Source of the DNA: a virus
Taxonomy: Duplodnaviria > Caudoviricetes
IMG/VR virus record: IMGVR_UViG_3300022862_000007
Location: 1 to 51,638 of that record
DNA length: 51,638 nucleotides
Direction: 5' to 3' (one strand)
Shown here: positions 1 through 51,638 of the stretch, piece after piece
Numbering within the stretch: the first letter of the stretch is position 1
Layout: each line of letters starts with the position of its first letter
Program-made: the position numbers and the translations under genes
Notes under the pieces: model-generated
What the model saw: only the letters and a program-made list of their open reading frames with translations
Told to the model about the DNA's origin: nothing
The model's database searches: none

Positions 1-46
1 TATCAGTTTATTATTACCCATCTATCACATGATTGAATTAGTTTAG
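1..46 (+). CDS. comGB: 3' end of competence protein ComGB (partial)
   Basis: Frame from base 2 reads ISLLLPIYHMIELV*, resembling ComGB C-termini; lies directly upstream of the comGC RBS (AGGAGG, 45-50). Confidence 0.75.
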   Translation, partial: ISLLLPIYHMIELV

Positions 47-53
47 GAGGAAG

Positions 54-134
54 ATGATGAAACGTCTTAACCAACAAGCTGGTTTTACTTTAATTGAGAT
101 GCTTATAGTTTTGTTAATTATATCCATCCTAATT
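54..134 (+). pseudogene. comGC: 5' half of competence major pilin ComGC, interrupted by the prophage
   Basis: ATG at 54 gives MMKRLNQQAGFTLIEMLIVLLIISILI with the type IV prepilin motif G|FTLIEM; it then runs into phage DNA (IQFQNV*, stop 153-155). Confidence 0.93.
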
Positions 135-155
135 ATACAATTTCAAAATGTTTAA
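120..155. other. attL junction
   Basis: ComGC similarity ends after ATC CTA ATT (126-134). The core shared with the right junction is only 2-3 bp (CT or ATT), as expected for a serine integrase. Confidence 0.75.
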
Positions 156-189
156 CATATTAATAAGTGTTTATGTACATATCACCTCC

Positions 190-2091
190 TCAACCCTTGT
201 GCTGTCTACCTTCACGCAAGTTATTTTCTCTTATATATTTTAGTATGGTGCCTTGTGAACTACCCAATTCTTTAGCAATCTCTATACTAGTCATGTTTGG
301 ATTGACAGTAATTAACCTTTTAATACCTTCAATAATTTCTGCTTTTCGTTCAGGGCTGCCTTTACCTAGTTTTAAATTTGAATAGGGTCCGAAGCGTTCT
401 TCATCTAGTCGCAAAGTTTGTGCATTCAATCCTGTCAGTCGTTTTAATTCCATAAATGATATCGGAGAAGGCTGGGCATCTAAAATAGCTTGTGTAGCCT
501 CATAACGTTCTCTTTGTTGTTGTAATAACCGTTCTTCGTATTCCAGATTTGTTTCATCAATATTAATCTTTAAATCAATAGGGAAATCATTGATTGTAGT
601 AAATTTAAACGTGATGGTGTTATCAGCTGGTGAGAGTAGTGCATATTCGAACAAGGCTGCTATTAAATCTTCTTTGTCTTTCTCACTGTATTCTGTGTCA
701 ATGCGATAGATAGTCGATAAATGTTCTTCTACTACTGCTAAATTATCAAGCAACGCATCATAACTATATTTCTCATCCTTCAGCAAATCTATTTTCATTT
801 TTAATTCATCAAAGCTCGCTTTTAAACCCGCATTCTCTGTTTCGATTGACTTTGTTTTTTCCTCATATTTTTCTTTTGTTAGCTTGCTATCTAAATACAA
901 ATCTAGCAACTTATCAATTTTCCCATTATTATCGCTCATGATCTTTTGTAGATTGGATGCTTGTTGCTCCAGTTGGGTAATTTGAGATTCGTCTTTGAAT
1001 TCAATATCCAGATATCTTTTCGCAGTTTCTTCGCTCAGCAAAATATTTTTAACTGCCAATACAAGGGGTCTAGTAATGCGAACAGCGTTATATTTCGGAT
1101 CGTAGGGGCATGGCTCAGCTAATCCACGATTATGTGCTAAATACCATCTATATCCACCATACTGTGATTTATCGCCTTGCTGTAAAGATATTTTTCGACC
1201 ACATTCAGCGCATGAAATATGCAGCTTAGCTAATGGATGATGATGTTTCCGGGTTGTAGAGAATGGTTTAGCATTTGTTTCGATGATGTGTTGTATACGC
1301 TCAAAAGTTTCTACTGTTCGCAGTAAGGGATATTTTTTCTTAATGGTAATTGTTTCACCATTCATAAATGTTACGCTGTATTCACCACAGTAAGCTGGAT
1401 TTAATAATCTTTGGTACACTGTGTTGGCATGCCATTTAGCACCGTTTGGCGTTCGTGATATTTTATTCAAACGTCTAGCAATACTAGAGGGGCCATATCC
1501 CTGTAAAAATAATTCATCGATGAATGATATAACCCAAGAAAATTCCTCATTAAGGGATACTTCTTTTGTTTCCTTGTCGTAAATATATTCAAATGGTACA
1601 CGTCCGTATATTCCACCCTCGCGTACATATTGGCGTAATCCTCGTTGGGATCTCCTACGAAATAAACGACGCTCTCGTCTCGCAATGATGTTGTATAAAT
1701 CAGAACGAAATTCATCATCTTCATTGTCTAAGTCTATAACTAAGCCTGGTTCTGCAATTTTTACATTATTTTCACGCAACACTAATTTTAATTCTTCCCA
1801 ATTCAATGTATCTAAGCGTGATAACCTGTCTTGATCGGCTACTAGTACAATATCTACTAGGCCATCATCTACACTATCCATTAAAGCTGTTAACCCTTTT
1901 TTATCAAGCTTTGCACCACTTTCTACATCTTTAAAAACTTCAACGATATGCCAGTTTTGTTTGTTCGCATATTCTACTAGATCATGTTCCTGGGCAGCTA
2001 AACTATATTTGTCTTCTTGATTGCGGGTAGATACACGAACGTATATAGCTACACGTAAAATATTTTTGGCTGCAGTTTCTTTTACGGTCAT
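190..2091 (-). CDS. int: Large serine recombinase (phage integrase) with C-terminal HTH extension
   Basis: YVRVST catalytic motif, DRLSR, recombinase domain (GRVPFEY, LLNPAYCG), CAECG zinc ribbon and coiled coil; adjacent to attL. Confidence 0.95.
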   Translation of the reverse strand: MTVKETAAKNILRVAIYVRVSTRNQEDKYSLAAQEHDLVEYANKQNWHIVEVFKDVESGAKLDKKGLTALMDSVDDGLVDIVLVADQDRLSRLDTLNWEELKLVLRENNVKIAEPGLVIDLDNEDDEFRSDLYNIIARRERRLFRRRSQRGLRQYVREGGIYGRVPFEYIYDKETKEVSLNEEFSWVISFIDELFLQGYGPSSIARRLNKISRTPNGAKWHANTVYQRLLNPAYCGEYSVTFMNGETITIKKKYPLLRTVETFERIQHIIETNAKPFSTTRKHHHPLAKLHISCAECGRKISLQQGDKSQYGGYRWYLAHNRGLAEPCPYDPKYNAVRITRPLVLAVKNILLSEETAKRYLDIEFKDESQITQLEQQASNLQKIMSDNNGKIDKLLDLYLDSKLTKEKYEEKTKSIETENAGLKASFDELKMKIDLLKDEKYSYDALLDNLAVVEEHLSTIYRIDTEYSEKDKEDLIAALFEYALLSPADNTITFKFTTINDFPIDLKINIDETNLEYEERLLQQQRERYEATQAILDAQPSPISFMELKRLTGLNAQTLRLDEERFGPYSNLKLGKGSPERKAEIIEGIKRLITVNPNMTSIEIAKELGSSQGTILKYIRENNLREGRQHKG

Positions 2092-2119
2092 TTCAGTTTA
2101 ATCTCCTTTCGAAGTTTAT

Positions 2120-2156
2120 AAGAAAAGAGCTAGACAAATGAGTCTGCTCTTTTCTT
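2120..2156. terminator. Intrinsic terminator between repressor and integrase
   Basis: Inverted repeat AAGAAAAGAGC-TAGAC...GTCT-GCTCTTTTCTT. Confidence 0.65.
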
Positions 2157-2179
2157 GGTTTAATGCTTAACGTTAAGTA

Positions 2180-2836
2180 TTAATCTAAGTTAACAATATA
2201 AATAACAACTTTGCCATGTAACCTCAAGTCTTCGTATGGTTCTCTAACCGTGTAATCAGTAAAGCTAGCATCATATGACTCAGGTCTAAAAATTAACCGA
2301 TCTTCATCTCGATAAAACCTTTTGACTGAGTAGTTATATCCATCACTATACACAATGATATCTTCATCTTTTAGTTCATTAATTTGAATAGGTTTCACAC
2401 CAATAAGAGATTGATGAGGTATTACTTTATTCATCGAATCTCCATTTACACGCATAAAAAATAGTTCATCATCTCCAGCATGTTTACCTAAAACTGCGTC
2501 TGGAATTGTAATAGTCTCTGCATCCGTTAAACTATCAATTCGTATTGGGACACCTGCAGAAGCGTGCACAGGGAAATAAGTATATTCTGACGATGGTTGT
2601 GAAAGTTCTATTAAATTAGTCTTCTTTTCTTCTAGCAATGAAGATAGATTTACGTTGAAATAATCAGCTAACGTTTGTAAGGATCCACCTCTAGGCATCT
2701 TTTTACCATTCTTCCAATCAGAAACAGTGGAATAAGAGATACCTATATCGTTAGATAAATCACTCACCGTTTTACCTGTTTTAGATAGTAGAGATTCTAA
2801 ATTCTTAGAAAAAACTAGTTTCGTAGTATCTTTCAA
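2180..2836 (-). CDS. CI-like repressor (XRE HTH plus S24 autocleavage peptidase)
   Basis: HTH (ISYSTVSDWKNGKKMPR), SAG cleavage site, VNGDSM serine and VKR lysine motifs; RBS AAGGAGGTG; divergent from cro. Confidence 0.93.
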   Translation of the reverse strand: MKDTTKLVFSKNLESLLSKTGKTVSDLSNDIGISYSTVSDWKNGKKMPRGGSLQTLADYFNVNLSSLLEEKKTNLIELSQPSSEYTYFPVHASAGVPIRIDSLTDAETITIPDAVLGKHAGDDELFFMRVNGDSMNKVIPHQSLIGVKPIQINELKDEDIIVYSDGYNYSVKRFYRDEDRLIFRPESYDASFTDYTVREPYEDLRLHGKVVIYIVNLD

Positions 2837-2865
2837 TTGTTTTCACCTCCTTATATTTTTAATAA

Positions 2866-2970
2866 TAACGCTTTTAGCATATAAAGTACACAATAATATG
2901 TGTTTTTTAGAAAAAATATACCGCTTTTAGAAAAAAATAAGTTGATTTACCGCTTTTAGCGTGATATATT
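2866..2970. promoter_or_regulatory. Lysis/lysogeny switch: three operators and the rightward promoter
   Basis: TA(A/C)CGCTTTTAG repeats at 2866, 2919 and 2948. TTGATT (2942-2947)-17 bp-TATATT (2965-2970) brackets the third operator. Confidence 0.8.
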
Positions 2971-3002
2971 GAATTCAACAAAACTAATAGGAGGTGGCAA
3001 CA

Positions 3003-3269
3003 GTGGAAAAAATTGTACCCATTTATGTAAAACAAACATTAAAAAGTTTACGTGTACGTCTTAATCTGAGCCAAGATGAAGCTGCTAAGCATCTTGGTAT
3101 TAGCGTTATGACATTGAGAAAGTTAGAAGTTGATTCTAGCGAAATCACTTTCGATATGATGAAAAAAGTATCAGAACTATATGTTTGTCCATTAGATTAT
3201 ATTTTTTTTGGACCATATAACGCTTTTAGCGGTAATTTAATGAATCGTGAATTATCTTGTACGAGCTAG
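3003..3269 (+). CDS. Cro-like XRE regulator
   Basis: HTH (LSQDEAAKHLGISVMTLRKLE); GGAGGTG at 2990 favours the GTG start at 3003. Confidence 0.85.
   Translation: MEKIVPIYVKQTLKSLRVRLNLSQDEAAKHLGISVMTLRKLEVDSSEITFDMMKKVSELYVCPLDYIFFGPYNAFSGNLMNRELSCTS
3218..3234. promoter_or_regulatory. Fourth operator inside the cro 3' end
   Basis: TAACGCT-TTT-AGCGGTA, a near-perfect 17-bp palindrome matching the switch repeats. Confidence 0.7.
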
Positions 3270-3308
3270 TCATTAATTGCAACAAAATTTGATTTAAGAG
3301 GGGGTGAG

Positions 3309-3542
3309 ATGGTGGAAGAAAATAAAAAATCCTCACAGGTTGTTGGTGCAACGAGTGAGGTAGGTAAAGCTATTTATGATTTCGATTCAAAACTCAATAA
3401 AGTATCTATTGGCAAAGGTATTCAAATAGACGGAGTTCTTATTCACAGGCTATTAGATGTCACACTGAATTCCGGTGTTTCTAAATTTTCTACAGTGACT
3501 TTAACTTTTTATGCTGACGTTGCTGGATTAGATGATATCTGA
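3309..3542 (+). CDS. Hypothetical early phage protein
   Basis: 77 aa ORF with RBS GAGGGGTG. Confidence 0.65.
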   Translation: MVEENKKSSQVVGATSEVGKAIYDFDSKLNKVSIGKGIQIDGVLIHRLLDVTLNSGVSKFSTVTLTFYADVAGLDDI

Positions 3543-3899
3543 AATGTATTTATTGAAAATATCCGATGCAGTAGACATAAGTATGCTGATAGCTGTTGCT
3601 CCTGTTCGTGTCATAACTGCTTTGGTTTTATTCCATAGAGTATCATTACGGATTGTATCAATAAAACGATGCCCTTCAAGACTTATGGAATCAATATGGA
3701 AGTTGATACCCATTTTAGATTTTGCTACTTGTCCAATTAACAAACGAGACTCAATCATTTTTTCAAGCGCATAACCTAGATCATTTGGTTCAAACTCTTT
3801 AAGTCTTGTGTCAGAAATAACTTGGTTAAGATTAATGTTCCTAGGCTGTTCTTCAATTACAAGTAGTAGTTCTCGAATAGCATCAAAATTTAATTTCAC
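3528..3899 (-). CDS. DUF2513-like protein
   Basis: MKLNFDAIRELLL...ISLEGHRFIDTIRNDTLW matches the DUF2513 pattern; own extended -10 (TGGTATAAT) and RBS. Confidence 0.8.
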   Translation of the reverse strand: MKLNFDAIRELLLVIEEQPRNINLNQVISDTRLKEFEPNDLGYALEKMIESRLLIGQVAKSKMGINFHIDSISLEGHRFIDTIRNDTLWNKTKAVMTRTGATAISILMSTASDIFNKYISDII

Positions 3900-4042
3900 A
3901 TATATTCACCTCGCCTTCTACAGGTGAATTATACCAAACTAGTAACACATGTGCTGAGCTGGAAGCCAATGAACTAGCATTGGACTTGTAGTTAATAAAT
4001 AACGGTGGAAACGTTAATCAGGAGAAGGGGGGACTTGTATAA

Positions 4043-4243
4043 GTGAAAGTCAAGCGTTTGATTCTTGTAAACGGCGATGAGTATGAGGATGTGGAGCTTT
4101 TTAATAACATACCGCAAGAGGTTGACAGTGTAGCTCCTGGTCAATTTATTGGAGTAAATGCAAGCAACTACACTGTTTTTCTACAAAGAGAAATGATTAT
4201 TTCCTTACAGGTAACTAAAACTTTCAAGGTTATTTCTTCTTAG
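4043..4243 (+). CDS. Hypothetical protein
   Basis: 66 aa ORF, G-rich RBS upstream. Confidence 0.6.
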   Translation: MKVKRLILVNGDEYEDVELFNNIPQEVDSVAPGQFIGVNASNYTVFLQREMIISLQVTKTFKVISS

Positions 4244-4358
4244 TTTGAGCTAATGCTGAGCCAGCAACAGATTTAGCAGTTTTGCTGTATCGACCGTCTT
4301 TTAAAATTTTACTAGCCTTACTAGCAATACTTTTAGATGTTTGTTTCTTATTAGCCAT
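4230..4358 (-). CDS. 42-aa basic peptide (absent from the ORF track)
   Basis: Hand translation MANKKQTSKSIASKASKILKDGRYSKTAKSVAGSALAQTKKK*; RBS AGAAAGGAAGTG upstream. Confidence 0.75.
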   Translation of the reverse strand: MANKKQTSKSIASKASKILKDGRYSKTAKSVAGSALAQTKKK

Positions 4359-4457
4359 AAGTAATTCACTTCCTTTCTATTTAGAAAAGAACATTTGTTC
4401 TATTTTATCAATATATCACATTATATTGTTGTAATCAAATGGGAGGTGAACTATATA

Positions 4458-4658
4458 TTGGGTATTCGTTTGAAAGAGCTAAGAGAGTACCGCAATCTAT
4501 CAAGATATCGACTTGCAAAACTATCAGGGGTTAATGAATCAACTCTTCAAATGATAGAAAACAGTGATAATCCTAATCCCACATTTCGAGTAATGTGTAA
4601 AATTGCAGATGCTCTAGAAGTGAGTTTGGATGATTTAAGAAAGGAGTCGGAACAATGA
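4458..4658 (+). CDS. XRE-family HTH regulator
   Basis: LSRYRLAKLSGVNESTLQMIEN...NPTF..CKIADALEVSL; GGGAGGTG RBS before the TTG at 4458. Confidence 0.85.
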   Translation: MGIRLKELREYRNLSRYRLAKLSGVNESTLQMIENSDNPNPTFRVMCKIADALEVSLDDLRKESEQ

Positions 4659-4858
4659 AAAACACTATAAATATGGAGTTAGTTAAAATTCGCGCATTTT
4701 TACCTGAAAAGCTGACTGAGTTATCAAACAAAAATGAGGCTTTAGCGCTTGAAATATTGCGGATGTGGGGCAATGGTGATAAGCCCCTTCGCGATCTTTG
4801 GACTTTAGTTCATCAAGGTTTAGAAAGAGGGGAGCACAATGGAGAACACAGCAATTAG
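4655..4858 (+). CDS. Hypothetical phage protein
   Basis: ATGA-coupled to the upstream gene; RBS AAGGAG. Confidence 0.7.
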   Translation: MKNTINMELVKIRAFLPEKLTELSNKNEALALEILRMWGNGDKPLRDLWTLVHQGLERGEHNGEHSN

Positions 4859-5087
4859 CTATGACAATTTTGGGCGTATGCGGTATCACCCAGAGTTTCA
4901 TTTTTCGCATGGAAAACCTTTTTCAGAAAGTGAACTCGAATATATATGTAAATTTTATGAGATCGACCATACGAGGACCATAGCATTTGCTATTGGGCGA
5001 ACAGAACATACTGTTCAAACTAAAGTAACTTCTCTAAGAAAAAAAGGGCTGTTTGATTATTATAAAAATCTTAATAAGCATTGGTAG
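4839..5087 (+). CDS. Small HTH/Myb-like phage protein
   Basis: GRMRYHPEFH..HGKPFS...IAFAIGRTEHTV pattern, familiar from Bacillales prophages. Confidence 0.7.
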   Translation: MENTAISYDNFGRMRYHPEFHFSHGKPFSESELEYICKFYEIDHTRTIAFAIGRTEHTVQTKVTSLRKKGLFDYYKNLNKHW

Positions 5088-5101
5088 GAGGCATTTATTC
5101 T

Positions 5102-5398
5102 ATGAACATTGTAACGAAGCTGGAACTAGAAATTGCTGCAAAGAAAGCATGTATAGAGGATTTACGAGCTGCTATAAAATTTCATGAGCAACAAAGAACA
5201 TACCATCTGGCTGCAGAATGTGCATGGCGGATAAAACAGGCACAACATACTATTAGACGCCTAGAGGTCCAACTGCAGGACAACAGAAGTTTTGGAGGGT
5301 TAATAAATGATTTAACCAAACGTGGTATTTCACTGAAGGCGGTGAAAAAACTTGAGAATCAAAGTTTGCGTATGGCGACAGGCTTTTCCATCAAATAG
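5102..5398 (+). CDS. Hypothetical coiled-coil phage protein
   Basis: RBS AGGAGG before the ATG at 5102. Confidence 0.7.
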   Translation: MNIVTKLELEIAAKKACIEDLRAAIKFHEQQRTYHLAAECAWRIKQAQHTIRRLEVQLQDNRSFGGLINDLTKRGISLKAVKKLENQSLRMATGFSIK

Positions 5399-5416
5399 AC
5401 GAAAGGGTTGATATGT

Positions 5417-5701
5417 ATGAAATTAGTTAATGCATTATCTAAGATTGCTAAATTGCCAAAGATTTTGGAGCAATACGGTATATCTCCTGAGAATGTTCTT
5501 AATTTAGAATACTGTGCTAGTACCACACATCATATTAATGTTCTTGTTCAATTGCACACAAAAGAAGCTATTCAAAAACTTGGTGTCTGTGAAATTGAGA
5601 GCACGTTAGGTTATGACGATGCACATTGGAAACAATTCCGAATTATTAAGGAAGGTATTGTATTTATCTGTTGGGAAAGAGAGGACGAGGCGATAGCATG
5701 A
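5417..5701 (+). CDS. Hypothetical phage protein
   Basis: ORF in the early operon; its stop overlaps the next start. Confidence 0.65.
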   Translation: MKLVNALSKIAKLPKILEQYGISPENVLNLEYCASTTHHINVLVQLHTKEAIQKLGVCEIESTLGYDDAHWKQFRIIKEGIVFICWEREDEAIA

Positions 5702-5982
5702 GAACACTTATGGAAATAGAAAATCCAATGGTAATAGGGTGTATTGATTATCCATATGCACCTTATGAGCCTGTTGTAACTTTTGAAATGCACGATGATT
5801 TTGGTAGCTTCATAGCTTCTGGTGATGTGTATTTTGAGATAGGCGATGCATTTATTCACATCGACAATATCAGTGATTATTTGGCTGCTGGATATAAGGA
5901 CGATACAACTTACGACATGAGTGACTCAAAGGTTATTGAGTATGTGGAAAAGCATTATGGCTTTGCTCATACAAAAAAATAA
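5698..5982 (+). CDS. YqaI-like phage protein
   Basis: IENPMV N-terminal motif and DDFG..I..GD.YF; sits before the recombination genes. Confidence 0.6.
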   Translation: MRTLMEIENPMVIGCIDYPYAPYEPVVTFEMHDDFGSFIASGDVYFEIGDAFIHIDNISDYLAAGYKDDTTYDMSDSKVIEYVEKHYGFAHTKK

Positions 5983-6050
5983 ACCACTTGGCAGAGTGGT
6001 CTAAACAAACATTATTAGCGTCATTATAGCGCACTATAGGAGGAATTTCA

Positions 6051-6950
6051 ATGAGTAACTTAACTGATCAATTTCACAACCCTACTTCCTATCAATCATC
6101 GCAAGGGGGAGGGGTACTAACACAAGTTAGTTCCTCTCGTGAAATGGAGGAAGTGAAAGGACAAATATTTATGGCAAAGTCTTTTCCAAGAAATTATTAC
6201 GAAGCTGAGAGAAGAATCCTAGATGCTTGCAAACGCTTCTCACTTGCAGAGTCAGCAATGTATTCGTATCCAAGAGCAGGTACAAATGTTACTGGACCTT
6301 CAATTCGTCTTGCAGAGGTTTTAGCACAAAATTGGGGGAATATTTCTTTTGGTGTTAAAGAATTAGAACAGCGAAATGGTGAATCAACAGCTATGGCATT
6401 TTGTTGGGACCTAGAAACGAATACAAGACAAGAAAAAACTTTTACAGTTAAACACTCAATAAAAACAAAAAATGGGTTAAAAACATTCTCTGATCCACGT
6501 GATATTTATGAAAAAGTTGCAAATGATGGTTCTCGTAGACTAAGAGCATGTATTCTTGGCATCATTCCAGGTGACATCGTTGAAAGAGCTTTAAAAGAAT
6601 GTGAGTTGACATTACAAGGGAATAACACTGAGCCACTAAAAGATCGACTAGCAAATGCTTTAAAAATGCTAAAAGAATATTTCAAAGTCACGCAAGAAAT
6701 GGTTGAGGAAAAGTTTGGGTATAAAATTAGTGAATTTACAGAAAGAGATTATATTGATTTGGGCAAAATCTACAATTCTCTATGTGATGGTATGACAAAG
6801 GTAGAAGATTGGTTTGACAAAGATACAGCTAAACAGAAGCCAAGCTCCTTAGTTGCTGAGTTTGAAAAATCACAAGAACAACCAAAATCTGAGGTGAAGC
6901 AAGATGATACAGTCATTCCAATTGAACAGACAGAATTACCACTCAAATGA
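6051..6950 (+). CDS. Putative single-strand annealing (recombination) protein
   Basis: GPSIRLAE.LA..WGN and WDLETN motifs; paired with the exonuclease. Function inferred from context. Confidence 0.6.
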   Translation: MSNLTDQFHNPTSYQSSQGGGVLTQVSSSREMEEVKGQIFMAKSFPRNYYEAERRILDACKRFSLAESAMYSYPRAGTNVTGPSIRLAEVLAQNWGNISFGVKELEQRNGESTAMAFCWDLETNTRQEKTFTVKHSIKTKNGLKTFSDPRDIYEKVANDGSRRLRACILGIIPGDIVERALKECELTLQGNNTEPLKDRLANALKMLKEYFKVTQEMVEEKFGYKISEFTERDYIDLGKIYNSLCDGMTKVEDWFDKDTAKQKPSSLVAEFEKSQEQPKSEVKQDDTVIPIEQTELPLK

Positions 6951-7704
6951 GGCTAATCAATACTATATGTCAGTATCTCAGTTTAAAAGTGCTGTGAAAT
7001 GTGAAGCAAGCTTTGTGGCTGAGTTGAAGGGCGAGTTTATTCGTCCTTCATCAACAGCCCTAATTGTTGGTTCCTACACACATGCAGCTTTCGAAAGTGA
7101 CCAAGCTTTTACCCAGTTTTGTGAGAAACATCATGACAGCATTTTTAAAAGTCGTGGAGGAAAATACGCTGACTTTGAGCAAGCAGAAAGTATGATAGAA
7201 ACTTTAAAAAATGACCGATTTGCAATGTTTGCTCTTGAAGGTGAAAAAGAAGTTATTTTTACAGGTGAGCTTTTTGGAGTACCTTGGAAAATCAAAGTTG
7301 ACTCTATACACCATGACCGTAAATCATTCAGTGATTTAAAGACCACTCAGAGCCTTTATAAACGGTATTGGAGTGAAAAGTACAATAAGTATGTTTCGTT
7401 CGTTGAGGCTTATGATTATGTACTACAAATGGCAATTTATCGCGAAATAATCTATCAAAACACTGGACAGTACTATGATCCCTATCTCGTTGCGGTGACT
7501 AAGGAAACGCCTCCGGATAAGGAAATATTAGAGTTTGAAATACCTGACTTCGATTTTGAATTTGAGTATGTAAAAACCATGTTACCTAGCATTATTGAAG
7601 CTAAAAGCTCTAGAAAAGAGCCAGTACGATGTGGAAAATGCGAATATTGTCGTATGACTAAACAACTTACTAAAACAATTAAAGTTGGCTATTTATTAGA
7701 ATGA
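6904..7704 (+). CDS. PD-(D/E)XK exonuclease (DUF3799/RecE-like)
   Basis: YMSVSQFK, GSYTH, KIKVD, SDLKTT, Y.LQMAIY and C-terminal CGKCEYC. Confidence 0.85.
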   Translation: MIQSFQLNRQNYHSNEANQYYMSVSQFKSAVKCEASFVAELKGEFIRPSSTALIVGSYTHAAFESDQAFTQFCEKHHDSIFKSRGGKYADFEQAESMIETLKNDRFAMFALEGEKEVIFTGELFGVPWKIKVDSIHHDRKSFSDLKTTQSLYKRYWSEKYNKYVSFVEAYDYVLQMAIYREIIYQNTGQYYDPYLVAVTKETPPDKEILEFEIPDFDFEFEYVKTMLPSIIEAKSSRKEPVRCGKCEYCRMTKQLTKTIKVGYLLE

Positions 7705-7728
7705 TGAAAGCATATAGGAGGGACAACG

Positions 7729-8676
7729 ATGGAAAGTAGAAGCATCGTAAGAGTAGAAAAAAATAAAGATTATACAATCATTAACAATACTTCCATCCAG
7801 GATACAAGATTGAGTTGGAAAGCTAAAGCAATACATGTATTCATGCTATCTAAGCCTGATGATTGGACATTTTATAACGAGGAAATGCAGCAATGGGCAA
7901 AAGATGGCAAGGACTCGTTTACTGCTGGATTAAGAGAGCTACAGAAATTTGGATATGTAAAAAAAGAACGACGACGTGTTGAAGGTGGGAAGTTTGATTA
8001 CGTTACCATTGTGTATGAAGTTCCGTACATGGATTTACCACTTACGGATAATCCATCATCGGATGAACCGTATACGGGAAAACCACTAACGGAAAAACCG
8101 TCGACGGATAAACCGTTCACGGAAAATCCGCAACTACTAAGTACTAATACACTAAGTACTGATTCACTAAATACTAATACATTAAATAATAATAATGATG
8201 ATGATAAGGAGCCTACATACGCAGCTTCAAAGTCTTCGACTACAACTCCACAAAATGCATTTGCCTTTTACGAACAAAATCACTTTGGAGCATTAGGTTC
8301 TCTAATCGTGTACAAAATCGACTCATGGATTAAAGATCTCTCAGAGCCCTTAGTTATAAAAGCTATGGAGAAAGCAATTTTGAACGGAAAAACTAATTGG
8401 GGTTACGTTGAAACTATCTTAAAAGATTGGCGTAATAAAAAGCTCTTAACACTTGAAGCAGTTGAGGCCGAAGATTTGCGTTGGAAGAGTCAGCAGGTAA
8501 AAGCTCAACAACGAGCTAGACCTCAACAAAACAATAAGCAAAATAGACGAACTGAAGTAGTTCCTGAATGGTTCGATAATCGTAATGAAAAAGAACACCT
8601 CTCCGTTACAGAATCTAATACAACAATAGATTTTGAGGCTGAAAGACAAAAAATACTTGAAATGTTGGGAGGATAG
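7729..8676 (+). CDS. Replication initiator (N-terminal wHTH plus DnaD-like domain)
   Basis: LSWKAKAI..MLSKPDDW N-terminus; FYEQN.FG...NWGYVETILKDW DnaD motif. Confidence 0.88.
   Translation: MESRSIVRVEKNKDYTIINNTSIQDTRLSWKAKAIHVFMLSKPDDWTFYNEEMQQWAKDGKDSFTAGLRELQKFGYVKKERRRVEGGKFDYVTIVYEVPYMDLPLTDNPSSDEPYTGKPLTEKPSTDKPFTENPQLLSTNTLSTDSLNTNTLNNNNDDDKEPTYAASKSSTTTPQNAFAFYEQNHFGALGSLIVYKIDSWIKDLSEPLVIKAMEKAILNGKTNWGYVETILKDWRNKKLLTLEAVEAEDLRWKSQQVKAQQRARPQQNNKQNRRTEVVPEWFDNRNEKEHLSVTESNTTIDFEAERQKILEMLGG
8023..8196. repeat. Probable phage replication origin (15-bp iterons, then AT-rich 15-bp repeats)
   Basis: About seven imperfect CCRNNNACGGANAAN units (8023-8130), then CTAAGTACTAATACA-like units (8137-8196), inside the initiator gene. 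Confidence 0.7.
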
Positions 8677-8856
8677 AATAAATCCCAAGTGAATTGAAAT
8701 TTTATTATGGTAGGAATTTGTGTTATTAGAGTGATGTGTGGTGAACAATTTATTGGGGAATTTGGAGTGGATAGCGTTGGGTATGGTTGAATAGTATTTT
8801 ACATTTAAACGTTCTAACAATTTACACTACGGAAATTATAGCAAGGAGGGGTTTAA

Positions 8857-9042
8857 ATGGGTAATAAAGTGAATTTGGCTGCATTAGGTGATGGAGTATA
8901 TATTGTACAACAAGGAGTAATTCTAGAGTTTCTTGAGCCTAAAGAATATGGACAAGACTCAATTCAGTGGCAGCACGGTAAGGTATTTGAAGTGAGTGAA
9001 AGTATACGAAGACGTGTCGGAGTAAAGAAGATACGAATATAA
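8857..9042 (+). CDS. XtrA/DUF3954-like small phage protein
   Basis: DGVYIVQQG...P.EYGQD.I.WQHGKV pattern; RBS AAGGAGG. Confidence 0.65.
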   Translation: MGNKVNLAALGDGVYIVQQGVILEFLEPKEYGQDSIQWQHGKVFEVSESIRRRVGVKKIRI

Positions 9043-9232
9043 ATTATGTTTATAAATGTAGGACTTAGCTGAGTTCAAAATCCTAAACGATATGTATAAA
9101 CGATTAAGATGGCAAATGGTCTTTAGTTCATTAAAATTTCTAACCGAACATTCTTTCTATTTTTTTGGTTTACTTTTCTATTAAATATGTAGTAAAATTA
9201 TATATACTTATAGAAAAGGGGGCTTAAAATCA

Positions 9233-9982
9233 ATGGAATTTATAAAAGATGAACTTCAGATGAAAAAATTAGTAATGGCATTTTCTCAAAATACAGAGAA
9301 TACATTAGATGAAATAGAGTTTAACTATAACATGGGGACTGGGAACTTTAGACAGTCAGGTTCTTGGGATCTGCGATTCGGTAGAATTGAGGATTCAGTT
9401 AAAAATAAAAGTGATGTTGCAATTCTAAATCGAGAACGAGGTATTTGGAAGTATAAAGCTATTTTATTTGCAACAACAGGTACATTGTTCGTATTTACTA
9501 AAGAAAAAAATTTAGATAAAGTTATCAAAGAGAAAAGCAATACCGAAAAAATCCATTATTTTCATGCCCTTGTATATTTAAATGTCGAAAATGTTGGAAC
9601 TAACGTACAGCTGGATTTATTTGATTACTATGATGAAAGTTTTGAACTTCGTCGAGAAAGAGAAGTCCAAAAAATTCTGATGGAATATTACTCACAGGTA
9701 AAACAGGTATACTTTATTGTTGGAACAGAAAGAAATAAGCAAATTGTAGAAGTAAAGGTACAACATTTTAATCGTCAGTTCGAATTTCTCAAAGAGGTGG
9801 ATTTGTCAAAATATATCTCTAAGGGTGAGTATGAAGATATTTTATTGAATGTAGCTAAAAACGGTGACAAACCAACTACTAAACCACTTGTCGGAATTAA
9901 AGATGGTTTGAAAAAACGCAACGAAAAACAGATTGCAGATTGGAAACAAGCAGAAAAAGAAGCAGAGTTTCTAAAAAGTTAA
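9233..9982 (+). CDS. Putative toxin of a RosmerTA-like pair (DUF5986-like)
   Basis: 249 aa, directly upstream of the HTH-metallopeptidase gene; IHYFHAL and QLDLF motifs. Family recalled, not verified. Confidence 0.6.
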   Translation: MEFIKDELQMKKLVMAFSQNTENTLDEIEFNYNMGTGNFRQSGSWDLRFGRIEDSVKNKSDVAILNRERGIWKYKAILFATTGTLFVFTKEKNLDKVIKEKSNTEKIHYFHALVYLNVENVGTNVQLDLFDYYDESFELRREREVQKILMEYYSQVKQVYFIVGTERNKQIVEVKVQHFNRQFEFLKEVDLSKYISKGEYEDILLNVAKNGDKPTTKPLVGIKDGLKKRNEKQIADWKQAEKEAEFLKS

Positions 9983-10012
9983 TAAGCACCTTGGTGTCTA
10001 AAGGAGGATTCT

Positions 10013-11179
10013 ATGGTGTTGAACCGTAAATTTAATGGAGCTAGATTAAAAGAAGGAAGAATTTATAGAGGATACACTATTACGGAATTAGCCGAATACT
10101 TAGAAGTAAGTAAGCAAATGGTATCGAAATATGAAAATGCACATGTAGACCCGGCTTTTGAGACAGTGCATAAAATTGCCAGTTATCTTGATTTTCCAGT
10201 ACAATATTTTTATGAAAAATCCGTCGAAGTAAAGGTTGGTAATACGTATTTTAGATCGTTATTAAGTACTGGGAAAAAAGATAGGGAGATGCAATTAGAT
10301 CGAATAAAATATATTACAATTTTAAGAAGAATGTTAGAGGAATATATAGATTTTCCTGAATTAGATATATTAAAGAATTTTGAATATGAAAATGACATGG
10401 AGCATTTTACTCAACAATTAAGAACTTATTGGGAGATAGGGGATAAACCTATAAAAGATATTGTTTTGCTCTTAGAAGAAAAAGGATTTATTTTATCTTC
10501 AATTTATCTTGAAAATAAGAGCATTGATGCCTTTGGTGCAAACTGTTCTATAGGTAATAAAGATTACTATTCAATTGTATTAAGTAGCGATAAGCAATCA
10601 TTTTATAGACGCCAATTTGATGTCGCACATGAGTTGGGCCATGCTTTGCTACATGAGTCATCAATAGTTTTTAATGATCTAGATAAAGAAGAGCAAAAAC
10701 AAATAGAGAAAGAAGCAAATGATTTTGCGGCAGCTTTCTTATTGCCAAGAGAACCTTTTTTAAGAGATGTATTGATGCACCCTAATGATTTAGAATATTA
10801 TAAGATGTTAAAGAAAAAATGGGGCGTTTCTATATCAGCAATGCTAATGAGAGCATATAAATTAGAAGCGATTAATGATGGAACTTATCAGTATATGCAA
10901 AGATTAATAAGTAAAAAAGGTTGGAGACAGAAAGAACCTTATGATGATATTAAGGAAATTGCAGAGCCAATGGCAAATAGACAAGCTATAGAACTTTTAG
11001 TTGAAAATGATTATTTTTCAGGTTCTGAGCTGCTTAAAATTCTTTCTAAAGAATTTGGACTAACAGTTCTACCAAACGAGGTAGAAAAGTTACTAGGACT
11101 TGAAGAAGGTTACTTGATAGAAAAAGAGCCACCTTTAACTAATAATATTGTTCAAATTAAAAATATTAGAAGTATATAG
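10013..11179 (+). CDS. XRE HTH plus ImmA/IrrE (M78) metallopeptidase, putative antitoxin
   Basis: FNGARLKEGR HTH, FRSL, RRQFDVAHELGH and EKEANDFAAAFLLP. Confidence 0.9.
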   Translation: MVLNRKFNGARLKEGRIYRGYTITELAEYLEVSKQMVSKYENAHVDPAFETVHKIASYLDFPVQYFYEKSVEVKVGNTYFRSLLSTGKKDREMQLDRIKYITILRRMLEEYIDFPELDILKNFEYENDMEHFTQQLRTYWEIGDKPIKDIVLLLEEKGFILSSIYLENKSIDAFGANCSIGNKDYYSIVLSSDKQSFYRRQFDVAHELGHALLHESSIVFNDLDKEEQKQIEKEANDFAAAFLLPREPFLRDVLMHPNDLEYYKMLKKKWGVSISAMLMRAYKLEAINDGTYQYMQRLISKKGWRQKEPYDDIKEIAEPMANRQAIELLVENDYFSGSELLKILSKEFGLTVLPNEVEKLLGLEEGYLIEKEPPLTNNIVQIKNIRSI

Positions 11180-11204
11180 AGTTGTTGTTGTTCAAAATTT
11201 CTAA

Positions 11205-11275
11205 GCCTTTACGGAAAATACCGGAGGCACTAACAAACGGGTAAAAACCTGTTCTGTTGGTGCCTCCTTTTCTTT
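11205..11275 (+). terminator. Long terminator hairpin with an overlapping alternative hairpin
   Basis: GGAGGCACTAACA-AACGGGT/ACCTGTT-C-TGTTGGTGCCTCC followed by TTTTCTTT. Confidence 0.75.
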
Positions 11276-11311
11276 ATTTGATATTGGTACATTATTTTAA
11301 AACAGATTTAA

Positions 11312-11510
11312 CTAGAGCATGTTGAAGTATTTAAAAGTTTCTATTATATCATTTTAGCACTGATGAACTCTTGAATTGGGAGAATGTCTCCTTACGGACA
11401 TTTTCGGCGTCAGACCACACACTTCCTTCATATGCCCAATCCAACATGATTTAGCTATATAACCATACTTTTCTTTAATACTGGACTGATAATTGCTTAT
11501 AAGTAGCCAG
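11312..11510 (-). pseudogene. Frameshifted small conserved protein
   Basis: Fragments ATYKQ / IKEKYGYIAKSCWIGHMKEVCGL...RVHQC* ...IIETFKYFNML are split by a frameshift and a stop; RBS AAGAAGGTGA intact. Confidence 0.6.
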
Positions 11511-11783
11511 GCTAATCACCTTCTTTTAGGTGAATATTATAATAATTAAACCTAAAGGTAACCATAAAAAGGAATTTATCGCACGACTATATCCAAGTGT
11601 TTAAAACGTGCTGCCTATGATTCTACAAAGAAATGCAGAGGATGCAAAATTTAAGAGAACTACGCAGTATCGGGAAAGAGTTGGAGCAGATTAGTAATTT
11701 GCGTAGGTGGAAGAAATATGTGAATGGAGGACAACCTAGATGATAAAGAGGGAGAAGGATTTACTCCTCCCTTAAACTCTCTC

Positions 11784-12494
11784 TTACTTGTAAAACCTTG
11801 CATCAAAAAGACCAACCTCTGTATCGAATGGACCAAGTTGGCTATTTAATTTAAAGCCTATTTTATTTACACTTTTGAGTTTGAATTCTATTTCCTGTGG
11901 CATATCACCAGCAGAAACAGTATAAGTTTCGATTAATTTTTCATCAAGAAAAACTTCTAATGTTAATGGTTTAGGTAAATCTTTTCCGGATTCTGTCAAT
12001 CCCAAAATAGCTTTAAAAGTGCTGTATTGACCGTTCAAAGGAAATTCAAGTAAAGACTCTCCTGCACCACCAAAGCTGTTTTTAATCGTGATGTAATTAC
12101 TATATTTATTACCTATATTATCCGAAATAGTATCTTTATTATAAGAATATTTATATGAATTATCATATTTATTTTCTTGGAAACTCAAATATTCTAAATC
12201 TTTTCCAGGATAAAAAGCAGTTTTGTCATTAGTTTTTCCGATATTTATTGTTTGGTTGGAACTATCCCATTCAACTGGATATCCTAGTTGCTCACTGATA
12301 TAGCGTAAAGGAACATAAGTAGTTCCATTGTATGTAAAAGGTTTATCTTCAGGCATCTTTGAAACCTGGTCAATTTTTATATTTTTGACATTATAGAAAA
12401 CTTCTAGTGTCTTACTATTGGTGCTAGCGTAAACCCCTGCACTTCCTAAAAGAAGCGCACCTGCAACTGATAATCCAATCAAATTTTTTTTCAT
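11784..12494 (-). CDS. Secreted stalk-domain (copper amine oxidase N-like) plus NPCBM/NEW2-like protein
   Basis: Signal peptide MKKNLIGL...VYA; PFTYNGTTYVPLRYISEQLGYPVEWD stalk motif; LNGQYSTFKAILG. Confidence 0.85.
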   Translation of the reverse strand: MKKNLIGLSVAGALLLGSAGVYASTNSKTLEVFYNVKNIKIDQVSKMPEDKPFTYNGTTYVPLRYISEQLGYPVEWDSSNQTINIGKTNDKTAFYPGKDLEYLSFQENKYDNSYKYSYNKDTISDNIGNKYSNYITIKNSFGGAGESLLEFPLNGQYSTFKAILGLTESGKDLPKPLTLEVFLDEKLIETYTVSAGDMPQEIEFKLKSVNKIGFKLNSQLGPFDTEVGLFDARFYK

Positions 12495-12814
12495 ATACTC
12501 GATTCCTCCGTAAGTTTTAATTAGATGATGCATATTACTTAATTGTTATAATCCTTTATTCACTGTTAAGTTATGTGTCGGATGAATAATTTTGCTCATC
12601 TTTTGAAAGTATCGGACATTTTTTGTAATTTTTAATAATGTTTTTAAAAATATGGAACTTTTTAAAATATTTACTTTATCAACAATCATAATCAATAAAG
12701 CCTTGAAAACATAAAAAAGCCGCAGCGTTTGCACACGCTACAGCTCGAATTGGTTTATGCCCTTTTAAGACAATCTAGTAAAAGTAGTATATCACAACTT
12801 AGGAGGGCAAACCT

Positions 12815-13246
12815 ATGTTAAAAGAGAAAACAGAATTAAATCGCTACCAACTAGACAAGGCAATTAAGAAGTACCACGACAACATGTGTAAGTTCATGAG
12901 GATGAAGGACGAGCTTGATTCTTTAACGGCTGCTGCATCTACAGCAAAGTATGGTATTGAGGCAACAATGCCTAAAGCTGTAGGAAGCACAAGCGATCCA
13001 GTCCATGCACATGTTCAAATCAGAGCAGCGCGTGAGGTACGAATTTACAAGATTAAAGACGAACTACTTATGGTTCAAAATTTAACAAGCAAGGTAAATG
13101 GCGACGTAGAGCAAGAAGTACTTTATTGGTTGCTAGAGGGCATGTCTTTCCGTTGGATTGGTGCAAAGCTTAATATGAGCCACACAAGCGTTCAACGTAT
13201 AAGAGAAAGAGTAATTGATATGATGATAAATGGAAAAGAAGTATGA
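12815..13246 (+). CDS. ArpU/RinA-like late transcriptional activator
   Basis: AKYGIEATMPKA..SDPV motif and C-terminal sigma4-like HTH; lies before the packaging module. Confidence 0.8.
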   Translation: MLKEKTELNRYQLDKAIKKYHDNMCKFMRMKDELDSLTAAASTAKYGIEATMPKAVGSTSDPVHAHVQIRAAREVRIYKIKDELLMVQNLTSKVNGDVEQEVLYWLLEGMSFRWIGAKLNMSHTSVQRIRERVIDMMINGKEV

Positions 13247-13251
13247 ATAGA

Positions 13252-13284
13252 AAAGACTCTTTGTGAATATCACAAAGAGTCTTT
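13252..13284. terminator. Bidirectional terminator
   Basis: Perfect 15-bp inverted repeat AAAGACTCTTTGTGA-ATA-TCACAAAGAGTCTTT between convergent genes. Confidence 0.85.
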
Positions 13285-13296
13285 ATATTATATTAG

Positions 13297-13791
13297 TCAA
13301 TAGTTTAGACCTTTTTCAATACACTCTTCAGCCAATTCAGGTAAATCTAGATACTTGTATCTCTTGGATGTCTTGATAGGATATGAAGAATACACAAAAT
13401 CAATAAACTCATTCCAATTAAGTCTTTCAGTATCTTTGATTACTGAATCTAATATCAATTTACAGTTATCAGAAATTCGAATCGGAGCTGATTCAAAAAC
13501 ATTTCTTGGATTTTTAACTTTTAAACTAATTACCTCTTTAGTTGTGCCAAAAGCAGTTATATCTTCATTAATGATTAAATGCTTATCCTCTACAACAGCA
13601 TTATATACATCAGGGACATATGGACCATAGTGATCAAAATACCAATCAATATCTGTTAATTGTTCCCCGAAGTCAAGGGAGGAGTACCAATCAGCCAAAT
13701 AAACCATTTTTGTAATCCTAGTTTTAGACAGTTCATTTTTATATGGGTAGTATTTTGCGAAGTATCTTACAATATGTTTAATTTTAACCAT
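13297..13791 (-). CDS. Panacea-domain (DUF4065/SocA-like) antitoxin
   Basis: TKMVYLADWY..G..LT..DWYFDHYGPY signature. Confidence 0.85.
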   Translation of the reverse strand: MVKIKHIVRYFAKYYPYKNELSKTRITKMVYLADWYSSLDFGEQLTDIDWYFDHYGPYVPDVYNAVVEDKHLIINEDITAFGTTKEVISLKVKNPRNVFESAPIRISDNCKLILDSVIKDTERLNWNEFIDFVYSSYPIKTSKRYKYLDLPELAEECIEKGLNY

Positions 13792-14543
13792 TAGTTTGTT
13801 CCCCCCTCTCCAATAGGTAAATTATTTTTAATTGACTCCACTAATGATTTTCCAAATGGACCTTCAAGGAATTGGTTGTATTGTGTAGTGTCTTGTAATG
13901 AATTGTTTACAGATTCTATTACTACAACAGCAATTGGTTCATCACCATTGAATGTTAACCTTTTACAATAAAAACTTCTACTCTTCATTTTTAGCCCTTT
14001 TATTACATTTTCATCAATGTCACATTTTTTTTTAACATGCTCAATATATTTTTCCTGGTTCTTGTGATAATTAGGTAAATTCCGAATTATAACTTCTTCT
14101 TCAATCCAACATTTACCGATAAAACCAGTATCTATGGGGTATTTAGACCGGCCACTTTTTTTATAATTTGGATTATCAGAAAACCTTCCAACAGGTATGA
14201 AAAATTCGTTATCCTTGACACGATATACTGTAACTCTATCTTCGTTGCCAAGGTTAAATGATTTATAAAAAATTTTTACCATATTCTCGGGGATTGATTC
14301 TAGATTAGATTTTAGCATACCGTTTTCATTCTCAAGTGAAGAAATTTTGTTGGTTAACCCTTTTTTACTTACAAAGTTTCTATTTGTCTGGATCCATGCC
14401 CATACAAATAAAAAAATACTTAAAATCCAATGATAAGGTAATTTGATTACATAATTTTTTGTATACTCAATAGTATACAGCAATGGGATTAAAATAATTA
14501 GTAAACTACCCCATGTCTCCTTCCAATGTTTCAATAACTGCAT
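13791..14543 (-). CDS. Two-TM membrane protein with GAF-like C-terminal domain, putative toxin
   Basis: Two N-terminal hydrophobic helices, a coiled coil, then RVTVY...GRFS.NP...GFIGKCW...PIAVVVIES; TAATG-coupled to the Panacea gene. Confidence 0.7.
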   Translation of the reverse strand: MQLLKHWKETWGSLLIILIPLLYTIEYTKNYVIKLPYHWILSIFLFVWAWIQTNRNFVSKKGLTNKISSLENENGMLKSNLESIPENMVKIFYKSFNLGNEDRVTVYRVKDNEFFIPVGRFSDNPNYKKSGRSKYPIDTGFIGKCWIEEEVIIRNLPNYHKNQEKYIEHVKKKCDIDENVIKGLKMKSRSFYCKRLTFNGDEPIAVVVIESVNNSLQDTTQYNQFLEGPFGKSLVESIKNNLPIGEGGTN

Positions 14544-14600
14544 GCAATTACACCCACTTTATTAAACTAAAATAGCATTCTGTGAATATATTATACTATA

Positions 14601-14680
14601 AAATGTGCCAAATGTGACAGAAGTTCCAAATGTTCCAAATGTTCCAAACGTATCATTTTAAGCAATCTGGAGTGTAAAAT
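14601..14680 (+). promoter_or_regulatory. Late promoter: six tandem 9-bp repeats plus a -10 box
   Basis: AAATGTGCC AAATGTGAC AGAAGTTCC AAATGTTCC AAATGTTCC AAACGTATC (14601-14654), then TAAAAT at 14675-14680 with no good -35. Confidence 0.7.
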
Positions 14681-14811
14681 GGGAGGCAGGACGGTGCGGT
14701 AAGGTTTTCCTCTCTGGGTATTTATTAAAACCTAAATATTAGGGAAAGACAGACCGACGACCGACCTGCGCTTCGTGAATTAGTTCGAAGCATGACATAC
14801 ACGGACGGCCC
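14681..14811 (+). ncRNA. Candidate structured leader RNA of the late operon
   Basis: GC-rich non-coding island; GCAGG/CCTGC, two CGGT/ACCG pairs, TTTTCCT/AGGGAAA and a GCTTCG/CGAAGC hairpin. Confidence 0.5.
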
Positions 14812-14921
14812 ATATTTTTTTAAGAGATTAGGTATCTTAATTAATATAAAAGGTATAATATTTACAATCATTTCCACAACTTCTTATTTGTTATATGATA
14901 TTTAAAGAGGAGTGGAATATT

Positions 14922-15158
14922 ATGATGAACATTTTACAAATTGTTTTTGCTATCATAACTGTCTCTCTTTCAGCTTACCTACTTATAACACGGGATTACG
15001 ATCTGACTTTTTTAATGGTATTCTTCTCAGGTTTATTCATGTTAACTAAAGGAATTGAAGCATTTGAGAGCGAGAGAAAAGTTTATGGTTGGTTATTAAT
15101 CGGGCTATTTTTATTTGCGGTTTATTTATCAATGTATCAATTCACAGCTTTACTATGA
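14922..15158 (+). CDS. Small three-TM protein (YczI/DUF3953-like)
   Basis: Three hydrophobic helices, GIEAF..ERK.YG; RBS GAGGAG. Confidence 0.75.
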   Translation: MMNILQIVFAIITVSLSAYLLITRDYDLTFLMVFFSGLFMLTKGIEAFESERKVYGWLLIGLFLFAVYLSMYQFTALL

Positions 15159-15342
15159 CCAACATTAAGGAGTGGTTTATATGTGAACTTCGTCCACTTT
15201 CCATAATTTCAGTCAAACTTACTACATCAACAAAGTGCACGGAAATGCACTAAACACAATTCGTTACTTCACTAAGTATTTACTCCTGTCTAAACAGGAA
15301 CTATAAAAGCATTGTAAAGGCTGTAAAAAGCTTTATGATGCT

Positions 15343-15362
15343 TTTTTCTTTTGCTTTGAAAA
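15343..15362 (+). repeat. 20-bp direct repeat, copy 1
   Basis: TTTTTCTTTTGCTTTGAAAA, identical to 16326-16345. Confidence 0.8.
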
Positions 15363-15492
15363 GTGAGCATCGAGCAGAGCTTCTTCCTTTTTATTGGATG
15401 GAACATTCTTATGCAAAACTAAATGGAAATTATTAAGAAAACTATTAGTAATTTGGTATAATTAGTTATTCATAAATGAAGGGAAGAGAATT

Positions 15493-16299
15493 ATGTTTGA
15501 TGTATTAGAACCAATTCTAACTACAAGTGGACTTGCTAGTATGTTTAAGTTGAAAGAAAGATATGACAAAACAAATGAATCAACACCGTGGGTAAAGTAT
15601 AGTGTAAAGCCAAATTTCTATAAAATTAGAGCTTTTGAATTATGGGATAATGAACCAAAAAGATTTTTTAGAATTTATCATGCACCTGATATGAATGAAT
15701 ACTTAAAAAATACGTTAATGTCATTACCTGAAGTTGTTAAAAAAGGAACGTATTATATTGATTTTCAAGCAGCTGATTACTTACAAATAGCAACTAATAT
15801 TGCTGAAATATTGGCTTCAGAAGAAATAATACAAGAAAGTAAAGCAACTAGTAGACTTGCACATACATCCAGGTTTGAAGGACTGGAATTACCTGATGTT
15901 GATGTATCTCAAGAAGAGGTGCTAGGACAAACATTTTCCTGGAGAGAGATTATTGCAATTTGGGAAGATAATTCAGAGCAGAATAATTTGAAAAAAGTTT
16001 TAAGTCAAAACGGAATTTATATTCAACGCTCAGAAGATGGCAAAAGTCGATATATTGGTAGTGCTTATGGTACAGGTGGGATTATAGGTAGGTGGATGAC
16101 TCATTTAGGGTTTTTAGGTGATGCACATCATTTGAATTTATATATTTTAGAAAACGGCTATAATTCAATTACTTTTTCCGTCATTGAGTTTATGGAAGGG
16201 ACGAATTCAGAAATAATCCAGAAGGAGTCTATGTGGAAAAAAACGTTTGGAACAATCAATAAAGGTCCCTACAATGGAATTCAGCTAAATAAAAATTAG
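15493..16299 (+). CDS. GIY-YIG nuclease-domain protein
   Basis: NGIYIQ...RYIGSAYG..GIIGRW..H, FSVIE, KESMWK and terminal LNKN. Confidence 0.85.
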   Translation: MFDVLEPILTTSGLASMFKLKERYDKTNESTPWVKYSVKPNFYKIRAFELWDNEPKRFFRIYHAPDMNEYLKNTLMSLPEVVKKGTYYIDFQAADYLQIATNIAEILASEEIIQESKATSRLAHTSRFEGLELPDVDVSQEEVLGQTFSWREIIAIWEDNSEQNNLKKVLSQNGIYIQRSEDGKSRYIGSAYGTGGIIGRWMTHLGFLGDAHHLNLYILENGYNSITFSVIEFMEGTNSEIIQKESMWKKTFGTINKGPYNGIQLNKN

Positions 16300-16325
16300 A
16301 GTATTAATAAAGCACCCTCAGGGTG

Positions 16326-16345
16326 TTTTTCTTTTGCTTTGAAAA
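16326..16345 (+). repeat. 20-bp direct repeat, copy 2
   Basis: Identical to 15343-15362; follows the terminator stem AGCACCCTCAGGGTGTT. Confidence 0.8.
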
Positions 16346-16462
16346 CTACATTCAACAGCCAAAACGCTATGAATTGAGAGGACAGAGTTTGGTGTGGTTT
16401 TGAGAGCAGATAGTTATTACATATATTTCATCTTCTGGTTTATGATTGGGTGGGAGGTGGTT

Positions 16463-16693
16463 ATGATGAAAAGTGTATTTGTACATCTTCATGATGCTGG
16501 TGATGTAAATTGGGATAACAGATATTTTGATTTTGACAGGATACCAGTTGAAGGTGAATATTTATCAACTGATGTTGATTGGTATAAAATTGAATTAGTT
16601 GTTCATACGCCATTATCAATGGAAATGAGTGCAGAAATATTTGCAGTAAAAGTAGACTTCAACGAAGCAATGAAGAGAAAACTAAATACTTAA
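16463..16693 (+). CDS. Hypothetical protein (moron)
   Basis: GGGAGGTGG RBS before the ATG at 16463; terminator follows. Confidence 0.7.
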   Translation: MMKSVFVHLHDAGDVNWDNRYFDFDRIPVEGEYLSTDVDWYKIELVVHTPLSMEMSAEIFAVKVDFNEAMKRKLNT

Positions 16694-17047
16694 GAAATCC
16701 AGTGTAGGCATCCGATTAGGGTGCTTTTTATTTTACAAAGTAACTAGCATATTGGGGTAATGCCATTGGACATCGTAGTTACAATTTCTAAGAATGATAA
16801 TAGAGAAACAACTGTTTATGAACAATTCTGACAACTATCCAGATAAACTTAAAAACTAAATATTGGTACAAAGCGAATTTCGTAAAAAACAGATGTATTA
16901 ATAATAATGAGAGTGATAAGAGTCGAAACTAAGACAACTGCTACATGGGGTAACTAATAAAAGTTACGGTTGTCTTAGTTTTTTAAAGATTTAAGGAAGG
17001 GACAGCTAGAGGCTGTTAAAGCTCAGGTATAGGTGGTGGGAAGTGTA

Positions 17048-17730
17048 TCATTGATTAACTCTATTATGTAATTTATTTAATAGTCTTCTGGATTCAGCAA
17101 TATTTAATTTTATTTCTAAAACAATTCTCTCACCTTCAATAACTCTTTCGCTTTTTGCTAGAGGAAGGCGTGTGCTTTTCTTATGTGAACCTTTTATATG
17201 TTTATAAGTTTGGCTTGCAAAACTAGTATGTTCTATAGCTAACAATATAATGGTGGGTATGCTAAATAGTATAGGGATTGTGTAAGTTAAATTTATCTGT
17301 TCAAACATTAATGTTAAAGTTTCCAAAATATTTTTACTGATAAAATCGGACTTTTCTTCTACTACAGGAATTAAATTAAGTTTTGATTCTTTATTAATTA
17401 AATTAATGGCATTAACCAATATCAATAGAAAAACACTTATTTGTGCAAGAAGATCTTTAACCTTTGAAACCAAATTTTTATTTATAAAACTATTAGTTCG
17501 ATAAAGGATAAAAATAATAATTAAATATGATAAAACGATAGATACTGTTGGTGGCATTCCAATAAGCAATATATTACTGTAAAAAATTGATTCTAATGAT
17601 TGATTAAACAAAGGGTAAGTATTATAGCATATAAGAAAAGTTATGGAAAAAATTGTAAAATAGGAAGAACTTAATATCAAAAAAAAAGAAATACACTATA
17701 TGGCTCTTTATCTATAGTTCGTTTAAACAT
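17048..17730 (-). pseudogene. Multi-TM membrane protein frameshifted at a T9 tract
   Basis: GGAGG plus ATG at 17730 reads MFKRTIDKEPYSVFLFF* and stops just after the T9 run (A 17679-17687); one extra T joins it to the 210-aa ORF. Confidence 0.65.
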
Positions 17731-17798
17731 ACTAAAACCTCCAAGAATTTTTATATAAATTATACATTTTTAGATTTTATTTTTAAAGAGGTGATATT

Positions 17799-18725
17799 AT
17801 GGCGCGGGTTCGTGATCCCAATCGCGATAAAGCACTAGAGATTTATATGCAACATGACGGTAAAATAACTAACCGTGCCATCGCGGAAATCTTGGGTGTA
17901 TCAGAAAAAACCATTGGTTCATGGAAATCTAAATCAAAGGATAATTGGAAAGGAAAATTAAACGGAGTACTCCAATCAAGCGAACGGAGTACTCCGATAA
18001 AAATACAATCGAAAAAAAGTAAAGAAAAAGTCGCCGAATCAGATGACATTTCCACTTTGGTAACAGAGGACGGATTAACTGATAAACAACGGCTTTTTTG
18101 TATGTACTATGTTCGGTCACTGAATGCTACAAGTGCATACAAAAAAGTGTATGATTGCAGCTATCAAGCAGCGATGGCGAACGGAAGTAGATTGCTAAGT
18201 AATGCTAAGGTGAAAGAAACTATTGCTGAATTGAAAAAGCAAAGGCTTGAGAGTCTTGATTTAGATAAATTTGATGTGTTAGAGAAGTATAAAGCTATCG
18301 CCTTTGCGGACATAACGGACTTCATTGATTTTACTCAAGTTGATTCGGAAGCAACAGAGACAACAGTTGAATATAATCCTGATGGCTCGAAGAAGTCTGA
18401 GAAAACAGAAGTAGTACCATATACGTATACAAAATTCTCTATGCATCATTCAGAAGAGATTGACGGCATGCTCATAACTGAATTGTCGAAAGGTAAAGAC
18501 GGCATGTTCAAAGTTAAACTTGCTGATAAGATGGCAGCACTTGCATTTCTTGCAAAGTATACGGATTTACTCAATGAAAATGAACGTAAGCAGTTGCAGA
18601 ATGAGCAAGCCAAGTTGAACATTGATAAAACAAAAGTTGAAATTGATAAACTCGAAAAACCTGATAGTAATAAGCAAGAATCGGAGATTGCGAAAATGTT
18701 ACGTCGCATGGCTGGTGAAGAGTAA
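17799..18725 (+). CDS. terS: Terminase small subunit
   Basis: N-terminal HTH (MARVRDPNRDKA), LTDKQRLFC..Y..SLNAT.AY and IAFADITDF. Confidence 0.92.
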   Translation: MARVRDPNRDKALEIYMQHDGKITNRAIAEILGVSEKTIGSWKSKSKDNWKGKLNGVLQSSERSTPIKIQSKKSKEKVAESDDISTLVTEDGLTDKQRLFCMYYVRSLNATSAYKKVYDCSYQAAMANGSRLLSNAKVKETIAELKKQRLESLDLDKFDVLEKYKAIAFADITDFIDFTQVDSEATETTVEYNPDGSKKSEKTEVVPYTYTKFSMHHSEEIDGMLITELSKGKDGMFKVKLADKMAALAFLAKYTDLLNENERKQLQNEQAKLNIDKTKVEIDKLEKPDSNKQESEIAKMLRRMAGEE

Positions 18726-19933
18726 TGGCTGAATTAACAAAAAAGCAACAGACCGTTATGGATTCGTACGTAAAAGAAAAACCAAAAATCATAGTCGCGA
18801 GTGGCGCAAAGCGAGCAGGAAAAACATTTGTGTTTATCTTGCTTTATTTAATGCATATTGCAAAGTATGAAGGACAAGGGTTATCTTTTATCATCGGTGG
18901 CGCTACACAAGCGAGTATACGACGCAACGTACTAGATGATATGGAAATGATATTGGGCAAAGAATTAAAGCTCAATAAGGCCAATGCTGTTACGATTTTC
19001 GGTAATAAAGTATATGTATTTGATGGGGCAAAAGCAGATTCATGGAAAAAGGCACGTGGTTTTACTGCAGCAGGGGCTTTCGTCAACGAAGGAACTGCAT
19101 TACATGACTCATTTGTAAAAGAAGTTATTTCACGTTGTTCTTACCCAGGGGCTAGAGTATTAATCGATACAAACCCAGAGAATCCTGCACACAGTATCAA
19201 GAAAGACTACATTGACAAAGATGGTCAGACTTTAGAAAGTGGTCGTTTGAACATTCGTGTATTCAATTTTTCTTTATTTGATAACGATAAATTAGATCAG
19301 GAATACATCGAGTCAATTGTAGCAAGTACACCTTCTGGTATGTTTACTGAACGCGATATTCACGGACGTTGGGTAGCTGCTGAAGGTATAATATATAGAG
19401 ATTTTAAAGAGAAAGTACATTATGTTTCTTTAGAAGAATTCAACAAAAAGAATATTGTGAAATATTTTGCTGGGGTTGACTGGGGATACGAGCACTTCGG
19501 ATCTATCGTTGTGCTGGCTGAAGATGACCAAGGCGATGTGTATTTGTGTGAAGAGCATGCTCATCAATATTATGAGATTGATGATTGGGTAAAGATAGCG
19601 AAAGATATTAAAGAGCGTTACGGCAATATCAATTTTTATTGTGATACAGCTCGACCAGAACATGTTGCACGTTTCAAACGCGAAAAAATACGAGCATTCA
19701 ATGCAAAGAAAGCAGTTGTTGCAGGGATTGAAGAAGTAGCTAGACGATTCAAATTGGAAAGATTATTTATTGTTCGTGATAAAGTAAAACGTTTTGAAGA
19801 TGAAATTTTTCAATACGTGTGGAATTCGAGCACAGGAGAACCAGTTAAATTATGGGATGACGTACTGGATGCTCTACGCTATGCGATTTATACGCATTAT
19901 TATAAAGAAATCATCACAGGGAAGAACCGATAA
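18725..19933 (+). CDS. terL: Terminase large subunit (PBSX family)
   Basis: Walker A SGAKRAGKT, FVNE, DTNP, GVDWG and DDVLDALRYA. Confidence 0.95.
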   Translation: MAELTKKQQTVMDSYVKEKPKIIVASGAKRAGKTFVFILLYLMHIAKYEGQGLSFIIGGATQASIRRNVLDDMEMILGKELKLNKANAVTIFGNKVYVFDGAKADSWKKARGFTAAGAFVNEGTALHDSFVKEVISRCSYPGARVLIDTNPENPAHSIKKDYIDKDGQTLESGRLNIRVFNFSLFDNDKLDQEYIESIVASTPSGMFTERDIHGRWVAAEGIIYRDFKEKVHYVSLEEFNKKNIVKYFAGVDWGYEHFGSIVVLAEDDQGDVYLCEEHAHQYYEIDDWVKIAKDIKERYGNINFYCDTARPEHVARFKREKIRAFNAKKAVVAGIEEVARRFKLERLFIVRDKVKRFEDEIFQYVWNSSTGEPVKLWDDVLDALRYAIYTHYYKEIITGKNR

Positions 19934-19945
19934 GGAGGTGGTACA

Positions 19946-21364
19946 GTGAACGAATACATTGCTTATATCGATGCGAAGGGTGTTACACCTCTATTACTTA
20001 ATAAGCTTGTAGATGAGACAAAGGCTGAACGAAACAAGCGACTACTAAACTACAACCGGTATAAAGCAGAACTATCTTCAGTACCGATTTTAACACGTAA
20101 ACCAACCGATTATGCGCAAGGTAATGATCATGTGGTTCGTGTTGACGACAAAGTAAACAATACACTTAATAACCCTTTAGACGCTGAAATAGTAGATACA
20201 AAAGTTGGTTACATGTTCGGTAATCCAATTTCATACGTAGTAGACAAACAAGCTCAAGGCCTTGATAAATTATCCGAGGCGATTGAGCTTTTTAATTTGC
20301 GTAATTCTGTTGATGATTTGGACAGCGAGTCAGGCAAGAAAACAGCTATTTGTGGCTATTCAGCAAGACTACTTTACATTGATACCGATGGAAATGAACG
20401 TGTTACAACAATTGACCCATGGGAAACTATCATTCTTTCTGAAACAGCAGACGTTAGTGAACCCAAGTATGCATTTAGATATTTCAAAAGCGCTGAACTA
20501 GATGCTGAGGGGGAAAAAGTAGAAATTGAGCAGCTGGTCTTTTACGATGCAACAACTGAAAAACTCTACACTCGAGCTGATACTGATTCACCTTTTGTAT
20601 TGAAAGATGAACGGAAGCACTTATTCGATTATTGCCCGTTATTCGGTGTTCCCAATAACGAGGAGTTGCAGGGTGATGCTGACAAGGTGTACAACCTCAT
20701 CGATGCTTATGACAGAACGCTATCTGATGCTTCAAACGAAATTGAACAGTTCCGATTAGCTTACCTGGTGCTTAAAGGAATGGGGATGGATGACGAAGAT
20801 GCGAAGAAGGTTGCTCGAACTGGCATCTTTGAGTTGATGGGTGAGAATGACGACATTAAATATCTAACCAAAGATGTTAACGACCAAATGATTGAGAACC
20901 ACTTGAATCGTTTAGAAGAGAACATCATGCGCCTAGCTAAGAGTATAAATTTCAGCGATGAATCGTTTGCAGGTAATGCAAGTGGCGTAGCTATGAAATA
21001 CAAATTAATGGCACTTGAGAACAAATGTAAGACGATGGAGCGAAAGTTCACGACTGCTCTTCGATATCAATTTAAAGTGCTATGTAGTGCATGGGCCAAG
21101 AAAGGTATTTGCTCAAAAGACGATTACTTGAAAGTTTGGTATGAATACAAACGCAACATTCCTATTGATTTGCTGTCCGAGGCTCAAGCTTCTCAAGCTT
21201 TAAAAGGGTTAGTGTCAGAACGTACTCGCCTTTCTAAGTTGTCAATTGTTGATGACGTAGAATATGAAATTGAAGAGATACAGAAAGATGCTCAATTGTA
21301 TGGAAATGAGCTTGAACCTTTGAACCAGGATAATGTAGATCCGAAAGAAGTTGATGAGTCATGA
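19946..21364 (+). CDS. Portal protein (SPP1 gp6-like)
   Basis: IVDTKVGYMFGNPI, LIDAYD..LSD..N and GNASGVAMKYKL. Confidence 0.95.
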   Translation: MNEYIAYIDAKGVTPLLLNKLVDETKAERNKRLLNYNRYKAELSSVPILTRKPTDYAQGNDHVVRVDDKVNNTLNNPLDAEIVDTKVGYMFGNPISYVVDKQAQGLDKLSEAIELFNLRNSVDDLDSESGKKTAICGYSARLLYIDTDGNERVTTIDPWETIILSETADVSEPKYAFRYFKSAELDAEGEKVEIEQLVFYDATTEKLYTRADTDSPFVLKDERKHLFDYCPLFGVPNNEELQGDADKVYNLIDAYDRTLSDASNEIEQFRLAYLVLKGMGMDDEDAKKVARTGIFELMGENDDIKYLTKDVNDQMIENHLNRLEENIMRLAKSINFSDESFAGNASGVAMKYKLMALENKCKTMERKFTTALRYQFKVLCSAWAKKGICSKDDYLKVWYEYKRNIPIDLLSEAQASQALKGLVSERTRLSKLSIVDDVEYEIEEIQKDAQLYGNELEPLNQDNVDPKEVDES

Positions 21365-22377
21365 ATCAACAGGAAATCAATCGAATCTTAGATGAACTGG
21401 AAGCTAAAGCTGAGAAGTATATTGACATTGTTTTTGCTAAACGCTTAAAGTCGATACTTAGTCAGATGTTAGAAATGCATCGTAAGTTTGGCAGAAATGG
21501 CGAAGCTACTTGGACTGATGTTAATAAGTACAACCGATTCAACCAAGAAATGAAGTTAATTGCTCAACAACTTAATGCTGATTACAAAGAGATTATTAAG
21601 ATCATACAAGCGTCAGAGGAACGTCTTTACATTGAAAGATACTTATTGATGGCTTATCTCTTACAACAGTCTACAGGTGAGGAAATGGGCTTTAAAATAC
21701 CATCCACTGAGGTGATACAAGCAGCATTAACTAATCCAGTTGAGTTTCTAACGTTGCCGAAGATATTTGAGACCCATAGAGATGACATTATCAGGCGTTT
21801 AAACATCGAGATTGCACAGAGTTTACAAGCTGGTGAAAGTTACACAGACATGGCTATCAGGATTGAGAATGCTATGGGATGGACGAGGAAGAAAGCTATT
21901 TTAGTTGCTCGGACAGAGGGTGGCCGAATTAGATCACAAGTTGATTTAGCAATTGAAGAACAAGCAAGCAAATCAGCAAAGCTTACTAAAGTATGGATAT
22001 CCTCACTTGATACCAGGGTAAGGAAGTCTCATAGAAAGCTAGACGGGCAGAAAGCTGATAAAGATGGTTATTTTCACTACGGTAAGTGGAAATCAAAAGC
22101 TCCAAGGTTATGGGGGATTGCATCGATGGATATTCAGTGCCGTTGCCATACGATTTACATGGTGAATGGCAAGTTACCGGAATACAGGCGAGGCAGAGAC
22201 TACATGGATGATACTTACCAAAAGCAATTGGCCGCACGTATTGATGCTTATATGTCTGATCAAGGGCTAACTTACAGACAAGCTTTTAACAAAGCGTATC
22301 AACAGGTTAAACCGCCGAGTGTAACGGTGCCATTTATGAGTTATGAAGAGTGGAAGAAAAAATTTAGTGCAAATTGA
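21361..22377 (+). CDS. Minor head protein (SPP1 gp7/MuF)
   Basis: ARTE, W.SSLD.RVR.SH..LDGQ and CRC; no toxin extension. Confidence 0.92.
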   Translation: MNQQEINRILDELEAKAEKYIDIVFAKRLKSILSQMLEMHRKFGRNGEATWTDVNKYNRFNQEMKLIAQQLNADYKEIIKIIQASEERLYIERYLLMAYLLQQSTGEEMGFKIPSTEVIQAALTNPVEFLTLPKIFETHRDDIIRRLNIEIAQSLQAGESYTDMAIRIENAMGWTRKKAILVARTEGGRIRSQVDLAIEEQASKSAKLTKVWISSLDTRVRKSHRKLDGQKADKDGYFHYGKWKSKAPRLWGIASMDIQCRCHTIYMVNGKLPEYRRGRDYMDDTYQKQLAARIDAYMSDQGLTYRQAFNKAYQQVKPPSVTVPFMSYEEWKKKFSAN

Positions 22378-22519
22378 AGTTTGAAAGTTTCTCAAGGGTA
22401 ATCAAAATCATTTTGTAATTAAGTAAGGAAAGTTATATAAGAATTTTAATCGTGTGGTAAAATAAACCATAATAATGTATTGAAATAACAAAAAAACATT
22501 TAATTAGGAGGTGGATTTT

Positions 22520-22741
22520 ATGAATGATAAGAAGAATAATAAATTACAAATTTTAGCGATATTGCTGATGATATCATTATTGGTTGGGGCATTTGTTATT
22601 TTTTACTTAGGTCATTACATGGTGGGTTCAGCTTTATTTGTAATTTTTATGCTTATTTTGAACGGTATTAGTAGTTGGAAGAAAATGAAAAATGATGAGT
22701 ACATTCATTTGAAAAATTATAAAAATAATGAGAAATGGTAA
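22520..22741 (+). CDS. Small two-TM moron protein
   Basis: AT-rich, own TGGTAAAAT -10 and GGAGGTGG RBS; between gp7 and the scaffold gene. Confidence 0.7.
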   Translation: MNDKKNNKLQILAILLMISLLVGAFVIFYLGHYMVGSALFVIFMLILNGISSWKKMKNDEYIHLKNYKNNEKW

Positions 22742-22946
22742 TTAAATTACTTATTCTGCTTTTTCAAAACTTGGTTTTTTCTCATGATATTAATCAAAAT
22801 TGTTATAAACCTACACAAGTCATTCACTTAGAATGGCTTTTTATTTTTGTCTTTCCTCTCGAAGACGTTATAAAGAACGAGAACAAATACACTATTGAAC
22901 AGTTTAGGGATTCATTCGAGTAACTAAATTGGGCAAGGAGGAAATC

Positions 22947-23618
22947 ATGAATCAAAATCCATTCAACTTAAAAACCTTAATACCTTTAGATATTCAAATG
23001 CTTGCAGGAGAAGGAGATCCTAATCCAGAGCCAACGCCTGAACCTACACCGGAGCCAGCATCAGGAGGAAACGGTCAAGGGGCTGCATTGACACTTGAAT
23101 CAGTTCAATCATTTCTAAATGACAATGATGAGGGTAAGAAATGGCTACAATCATTCGCTGATACTAGAGTAACTGATGCGATTAAAACGTACGAAACTAA
23201 AACTCTTCCAAAGAAATTAGAAGATGAGATTTCCAAGCGTTACCCACCAGAATCGGAGGAAGCAAAACAGTTACGTGACTTAAAAGCACAATTTGAGCAG
23301 TCTCAAAAAGAAGCTGCGCGTGAAAAGTTAGTTAATCAAGCGTTGTCTACTGCAACAGAAAAGAGTTTACCAGCAAAATTAGTAGAGTTTTTTGTAGGTG
23401 AGGATGCAGAAAAGACAACTGCTAATTTAGGCATCTTAGAAACTGAGTTTAATGCTGCTGTTCAAGCAGAAGTGGATAAACGCTTCAAAGATGGTGGAAC
23501 GCCACCACCACCAAAAGGCGGTCATCCTGCTGCATTGACGAAAGAAGCAGTGCTTAAAATGACTCCTGATGAAATCAATGCAAACTGGGATGAAATCGTT
23601 AAAAACAAATTACTATAA
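22947..23618 (+). CDS. Capsid scaffolding protein (DUF4355-like)
   Basis: PLDIQMLA N-terminus, PEPT linker and helical body; precedes the capsid gene. Confidence 0.88.
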   Translation: MNQNPFNLKTLIPLDIQMLAGEGDPNPEPTPEPTPEPASGGNGQGAALTLESVQSFLNDNDEGKKWLQSFADTRVTDAIKTYETKTLPKKLEDEISKRYPPESEEAKQLRDLKAQFEQSQKEAAREKLVNQALSTATEKSLPAKLVEFFVGEDAEKTTANLGILETEFNAAVQAEVDKRFKDGGTPPPPKGGHPAALTKEAVLKMTPDEINANWDEIVKNKLL

Positions 23619-23648
23619 ACCGATTATCGGTAAGGAGGAAATAATAAT

Positions 23649-24512
23649 ATGGCAATTACAAACTTTATTCCAACAATTTGGTCAGCTCGACTATTACACA
23701 ACTTACAAAAATCTTTAGTATTCGGACAAGCTGGTGTTATCAATCGTGATTATGAAGGTGAAATCAAGGCTTATGGTGATACTGTAAAAATCAATGGTAT
23801 TGGGGCTGTAACAATTGGTGACTATACTAAAAACTCTAATATGGGTGATCCAGAAGAGTTAACAGATCACACTCGCTCACTACAAATTACTGAATCAAAA
23901 TTCTTCAATTTCCAGATTGATGATCTTGATAAAATTCAACAAAACCCAAAATTAATGGATGCTGCAATGGCTGAAGCTGCTTATGCACTATCGAATGTTG
24001 CTGATCAATTTATTGCATCACATTATGTACATGCTACGAATACTATTGGTACTGATGCAACACCAATTGAAGTGACAAAGGATAATGCTTATGAATACCT
24101 AGTAGACCTTTCAACTAAGCTTGATGAATCAAATGTACCAACTCAAGGTCGTTTTGCTGTTCTACCACCTTGGTTTGAAGGTCTGTTATTAAAAGATGAT
24201 CGTTTTGTGGGTTCGGGAGCTCTACCAGCTGATGAGCGTTTATTAAATGGTGTTGTAGGACGTGCAGCAGGCTTCTTATTAATGAAATCTAACAATGCTC
24301 CTACTGTAGCAGCTGACACTGGAGTGGTTGCAAACTCAAAAATTATCGCAGGACACAATATGGCGTGGACTTACGCTGAGCAAGCAGCTCAAGTTGAGGG
24401 ATACCGTCCTGAAAAACGATTCGCTGATGCTGTCAAAGGATTGCACCTCTATGGTGCCAAGGTAACGCGTCCTGAAGCTCTAGCAGTATTATCAGCTAAA
24501 CGTCCACAATAA
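23649..24512 (+). CDS. Major capsid protein
   Basis: FIPTIWSARLL, NRDYEGEI..GDTVKI and FADAVKGLHLYGAKVTRP. Confidence 0.93.
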   Translation: MAITNFIPTIWSARLLHNLQKSLVFGQAGVINRDYEGEIKAYGDTVKINGIGAVTIGDYTKNSNMGDPEELTDHTRSLQITESKFFNFQIDDLDKIQQNPKLMDAAMAEAAYALSNVADQFIASHYVHATNTIGTDATPIEVTKDNAYEYLVDLSTKLDESNVPTQGRFAVLPPWFEGLLLKDDRFVGSGALPADERLLNGVVGRAAGFLLMKSNNAPTVAADTGVVANSKIIAGHNMAWTYAEQAAQVEGYRPEKRFADAVKGLHLYGAKVTRPEALAVLSAKRPQ

Positions 24513-24525
24513 GGAGGGGTTCTAC

Positions 24526-24681
24526 GTGTTTGTTAAAAACTTAAAAACAGAAATTACATGGGCGGTCACTGATGAACACGGTGCCCGTCTTTTACGTACC
24601 GAGGACTTTGAAGAAGTAGAAGCACCAAAGCCAAAACGTACTCCAGCTAAGAAGTCTGAAACAGACGAAACAGAAAAGTAG
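24526..24681 (+). CDS. 51-aa head-associated protein (absent from the ORF track)
   Basis: AAGGAGG RBS, GTG start, MFVKNLKTEITWAV...KSETDETEK*. Confidence 0.75.
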   Translation: MFVKNLKTEITWAVTDEHGARLLRTEDFEEVEAPKPKRTPAKKSETDETEK

Positions 24682-24689
24682 GTGATCTT

Positions 24690-25016
24690 ATGTGGGAACC
24701 AACACAAGAAGAAATAGATCAACTAAAGCAAATGAATAATGTGACAGGGGCTAAGCATGATGGATTTTACCGTGCAATAGCTCCTATTTTATTTGATGTA
24801 GCAAAAGACTATTGCAATGGTAAATGGGAACCGTTAGAAATGCCGCAGGGGGTTAGATTGTTCATTGCTAGAGCCATACAGTTTAATACCCAAACAACTG
24901 GTCTAAAAGGGCGTGTAATGGGGACTGTCTCGTATAGTTACGACACCGAGTTTCCTAAAGCCATTTGGACATATCTAAGGCCATATAAAAGGGTGAGATT
25001 CCATGCATTACGATGA
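24690..25016 (+). CDS. Head-tail connector (SPP1 gp15-like)
   Basis: MGTVSYSYDTEFP..IW.YLRPY; position. Confidence 0.88.
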   Translation: MWEPTQEEIDQLKQMNNVTGAKHDGFYRAIAPILFDVAKDYCNGKWEPLEMPQGVRLFIARAIQFNTQTTGLKGRVMGTVSYSYDTEFPKAIWTYLRPYKRVRFHALR

Positions 25017-25326
25017 ATTTCCTCATGAAGTTGAAGTTGTTCATAAACGTAAGGTATCTGATGGTGCAGGGGGCTTTAAAACAGAGTGGTCTCCTGTTGA
25101 TACCATTGAAGCATTTGTTGATACACCAACATCTAAAGAGAGATTATTGGCACATCAAGTACAAAATCCTCTAGATCGTTTTATGTATTACCCTTATCGC
25201 ATAGATTTAAAGTCAGATATGCGATTACGCTTTGAAGGTGAAATTTATGCTTTAGTTGGTCGTCCTGAAGATCAAGGTGGTCAACACGAAATCATGCGCG
25301 TGGCATTAAAGTTGGTGACGGAATAA
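25003..25326 (+). CDS. Head closure protein (SPP1 gp16-like)
   Basis: SDGAGG...W and P.DQGGQHE. Confidence 0.88.
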   Translation: MHYDEFPHEVEVVHKRKVSDGAGGFKTEWSPVDTIEAFVDTPTSKERLLAHQVQNPLDRFMYYPYRIDLKSDMRLRFEGEIYALVGRPEDQGGQHEIMRVALKLVTE

Positions 25327-25742
25327 TGGCTAGGATTACATTCGGAGGACGCGAGTTGCTAAGGGCAGCACGTAGATTTGAAGAAGGTCTATTGGATAAG
25401 ATATCTGACATTGTTTATGAGACAGCACGGCTTATACAAACGCAGGCTAAAGCTCTTGCGCCTGTTGATGATGGTAGCTTGCGAGATTCAATCGAAATGA
25501 AGATGCTTGGTAAATACAACGCTGTTGTTACTGTAGGTGTCCATTACGCTGTGTACGTGGAACATGGCACAGGAATATACGCTGAGAATGGAAATGGCCG
25601 TAGAACACCTTGGACATATTTCAGTACAAAGCTAGGGAGTTATGTAACCACTGAAGGTATGAGAGCTCAAAAATTTTGGGGTCCTGCTGTTGACGCTGGA
25701 AGGGATTATTTTGAAACAGAAATGAGGCGATTAGGCTTATGA
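25326..25742 (+). CDS. HK97 gp10-like neck/tail protein
   Basis: APVDDGSLRDSI and YAVYVEHGTG. Confidence 0.9.
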   Translation: MARITFGGRELLRAARRFEEGLLDKISDIVYETARLIQTQAKALAPVDDGSLRDSIEMKMLGKYNAVVTVGVHYAVYVEHGTGIYAENGNGRRTPWTYFSTKLGSYVTTEGMRAQKFWGPAVDAGRDYFETEMRRLGL

Positions 25743-26182
25743 CGAATTATTATGCCTTGCCTTACTTTGAATTACAGAAGGCTATTTTTCAAAAGCTAAC
25801 TGTTTGTGAATTACTAACGGCCATTACGAGAAAAGATGAATGGGACTTAGGTGTTTATGATGCAGTAGACGAAAACACACCTTATCCTTATGTGACAATA
25901 TCAGAGCCGTATTCATCACCGAATGACACTAAAACAAGCAATATCGAGACCATTACTTTCACCATTCATACGTGGTGGAAGGATAACGATGATTATAGTG
26001 GTAAACGTATTACTTATGAGATGTTATCTGCTTGTCAGAGAGCTCTAATGACGCGTAATTACGTTATTCCAAATGCGTCAGTCTTAAGAGTAGAAAGACG
26101 TGATTCAAGGGTGATAGATGATAATATGCCAGGGGTAAAGCATGGCATTTTAACAATGCAATATATAATACAAAACATTTAA
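25739..26182 (+). CDS. Tail terminator (DUF3168/SPP1 gp17-like)
   Basis: LQKAIF..L, VYD.V....YPYVTI and HGIL. Confidence 0.85.
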   Translation: MTNYYALPYFELQKAIFQKLTVCELLTAITRKDEWDLGVYDAVDENTPYPYVTISEPYSSPNDTKTSNIETITFTIHTWWKDNDDYSGKRITYEMLSACQRALMTRNYVIPNASVLRVERRDSRVIDDNMPGVKHGILTMQYIIQNI

Positions 26183-26224
26183 CAGTCCTGTGAGGCTGTT
26201 TTTATTTTAGGAGGGAAAAGCTAA

Positions 26225-27001
26225 ATGGCACGTTTAAACGGTAAAGACAGTCTATTGTTAGTGCAACCTACTAACAACGCATTGGCTGCTGATGGTTTTT
26301 TGATTGGAGATCAAACAGAACATACACATTCTTATGAGCGTGAGTTAACGGATGAACAAACGAAATTCGGGCGTATCTTAGGTCCAGGACAGTTGTCAGA
26401 ATCCTTGGATGTTACGTTTTATGGCAATACAGATGATCCAGGGCAAGTTGCTGTTCTTGACTCAATTGTGAAAGGAACACAACTTAAAATTTGGGAAGTC
26501 GAAAAGCTACTTAACAAAAATGGTAAGCATAATGCGCTGTTTGCATATACCTACGTAGAATCACTTGAAAAATCAGCGCCTACAGATGGATTTTTAGAGA
26601 TTTCAGCAACACTACAGGTTCTGAATACATCTAAACAAGGTGAATTAAATCCATTACCAGATGATGTACTGAACTTTGGTGATTATGATTTCGAGGCTCC
26701 GGGCGAAAAAACTGGTGAGTTTAATGGTGAAGAAACAACAACTCCTGTTGCAGTAACAGGTTTATCGGTGAATCCGACAACGCTAACTGTTGCTGTCGGT
26801 GATACAGGTAGCGTTGTAGCGAACGTAGTCCCGGTGAACGCGACAAATAGATTAGTGACGTTTACATCGAACGATGAAGCCATCGCAACAGTGAATGCGC
26901 AGGGTGTTGTAACAGGCGTTGCAGATGGTTCAGCTACAATTACAGTAACAACAGTCGATGGTGGATTTACAGCAACAACAGCAGTCACGGTAACTCTATA
27001 A
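26225..27001 (+). CDS. Major tail protein with C-terminal Ig-like (Big_2) domain
   Basis: TP901-1-like tube domain; VTFTSNDEAIATV..GVVTGV..GSATITVTT.DG. Confidence 0.92.
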   Translation: MARLNGKDSLLLVQPTNNALAADGFLIGDQTEHTHSYERELTDEQTKFGRILGPGQLSESLDVTFYGNTDDPGQVAVLDSIVKGTQLKIWEVEKLLNKNGKHNALFAYTYVESLEKSAPTDGFLEISATLQVLNTSKQGELNPLPDDVLNFGDYDFEAPGEKTGEFNGEETTTPVAVTGLSVNPTTLTVAVGDTGSVVANVVPVNATNRLVTFTSNDEAIATVNAQGVVTGVADGSATITVTTVDGGFTATTAVTVTL

Positions 27002-27067
27002 AGGAACGAAAGAGGGCTAACTGGCTCTCTTTTTTTAATGAAAACAAACAGAAAAGGATGATCATAA

Positions 27068-27571
27068 ATGGCTCAATTATTAATTGGTGAAAACACTCTT
27101 ACAGCGAAGTTTACTTTTGCTTTTAAAAATAAGGCGGATAAAGAATTCAATGATTTAGATGCACATGGTAACCGTCCAGGTGGATTTAATCAGATATATC
27201 AAGGCTTATTGCAATTTGATTTAGATGCTTTACGCGCATTTTGGATGTGTGGACTTGCTCATTTATCTAAACAACCTAGCAAAGCAGAAATTGAAGCAGC
27301 GTTAGAAAAACGAATTGAAGAAGATGGCGATGTAGAATCATTATTCAAAGAAGCTTTCCGAGAAATTGATGAATCGGGTTTTTTCAAAAAAGCTGTCAAG
27401 ACATATTGGGAGAACTTAGAGCTATTCGACAAGATTGCATCCGAGGAAGAAAAAGAACAAGCAGAAATGGGAATCGAAATGCTGAAAACAGCGAGAGCCG
27501 AATTATTAGAGAACAAACAGATCGAGTTAGCGAAATCCGACAAATCTATCGAGATGCAGCAAGATATTTAA
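27068..27571 (+). CDS. Tail assembly chaperone
   Basis: Between the tail tube and tape measure genes; ESGFF motif. Confidence 0.85.
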   Translation: MAQLLIGENTLTAKFTFAFKNKADKEFNDLDAHGNRPGGFNQIYQGLLQFDLDALRAFWMCGLAHLSKQPSKAEIEAALEKRIEEDGDVESLFKEAFREIDESGFFKKAVKTYWENLELFDKIASEEEKEQAEMGIEMLKTARAELLENKQIELAKSDKSIEMQQDI

Positions 27572-27849
27572 GGGTCTATGATCCAGAGTTAATTCTATCT
27601 TGGCGTCCCAGTGAGTTTAGAGCTTTCTTGGAAGGGGCTCAAGATGCTCGTATTGATCATTATCAAACATTGGCTGATGCAGCCATGTTTAATCGTGTAG
27701 CAACTAATAAGCCACGCATTAACCCTAAGAGCGACTTGTTTGATGCGGAGAAAGTAAGAAAGTCCTTGCATCATAAAGGACCTAACCCAGAGGTTAAGAA
27801 ACGCCAACATGCAAAAGCAATGGCAGCATTAAAAAATTGGAAGCCATAG
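27406..27849 (+). CDS. Second tail chaperone ORF, likely the -1 frameshift extension
   Basis: Overlaps the chaperone in the -1 frame with no clear RBS; W.P.EF...L.G motif. Confidence 0.65.
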   Translation: MGELRAIRQDCIRGRKRTSRNGNRNAENSESRIIREQTDRVSEIRQIYRDAARYLRVYDPELILSWRPSEFRAFLEGAQDARIDHYQTLADAAMFNRVATNKPRINPKSDLFDAEKVRKSLHHKGPNPEVKKRQHAKAMAALKNWKP

Positions 27850-27862
27850 AAGGGAGAATGCT

Positions 27863-30800
27863 ATGAACGGAAACTTTTCAGCTAGAATTGGAGCTAGAAT
27901 CACAGAGTTTATGGCCCGTATGAGGCAAGTTCGTGAGACGATTCGCACTTCGGCAAATGATGTACGAGTTGACATTGGCGCAGATGTTAGCCAATTTAAT
28001 CGACGTATGGCTGAAATCCGAGCACGTATAGCGGCACTTACTCGAGATCGGGTTGTCGTCAAAATAGAGGCACGAATAGAGAACTTCCAAAGAAAAATAC
28101 AACGTATTGCAACAGATATTCGTGCCTTTGGTGAATTAATGCAACACACGCTATCTGGTTCATTAATTGCCGTTCTACCGATGATTGTGCCACTAATAGC
28201 TAACATAGGTGTGGCTATTGCTAATCTTGGTCCAATGATCGGTACATTAGCTGGATCTACTTTTGCTTTAGCAGGGGCGTTCGCAAGTGCTGGTGCAGCA
28301 GCTGGAGCCTTTGCGGCAGTTGCAATCCCGACTATCAAAAAGTTATTTGACGAAAACGCACAGTTAAATGCAGCTCAAAAGAATGCCAAAGCTTCTTTTG
28401 ACAACATGAAATCAACCTATCAGGGTCTTGTAAAAGAAACTGAAAAGCCAGTGTTAAATGCTTTTACAAGTGCAATGCAGGCTACAAATACATTACTCAC
28501 AAAGTTAAGACCATTGTTTATATCCAGTGCTCAAGCAGTATCTAGCTTGATGACACAACTAAACACAGCAATCGGAACGCCACCAATTCAAAAATTCTTG
28601 GACTATTTGAACACAACAGGCGCACCGATGTTGAAAACAGTGACTCGTTCAATGGGGAATCTCCTTCAAGGTGTATTTTCAATGTTAACGGCATTTGCAC
28701 CATTAACAGCATCAACAGCTAAGGGCTTCGAAGAAATGACAGCACGTTTTGCTGAATGGTCAAATGGTCTATCAGGAAGTTCTAAGTTCCAATCCTTTAT
28801 GGATTATGTGAACACAAACATGCCAAAGATTCGAGCAATCTTCCGAGATGCAACTGCTGGTATTGTTTATTTCTTCAGTGCATTTGGTGGATCATCGAGC
28901 GACATGATGACGGGTTTAGCTAATATGATGGCCCGTTTTAAAGAGTGGTCATCGAGTTTATCTCAAAATCAAGGGTTCCAAACATTCCTGTCCTATGTCC
29001 AACAGACTGCACCTAGCGTTCTTCAGTTAATTGGGAACCTAACTAAGTTTCTAGTGAATTTAGGCATTGGTATGGCTCCTGTTGGTGCTGGACTAATGAA
29101 CATCGTTAATAATATCTTAGAGTTTATTAACGAAGGGATGGAAGGCAATCGAGTTATCGGTGTACTTTTAGCTAGTTTTATTTCAATTGGTGGTGTATTG
29201 CTAGCTGTCGTACCTAACATAATTGCTTTTAGAGAGCTCTTCAAAGGTTTAGGTCCTGCAATAACGGGCGGAGTTGGAAAAGCATTAAAGGCTGTTAGTG
29301 GGTTGTTTACTAATTTTAGTGGCACTATGGCAGCAGTTGGCGCTAAGGTCTTGTCCTTCGCTAAAACCTTTGGAAAAGGATTAGGTATAATCACAAGTCC
29401 AGTTGGTTTAGTCGTTTTAGCAATTGTAGGTTTTATCGCCATTTTGGTACGCCTATATCAAACAAATGAAAAGTTTAGGTCTCAAGTTCAAACAGCCTGG
29501 GCAGCTATCAAAACCGGTATTTCTGTTGCAGTAACGGCAGTTAAAAATTTAGTAATGTCTGTATGGACACAGATCACAACATTTTGGAATGAGAATCAAG
29601 AAAGCATAAAGTCAACAGCATCTACTATTTGGAATGCTATTGGTACCGTAGTTACTACTGTTATGTCAGCCATTGGAGCTATCATGCAGTTTATTTGGCC
29701 TGTCGTTAAAGCTTTAATCGTTTCAACTTGGGAGGCTATAAAAAACGTTATCCAAGGTGCCATTAATATTATTTTAGGTATCATTAAAACGTTTAGTGCT
29801 TTATTTAAAGGTGATTGGCAAGGCGTTTGGGATGGCATTAAGCAAATCTTAGGTGGAGCATTACAAGCTGTATGGGGTATTGTTAACCTCTATTTCGTAG
29901 GTAAACTACTTGGTCCATTAAAAGCTTTTGGTTCAACCGCAAAGACGTTTTTACAGGGAATTTGGACTGTGATAAAAGGAATCTTCACTAATACATTAAA
30001 TGCTATAAAAAGCATTGTCACATCCACGTTTAATGGAATCAAAACTACCATTACATCGATTTGGAATGGAATTAAGTCATTCTTTACATCGATTTTAAAC
30101 GGTATCAAAACAGTTTTTACAAGTGTATGGCAAAGCATTGCATCCTTCCTAGATAATTTATTTTCAAGTATTTCAGGTCTTGTACGTGCTGTTTGGAATG
30201 GTATTAAGAGCGTAATTTCAAGTGTTTTAAATGCCATAGCTAATGTCGTTAAAAGCATTTGGAATGGAATAAAGAATTCAATTACGTCTATTCTTAATGG
30301 TATTAAGTCTACGATTACAAGTATTTGGAATGGCTTTAAAAATATTGTTTCAACAGCGATGGGTAATGTCAAAACTGCTGTTATTAATGGTTGGAATGCG
30401 GCTAAATCATTTTTAGAAAATATTAGTCTAGTGAAAATTGGTGAATACATTGTAGCTGGTTTAGTGAAAGGAATTAACAACTGGTTTGGTAAAGTAAAAG
30501 CAAAAGTTGCGGAACTTGCAGAACTATTGCCAGCTTGGCTACGTAAAAAGCTTGGCATTCATTCACCATCAAGGGAAATGGCCAAAGTTGCAAAGTGGAT
30601 ACCAGCGGGTGTTGCAACAGGTATTTACAATAATATGGACTATATTAAGAAATCTGCTGAAGCAATGTCAAAAGCAGCTATCCCGAACTTCCAACAAACA
30701 GTAAAAGCCACGACAAATATGATGGATTCTGCAAAGAAGATTATTGCATCCAAGACAAGTGAAATTGAAAAAGAAATCAAAACGGTTGAAGCAGAGTATG

Positions 30801-32428
30801 CGAAGAAAAAAGCAGAGGCAACAAAGAAGTCGAACAACAAAATAGCTGAGATTAATGCTAAAGCTAATGACAAAAAGAAAAAGCTAACAGCTGCTCAACA
30901 ACGCCAAATCCTGAAATTGCATGATGATGAAAAATCAGCTCTTGAAAAGATTGAAAAAGAAAAGGCTAAAAAGATTGATGCTATTCGTGCTAAGTCTGCA
31001 AAAGAGCAGTACGACAAGCTAAAAGAATATGCAGAACATCAAGTAGGGTTGGAAAAGTGGTCTACCAAAGAACAAGCTGCTTACTGGCAGTATGCAACTA
31101 GTTTGTTCAAAGAAGGTACAGAAGAACGGATCAAAGCTCAAATCGAGTACAACAAATCCATGGCAGAGTTAACAACAGAACAATTCAATAAAGAAAAGGA
31201 CTACGTTGACCGTCGTAAAAAGTACAACTTGATGTCGTTGACTCAAGAGCTCGCAGCATACGAAAAGTATGTTAAAGCTTATAAGGTTGGTAGTGAGGAA
31301 CGTATTTACTACGAGGATAAGATTGCTGAAACAAAGCAAGCCATCCATGACCGATTAATGACATTAAACGAGGAATACATTAGCAAAATTAAAGATGTGC
31401 AACAGGCTGAAATTGATGGGATCAAGGAGCTTCAAAAAGCTTATCAAGATGCCGAAGATGCTCGCGCTAAAGAGATTGCAAATGCGATCAGTATCTTTGA
31501 TGAATTTGAGCGTAAAACAGATGTATTTGGTTCTAAGCTAATAGAAAACCTACGCGGCCAAGTAGACGCAATGCGTGACTGGGCAAATGATCTTCAAATG
31601 CTCGCAGCGAAGGGTGTAGACCAAGGCTTGATTGCAGAACTACAAGCAATTGGACCGAGTGCTCAAGCTGAAATTGCGGCATTAAACAAGCTAAGTCTTG
31701 GTGAATTGAATGAGTACGAAAATCTTTGGAAAGAAAAAACGCAGATTGCTAGAGAACGTGCTCAATTTGAGTTAACAGGTCAACGAAAAGACATGGCAGA
31801 TCAAATTGAAAAGCTGCAATCAGAAACGAAATCTAAGCTTGAGCAATACCAAAATGAATGGGTTGAACAAATCAAACAAATTCGTGAAGGTACAAAAAAT
31901 GAATTTAACCCTATGATTAGTAGCATGAAAGAGATTGGTATCAATGCTATTGAGGGCTTACGTAATGGACTAGCTAGCCAAGTGCCTGCTTTACAAGCTC
32001 AAGCTAATGAGATAGCAAATACCATCGATAAAACGATTCGTAAAGCTTTACAAATAAAATCGCCATCAAGGGTCCTCGAAAAATCAGGGGCGTTTTCTGG
32101 ACAGGGCATTATTCAAGGACTAGCAAGCACAAAAGGCATGTTAGAAAACACTGTAAGAAGCCTAACGGATATAATGCAGACCGATATTTCAACAGCCTCT
32201 ATCGGACTGTCAACAGCTCTTAATGGTGGTATTGATTCACATTTATTAAACAGCTACGAATTAACATCAAACCAAGATCAAATTGGAGTATTAAAACAGA
32301 TTGCTGCATTAATTAGCAAACTGGATTTTGTTGTGGAATTAGATGGGGTTGTAATTAGTGAATATGTTGATAGAAACCAAAGTAACAGGGTTTCATCAAG
32401 AAGAACAACTATTGGTAAAGGGGTGTAG
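27863..32428 (+). CDS. Tape measure protein
   Basis: 1521 aa, 11-residue W/F periodic repeats, LGIHSPSR and IKSPSR motifs. Confidence 0.95.
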   Translation: MNGNFSARIGARITEFMARMRQVRETIRTSANDVRVDIGADVSQFNRRMAEIRARIAALTRDRVVVKIEARIENFQRKIQRIATDIRAFGELMQHTLSGSLIAVLPMIVPLIANIGVAIANLGPMIGTLAGSTFALAGAFASAGAAAGAFAAVAIPTIKKLFDENAQLNAAQKNAKASFDNMKSTYQGLVKETEKPVLNAFTSAMQATNTLLTKLRPLFISSAQAVSSLMTQLNTAIGTPPIQKFLDYLNTTGAPMLKTVTRSMGNLLQGVFSMLTAFAPLTASTAKGFEEMTARFAEWSNGLSGSSKFQSFMDYVNTNMPKIRAIFRDATAGIVYFFSAFGGSSSDMMTGLANMMARFKEWSSSLSQNQGFQTFLSYVQQTAPSVLQLIGNLTKFLVNLGIGMAPVGAGLMNIVNNILEFINEGMEGNRVIGVLLASFISIGGVLLAVVPNIIAFRELFKGLGPAITGGVGKALKAVSGLFTNFSGTMAAVGAKVLSFAKTFGKGLGIITSPVGLVVLAIVGFIAILVRLYQTNEKFRSQVQTAWAAIKTGISVAVTAVKNLVMSVWTQITTFWNENQESIKSTASTIWNAIGTVVTTVMSAIGAIMQFIWPVVKALIVSTWEAIKNVIQGAINIILGIIKTFSALFKGDWQGVWDGIKQILGGALQAVWGIVNLYFVGKLLGPLKAFGSTAKTFLQGIWTVIKGIFTNTLNAIKSIVTSTFNGIKTTITSIWNGIKSFFTSILNGIKTVFTSVWQSIASFLDNLFSSISGLVRAVWNGIKSVISSVLNAIANVVKSIWNGIKNSITSILNGIKSTITSIWNGFKNIVSTAMGNVKTAVINGWNAAKSFLENISLVKIGEYIVAGLVKGINNWFGKVKAKVAELAELLPAWLRKKLGIHSPSREMAKVAKWIPAGVATGIYNNMDYIKKSAEAMSKAAIPNFQQTVKATTNMMDSAKKIIASKTSEIEKEIKTVEAEYAKKKAEATKKSNNKIAEINAKANDKKKKLTAAQQRQILKLHDDEKSALEKIEKEKAKKIDAIRAKSAKEQYDKLKEYAEHQVGLEKWSTKEQAAYWQYATSLFKEGTEERIKAQIEYNKSMAELTTEQFNKEKDYVDRRKKYNLMSLTQELAAYEKYVKAYKVGSEERIYYEDKIAETKQAIHDRLMTLNEEYISKIKDVQQAEIDGIKELQKAYQDAEDARAKEIANAISIFDEFERKTDVFGSKLIENLRGQVDAMRDWANDLQMLAAKGVDQGLIAELQAIGPSAQAEIAALNKLSLGELNEYENLWKEKTQIARERAQFELTGQRKDMADQIEKLQSETKSKLEQYQNEWVEQIKQIREGTKNEFNPMISSMKEIGINAIEGLRNGLASQVPALQAQANEIANTIDKTIRKALQIKSPSRVLEKSGAFSGQGIIQGLASTKGMLENTVRSLTDIMQTDISTASIGLSTALNGGIDSHLLNSYELTSNQDQIGVLKQIAALISKLDFVVELDGVVISEYVDRNQSNRVSSRRTTIGKGV

Positions 32429-32431
32429 TCG

Positions 32432-33352
32432 ATGGACACATTAATCGAATACAGTACAGGGGCTACACTCTCCCTTGTTAAAGAGGGGTATATCACACAT
32501 GACATATTGATTAGACCAATTGACCAGAAAGCATCTAGTGTAGATGTAGAGGGTAGACCCGGGGTAGTACGAGAATCAGTCAATCATGGTTCAAGGGTAA
32601 TCATATTGTCTGTTATGTATATAGCTTCAGATGAATTAGATTTTACTCTAAGACGCGATAAATTGTTTTCAATTTTTAGCGACTTGGAGCCTTTTTATAT
32701 CTACGAAGGACGGCCGACCTATAAGACTAGGACTTATGAGTTCGAATTGCCAGGGCAAACATGGGGTGAGAATCCTCAACTACCCACCAATATCGAAATA
32801 CTTAAAGGCAAACGCTACAAAGTGATTCGTACCAATATGAATGAGGTTGAACAGAATGGATTGATAGGAAAGGTTGACATTGAATTTGAGACCTATCAAT
32901 TACCCTATGCTGAGTCGGCAGGTACCACGTTAGATGCTCGTACTTTTGATCGTGATGTTTGGCAAACAGGGCAGGGGTTAATTGCTGTGGATCCATCAAC
33001 CTTAAAATATGTATTCCAAAACCAAATCTCTTTTCAGGTTTACAACGCTGGTGATGTGCCACTAAAAACTAACTTGCGAGACATGCTCTTTGAGATTGAG
33101 TTTCGCGGTGCTAGTACCAATCTAAATATCAGAAATACCACGAACGGTACACAATGGCAATACAACGGTTCTAGTGGTGCTAATGATGTAATTAAACTTG
33201 AAACACCTACTCGATTTACTAAAAACGGTAGCAGTATTTTCAAAGATACAAACCGCAAAGTCTTGGTATTGAATCCTGGCTGGAACACCATTCAAATTAG
33301 TGGTGCAACTCAATTTCTAATATCGTTTAAATTCAAATTTTATTACAAGTGA
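32432..33352 (+). CDS. Distal tail protein (Dit)
   Basis: Follows the TMP; VEGRPG, VYNAGD and LNPGWNTIQISG. Confidence 0.88.
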   Translation: MDTLIEYSTGATLSLVKEGYITHDILIRPIDQKASSVDVEGRPGVVRESVNHGSRVIILSVMYIASDELDFTLRRDKLFSIFSDLEPFYIYEGRPTYKTRTYEFELPGQTWGENPQLPTNIEILKGKRYKVIRTNMNEVEQNGLIGKVDIEFETYQLPYAESAGTTLDARTFDRDVWQTGQGLIAVDPSTLKYVFQNQISFQVYNAGDVPLKTNLRDMLFEIEFRGASTNLNIRNTTNGTQWQYNGSSGANDVIKLETPTRFTKNGSSIFKDTNRKVLVLNPGWNTIQISGATQFLISFKFKFYYK

Positions 33353-33363
33353 GGAGGGCTACA

Positions 33364-35205
33364 ATGGCACGTATGCGTGAAATCGGTGTTTCCTTTGATA
33401 AAGGGTACCGAGACGATTTGAACTATAATTTCGGGCTGTTAGAAGCCTTAATCGGTGAAGCCAATGGACTGACCGATAACTTGAGAGAGGAAATGCTTGA
33501 AAAGGTTAATAACCTTCAGCAACAAATTGATATGCTGACTGGTGAAAATATCGGGGAATTACTAGAGCGTCTAAACGATTCCATTCAACAAGCACTAACA
33601 GCCGCACAAGAGGCTAGAACTGCTATAACAGCAACAGAAGAAGCTACAGCTTTAGCCACAGCAGCCACAGAATTAGCGAATGCTAGTGCTTTGCTTGCAG
33701 AAGAGAAAGCTAAATACGCTAACGAAAAAGCTGTACTCGCTCAAGAGGCCGCTGATAATGCTAATCAAGAGGCTTCGAACTTATCGCAATTAAAGATTGA
33801 TGTTGTACAAGCTACACAAAATGCAAATACAGCAACAGGTAATGCAAATCAAGCGACACAAGCAGCACAGACAGCTACAAATGCAATAAATGTAGTCTTA
33901 CCGAACGTAGAAGGGTTAGTAAATTTAAAAGAATGGAACATAGAAACACAGTACAAAAAGAACAATTTCGTCACATTAGAGGGTAACGGTTATATGGCCT
34001 TGCGTGACAATAAAGGTGTTAAGCCACCTTCTTTTCCTGTCCTTTCAAATGCTGATTGGGCGATGTTTGTTCAAAAAGGAGAAAAAGGCGAGCAGGGTAC
34101 AGGGGTAAGGATTTTAGGAACACTTCCAGATGAAAGTGCTTTACCATCCCTTGGCGAACCAGGAGATGCCTACTTAATTAATGGTGACTTATATGTGTGG
34201 TCAGATACTACAAATGATTGGACAAATGTTGGTACGATTAAAGGACCAAAAGGTGATACTGGACCTCAAGGCCCGCAAGGTGAACAAGGCCCTCCTGGAC
34301 AGGATGCTGATCTCACAGAAGTGAATCAAGAAATAGCAAATTTACAGCAAACTGTAACAAACAATCAGCAAGTTGTTACTGAACATTTGGGACAAATTGC
34401 GACTACTGAAGAGTTGGGGCATTTCAAGCCTGACGGTGTAACGATCACTGTAGACCCAGTTACAGGAGTAGCAAGTGCTGCTGTTAGTAACATTAACACT
34501 AAGGTTTATACAGGCGATCTTAACAAATTAACAGAGAACGGATACTACTCTGTTCCAGCCAACACACCTAACGCTCCGACTTCTTCGACATCGTGGCTGG
34601 TAGAAGTGGTAGTATCTGCTGACGCTACCTATGCAGTACAAACGGCCCGTCATGGAGGCAGTAATAACTTACGTGAAAATGTGTTTCAGAGGGTAGCTGT
34701 GAAAGATGAATCAGGTCAATTCGTATGGGGTACTGTTGTCAGTGGTACTTCAGGGTACTTAGGTAACTGGAAAATAGTGAGTATGAATATTTCAGATGCT
34801 ATTGATTCAGATACACCGTTGACAGGCGCTTCATCTAAAGCTGTTAAACAGTTGAATGATAAAATACCTGTAGATAGTGGTTATGTTATTCTTCCTCCAA
34901 TGGCACCATTCGTGGTGGCCTTTGGTGAGACCGCCAGATGTAGAGGTAGGAGACTAGGTAACGTTGTCACAATAGAAGCTTGGTTACAGGTTTCGGGGTC
35001 TATGCACAGCAACAGTATTTTCGTATTGCCAAAAGAATTTAACTCACGAAGTGACTTCGCATTCTCAATACGAAGGCAACGTGGTGGCGATTATGTATAC
35101 CTGAATGGAAATTGTAGTGGTAGTTTGATATTGCTAGCTACTGAACACATGCCACAAGTAACCAACGGGGATTATTTAGTATTTAACTTTGCTTATGGAA
35201 TCTAA
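33364..35205 (+). CDS. Tail fibre / receptor-binding protein
   Basis: Ala-rich coiled coil, CBM-like W..Y segment, collagen GXY repeats, DLNKLTENGYY knob-like motif and the ASSKAVK fibre repeat. Confidence 0.85.
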   Translation: MARMREIGVSFDKGYRDDLNYNFGLLEALIGEANGLTDNLREEMLEKVNNLQQQIDMLTGENIGELLERLNDSIQQALTAAQEARTAITATEEATALATAATELANASALLAEEKAKYANEKAVLAQEAADNANQEASNLSQLKIDVVQATQNANTATGNANQATQAAQTATNAINVVLPNVEGLVNLKEWNIETQYKKNNFVTLEGNGYMALRDNKGVKPPSFPVLSNADWAMFVQKGEKGEQGTGVRILGTLPDESALPSLGEPGDAYLINGDLYVWSDTTNDWTNVGTIKGPKGDTGPQGPQGEQGPPGQDADLTEVNQEIANLQQTVTNNQQVVTEHLGQIATTEELGHFKPDGVTITVDPVTGVASAAVSNINTKVYTGDLNKLTENGYYSVPANTPNAPTSSTSWLVEVVVSADATYAVQTARHGGSNNLRENVFQRVAVKDESGQFVWGTVVSGTSGYLGNWKIVSMNISDAIDSDTPLTGASSKAVKQLNDKIPVDSGYVILPPMAPFVVAFGETARCRGRRLGNVVTIEAWLQVSGSMHSNSIFVLPKEFNSRSDFAFSIRRQRGGDYVYLNGNCSGSLILLATEHMPQVTNGDYLVFNFAYGI

Positions 35206-35226
35206 TAACAGGTGAGGAGACATATT

Positions 35227-35553
35227 ATGGATGCTGAAACAAAACAAGAATCAGATTTACAAACTCAATACATCTACTTAATAGATGATAATGGGTTTAT
35301 CATTGGAGCTAATTTACTGTTTAGTGGAAGAAACATACCACATAATGCTGTTATAATACCCACACCTAGTGACATAATTAAACCAAAATGGAATGGGGGT
35401 GAATGGATTGAAGGTGAAACAGCCGAAGAAAGAGCTGAACGTGAATCGCAACAATTACTAGAGTCATTAAAGCCTTCTCCTGAGGAAATCGCCAATGCAG
35501 AATTAGAAATTAAAATGTTAACCATGCTTACAGAACTGGGGGTTATACAATGA
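35227..35553 (+). CDS. Fibre-associated chaperone-like protein
   Basis: Y.IDDNGF, PKWNGGEWIEGET and PSPEE; follows the fibre gene. Confidence 0.7.
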   Translation: MDAETKQESDLQTQYIYLIDDNGFIIGANLLFSGRNIPHNAVIIPTPSDIIKPKWNGGEWIEGETAEERAERESQQLLESLKPSPEEIANAELEIKMLTMLTELGVIQ

Positions 35554-35726
35554 GTGAAGCGCATCTTGAAGGATTGACACTTGTACAAAAACGGTTGGTT
35601 AAAGCTTATGCTACAAGTGTCATGGGCGAAGTACGATCAGTTGAGGAAGTAAAACCAACTGAATTGCAACATTATGTTGAGTTAGAAATTGCTGAAAGAG
35701 AAATCATAGCACTTACAAATCCATGA
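35550..35726 (+). CDS. 58-aa fibre-associated protein (absent from the ORF track)
   Basis: ATGA-coupled; MSEAHLEGLTLVQKRLVKAYA...VEEVKP...LTNP*. Confidence 0.75.
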   Translation: MSEAHLEGLTLVQKRLVKAYATSVMGEVRSVEEVKPTELQHYVELEIAEREIIALTNP

Positions 35727-35845
35727 TTATTTGAAACGCAGGCTCACGCTTAGCGTTATTTTTATTGTCTTGAGATAATAATAGTGAAATCCTTAAATAT
35801 AGGATACAGTTGTTTCTATACTGTTCTTTTTAGGAGTGATTTTTT

Positions 35846-36193
35846 ATGCCATTTAGAAAACCTGTACCTACTTTAGGTGGATTAAATTTTTGGGATAATA
35901 TTAAACAAGATACTTATTTCATTATGCAGGAACATAAAACGGGATTGTGGCCATACAAATATAGAATTTTACTAAGAGAAAATACTAAAGAAATTGCCAA
36001 TTCAAATGATCTCAAAACAATCAATTATGATTGGGAATATCTACAGAATCATGCTGTACCTAGGTTAAATGAAAAAGGTTTATTCGATATCGAAGACCTA
36101 TTGAAAATCTTGTTAGAAGAAATCCCTAGTGTTATAGCTAAGATAAATTCAAAAGAAAACTCAAAAGAAAATTCAAAAGAAAATTCTAAATAA
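35846..36193 (+). CDS. Hypothetical moron protein
   Basis: AGGAGTG RBS, own terminator and C-terminal KENS x3. Confidence 0.75.
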   Translation: MPFRKPVPTLGGLNFWDNIKQDTYFIMQEHKTGLWPYKYRILLRENTKEIANSNDLKTINYDWEYLQNHAVPRLNEKGLFDIEDLLKILLEEIPSVIAKINSKENSKENSKENSK

Positions 36194-36300
36194 ATGTTCC
36201 ATATTGTTCAGTAAGCGCTACTCATTTGGGTAGCGTATTTTTATTAAAGGATTAATTTCCTCTTTGTCGAATTTTAAAATGAAATAGGGAGGAGATTTAC

Positions 36301-36555
36301 TTGGCTAAAGTCACTATAGAATCAATAAAAAATGTTGTAATAAATTTAAAACAAGATGCAAGAGACAGAGGCTTAGAGTTTGTAGAAATCACATCAAGAG
36401 ATGTACATGATATCGTAGGTGGATATGAAAACGGAAATACTAGATATCCTTCCTGTTGTAAGGCTATGTATGCGGTAATGACTGACAAAGACGAAGTCTT
36501 ATATGCACCAAAGAGTGAACTAAGTTCTACTGTGAAAGTTAGATATTATCTATAA
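36301..36555 (+). CDS. Small moron protein (H..VGGY...RYPSCC.AM motif)
   Basis: GGGAGGAG RBS, TTG start; flanked by terminators. Confidence 0.75.
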   Translation: MAKVTIESIKNVVINLKQDARDRGLEFVEITSRDVHDIVGGYENGNTRYPSCCKAMYAVMTDKDEVLYAPKSELSSTVKVRYYL

Positions 36556-36609
36556 AGCATGCTCAAACATTCGAGTATGCTTTTTGTTTTTGGGAAAGGG
36601 GGTGATGCG

Positions 36610-38424
36610 ATGCTATCAATCACTAACTACGAAGGTACTTTAACGGAGGCTTTGGTATGTAGAGGAAAGCCAGTAGTAAGGAAAAATATCGATGGCGTTT
36701 TTGAACTGACCTTGGATGCAAGTGAACGTGATAACCCGCATTCATTTCAACTGATAGCAGAGGAAAGTATTATCGAGGCTGGTGGCTTTCAGTTCAGGAT
36801 AAAGCAACTACAACGGAAATCCCGAGGAAATGTAAAATCAGTCCTTGCACAACACATCTTTTTTGACAACATCTGGCGTAGGCAAGAAGGAACAAATGGA
36901 GGGCATAAAACCTTTAATGAATTTGCCACTTTCGCTTTACGTGATACAAATTGGACCTTTACAAGTGATTTTAACGAAGATGGCTTTATAGAGGCTTTTG
37001 GTAACGACAATATCGTTAAATTAGTGAATCAAATTTGTGAAGCTTTTGAATGTGAGTATGAGATCACATCAAACAGCAACATCCATTTCAGCAAGATGCT
37101 TGGCCCAGATAACAATTTCGTATACCAATACGGTGACAACATCGTTGAACTGTCTAAATCGGTTAATACAGACAATCTAAGGACCCGTATTAGTGCCAAG
37201 GGTAAAGATAATCTCGTTGTCCGATACACGTCACCGCAGGCTGCTAAATGGGGTATTCGAGACGCTGATGATATAAGTGATGAACGGTTCTCAGATTCAG
37301 AGAATTTGATGGAAAAGGCTCGAAAATCATTGAAAGATCAGCCAGAATTATCGATTGAATTGAATTCAATCGAGTTGTTAGATAAACAGCTTGGGGAACG
37401 TATCTGGCTAATTTACGAGCCGTGGGATTATGAAATGCAGACTCGTATATTAGAGGTCACTCAAGTTATTGATGAAGAAACAGATGAATTCAAGACAGTG
37501 GCCGTAGTTATTGGGAATGCATTACCTCAAACGTTGTCTGATGAATTAACTGAAACACAAGAGATTTTAAAGGAGTCGATAAAGGAATATCGGTCATCCT
37601 TTACGCAAACGGATTCTAATATTCGCTTAGAAGTAGAGCGCATCAACCATAGCATTGCAGCAATTGATATTAAAGCTGACAACATTAATTTGAGTGTGAA
37701 CAACCGTATTACTAACGAGGTGGCCCAACTCAATATCAGAGCTGACAGCATAACAGCAGAGGTTTCCAGGGTAGAACGTAAAGCTGATAGTACACAGACG
37801 CAGGTATCGTCTTTATCTATTGAGGTTGGACAAATAACAACCCAAGTATCAAATGTTGATTCCAGACTTGGAACAGCGGAAAGTAGCATTACGCAACAGG
37901 CATATCAGATTACTCAAAAGGTAAGTAATACTGATTACAATGGTAATACAATAGCTTCATTGATAAATCAAACATCAACAACGATTACGATTCAGGCTTC
38001 TAAAATCAGCTTGGTTGGTGCTGTAAGTGTTCTTTCTGATATAAGTGGTAACTTAGGGACAATTTATGCTGGAAGGATTGAAGGTGCCACGATTGATATT
38101 AGCACTGATGCTACAGTAGGGAACAATTTGTATTTAGGTAAAAGTGGTGGTTTTAAGTCACTAGTATTTAATAACTCAAATCGTATCAACAGTTCTGGTT
38201 ATGGGATGGAATTAAACGCTCAAGAAATTAATTTGAGTTCTGCAGATATAACAATCGGAACAGGTGGTGGCATTACTGATTTTAATGGGACTGTAGATTT
38301 TTCATACGCAACTGTTCGAGGAGTCGCAAGAGCTAATTCGTCGGGTATAGGTATCTCTTACTCAAATGGAAGATTATATGTGCAAGTTGACGGTTTAACA
38401 AAAGGTTCTATAGCACTAACATAA
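36610..38424 (+). CDS. Tal-like baseplate hub / tail spike protein
   Basis: Prophage tail N-terminal domain (YQYGDNI..LSKSVNTDNLRTRI, YTSP.A.KWGIR, DERF) plus a long coiled/beta C-terminus. Confidence 0.85.
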   Translation: MLSITNYEGTLTEALVCRGKPVVRKNIDGVFELTLDASERDNPHSFQLIAEESIIEAGGFQFRIKQLQRKSRGNVKSVLAQHIFFDNIWRRQEGTNGGHKTFNEFATFALRDTNWTFTSDFNEDGFIEAFGNDNIVKLVNQICEAFECEYEITSNSNIHFSKMLGPDNNFVYQYGDNIVELSKSVNTDNLRTRISAKGKDNLVVRYTSPQAAKWGIRDADDISDERFSDSENLMEKARKSLKDQPELSIELNSIELLDKQLGERIWLIYEPWDYEMQTRILEVTQVIDEETDEFKTVAVVIGNALPQTLSDELTETQEILKESIKEYRSSFTQTDSNIRLEVERINHSIAAIDIKADNINLSVNNRITNEVAQLNIRADSITAEVSRVERKADSTQTQVSSLSIEVGQITTQVSNVDSRLGTAESSITQQAYQITQKVSNTDYNGNTIASLINQTSTTITIQASKISLVGAVSVLSDISGNLGTIYAGRIEGATIDISTDATVGNNLYLGKSGGFKSLVFNNSNRINSSGYGMELNAQEINLSSADITIGTGGGITDFNGTVDFSYATVRGVARANSSGIGISYSNGRLYVQVDGLTKGSIALT

Positions 38425-38439
38425 AAGGAGAATGATAAC

Positions 38440-38634
38440 ATGAACTATCAAGTACAACTAAACAATGGACAAGCTATTAATTTAACAAATGCAGAGTTTG
38501 ATGCAACTGCTTTTACAGCAACATTAAATGATCAGAAGATTAACTTCGTGAATATTGGTGGGGCTATCATCAATAAACATATTATAATTAGTGTGTTGCC
38601 TGTAGAAGCTACACAAACAGAAACGAAAGCATAA
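38440..38634 (+). CDS. Small tail-associated hypothetical protein
   Basis: AAGGAG RBS; FVNIGG.IINKH.I. Confidence 0.75.
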   Translation: MNYQVQLNNGQAINLTNAEFDATAFTATLNDQKINFVNIGGAIINKHIIISVLPVEATQTETKA

Positions 38635-38662
38635 CTACGAAAATTTAATATACACATTCACA

Positions 38663-38941
38663 ATGATTATTTATAATATAGATATAAATATGTATTTTAC
38701 TGGTTTTCGTTCAATTCGAAATCTCCCCACCTATGAAAGCTTAAATATATTTATGGGCAATAAAGGATGGTTTATAGGCGTTATGTATAGTGGCGTACTA
38801 TCATCGGTAATATCAGATGTCTTAGATTCAATACAAAGTTTGGAGATGATAAATTTGTTTAATACTTTCATATTAGTTGTTGCTTTGGCGTTTTGCGGGG
38901 AGCCTGGAGGCCAGATATATAGCCAAGCGCTTAAGAAATGA
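38663..38941 (+). CDS. Possible small membrane moron or remnant
   Basis: Hydrophobic ORF without a clear RBS, followed by a terminator (39023-39051). Confidence 0.3.
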   Translation: MIIYNIDINMYFTGFRSIRNLPTYESLNIFMGNKGWFIGVMYSGVLSSVISDVLDSIQSLEMINLFNTFILVVALAFCGEPGGQIYSQALKK

Positions 38942-39060
38942 TATAGTATTTAATTTTATTACTGAATTAATACTGTATCATTTCTAACAACTAAAACATT
39001 TTTATTTATAACTTTAATAATCAAAGTACATCTAAAAGGGTGTACTTTTTTATTTGTTAC

Positions 39061-39132
39061 GCTATGAGAGCAATCGAGATGGGCAACGGTTCACTGTACT
39101 GAATCTCGATGCTTCTCATGGCTTTTTATTTT
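39061..39132 (+). promoter_or_regulatory. Long hairpin with U-tract in front of the lysis cassette
   Basis: GCTATGAGAGCAATCGAGAT...ATCTCGATGCTTCTCATGGC-TTTTTATTTT. Confidence 0.65.
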
Positions 39133-39158
39133 AAGGGACAAAGGAGAGGGTATAGGGC

Positions 39159-39416
39159 ATGAGTCAAGAAACAACCTTTCAACAAGCTGTTACTGTAGCT
39201 GACCATGAAAGACGGTTACAGGAATTAGAAAAAGACGTATCAACAATTAAACCAATCGTGTACAACACAGCTTCAAGTGTTAAACAAATCGAAAAATCTG
39301 TTGAAAAAATGGAACAGAACAGTGATAAAATCAAAGGTTATTTTTTAGCTGCTGCAATTAGTGGTGTCGTTGGAGTTTTATTTATAGCATTACAAAACTC
39401 AATTTTTGGAGGATGA
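39159..39416 (+). CDS. XhlA-like lysis accessory protein
   Basis: Coiled coil (DHERRLQELE) plus a single C-terminal TM; first gene of the lysis cassette. Confidence 0.75.
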   Translation: MSQETTFQQAVTVADHERRLQELEKDVSTIKPIVYNTASSVKQIEKSVEKMEQNSDKIKGYFLAAAISGVVGVLFIALQNSIFGG

Positions 39417-39420
39417 ATTC

Positions 39421-39678
39421 ATGAAAATTAACTGGAAAGTACGTTTAAAACACAAACCATTCTTAGTGGGAGCATTTGCTTTACTATTACTGTTAGTGCA
39501 ACAAATCGGTGCGCTATTCGGTTACGACACAACAATTTATAATGAGCGAGTTACAGAGTTATTTAACACTGTGCTCGCTTTTTTAGTGCTAATTGGCGTG
39601 GTTGTTGATCCGACTACAGAAGGTACGAGTGATAGCGAACAAGCTTTAAAATATGAAAAACCAAAGGATGATAAATGA
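39421..39678 (+). CDS. Holin (phiLC3 family)
   Basis: MKINWKVRLK, two TMs and GVVVDPTTEG.SDS.QAL.Y. Confidence 0.93.
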   Translation: MKINWKVRLKHKPFLVGAFALLLLLVQQIGALFGYDTTIYNERVTELFNTVLAFLVLIGVVVDPTTEGTSDSEQALKYEKPKDDK

Positions 39679-40394
39679 TGGTTTATACTTTCAAACAAAC
39701 CTTTCTACCTGCAAGCAAATATTCAATCAAAGCGCCATACTCAATGGTGCCTCAATATATCACAGTACACAATACAGCCAATGATGCACCAGCTGCTAAC
39801 GAAATTGCTTACATGATTAATAACAATAATCAAGTATCTTATCACGTGGCAATAGATGATAAAGAAGTTATTCAAGCTATTCCTTTCAACCGAAGTGCTT
39901 GGCACTGTGGTGATGGTGGAGGTAGTACCGACCCTAATGCACATAAAAAAGGCAATCGTATTTCTATTGGAGTAGAGATTTGCTACAGCAAAAGTGGTGG
40001 AGCTCGTTATGGAGTTGCAGAGGAAAACGCTGTTCAATACATTGCTAAGTTATTAAAGCAATATGGTTGGGGCATTGAGCGAGTGAAGAAACATCAGGAC
40101 TGGAACGGTAAGTATTGCCCGCACCGTATATTGGCAGAAGAACGTTGGAATAGTTTCTTGAAACGGATTGAAGAAGCAATGAAGCCAATGGAAATACAAA
40201 AACCAACCGAAAAGGATGATGATATTATGAAATTCACAAACTCAACAACAAAAGGTGCGGTACGTGATTTAATCAAACAAGCAGTGGACAAAGCGATCAT
40301 TGATAAGTCATGGCTTGATAAATTCGATCAAGGTACGATGACAAGTGGTGATTTTGAAGGTTTGAAGATTATTATTGAGCAACGTAGTAAATAA
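39675..40394 (+). CDS. Endolysin, N-acetylmuramoyl-L-alanine amidase (Amidase_2)
   Basis: ITVHNTAND, SYH, AWHCGDG, SIGVEIC and KHQDWNGKYCP. Confidence 0.95.
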   Translation: MMVYTFKQTFLPASKYSIKAPYSMVPQYITVHNTANDAPAANEIAYMINNNNQVSYHVAIDDKEVIQAIPFNRSAWHCGDGGGSTDPNAHKKGNRISIGVEICYSKSGGARYGVAEENAVQYIAKLLKQYGWGIERVKKHQDWNGKYCPHRILAEERWNSFLKRIEEAMKPMEIQKPTEKDDDIMKFTNSTTKGAVRDLIKQAVDKAIIDKSWLDKFDQGTMTSGDFEGLKIIIEQRSK

Positions 40395-40471
40395 TGTTAG
40401 TTTCAGTAAAATCGCTAAAACCAGCTCGGCTATTTTAGCTTTGCTGGTTTTTTTTGTATAGTACTCTACTA

Positions 40472-40756
40472 TTAATAATACACTAAATAGAGTATAAGTA
40501 ATAAAAAACAAAAAATAAATACACCAATAAATATTAAATTAAAGGTTTCTATATTTTTTTGATTATACTCTGGAGGTTGTTCAAGTGTAGTTGTAAATAT
40601 CTTTAGTGAAGGCGATTCCTCATCAATAATACCCTCCTTCGAAATTGGTGTTTTTTCAATCACTGTATTGCAATATTCACATACATATAAACTGTAATCA
40701 TCTTTATTTACTTTTATAAATGAATTATTGGCTAAACAATTAGGGCAATTATACAT
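40472..40756 (-). CDS. Zinc-ribbon protein with C-terminal membrane anchor
   Basis: CPNC..CEYC and terminal TM; GAGGTG RBS. Confidence 0.7.
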   Translation of the reverse strand: MYNCPNCLANNSFIKVNKDDYSLYVCEYCNTVIEKTPISKEGIIDEESPSLKIFTTTLEQPPEYNQKNIETFNLIFIGVFIFCFLLLILYLVYY

Positions 40757-40903
40757 TTTTATTCACCTCAATATATCTAACTACTATTTACCATTTTAGG
40801 TAATTAGATATGTTTTGTACATAGAAATAAAAGTCGGTCATCGATTTTATGGAAGGGATTTAACCTATAATGTAGAAATATCTGTAAAAAGGGGGCAGAT
40901 ATA

Positions 40904-41125
40904 ATGAGCTATGAAGTAATAGTACCAGTAAGATTTTTATTCAAACGCAAGCCTGACAATGTACCAATTATAGGTTTATCAAGCTTACATTTAACACACG
41001 AAGAACATGTAGCGCTAACAGACGATGTTGCTCTAAACCTTTTAAGAGAACAGGGTTACAACGTAATCAGAATGGTCCATAGAGATGAGAATATTATAGC
41101 TGTCAATTTCAAAGACAGATTTTAA
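40904..41125 (+). CDS. Hypothetical moron protein
   Basis: Own TATAAT, RBS AAGGGGG and a terminator after the stop. Confidence 0.7.
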   Translation: MSYEVIVPVRFLFKRKPDNVPIIGLSSLHLTHEEHVALTDDVALNLLREQGYNVIRMVHRDENIIAVNFKDRF

Positions 41126-41170
41126 AGGTTATCAAATATGATAGCCTTTTTTATTTCCAGAAATTTTATC

Positions 41171-41219
41171 TTGTCAAAATACAAACATCTGTTCTATTAT
41201 GTATACAAACAAGTGTACT
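41171..41219 (+). promoter_or_regulatory. Promoter with two imperfect LexA (SOS) boxes
   Basis: TTGTCA-18 bp-TATTAT; CAAACATCTGTTCT (41182-41195) and CAAACAAGTGTACT (41206-41219) versus the Bacillus consensus CGAACN4GTTCG. Confidence 0.65.
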
Positions 41220-41255
41220 TGTAAATGAGGAACATTTCACGTATTAGGAGGAACT

Positions 41256-41636
41256 GTGATGAGAGAACAACTGGTTAAAGCTATGCAGCGTAATCAAATT
41301 GCAAACATGATGTATATGGCTAAAGATGGTACAGTCTCAAAAAGACGTGTCAAGATTATCAAGGTGGTTGGCGAAAATTTTCAAGTTTACTGTTTTACCA
41401 AAAAAGCAAAACGTACATTTATGATTGATAACGTATTGGCGGTTGTTCCAGTCATCCACAAGAAACGTGAAGTCGTTAAAAAGGTGCTAGCAAAAGATAA
41501 AATAAAAATAGTAAAGTTGGAAAAGGTGAGTGAGTATTTTAGCAATCTAACCGTAAATGATGAAGTGATGAGATATGCTAATCAAGCGTTGAAGACACAG
41601 GTTGAAGAATTACTTATAAGTCATCAAAATAAATAA
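41256..41636 (+). CDS. Stand-alone WYL/YolD-like protein
   Basis: Y..KDG.VSKR.V......YCF.KKAKRTF.IDNVL is WYL-like. Confidence 0.75.
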   Translation: MMREQLVKAMQRNQIANMMYMAKDGTVSKRRVKIIKVVGENFQVYCFTKKAKRTFMIDNVLAVVPVIHKKREVVKKVLAKDKIKIVKLEKVSEYFSNLTVNDEVMRYANQALKTQVEELLISHQNK

Positions 41637-41662
41637 CCAGGTACTCATATGAGTACCTGGTT
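41635..41662. terminator. Perfect 28-bp palindrome between convergent genes
   Basis: AACCAGGTACTCATATGAGTACCTGGTT. Confidence 0.6.
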
Positions 41663-41668
41663 GTCCAG

Positions 41669-42319
41669 TTATTCTTCAGTTATTTTTGTTAATATATAAG
41701 CTTTTTCAATATCCGATTGATATTTTTGTAACAAACTAAAGAAAACCTCTATAATTTCGGTTGAAAGTAAAGTTTCTTTATTTAATATTTGTTTAAAGGA
41801 ATTATAAGTATGTTTTTTACCAACAAAGAATTCAATCAAATACTCAAAAAAAGTAACAATATTCCAAATATCGTCTTTCTCATACTCTGTATTAAATTTA
41901 TTGTTTACTGATTTCTTAAATATATTTGGAGATCGATGTATTCTTCTAATCATCATAGTATTGATTAATTCTTCAATTATAAAATGAATTTGATCGATAT
42001 CAAAATTTGATACTTTTAATGAGTGTTCTCTTAAACCCCATTTATTATTTAAATATTTCTTCAACGCATTAATTAAAATGGATTCATCTACATTATTCTC
42101 TATAACAGTATCAAGAGTTTCCATATTATTTTTTAAATAAAAATCAGATAATTGGAACAACAATTCGTCTAGAAATTGGTCTATCTCTGAATCGTCTACA
42201 TCACTGGATTCATAATCACTAAGCCCTAAACTACTCAATATTTTTATTTGTCCATTCCATCCACTTACTTTAAATATTTGATCAAAATCTTTCAGTTTTT
42301 GTCCCAAATTTTTATCCAT
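41669..42319 (-). CDS. Hypothetical helical protein, gene 3 of the nitrilase operon
   Basis: 216 aa, RBS GAGAGG, 35 nt after the preceding gene. Confidence 0.8.
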   Translation of the reverse strand: MDKNLGQKLKDFDQIFKVSGWNGQIKILSSLGLSDYESSDVDDSEIDQFLDELLFQLSDFYLKNNMETLDTVIENNVDESILINALKKYLNNKWGLREHSLKVSNFDIDQIHFIIEELINTMMIRRIHRSPNIFKKSVNNKFNTEYEKDDIWNIVTFFEYLIEFFVGKKHTYNSFKQILNKETLLSTEIIEVFFSLLQKYQSDIEKAYILTKITEE

Positions 42320-42354
42320 CTAATCCATCCTCTCATTACTTTTCAATATATAAT

Positions 42355-43026
42355 TTAATTTTCACAATCATCTTCATTATAATCAGCAATGAAAAATGGT
42401 TTGATTTCACTACCTTTAATGTACTTGTTTTTAGATAAATTATTATCCTCAATCTGCTTCTCATCTTTATAAGCAGCAAATTGGAATTCTCCATCATATA
42501 AAATATGCCTCTTCTTTTTATGTATTAAATTGATTACTTCACTCCCTTTATAACTTAATGTACGTAAATGAAAATTAGATAATTGATTAGAAATTACTAA
42601 TTCTTTATTTTCTAATTCATTCCAATGGTTACTGGATTCTTCCAGCATGTAGTTTTCATTAGATTCCAATTTAGAAATTATTTCTTTTTTAGAGTATAAT
42701 TCTAACAATAAATTAACTTCTTTATCTGTTAATTCATTCACAAAATGGTCGAAATCTATAATTTTTTTTATTTGTCCAATCATTTGTGATGTTCCACTTA
42801 ATTTTCCTAAATAAAAGCTCTTTTTATCTTTAATTTCTTGAAACGGTAGTTTATCATCTATAATTGTCTTTATCTTCTCAATTACTTTCATGTTCTGATC
42901 ATTCAAATCTATAGATATAAGAGATAACAAGATATTTACTTGTGTATCAAAATCTGTATTGAAACTATCGCATTTTTTTAAAGTCTGAATAATCGAAAAA
43001 GTATCTTCAAGGATTTTACGATCCAT
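42355..43026 (-). CDS. Protein with degenerate MarR-like winged helix, gene 2 of the operon
   Basis: LTDKEVNLLLELY...LENKELVIS...RTLSYKGSEVI; RBS AAGGAG. Confidence 0.65.
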   Translation of the reverse strand: MDRKILEDTFSIIQTLKKCDSFNTDFDTQVNILLSLISIDLNDQNMKVIEKIKTIIDDKLPFQEIKDKKSFYLGKLSGTSQMIGQIKKIIDFDHFVNELTDKEVNLLLELYSKKEIISKLESNENYMLEESSNHWNELENKELVISNQLSNFHLRTLSYKGSEVINLIHKKKRHILYDGEFQFAAYKDEKQIEDNNLSKNKYIKGSEIKPFFIADYNEDDCEN

Positions 43027-43040
43027 TAGTTTTAACTCCT

Positions 43041-44537
43041 TTAAAATATTTCACTAATACTTTTTACTTCTGAAAAGCTATTTGTGGTATATGGTTTATT
43101 AATTCCTGGCAGATTAATTACATTTTTAACAGCTTTACTACCGTTATTACCTATTATTACAACAGCTTTATTTTTCTCAGAGAGCTCTTGAAACCTCCGT
43201 TTAAATTTCCCACTATCTGGTTTTGGTGTCATAGCCATTACAAATATTATATCCACAAGCCTATCTTCTAAAACCTCGGCAATTTCGTCAATGATAAAAT
43301 CAATGCAAATTAAAATTGCTATTCTCCCTAAAGAAGTGTCAAAAATTGTAATATCTTTATTTGTAAATGATATTTTTTCATATCCATCATGTTTTTTAAA
43401 AGATTCTAAAATCCCTGTGTGGTTTTCATCTTTTTTAATAATAAACTGATTTTGTTTATAAATCATCTCTACAAGCTCTCCAGAACTATTTATTACCCTA
43501 GAAACATTAAAGATGTAAGTGTTATTGTGATCCCATGAATGAAAACTACCCGGAAAGACCATCAATAAATTTACCGGTTCGTCTTTCATAGTTTTCCTAA
43601 AATAATAGTCATCTATTTCTTGTTGAATTTTTTCTTGAAGGTCTACAGGAGTAAATAATTCAGGTAGTATGATAAAGTGAGGGTTACTTTCTAGTAATTC
43701 CTTTACTTTCTTTGTAATTATTTCACAGTACTCATTTTTATTATTTATTCCATTAAAGTAAAAGAGTTTGCTAGTATTACTACTCTCTTCTATACACCAA
43801 TCATAATCATCTACAGTAAAATCCCCTGATAAGAAACCTATTTTTAGGTCCTCTATGTCATTATTTTTAAAACTTTTGGAAGTTCCGAAATCCAAGTATC
43901 TATGTTTGATATAGTTATCAGCACTTACTTTCTTTGAAAGGTGCAAGTTATTTAAAAAGTATCTTAATTTAAGTCTATTAGGATCAGTATGAGGTACTTC
44001 TTTTCTAATATTAAAAACATAATCAGCAACTTTGGATTTTAATCTTAATAATAAAACACCCCTTTTAGTTGGAAAATGTGATTCATTAATTATCTCATTA
44101 TCGATATAGTCAAGTAGAATACTAAAATAATTATCAAGTGTTCTAATCCAAAAAACTACTCTTAATAATAAAGAATTATTGTTCTTTTGAGTCTTTAAAT
44201 CTTCTTTAATAATATATAAGCTCTGGGAACTTATATATTTATATTCATTGGAAGAGTATGGTTTTTCTGAAATATGATTATTCCATGTCTGATTAATTTC
44301 CATAGTGTGTCTTCTAATTTCTCTTGGATCAATAAAATTCAATTCAGAATTAAAATCTTTAAAGTTACTCCCATCTACTAAATAACATAAATTAGCAAAC
44401 ATATCTAATAGTGAAGCAAAATTTGAGTTGGCCTTACATTCGCAATAACTATACTCACATTGGATATTCCCTTTCAAAATATCTATACTTACACACTGGT
44501 TACAAAATAAACTATCTACAAGCTTATTGATATCCAT
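43041..44537 (-). CDS. Carbon-nitrogen hydrolase (nitrilase-fold) protein with unknown N-terminal domain
   Basis: Catalytic triad motifs FIILPEL (E), YKQN (K) and GRIAILICIDF (C), plus PGSFH. Confidence 0.82.
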   Translation of the reverse strand: MDINKLVDSLFCNQCVSIDILKGNIQCEYSYCECKANSNFASLLDMFANLCYLVDGSNFKDFNSELNFIDPREIRRHTMEINQTWNNHISEKPYSSNEYKYISSQSLYIIKEDLKTQKNNNSLLLRVVFWIRTLDNYFSILLDYIDNEIINESHFPTKRGVLLLRLKSKVADYVFNIRKEVPHTDPNRLKLRYFLNNLHLSKKVSADNYIKHRYLDFGTSKSFKNNDIEDLKIGFLSGDFTVDDYDWCIEESSNTSKLFYFNGINNKNEYCEIITKKVKELLESNPHFIILPELFTPVDLQEKIQQEIDDYYFRKTMKDEPVNLLMVFPGSFHSWDHNNTYIFNVSRVINSSGELVEMIYKQNQFIIKKDENHTGILESFKKHDGYEKISFTNKDITIFDTSLGRIAILICIDFIIDEIAEVLEDRLVDIIFVMAMTPKPDSGKFKRRFQELSEKNKAVVIIGNNGSKAVKNVINLPGINKPYTTNSFSEVKSISEIF

Positions 44538-44768
44538 AATCTTCTCTTCTCCTTAAACTGAATGAAAAGTAAATTTAATTATTGGGCACTAAATATTGAA
44601 CTTTATAATAATACTAATTTAACATAAAATCAGACTTCATATCCACTATGTACCAAATACTTAACTTGCAGAAATTTCCTTTAAATGATATTCGAAAAAC
44701 TACTATAGTTTATAATTATGTAAAAATTTATGTCTGGAATATTTGATCTTAAAAAACATCAAGGGAGC

Positions 44769-44816
44769 AACGCTGAAGTAAAAATCAGAAATAGAGTAGA
44801 TGATTACTTCAGCGTT
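44769..44816. repeat. 13-bp perfect inverted repeat
   Basis: AACGCTGAAGTAA-22 nt-TTACTTCAGCGTT. Confidence 0.7.
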
Positions 44817-45335
44817 TACCTGATTACAACCGTAGAAGATAATGTTCCTTAGAATAGTTAGGTATTAAGACACGAGTGTATAAAATATTTTTTAAGTATT
44901 AAGTTTTATTTGAATATAAGTTATTATTCTCAATTGGAATAAAGTCATGTACAGTTGCCTGGTTAGCGATTTTAAATAGTTGACTCCAGGTGTGAAAAAT
45001 TACTTAAAGGTTGTACTATAAACAAAACTACTTATTTTATTATTTTCACACTTATTGTCTTTGCGTTTGGAGGTAGCATTGACTTTCACTTCTTTTTAGA
45101 GAGAAGGATGGAGATGCTGAGTTTGTCGTTTATTTAGTGCCACGTTTTATATAGTAACAATGCAGTCAGCTCCAGTGGTGAATTTGCATATTAAATTTCT
45201 GATCCATCATGTTCTTTCTTTTTTGGTACCTATTTCTTTTTATATTCGTAAATACCTCATCGGAATTTTTATAAATAATACAATTATACCAATTATAAGC
45301 ATTTTATGTATAATTATTTTGAAGGAGGGAGATTT

Positions 45336-46550
45336 ATGAAGAAAATAACTTTAACAATTTTAGCTCTAATTTTAGTAGTTGCATTTGCTTTACCTATTCA
45401 AACAATTGCAGCTAAAAACAACGAAATGAAAATCCATTTCATTGATGTTGGTCAAGGAGATTCGACGCTTATTCAATCTCACGATGGAAAGAATATTTTA
45501 GTAGATGGAGGACCAAAATCAGCAGGAAAGACTGTTGTCAATTACCTAAAATCAAAAGGTATTAAAAAGCTAGACTTTGTAGTAGCAACCCATCCTGATG
45601 CTGATCATGTTGGTGGATTAATATCGGTATTAAACTCAATTTCTGTTGGTAAGTTTGTGAATAGTGGTAAATCTCATACTACAGAAACATACACTCAACT
45701 TTTAAAACTTGTAGAGCAAAAAAATATTAAGTATATAGAACCTAAAATAGGTGAAATTTTAATAGGTGATTGGACTTCTGATTTTTACTTACAATCGTTA
45801 TATTCCGATGCCAAAGCAGTAGATACAAATGATGCTTCAATTGTATTAAAAACAGGATATAAAAACGTTGAATTTTTGCTAATGGCAGATGCAAGTAAAG
45901 ACTTGGAAGAATTACTTACCAATTCTTTTGATTCTTTAAATGTACAGATTTTGAAAGCTGGGCATCACGGTTCTAATACAAGTACATCATCAAAATTTTT
46001 AAAAGCAGTTAAACCTGAAGTAACAATATTAAGCTATGGTAAGGATAATAGCTATGGTCATCCACATAATGAGGTTTTAACTAATCTAATGAGCGCGGGA
46101 AGTAAAGTGTATTCAACAGCTCAAGACGGTACAATCGTAATTACAACTAATGGTAAGACCTATAATGTTGCTGCTAAGGAGTTCAACGTACCAGAGTCAA
46201 AACCTTCTCAGCAGAAGCCTGAAACAAAACCTACAGAACCAGTCAAAGAATCCTTTAAAAACTGTTCAGAAATGCGAGCTGTTTATCCGGGAGGCGTAAT
46301 GAGTGGTCACCCAGCTTATGAATCACAACATGATGCAGATAATGATGGATGGGCATGTGAACCAGTGGAGGATAGCTACACAGAAAAACCAACTACAACT
46401 CCTATAACAACACCAAGTGAACCTTCAAGAGAGAGTTTTAAAAATTGTACAGAACTAAGAAAAGTGTATCCTGACGGAGTTAATTCATCGCATCCAGCAT
46501 ACGATAAGAAACATGATCGAGATGGAGACGGTTTGGCTTGTGAGAGATAA
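45336..46550 (+). CDS. Secreted ComEC/Rec2-like metallo-beta-lactamase-fold hydrolase (probable nuclease) with two Excalibur domains
   Basis: Signal peptide; IDVGQGDS, THPDADHVGG, NDASIV, GHHGS and YGHPH; two C-terminal NC.E.R...HD.D.DG.ACE repeats. Confidence 0.9.
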   Translation: MKKITLTILALILVVAFALPIQTIAAKNNEMKIHFIDVGQGDSTLIQSHDGKNILVDGGPKSAGKTVVNYLKSKGIKKLDFVVATHPDADHVGGLISVLNSISVGKFVNSGKSHTTETYTQLLKLVEQKNIKYIEPKIGEILIGDWTSDFYLQSLYSDAKAVDTNDASIVLKTGYKNVEFLLMADASKDLEELLTNSFDSLNVQILKAGHHGSNTSTSSKFLKAVKPEVTILSYGKDNSYGHPHNEVLTNLMSAGSKVYSTAQDGTIVITTNGKTYNVAAKEFNVPESKPSQQKPETKPTEPVKESFKNCSEMRAVYPGGVMSGHPAYESQHDADNDGWACEPVEDSYTEKPTTTPITTPSEPSRESFKNCTELRKVYPDGVNSSHPAYDKKHDRDGDGLACER

Positions 46551-46585
46551 ATAATAGAATAAATATTATAGGAATGATAGTTTAA

Positions 46586-47107
46586 ATGAATAGTGTTTAT
46601 TATTTTGTCTTGATTTTAGGAATACTTGTAGGTGTTCCAATTGGGGCCAGCTTACTAAGCTTCTTTACATCTCATTCTTTTTATAAAAAAAATATAAATA
46701 AATATGAGAATTTAATAAATAAATTAGTAAATGTTATTTTAATAATCTTGTTGTATGTCTTAAATTATTTCTTGTTATATATTATTAATGAGCATGTAAT
46801 AAGTATCCATATTAACGTTAAAATATTATTTGTTTTATTACCTTTATTTTGTTTTTATTTATTTAAACAACGTTGGTACAAAAATTTTTTATTAAATATT
46901 TCATTTAAAATTATTTTAAGTTTAATGGCATTCGTAGCAATCTTTTGTTTCACTATTGCTATGTATTGTTATTGTATATCTATAATTGAAAACGATCATG
47001 TTTCTAAAGCTAGTCATTTTATATCAGTATGTGCTTTGGCAATGGCATTTGTTATTGCTTTATTGCAATTTAATCAAGCAGATGAAAATAGAAGAAAAGA
47101 TAATTAG
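46586..47107 (+). CDS. Five-TM membrane protein
   Basis: Very hydrophobic, AT-rich 173-aa ORF. Confidence 0.7.
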   Translation: MNSVYYFVLILGILVGVPIGASLLSFFTSHSFYKKNINKYENLINKLVNVILIILLYVLNYFLLYIINEHVISIHINVKILFVLLPLFCFYLFKQRWYKNFLLNISFKIILSLMAFVAIFCFTIAMYCYCISIIENDHVSKASHFISVCALAMAFVIALLQFNQADENRRKDN

Positions 47108-47173
47108 TTTTATTGTAAATTTAATGATTTCAAAATATTAATTGATATAATTTGTTATTTAATATATTAGGGA

Positions 47174-47746
47174 ATGGAGATTTATATGGCGTTTTTTGGG
47201 GGATGTATTGATTCTACACAGTTAAAAACCGTTCTAAAGAAATTATTAGAAGGGGACTTTCTAATAGAACTTAGGCACGCTTTAAATATTGAGGATGTTA
47301 ATTTACCTATTAAAATAGACGCCAATATTTTTGGTTCACCAGCGTCTTGTATTCCAAATAAAAATAAGACAAGTCTTATAAGAGTGGAATTTCTAGTTGA
47401 ACCTTTAACTAAGGAAAGTGAGCGATTGTTTGGAAGAATCTTTGATCAACATCTTGTAGATATTGCTTCAGAGCTTTTTTTGAAATTTATTATTGCTCAT
47501 GAATTCTACCATGTAAAACAGTTTATGAAATTAGGATATTCAATAGAGGATTATTTCAGTATAAGTGATTATTCAAAACGACCAGAGGAACATGAAGCAA
47601 ATGGTTTTGCTATCGGATATTTATTAAAAGGCGCGGATGACTTTACAAAGGAAATTATAAACTGTATAACAAATCAACATTTTGATAATGATTCAGCTAG
47701 TGTTTTTTGTGATAAATACAAGGGGTATTGTGTTAATACACAATAA
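47174..47746 (+). CDS. Zincin-like HExxH protein
   Basis: IIAHEFYHVKQ and PEEHEANGFA. Confidence 0.75.
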   Translation: MEIYMAFFGGCIDSTQLKTVLKKLLEGDFLIELRHALNIEDVNLPIKIDANIFGSPASCIPNKNKTSLIRVEFLVEPLTKESERLFGRIFDQHLVDIASELFLKFIIAHEFYHVKQFMKLGYSIEDYFSISDYSKRPEEHEANGFAIGYLLKGADDFTKEIINCITNQHFDNDSASVFCDKYKGYCVNTQ

Positions 47747-48324
47747 TTGAAGACCACTTCATACCTAAAAGAGGTCTAGTTTATAGAAACAAATAAATGA
47801 CTATAAAAGTAAATGACTAAAAATTGTTAATCAAATTAAAAGGAGAGAGTTAAAATTTTGTATTGGTTAAAACAAATTAAATGATATGTACTAAAATAGA
47901 AAAGATGAAAAATGTCCATCTTGTGTTGCTTTAGAGTTGAGGGTGGCTTTGACATATTTTTATTGGTTCAAATAAAGTTATTTTATATCAAGAACAAGAA
48001 AATTATTAATCAGTTAGAGCCTAGAAGATGACGAATTATTAAAATATAGAAGACAAATAATATAAAAGTATGAGAAATAGAATGATATTCTTAGAGCAAG
48101 GCCACTCTGTTATGAGTGGTCTTTTGTTATTTAAAGTAGGAGAAACAGAAAATACAGCATAGCGTAACTTTCTAAAACTAGTTGAAGAGTGTAGGAGTCT
48201 TTCTCGATTAATCTAGTAAGTAATTTGAATTAAATAGAATGTTTTTTTGTAGTTAGAATGTATTTCTTAATTAGTATTAATATGGTAACTTTGGAATGTA
48301 CATATATTTTATATATAAGGAGAG

Positions 48325-49746
48325 ATGAAATTGAAAAAGATAGCTCTTTGTTTACTTAGTTTAATTTTAGTAATAAGTGTTACCTTTATGTATCCTACTA
48401 AATCGCATGCTTTTGGTGTTGTAGGAAGTAATGCTCTTAAAGGGGCTGTGATAGGGTCTCTGGAACGTGCAGGAATTAAGTTTGAAAATCGTGAAGCTAG
48501 AGAACGAGCTTTTGATGCTTGGAACATGAAAGCTTATGAAAAATGGAAAGCAGATGAAGCTGCAGGTCGTAATCAGGATTTATGGGAGGCATTTGAAACA
48601 GCGAAAGCATCTGCCCAGACACCCACGCCACTTGATAGTGTACCAGGTTATGGAGAGGTATTAATTAATTCTACTTTTTTTGGTATGGCTGTATGGATTG
48701 GTGCTGAGATTGGTCTTGATATACAACAACACTCTTTAGATAAAACAAGGATGAAGTATTGGGCTGATGGTTTCAAGGAATATGAGGGTATTTCATATAA
48801 TTCCAGTTTTGATATTCGTTTTAGTAAGGAATATGCTGATAATGGTTTTTGGAAGACCGATGTTTATGCACCTGGTCTAACTAAAGCCTTGTGGGGGAAG
48901 GAAAGTACTGACCGATGGACTTATTTAGTTAGTCCATACAAAGATGATCCAGCTAAATATTTTTACATTTCACAAATAAAACCTATTGAAGGTACAGGTC
49001 AGGTAGAAATAGTGATTGCTCAGCAGAATCGTTGGTATTCGGGAGAGATTAATGGACCTTCTGAGGATATTCGGAAAACTTCAGCAAAAAATCTACCTCC
49101 TTTAGAAAAATATGAATATGTGCCTAAACCTACAGATATACCAACTCGTAATATACCAGATATATTGCAGCCGGTTATAGAAGTGCCTGACGTTGGCGGG
49201 ATACCGAGTGCAATGCCATCAATAGAGAATGTGCCTATCATTATACCACTTGATGATCCATTTAGAGATAATCCTCACAATCTATCTTATGAAACACCAA
49301 GTGAAGATCCAACCACTGGAGGGCAAGATCCGGAGGATCCTGATTCTGATGGTGAAGAGCCGACAGAACCAAATGAGACTAGCTGTGATGAGTCTAATGA
49401 AGAGATGGAAGTAGATTCAGACCAATGTGAAGGGATTCCTTACTTCGGCAAAAAATTAGAGTACATTTTTGGAAATGCAACTGGAAACAAACATAATATT
49501 GATCGATCTATTGCAATGGAAAGGCAGTTAAATAGTATTGGGGTTTTTGATGATGCATTTGGTAGAAAACTTGTTCTGGATAACTTATCAGATGCTTTCG
49601 ATAACCCATCTAGTATTCTAAAAACACAAGAAAATGGAAGAATAGTGAGAGAATCATTACTTTCGGGACCTAATGGAGTATTAAAAGTTGAATCCGTATG
49701 GGATAGGGAGAAATTAATAACAGTTAAACTTTACGGAGGGAAATAA
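48325..49746 (+). CDS. Secreted polymorphic-toxin-like protein
   Basis: Signal peptide (..SHA|F), internal hydrophobic helix, Pro-rich then acidic linker, and a discrete ~100-aa C-terminal domain (FGNATGNKHNIDRS...RESLLSGPNG.LKVESVW). Confidence 0.65.
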   Translation: MKLKKIALCLLSLILVISVTFMYPTKSHAFGVVGSNALKGAVIGSLERAGIKFENREARERAFDAWNMKAYEKWKADEAAGRNQDLWEAFETAKASAQTPTPLDSVPGYGEVLINSTFFGMAVWIGAEIGLDIQQHSLDKTRMKYWADGFKEYEGISYNSSFDIRFSKEYADNGFWKTDVYAPGLTKALWGKESTDRWTYLVSPYKDDPAKYFYISQIKPIEGTGQVEIVIAQQNRWYSGEINGPSEDIRKTSAKNLPPLEKYEYVPKPTDIPTRNIPDILQPVIEVPDVGGIPSAMPSIENVPIIIPLDDPFRDNPHNLSYETPSEDPTTGGQDPEDPDSDGEEPTEPNETSCDESNEEMEVDSDQCEGIPYFGKKLEYIFGNATGNKHNIDRSIAMERQLNSIGVFDDAFGRKLVLDNLSDAFDNPSSILKTQENGRIVRESLLSGPNGVLKVESVWDREKLITVKLYGGK

Positions 49747-50255
49747 TGAAAGTAATCAATGGTTATAATCTTTACGAATTTGAATCAAAATCAGAATTTG
49801 AAAAATATATCAAAGTTAATAAAATTACTCTTCTTAATAAAGATTGTGTAGATCAAAAGAAATTTTATGGAGTAAGTTCTGGTACAAGAGACTCGATTTT
49901 CATTGGTATTGTTGGTGAGCAACATGGAATTGACCCATCATTACAGGTAGTTGAAAGAGAAAATTGTGTTTTGATAAGTATTGATGTGAAAATTTATTGT
50001 GTGGGATTAGAAAATTATAAGTTGATATGGATGAAGGAATTTAATTCTCTTGTCTTTGAAATTATTAAGTTACCTGACACCTCTATTCTTATTTTATGTG
50101 AATTAGGGGTTGTATGTCTTACTTATTACGGAGAAAAACTGTGGGAGCATACAAGTGAAGTAATCACGGATTATGAAATAGAGGAGAACACACTAAAATT
50201 GTTTACGGATGAAGAGGAATACTCTCTTTTATTGAAAAATGGTAGTGTTATTTAA
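49746..50255 (+). CDS. Putative immunity protein
   Basis: TAATG-coupled to the toxin-like gene; beta-rich with propeller-like G.KLW motifs; no signal peptide. Confidence 0.6.
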   Translation: MKVINGYNLYEFESKSEFEKYIKVNKITLLNKDCVDQKKFYGVSSGTRDSIFIGIVGEQHGIDPSLQVVERENCVLISIDVKIYCVGLENYKLIWMKEFNSLVFEIIKLPDTSILILCELGVVCLTYYGEKLWEHTSEVITDYEIEENTLKLFTDEEEYSLLLKNGSVI

Positions 50256-50350
50256 TAGTTAATTTGTATTTAAATTGAAATATCAATAGAAATTCACGTC
50301 TGAGAAATATAGAAATTAAAGTACCAAATTATTGAAAAGTGGGTAATTAA

Positions 50351-51247
50351 ATGAGTGAAAATCAAAACAAGAAATCAAGTACAACAGGAATCAAAGAGTT
50401 AATACGAGAAAAGCATCCAGATGCGTGGCTCATTGAAAGTGTGAGTATACAAAGAGAATTAAAAGTTGATGGGTATGGTGCTTTCACCCAAGATAAACTT
50501 TTCATTTATAAACTATCTCCAGAAAAGAAATTAATTCTTATCAATACATTGGATTGGCCAGAAGGAAAAAACGGTCACGTAGATCATTTTGCAATTAAGT
50601 CACATTTTACAATTGACGGAATCAATCTAACTATCGCTAATAAAGGTAAAGATCTCCAATTATTTTTAGAAGAGCAAAAGAAAGACTCCTTTGCCCAAAA
50701 ATCAAGACCATTTTATAGAAAAATTTTAGGGTTTAGATCTAAAAAAGTTTGGAAAATGGCTGTAGCATTGTTTATTTATTTACTTTTCATAATTCCGTTT
50801 GTAATGGGAATGGTAAGTGGCATTACAGATTCAACCTTTATCTCAAAAGAAGAATTGCATAAAAAAGAGCAGTTATTAGCTACAGCAGAACAAAAAGTTG
50901 AGAAACTAAGGAATCAATTAGCTGATAAAGATAAAGAGTTGGAAAATCTAGAGAAGCAACTAAACGAAAAAGAGACAGAGCTTCAAAAACAAGAGGAGTT
51001 AAAGAAACAAGAAGAATTGAAAAAACAAGAAGAGCTAAAAAGGAAAGAGGAAGAAGCTCTAAAGGAACAAGAAGCTAGGAGTCAAGAGGAACAGAAACAA
51101 TATACAGCTCAAAGTACCCCACAAAAAGAATACTACAAAAATTGCACAGAATTGCGTAAAGTCTATCCAAGTGGTGTAAGTGCTACCCACCCAGCTTATG
51201 CTTCAAAACATGACCGTGACAAAGATGGCTGGGCATGCGAAAGGTAG
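50351..51247 (+). CDS. Membrane protein: N-terminal domain, TM, coiled-coil stalk and Excalibur domain
   Basis: GFRSKKVWK plus TM, KQEELK repeats and C-terminal YKNCTELR...HDRDKDGWACER. Confidence 0.85.
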   Translation: MSENQNKKSSTTGIKELIREKHPDAWLIESVSIQRELKVDGYGAFTQDKLFIYKLSPEKKLILINTLDWPEGKNGHVDHFAIKSHFTIDGINLTIANKGKDLQLFLEEQKKDSFAQKSRPFYRKILGFRSKKVWKMAVALFIYLLFIIPFVMGMVSGITDSTFISKEELHKKEQLLATAEQKVEKLRNQLADKDKELENLEKQLNEKETELQKQEELKKQEELKKQEELKRKEEEALKEQEARSQEEQKQYTAQSTPQKEYYKNCTELRKVYPSGVSATHPAYASKHDRDKDGWACER

Positions 51248-51282
51248 TACTTGACAGGGAAATAAAGCACAATAATTAACTT

Positions 51283-51319
51283 AAAAAGCTAGGCGTAAAT
51301 AAAACGCTTAGCTTTTTTT
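51283..51319. terminator. Terminator at the prophage right end
   Basis: AAAAAGCTAGGCGT-AAATAAA-ACGCTTAGCTTTTTT. Confidence 0.8.
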
Positions 51320-51401
51320 ACAAACTATTCTATAAAAAATCAAAATACTCCATTGGTAAATAACTAATTACATAAACATCTTTTGAGACATTTTAGAAGA
51401 A

Positions 51402-51442
51402 AAACTTATAAAATTTCTATTCTTATTTTAATTACAATCCCA
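51402..51442. other. attR junction
   Basis: ComGC reading resumes at (CTT) ATT TTA ATT ACA ATC CCA. Phage arm 51402-51420 is an imperfect inverted repeat (13/19) of phage arm 135-153. Confidence 0.75.
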
Positions 51443-51638
51443 AATGTTACAAAGCATTTCGCCACAATAGATAAGAAAGGCTGTACGGCTTATATAAGCA
51501 TGGTACAAGGGCAAGTAGAGGCGTATCGTGTAGATTATATGGCTTATCCTACCTTAGAGGATTTAGTGGCAAAGGGCTATTTAAAGGAAAATGAAACAAC
51601 CTGCCCAAATAAAGAAGAAATAGTGATTACTAATGAGG
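51425..51638 (+). pseudogene. comGC: 3' half of ComGC (runs off the window)
   Basis: ILITIPNVTKHFATIDKKGCTAYISMVQGQVEAY...LVAKGYLK...TCPNKEEIVI matches Bacillus ComGC (LITIPNVTKH, KKGC, CPN). Confidence 0.93.

Follow-up and report, generated by a model that had tools for sequence, protein, structure and literature searches.

Polymorphic toxins are sorted into classes according to their N-terminal delivery module; one of those from Gram-positive bacteria is WapA of Bacillus subtilis. Colicin D and other nuclease colicins, like the S-type pyocins, are composed of receptor-binding, translocation, and cytotoxic parts and are accompanied by an immunity protein. In 1988, Jakes, Davis and Zinder reportedly engineered a hybrid of the f1 g3p and colicin E3, which joined a phage attachment domain to a nuclease toxin. 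CdiA-CT of Klebsiella pneumoniae 342 (Kp342) is described in the excerpted text of PMC9086364 as a BECR-fold tRNase of type V contact-dependent inhibition with a Lys-Tyr-Thr triad plus a His. Toxins of the Kp342/EC3006 type cleave the acceptor stem of tRNA-Ile and are stimulated by EF-Tu/EF-Ts. Colicin D, too, has the BECR fold (PMC9086364). In the 300,000 characters of text covered, the 2012 survey of polymorphic toxins (PMC3482391) lists no class derived from a filamentous-phage attachment protein, and inovirus, filamentous phage, and TspB have 0 mentions there.

Here we describe two adjacent genes, ORF1 and ORF2, which on balance are probably a polymorphic toxin/immunity cargo of a comGC-integrated, siphovirus-type Lysinibacillus prophage, the N-terminal part of ORF1 being a pIII-like ectodomain and its C-terminal part a tRNase. 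Such a pair may give lysogens an advantage in competition. The window, that is, the whole stretch of 51,638 nucleotides analyzed, holds a tailed, siphovirus-type prophage of ~51.3 kb, whose insertion site is the comGC gene of a host resembling Lysinibacillus capsici. Its flanks (positions 1-124 and ~51416-51638) join without a gap in the intact comGC of L. capsici PB300, which represents the empty site, and this comparison bears out the placement of the pair in a prophage by the preliminary description. The features of the setting are the following.

54..124, + strand: host comGC, 5' part as far as the attL junction
190..2091, - strand: large serine recombinase (integrase) beside attL (phrog_95, E 3.5e-75)
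39675-40394: endolysin; the phage modules extend from the integrase to here
48098..48123, + strand: hairpin resembling a terminator, upstream of ORF1 (1 site, against a chance expectation of 1.2)
48325..49746, + strand: ORF1, 473 aa, with Sec signal, putative pIII-like ectodomain, linker, and predicted BECR tRNase toxin domain
49746..50255, + strand: ORF2, 169 aa, cytoplasmic, predicted cognate immunity protein
51416..51638, + strand: 3' part of the host comGC, from the attR junction

ORF1 and ORF2 lie in the post-lysis cargo region, 7.9 kb beyond the endolysin and 1.2 kb short of attR. At two further Lysinibacillus loci, the toxin and immunity pair is located 4-5 kb downstream of holin/endolysin. 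The stop codon of ORF1 and the start codon of ORF2 share one base in TAATG, so that the coordinates and the coupling described earlier hold. No family in Pfam, NCBIfam, PHROGs, or PADLOC covers ORF1 or ORF2, tblastn found nothing similar among 50,697 phage records, and the toxin tip was the sole matching part in a plasmid search. No other inovirus genes or remnants were found within the window. A further TA-like pair, whose antitoxin is SocA/Panacea, lies in the same prophage.

A GGAG at 48319-48322 precedes the ATG at 48325 by just 2 nt, and an in-frame TTG at 48331 is better spaced from it; the relative P0003 begins with MKK. Judging from the sequence, the true start of ORF1 is likely this TTG and not the ATG. 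The upstream hairpin suggests that ORF1 and ORF2 form their own transcription unit, for which it is weak evidence because the number of sites is that expected by chance. A promoter scan upstream of ORF1 gave no enrichment over shuffles.

ORF1 is composed of six consecutive parts, all on the + strand.

48325..48411, + strand: signal peptide, residues 1-29, predicted cleavage after SHA
48412..48774, + strand: conserved helical sub-domain, residues 30-150, helices with a model pLDDT of 71-85
48805..49104, + strand: hypervariable beta-domain, residues ~161-260, candidate receptor-binding module, pLDDT >90 in the domain model
49105..49329, + strand: Pro-rich conserved stretch, residues about 261-335, common to anchor-type members of the family
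49330..49437, + strand: acidic linker, residues 336-371, with Cys354 and Cys368
49438..49743, + strand: C-terminal toxin domain, residues 372-473, predicted BECR fold, CdiA-CT Kp342-like, with K377, Y380, H390, K463, and T466

The signal peptide, MKLKKIALCLLSLILVISVTFMYPTKSHA, has its predicted cleavage site before FG, and the residue just ahead of it (-1), Ala29, does not vary across 33 family members. Within the helical part, the hydrophobic Gly/Ala segment FFGMAVWIGAEIGL (residues 118-131) contains the invariant FGMAxxIG, which is conserved better than any other motif of the family; F119, G120, M121, A122, I125, G126, and G130 do not vary in the family alignment A2. The beta-domain behaves differently: identity to P0002 is 15-45% here versus 95-100% in residues 1-160 and 80-100% in residues 261-473. 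Between P0001 and P0002, residues 161-260 are thus hypervariable and the remainder is 80-100% identical. The Pro-rich stretch carries the invariant prolines P267, P273, P298, P308, and P312. Behind it, the acidic Cys-Cys linker is a companion of the toxin domain, which it accompanies behind different N-termini in other Lysinibacillus proteins. The preliminary description had noticed the signal peptide, the Gly/Ala hydrophobic helix, a Pro-rich and Asp/Glu-rich linker with two Cys (~262-335, then 336-371), and a compact C-terminal domain (residues 372-473), and all of these were recovered here, the helix as a family-conserved element. Its statement that the N-terminus is not LXG, WXG, RHS, or MuF agrees with our search, in which none of these domains was found in ORF1 at Pfam E <= 0.1.

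The C-terminal domain is homologous to a solved toxin. Searched with phmmer, it matched 6CP9_A, the CdiA-CT of K. pneumoniae 342, at E 9.9e-10, and a profile of 13 homologues of the domain matched 6CP9_A at E 1.1e-11 and 6cp8_A at E 0.0012. The structural comparison led to the same protein: the best PDB match of the toxin model is 6cp9_A (Z 6.6, rmsd 5.1, 83 aligned), followed by 6cp8_B (Z 6.0), 6vek_A (Z 5.5), and then RelE, YoeB, and ParE, and Foldseek also ranks 6cp9_A first (probability 1.0). The pLDDT of the domain is 32-60 in the full-length model of ORF1, and that of the chain is 90 in the complex run described below. K157, Y160, H170, R252, and T255 are listed as active-site residues of Kp342 in Table 1, as contained in the excerpts of PMC9086364. 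K377, Y380, and H390 of ORF1 fall on K157, Y160, and H170 in a gapless alignment; K463 and T466 would correspond to R252 and T255, as judged from the ends of the aligned ranges and not from a residue-level alignment. In tip-type copies of the domain, K377, Y380, H390, E443, [KR]463, and T466 are kept in 15/15. From the homology and the conserved Lys-Tyr-His and Lys/Arg-x-x-Thr residues, we infer that residues 372-473 are a BECR-fold tRNase of the CdiA-CT Kp342 type, whose activity is predicted.

The same domain, at 49-86% identity, tips proteins with LXG (P0028), Fil_haemagg_2 (P0031), RHS (P0032, P0073-75), and PT-VENN (P0039) parts and forms the end of VENN proteins on 53 plasmids as well. 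In Lysinibacillus, the same linker and toxin cassette follows at least two further classes of N-terminus with a signal peptide. The C-terminal motif that the preliminary description linked to RHS/LXG toxin tips thus does occur on tips of LXG and RHS proteins, as well as of filamentous-haemagglutinin and PT-VENN proteins, and the search it proposed with the last 100 aa led to CdiA-CT Kp342, a solved tRNase. In 14 proteins, the BECR domain is located internally, ahead of a second toxin. His390 is absent from all 14 of these copies, and Phe replaces the catalytic Tyr in 12; the internal copies are, by their sequence, probably inactive and need not be toxins. The relatives P0017 and P0018 carry a Colicin_D domain at the extreme C-terminal end.

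The pairing of toxin and immunity gene, which had been proposed from the sequence, is strengthened by the distribution of ORF2 and by its predicted binding. Only 8 homologues of ORF2 were found. At 4/4 genome loci, the homologue starts at the stop codon of the toxin-tip gene, behind four different N-termini, so ORF2 travels with the toxin domain. In a whole-genome scan with a profile of ORF2 and its homologues, both tip-type genomes (2/2) had a match, next to the toxin domain, and there was none in 1 genome with the internal type only or in 2 with neither type. The predicted complex of the ORF1 toxin with ORF2 scored 0.84 versus 0.00 for the best of 3 controls, passing a mark that was reached by 116/157 solved complexes and 2/215 mismatched pairs; as the structure of the Kp342 toxin-immunity complex is solved, the predictor might in principle have reproduced it, but ORF2 is similar in sequence to no PDB chain. 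Contact agreement between the runs was at least 94%, with a partner pLDDT of at least 87. The predicted interface includes Y380, H390, R394, I465, T466, and K468, and ORF2 covers the active-site residues in the model. Co-occurrence and complex prediction together lead us to predict that ORF2 is the cognate immunity protein of the toxin domain. By sequence, alone and as a profile, ORF2 had no match among PDB chains at E <= 10, CdiI included. P0003-5 have C-terminal extensions, and ORF2 is not a homologue of these that has split off (best E 0.85); weak Pfam rows (NUMOD1, TcdA1_RBD_3, Beta-prop; E 0.02-0.06) fell below the family cut-offs. In the ESM Atlas, ORF2 is assigned to unnamed clusters at 0.96, and PQQ_2 is found on 31% of one of them.

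The N-domain of ORF1 (~335 aa) belongs to a rare family, of which 1.84 billion proteins yielded 34 representatives. Its members differ in their tails (n=36): 19 end in FPFS[LI]P[WF]D followed by a hydrophobic C-terminus, 10 have other hydrophobic tails, and 7 carry linker and toxin. The search of the N-terminal part for variable C-termini that had been suggested earlier therefore returned 29 anchor-type and 7 toxin-type tails; the preliminary description had named an invariant and non-toxic C-terminus as the finding that would speak against it, and the N-domain occurs with variable ones. The toxin-type members show four ends, namely the tip alone or the tip followed by an unknown 124-aa end, by a 154-aa end with CdiI_4 downstream, or by DUF4258, a label given by one source only. 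A shared toxin domain, variable C-termini, and an adjacent, co-inherited immunity gene, three of the marks of polymorphic toxins in the excerpted text of Zhang et al. (2012, PMC3482391), are found here.

Anchor-type members provided the context from which we interpret the N-domain. At all five of their loci that were recovered (G001/L008, L010-L013), the gene directly follows a major-coat-like gene of 91-92 aa, and a rolling-circle Rep lies upstream; where the contig continues, a membrane protein of 87-88 aa (pVI-like) and then Zot (PF05707, E 3e-17 and 7e-12; phrog 'protein I of M13') come next. Based on this gene order in five related small inovirus-type contigs, we read the N-terminal 335 aa of ORF1 as a pIII-like ectodomain, of the kind encoded by filamentous phages of Bacillales. 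The preliminary description had left the N-terminus unassigned, and the pIII-like reading comes from the present analysis. ORF1 has the signal peptide, the ectodomain, and the Pro-rich linker, and the toxin domain takes the place of the C-terminal anchor. Since it has no neighbouring inovirus genes, it would be a derivative of pIII-like proteins and not a member in function, and without an anchor it cannot be a virion protein.

Profile scans for the N-domain with alignments A2 and A8, the latter of divergent members, confirmed no locus in 185,579 species-representative genomes, and scans of viral contigs gave 1 locus with A2 and 0 with A7. Because these scans were nearly empty, the genomic context of the N-domain is that of the five anchor-type loci plus L009. 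The model of the N-domain has a pLDDT of 75, with >90 in the beta part. We found no match to Pfam, PHROGs, or Ff g3p by sequence; when the full-length and N-domain models were compared with PDB and BFVD, the N-domain fold reached a best Z of 5.1, to generic helical bundles, with no Foldseek hit at E <= 0.001 and none better than E 0.01 across the searches. An 'Inoviridae attachment protein' at rank 26 in BFVD (E 0.14, probability 0.18) was not counted as evidence, and neither were Pyocin_S/Cloacin/TspB clusters of the ESM Atlas, whose values of 0.75-0.78 are under the level of shuffled proteins.

Taken together, we read ORF1 as a Sec-exported bacteriocin that would be aimed by the adsorption module of a filamentous phage. 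In place of the virion and membrane anchor of a pIII-like protein, ORF1 would have received the acidic linker with its two Cys and a BECR tRNase like that of CdiA-CT Kp342. ORF1 would be exported by Sec, after which the signal peptide would be removed. The helical part and the hypervariable beta-domain may then bind a surface receptor of related cells, entry may begin as for a filamentous phage, and the C-terminal domain, given its homology and conserved residues, would cleave tRNA in the cytoplasm of the target. ORF2 would remain in the cytoplasm of the lysogen, block the active site of the toxin, and thereby shield the producer and its kin.

The role assigned to the N-domain has to be weighed against an ordinary Sec-secreted polymorphic toxin, in which this domain would be a mere carrier or surface module and delivery would occur by contact or another route; filamentous phages would then have acquired it from a surface protein of a host, or the resemblance would be functionally uninformative. 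Sec is the most frequent export route listed for polymorphic toxins in the excerpted text of Zhang et al. (2012, PMC3482391), the linker and toxin cassette is shared by at least two other signal-peptide classes in Lysinibacillus, and neither fold nor sequence links the N-domain to a proven receptor-binding protein. However, 29 of the 36 tailed members have a hydrophobic tail, and all five with context sit in the inovirus pIII position. A hypervariable module of 100 residues in an otherwise identical protein also looks like a specificity determinant, and the absence of the family from the 185,579 species-representative genomes argues against an ordinary host surface protein. We therefore regard this explanation as unlikely.

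Two further explanations place the action of ORF1 at the producer itself. With toxin and antidote genes so tightly coupled in prophage cargo, a BECR/RelE-like fold that is common to type II TA toxins, and the SocA/Panacea pair in the same prophage, ORF1 and ORF2 might be an addiction, stabilisation, or abortive-infection module whose toxin acts inside the producing cell. This is very improbable in view of the canonical signal peptide and the extracellular-type N-terminus of ~340 residues, of the exported LXG, RHS, and CdiA-type proteins that the domain tips elsewhere, and of the gene order, in which the toxin gene precedes the immunity gene, as it does in polymorphic toxin systems. Alternatively, ORF1 could be a decoy against superinfection by filamentous phages that occupies the receptor of the lysogen, its C-domain being a passenger or an adaptor. 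The homology of the N-domain to a putative adsorption protein would fit, as would the probably inactive internal form of the BECR domain in 14 relatives. The copy in the window, however, is tip-type with all conserved catalytic positions intact (15/15 tip copies), and a passenger domain needs no dedicated, co-inherited partner gene with predicted binding; we give a decoy hardly any credence.

Within the reading of ORF1 as a phage-aimed bacteriocin, we advance a more far-reaching proposal, tentatively and with doubts that outweigh our confidence: ORF1 would found a Gram-positive bacteriocin class based on the machinery by which filamentous phages enter cells, and the dead BECR copies would serve as adaptors elsewhere. 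The swappable beta-domain would recognise the phage receptor, and the penetration step of the phage would carry the nuclease through wall and membrane, in which the hydrophobic FGMAxxIG helix may be involved. In the adaptor proteins, the dead BECR copy, which ends in a conserved KL-GEDV junction, would be fixed and toxins exchanged behind it. Colicin_D, a deaminase, and a CdiI_4-neutralised toxin would then represent a second, nested level of polymorphism.

What is new here is the N-terminal 335 aa as a delivery module; the toxin domain itself is of a known type. The preliminary description had inferred an undescribed delivery class, in line with an N-domain that is unnamed in Pfam, NCBIfam, PHROG, and PADLOC and of which, as a toxin carrier, we found no description in the literature. 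If our reading is true, a tailed prophage arms its lysogen with a part from an unrelated phage lineage. The proteins would then make up a family that kills within a narrow spectrum and has a specificity module that is exchangeable in nature, and they would offer a handle on protein entry into Gram-positive cells and on the receptors of Gram-positive inoviruses.

Compared with known systems, ORF1/ORF2 resembles CdiA-CT/CdiI of Kp342 (6CP9) in its homologous toxin domain, the conserved K/Y/H, and an immunity gene directly downstream. In contrast, CdiA is a giant TpsA-type filament of Gram-negative bacteria that contains a VENN motif and a domain for entry into the cytoplasm, whereas ORF1 combines a Sec signal with a pIII-like domain of 335 aa in a Gram-positive setting, and ORF2, unlike the toxin domain, has no sequence similarity to its Kp342 counterpart CdiI. 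The same toxin domain is found on the LXG protein P0028, LXG toxins being of the T7SS, but ORF1 lacks LXG, WXG, RHS, and MuF, and its N-terminal domain belongs to a different, unnamed family. It shares with the MuF toxins of temperate phages (PMC5576092) a prophage location, a swappable C-terminal toxin, and a downstream immunity gene; MuF toxins sit in the packaging module, however, and ORF1 in the post-lysis cargo region. With nuclease colicins and S-type pyocins, it has in common a targeting N-part, a nuclease C-part, and a tightly linked immunity gene. It differs from them in having no colicin or pyocin Pfam domain, in its export by a signal peptide instead of a lysis protein, and in its Gram-positive host. 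The pIII/g3p proteins of inoviruses are matched by the N-domain homologues, which have a signal peptide, an ectodomain, a Pro-rich linker, and a C-terminal membrane anchor and are encoded between a major coat gene and a pVI-like gene plus Zot. N1/N2 of Ff g3p, in turn, have no detectable similarity to the N-domain in sequence or fold, and as the host of ORF1 is Gram-positive, it lacks the Tol system and the outer membrane that belong to the setting of Ff g3p. The g3p-colicin E3 hybrid of 1988 has the same design as ORF1, but it was engineered in the laboratory, whereas ORF1 would be its natural Gram-positive counterpart, carried by a tailed prophage.

The two genes of the pair lie on the plus strand at the right-hand side of the prophage; the window itself is a virus record of IMG/VR. 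The preliminary description had proposed an exported toxin-like protein with a signal peptide, a hydrophobic segment, a Pro-rich and acidic linker with two Cys, a C-terminal domain and a TAATG-coupled downstream gene, and we found all of these parts in place:

48325..49746, plus strand: ORF1, toxin-like gene, 473 aa
ORF1 N-terminus: typical signal peptide, MKLKKIALCLLSLILVISVTFMYPTKSHA, followed by FG
ORF1 residues 118-131: hydrophobic segment FFGMAVWIGAEIGL within a helical region
ORF1, between the helical region and the Pro-rich stretch: beta-rich region
ORF1 residues ~262-335: Pro-rich stretch
ORF1 residues 336-371: acidic linker holding Cys354 and Cys368
ORF1 residues 372-473: compact C-terminal domain
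49746..50255, plus strand: ORF2, predicted immunity gene, 169 aa

The TAATG contains the ORF1 stop and the ORF2 start, which overlap by 1 base. Because a GGAG is located upstream of ORF1 at 48319-48322, the in-frame TTG at 48331 is favoured as the real ORF1 start. Neither ORF1 nor ORF2 was assigned to a Pfam, NCBIfam, PHROG or PADLOC family.

The C-terminal domain of ORF1 is homologous to a characterised tRNase and has kept its catalytic residues. A phmmer search against all PDB chains matched it to 6CP9_A, CdiA-CT of K. pneumoniae 342 (E 9.9e-10), and more weakly to the E. coli 3006 toxin; CdiA-CT Kp342 was found again, at E 1.1e-11, with a profile built from 13 homologues. The review PMC9086364 describes both toxins as BECR-fold tRNases whose cleavage site is the acceptor stem of uncharged tRNA-Ile, and places the Kp342 active site at K157, Y160, H170, R252 and T255. 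K377, Y380 and H390 of ORF1 align without gaps to Kp342 K157, Y160 and H170. The full-length AlphaFold model of ORF1 had 6cp9_A as its best PDB match (Z 6.6, rmsd 5.1, 83 aligned residues, in a low-confidence region of the model), followed by 6cp8_B (Z 6.0), 6vek_A (Z 5.5) and then RelE, YoeB and ParE, and Foldseek agreed on 6cp9_A as the closest structure. The structural alignment runs from 388 to 472 of the model and from 169 to 261 of the 6cp9 chain; the ends of these ranges would allow K463 and T466 to take the place of Kp342 R252 and T255.

This toxin tip is exchanged as a module between delivery types. The search returned 40 relatives, the majority of which match the C-terminal domain alone according to blastp mapping. 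The BECR domain ends haemagglutinin-repeat (P0031) and PT-VENN (P0039) proteins, three RHS proteins of 884-2228 aa, and VENN pre-toxin proteins on 53 plasmids of Moraxella, Ralstonia and Cronobacter. It also ends the LXG protein P0028 and a further RHS protein, P0032, which bears out the likeness to RHS/LXG toxin tips that the preliminary description had put forward. After removal of the truncated fragments P0040 and P0041, 29 copies were compared. Fifteen, among them the intact copy of ORF1, lie at the extreme C-terminus, end in ...LITVKL[YF]GG[KR] and keep K377, Y380, H390, E443, [KR]463 and T466 without exception. The other 14 (P0003-6, P0013, P0014, P0016-23) are internal and continue into a conserved GEDV junction (KL-GEDV), after which come an acidic linker and then another domain. 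In P0017 and P0018 this further domain is Colicin_D, in P0021 Toxin-deaminase. Here, His is shifted by one position in 14/14 copies, Phe replaces Tyr in 12/14, E443 is missing in 12/14 and Ser stands for T466 in 10/14. Judged by these residues, the internal form has the appearance of an inactive toxin domain put to new use as a fixed adaptor ahead of a variable second toxin; those found behind it are Colicin_D, a deaminase and one neutralised by CdiI_4. The CdiI_4 gene (E 6.5e-12) follows an internal-type protein at locus L009, and immunity there therefore follows the terminal toxin.

ORF2 is strictly linked to the tip and predicted to bind it. Its homologues number only eight, from Lysinibacillus and Evansella. 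A scan of species-representative genomes placed ORF2-like genes at four loci. At each of them, a gene with the tip-type domain at its end comes first and the homologue begins at its stop codon, while the N-termini of these toxin genes differ. In Lysinibacillus sp. RC79 and L. sphaericus SDF0037 the tip stands behind a signal-peptide N-terminus of another class, and in Evansella it closes a 229-aa reading frame; in Bacillus changyiensis (L004 3-2576), a 145-aa orphan tip module with its ORF2-like gene comes directly after another toxin end and immunity-like gene. Orphan modules behind another pair are a common spare-cassette arrangement in polymorphic toxin loci. Five whole genomes were also searched with a profile built from ORF2 and its homologues. 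Both genomes with a tip-type domain gave a match, adjoining the tip; L. piscis, which has an internal-type copy only, and the two genomes without either form gave none.

Complex prediction for ORF1 residues 366-473 with ORF2 scored 0.84, compared to 0.00 for the best of three controls. Of the solved complexes, 116 of 157 attained this mark, as did 2 of 215 mismatched pairs. A passing score may reflect memory of a solved complex, and the Kp342 toxin-immunity complex has been solved; no PDB chain, however, detectably resembles ORF2 in sequence. Contact agreement between runs was at least 94%, with a partner pLDDT of at least 87. The confident predicted interface takes in Y380, H390, R394, I465, T466 and K468, suggesting occlusion of the toxin active site by ORF2. 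We conclude that ORF1 and ORF2 very probably form a toxin and immunity pair.

The N-terminal part of ORF1 is homologous to a protein at the pIII position of filamentous phages. An exhaustive HMMER search of 1.84 billion representatives with residues 1-342 yielded only 34 proteins at E <= 0.001. Variable C-termini among N-domain homologues, which the preliminary description had proposed to look for, were indeed found. Among 40 blastp matches, 36 were kept for a count of tails, leaving out the fragments P0037, P0048 and P0056 as well as P0063, which matches the first 126 residues only. A Pro-rich linker, an FPFS[LI]P[WF]D motif and a hydrophobic C-terminal segment form 19 of the tails and other hydrophobic or amphipathic ends another 10 (together 29/36), versus 7/36 with an acidic linker and BECR domain (P0001-6, fragment P0041). 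The family overall is therefore exported and C-terminally anchored, and the toxin-tipped form is exceptional.

Genomic context was recovered for five anchor-type members, two of them in the following gene orders:

L008, 4,661-bp IMG/VR record: 39-aa membrane protein, 91-aa protein, family gene, 87-aa membrane protein, Zot (PF05707, E 3.1e-17)
L010, 8,101-bp metagenome contig, first part: Rep_trans and Rol_Rep_N, 85-aa protein, 102-aa and 39-aa membrane proteins
L010, second part: 92-aa coat-like protein, family gene (493 aa), 88-aa and 64-aa membrane proteins, Zot (E 7.2e-12; PHROGs 'Zot-like' and 'morphogenesis, protein I of M13')

In the 91-aa protein of L008, a signal sequence and an acidic stretch are combined with a TM segment and a basic tail. 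The ends of L010 carry repeated genes, like a circular genome, and the same coat-like gene lies immediately upstream of the family gene in L011-L013. Coat-like gene, family gene, small membrane protein and Zot is the inovirus gene order, and the family gene has the pIII position and architecture in these small inovirus-type genomes with a rolling-circle Rep. This assignment is by synteny only, since the N-domain showed no resemblance to characterised g3p in sequence or fold and the five contigs are mutually related. The window contains no further inovirus gene. The Rep and ssDNA-binding module of L012 and L013 differs from that of L010. The anchor-type proteins of all five contigs share 36-51% identity with the Lysinibacillus protein, which suggests that these are filamentous phages of Bacillales. 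Overall, a pIII-like origin of the N-domain appears likely.

Between the ORF1 protein (P0001) and P0002, identity is 95-100% over residues 1-160 and 80-100% over 261-473, compared to only 15-45% over residues 161-260, a confidently modelled beta-domain (pLDDT above 90). Phage and bacteriocin receptor-binding modules show such localised replacement, and by this resemblance the beta-domain is a candidate specificity module.

PHROG matches across the window gave a siphovirus-type prophage layout between two parts of the competence pseudopilin gene comGC:

54-124: ComGC N-terminus, left flank
190-2091, minus strand: serine integrase (large serine recombinase), one end of the prophage
Repressor, then replication genes
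17799-19933: terminase
Portal, head and major tail genes
Tape measure, 1521 aa
Dit and tail proteins
39675-40394: amidase endolysin
~51416-51638: remainder of ComGC, right flank

In L. capsici PB300, comGC is uninterrupted and both flanks are contiguous, with identity on the left to window 124 and on the right from about 51416; the element therefore spans about 125-51415. As had been claimed, the pair is carried by the prophage, within the cargo region on the right, 7.9 kb past the endolysin. The flanks have at most a TC dinucleotide as common crossover core, and a very short core is normal for a serine recombinase. ComGC is 100% identical to that of L. capsici and 97% to that of L. boronitolerans, which makes an L. 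capsici-like host likely. The element is reminiscent of prophages that break competence or sporulation genes and restore them by excision.

Several other genes of the window were noted. Two Excalibur-domain proteins flank the pair (45306-46550 and 50351-51247, both plus strand): one has a signal peptide, a metallo-beta-lactamase fold, two Excalibur repeats and likeness to a PHROG 'nuclease', the other a membrane-spanning coiled coil with one Excalibur domain at its end. In the early region, a SocA/Panacea-domain antitoxin-like gene (13297-13791, minus strand; PF13274, E 1.8e-15) is directly preceded by a 250-aa gene without known family (13791-14543, minus strand), and the two may be a toxin-antitoxin pair. 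A GIY-YIG protein (15493-16299, plus strand) matches PADLOC UzuA models (E 5e-15) and may be a prophage-carried defence gene. Three minus-strand genes at 41669-44537 stand out by a very low G+C content of 25-29%, where the phage body has 33-42%. A weak CN_hydrolase match (E 4.6e-07) was obtained for the largest, of 497 aa, and no family match for the remaining two.

Two further signal-peptide N-terminal classes in Lysinibacillus bear the same linker and toxin cassette. In two prophage cargo regions, those of RC79 and SDF0037 (L003 6217-8219 and L006 6505-10811), tip and immunity gene stand behind another signal-peptide N-domain, 4-5 kb past holin and endolysin. Like that of ORF1, these N-terminal classes have no established name. 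The pair of SDF0037 (L006) adjoins a second exported toxin of 694 aa with Ntox35. Such toxins thus seem to be regular occupants of the post-lysis cargo of Lysinibacillus prophages.

The homologies of both ends of ORF1, the exchange of the tip, the linkage and predicted binding of ORF2, the hypervariable sub-domain and the position of the pair within the prophage were established computationally. In the mechanism we propose, ORF1 would be exported by Sec and then released, attach to a receptor of related cells, get inside them and cut tRNA, while lysogens would be protected. To this full reading, a bacteriocin built on a phage-adsorption domain, we incline with moderate confidence. Sec is the commonest export route listed for polymorphic toxins in Zhang 2012 (PMC3482391), and MuF toxins are reported from temperate phages (PMC5576092). 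Polymorphic toxins on prophages and those exported by Sec are already known. In the openly accessible main texts covered, we found no toxin with a filamentous-phage attachment domain as carrier. The closest precedent is reportedly an engineered hybrid of f1 g3p and colicin E3.
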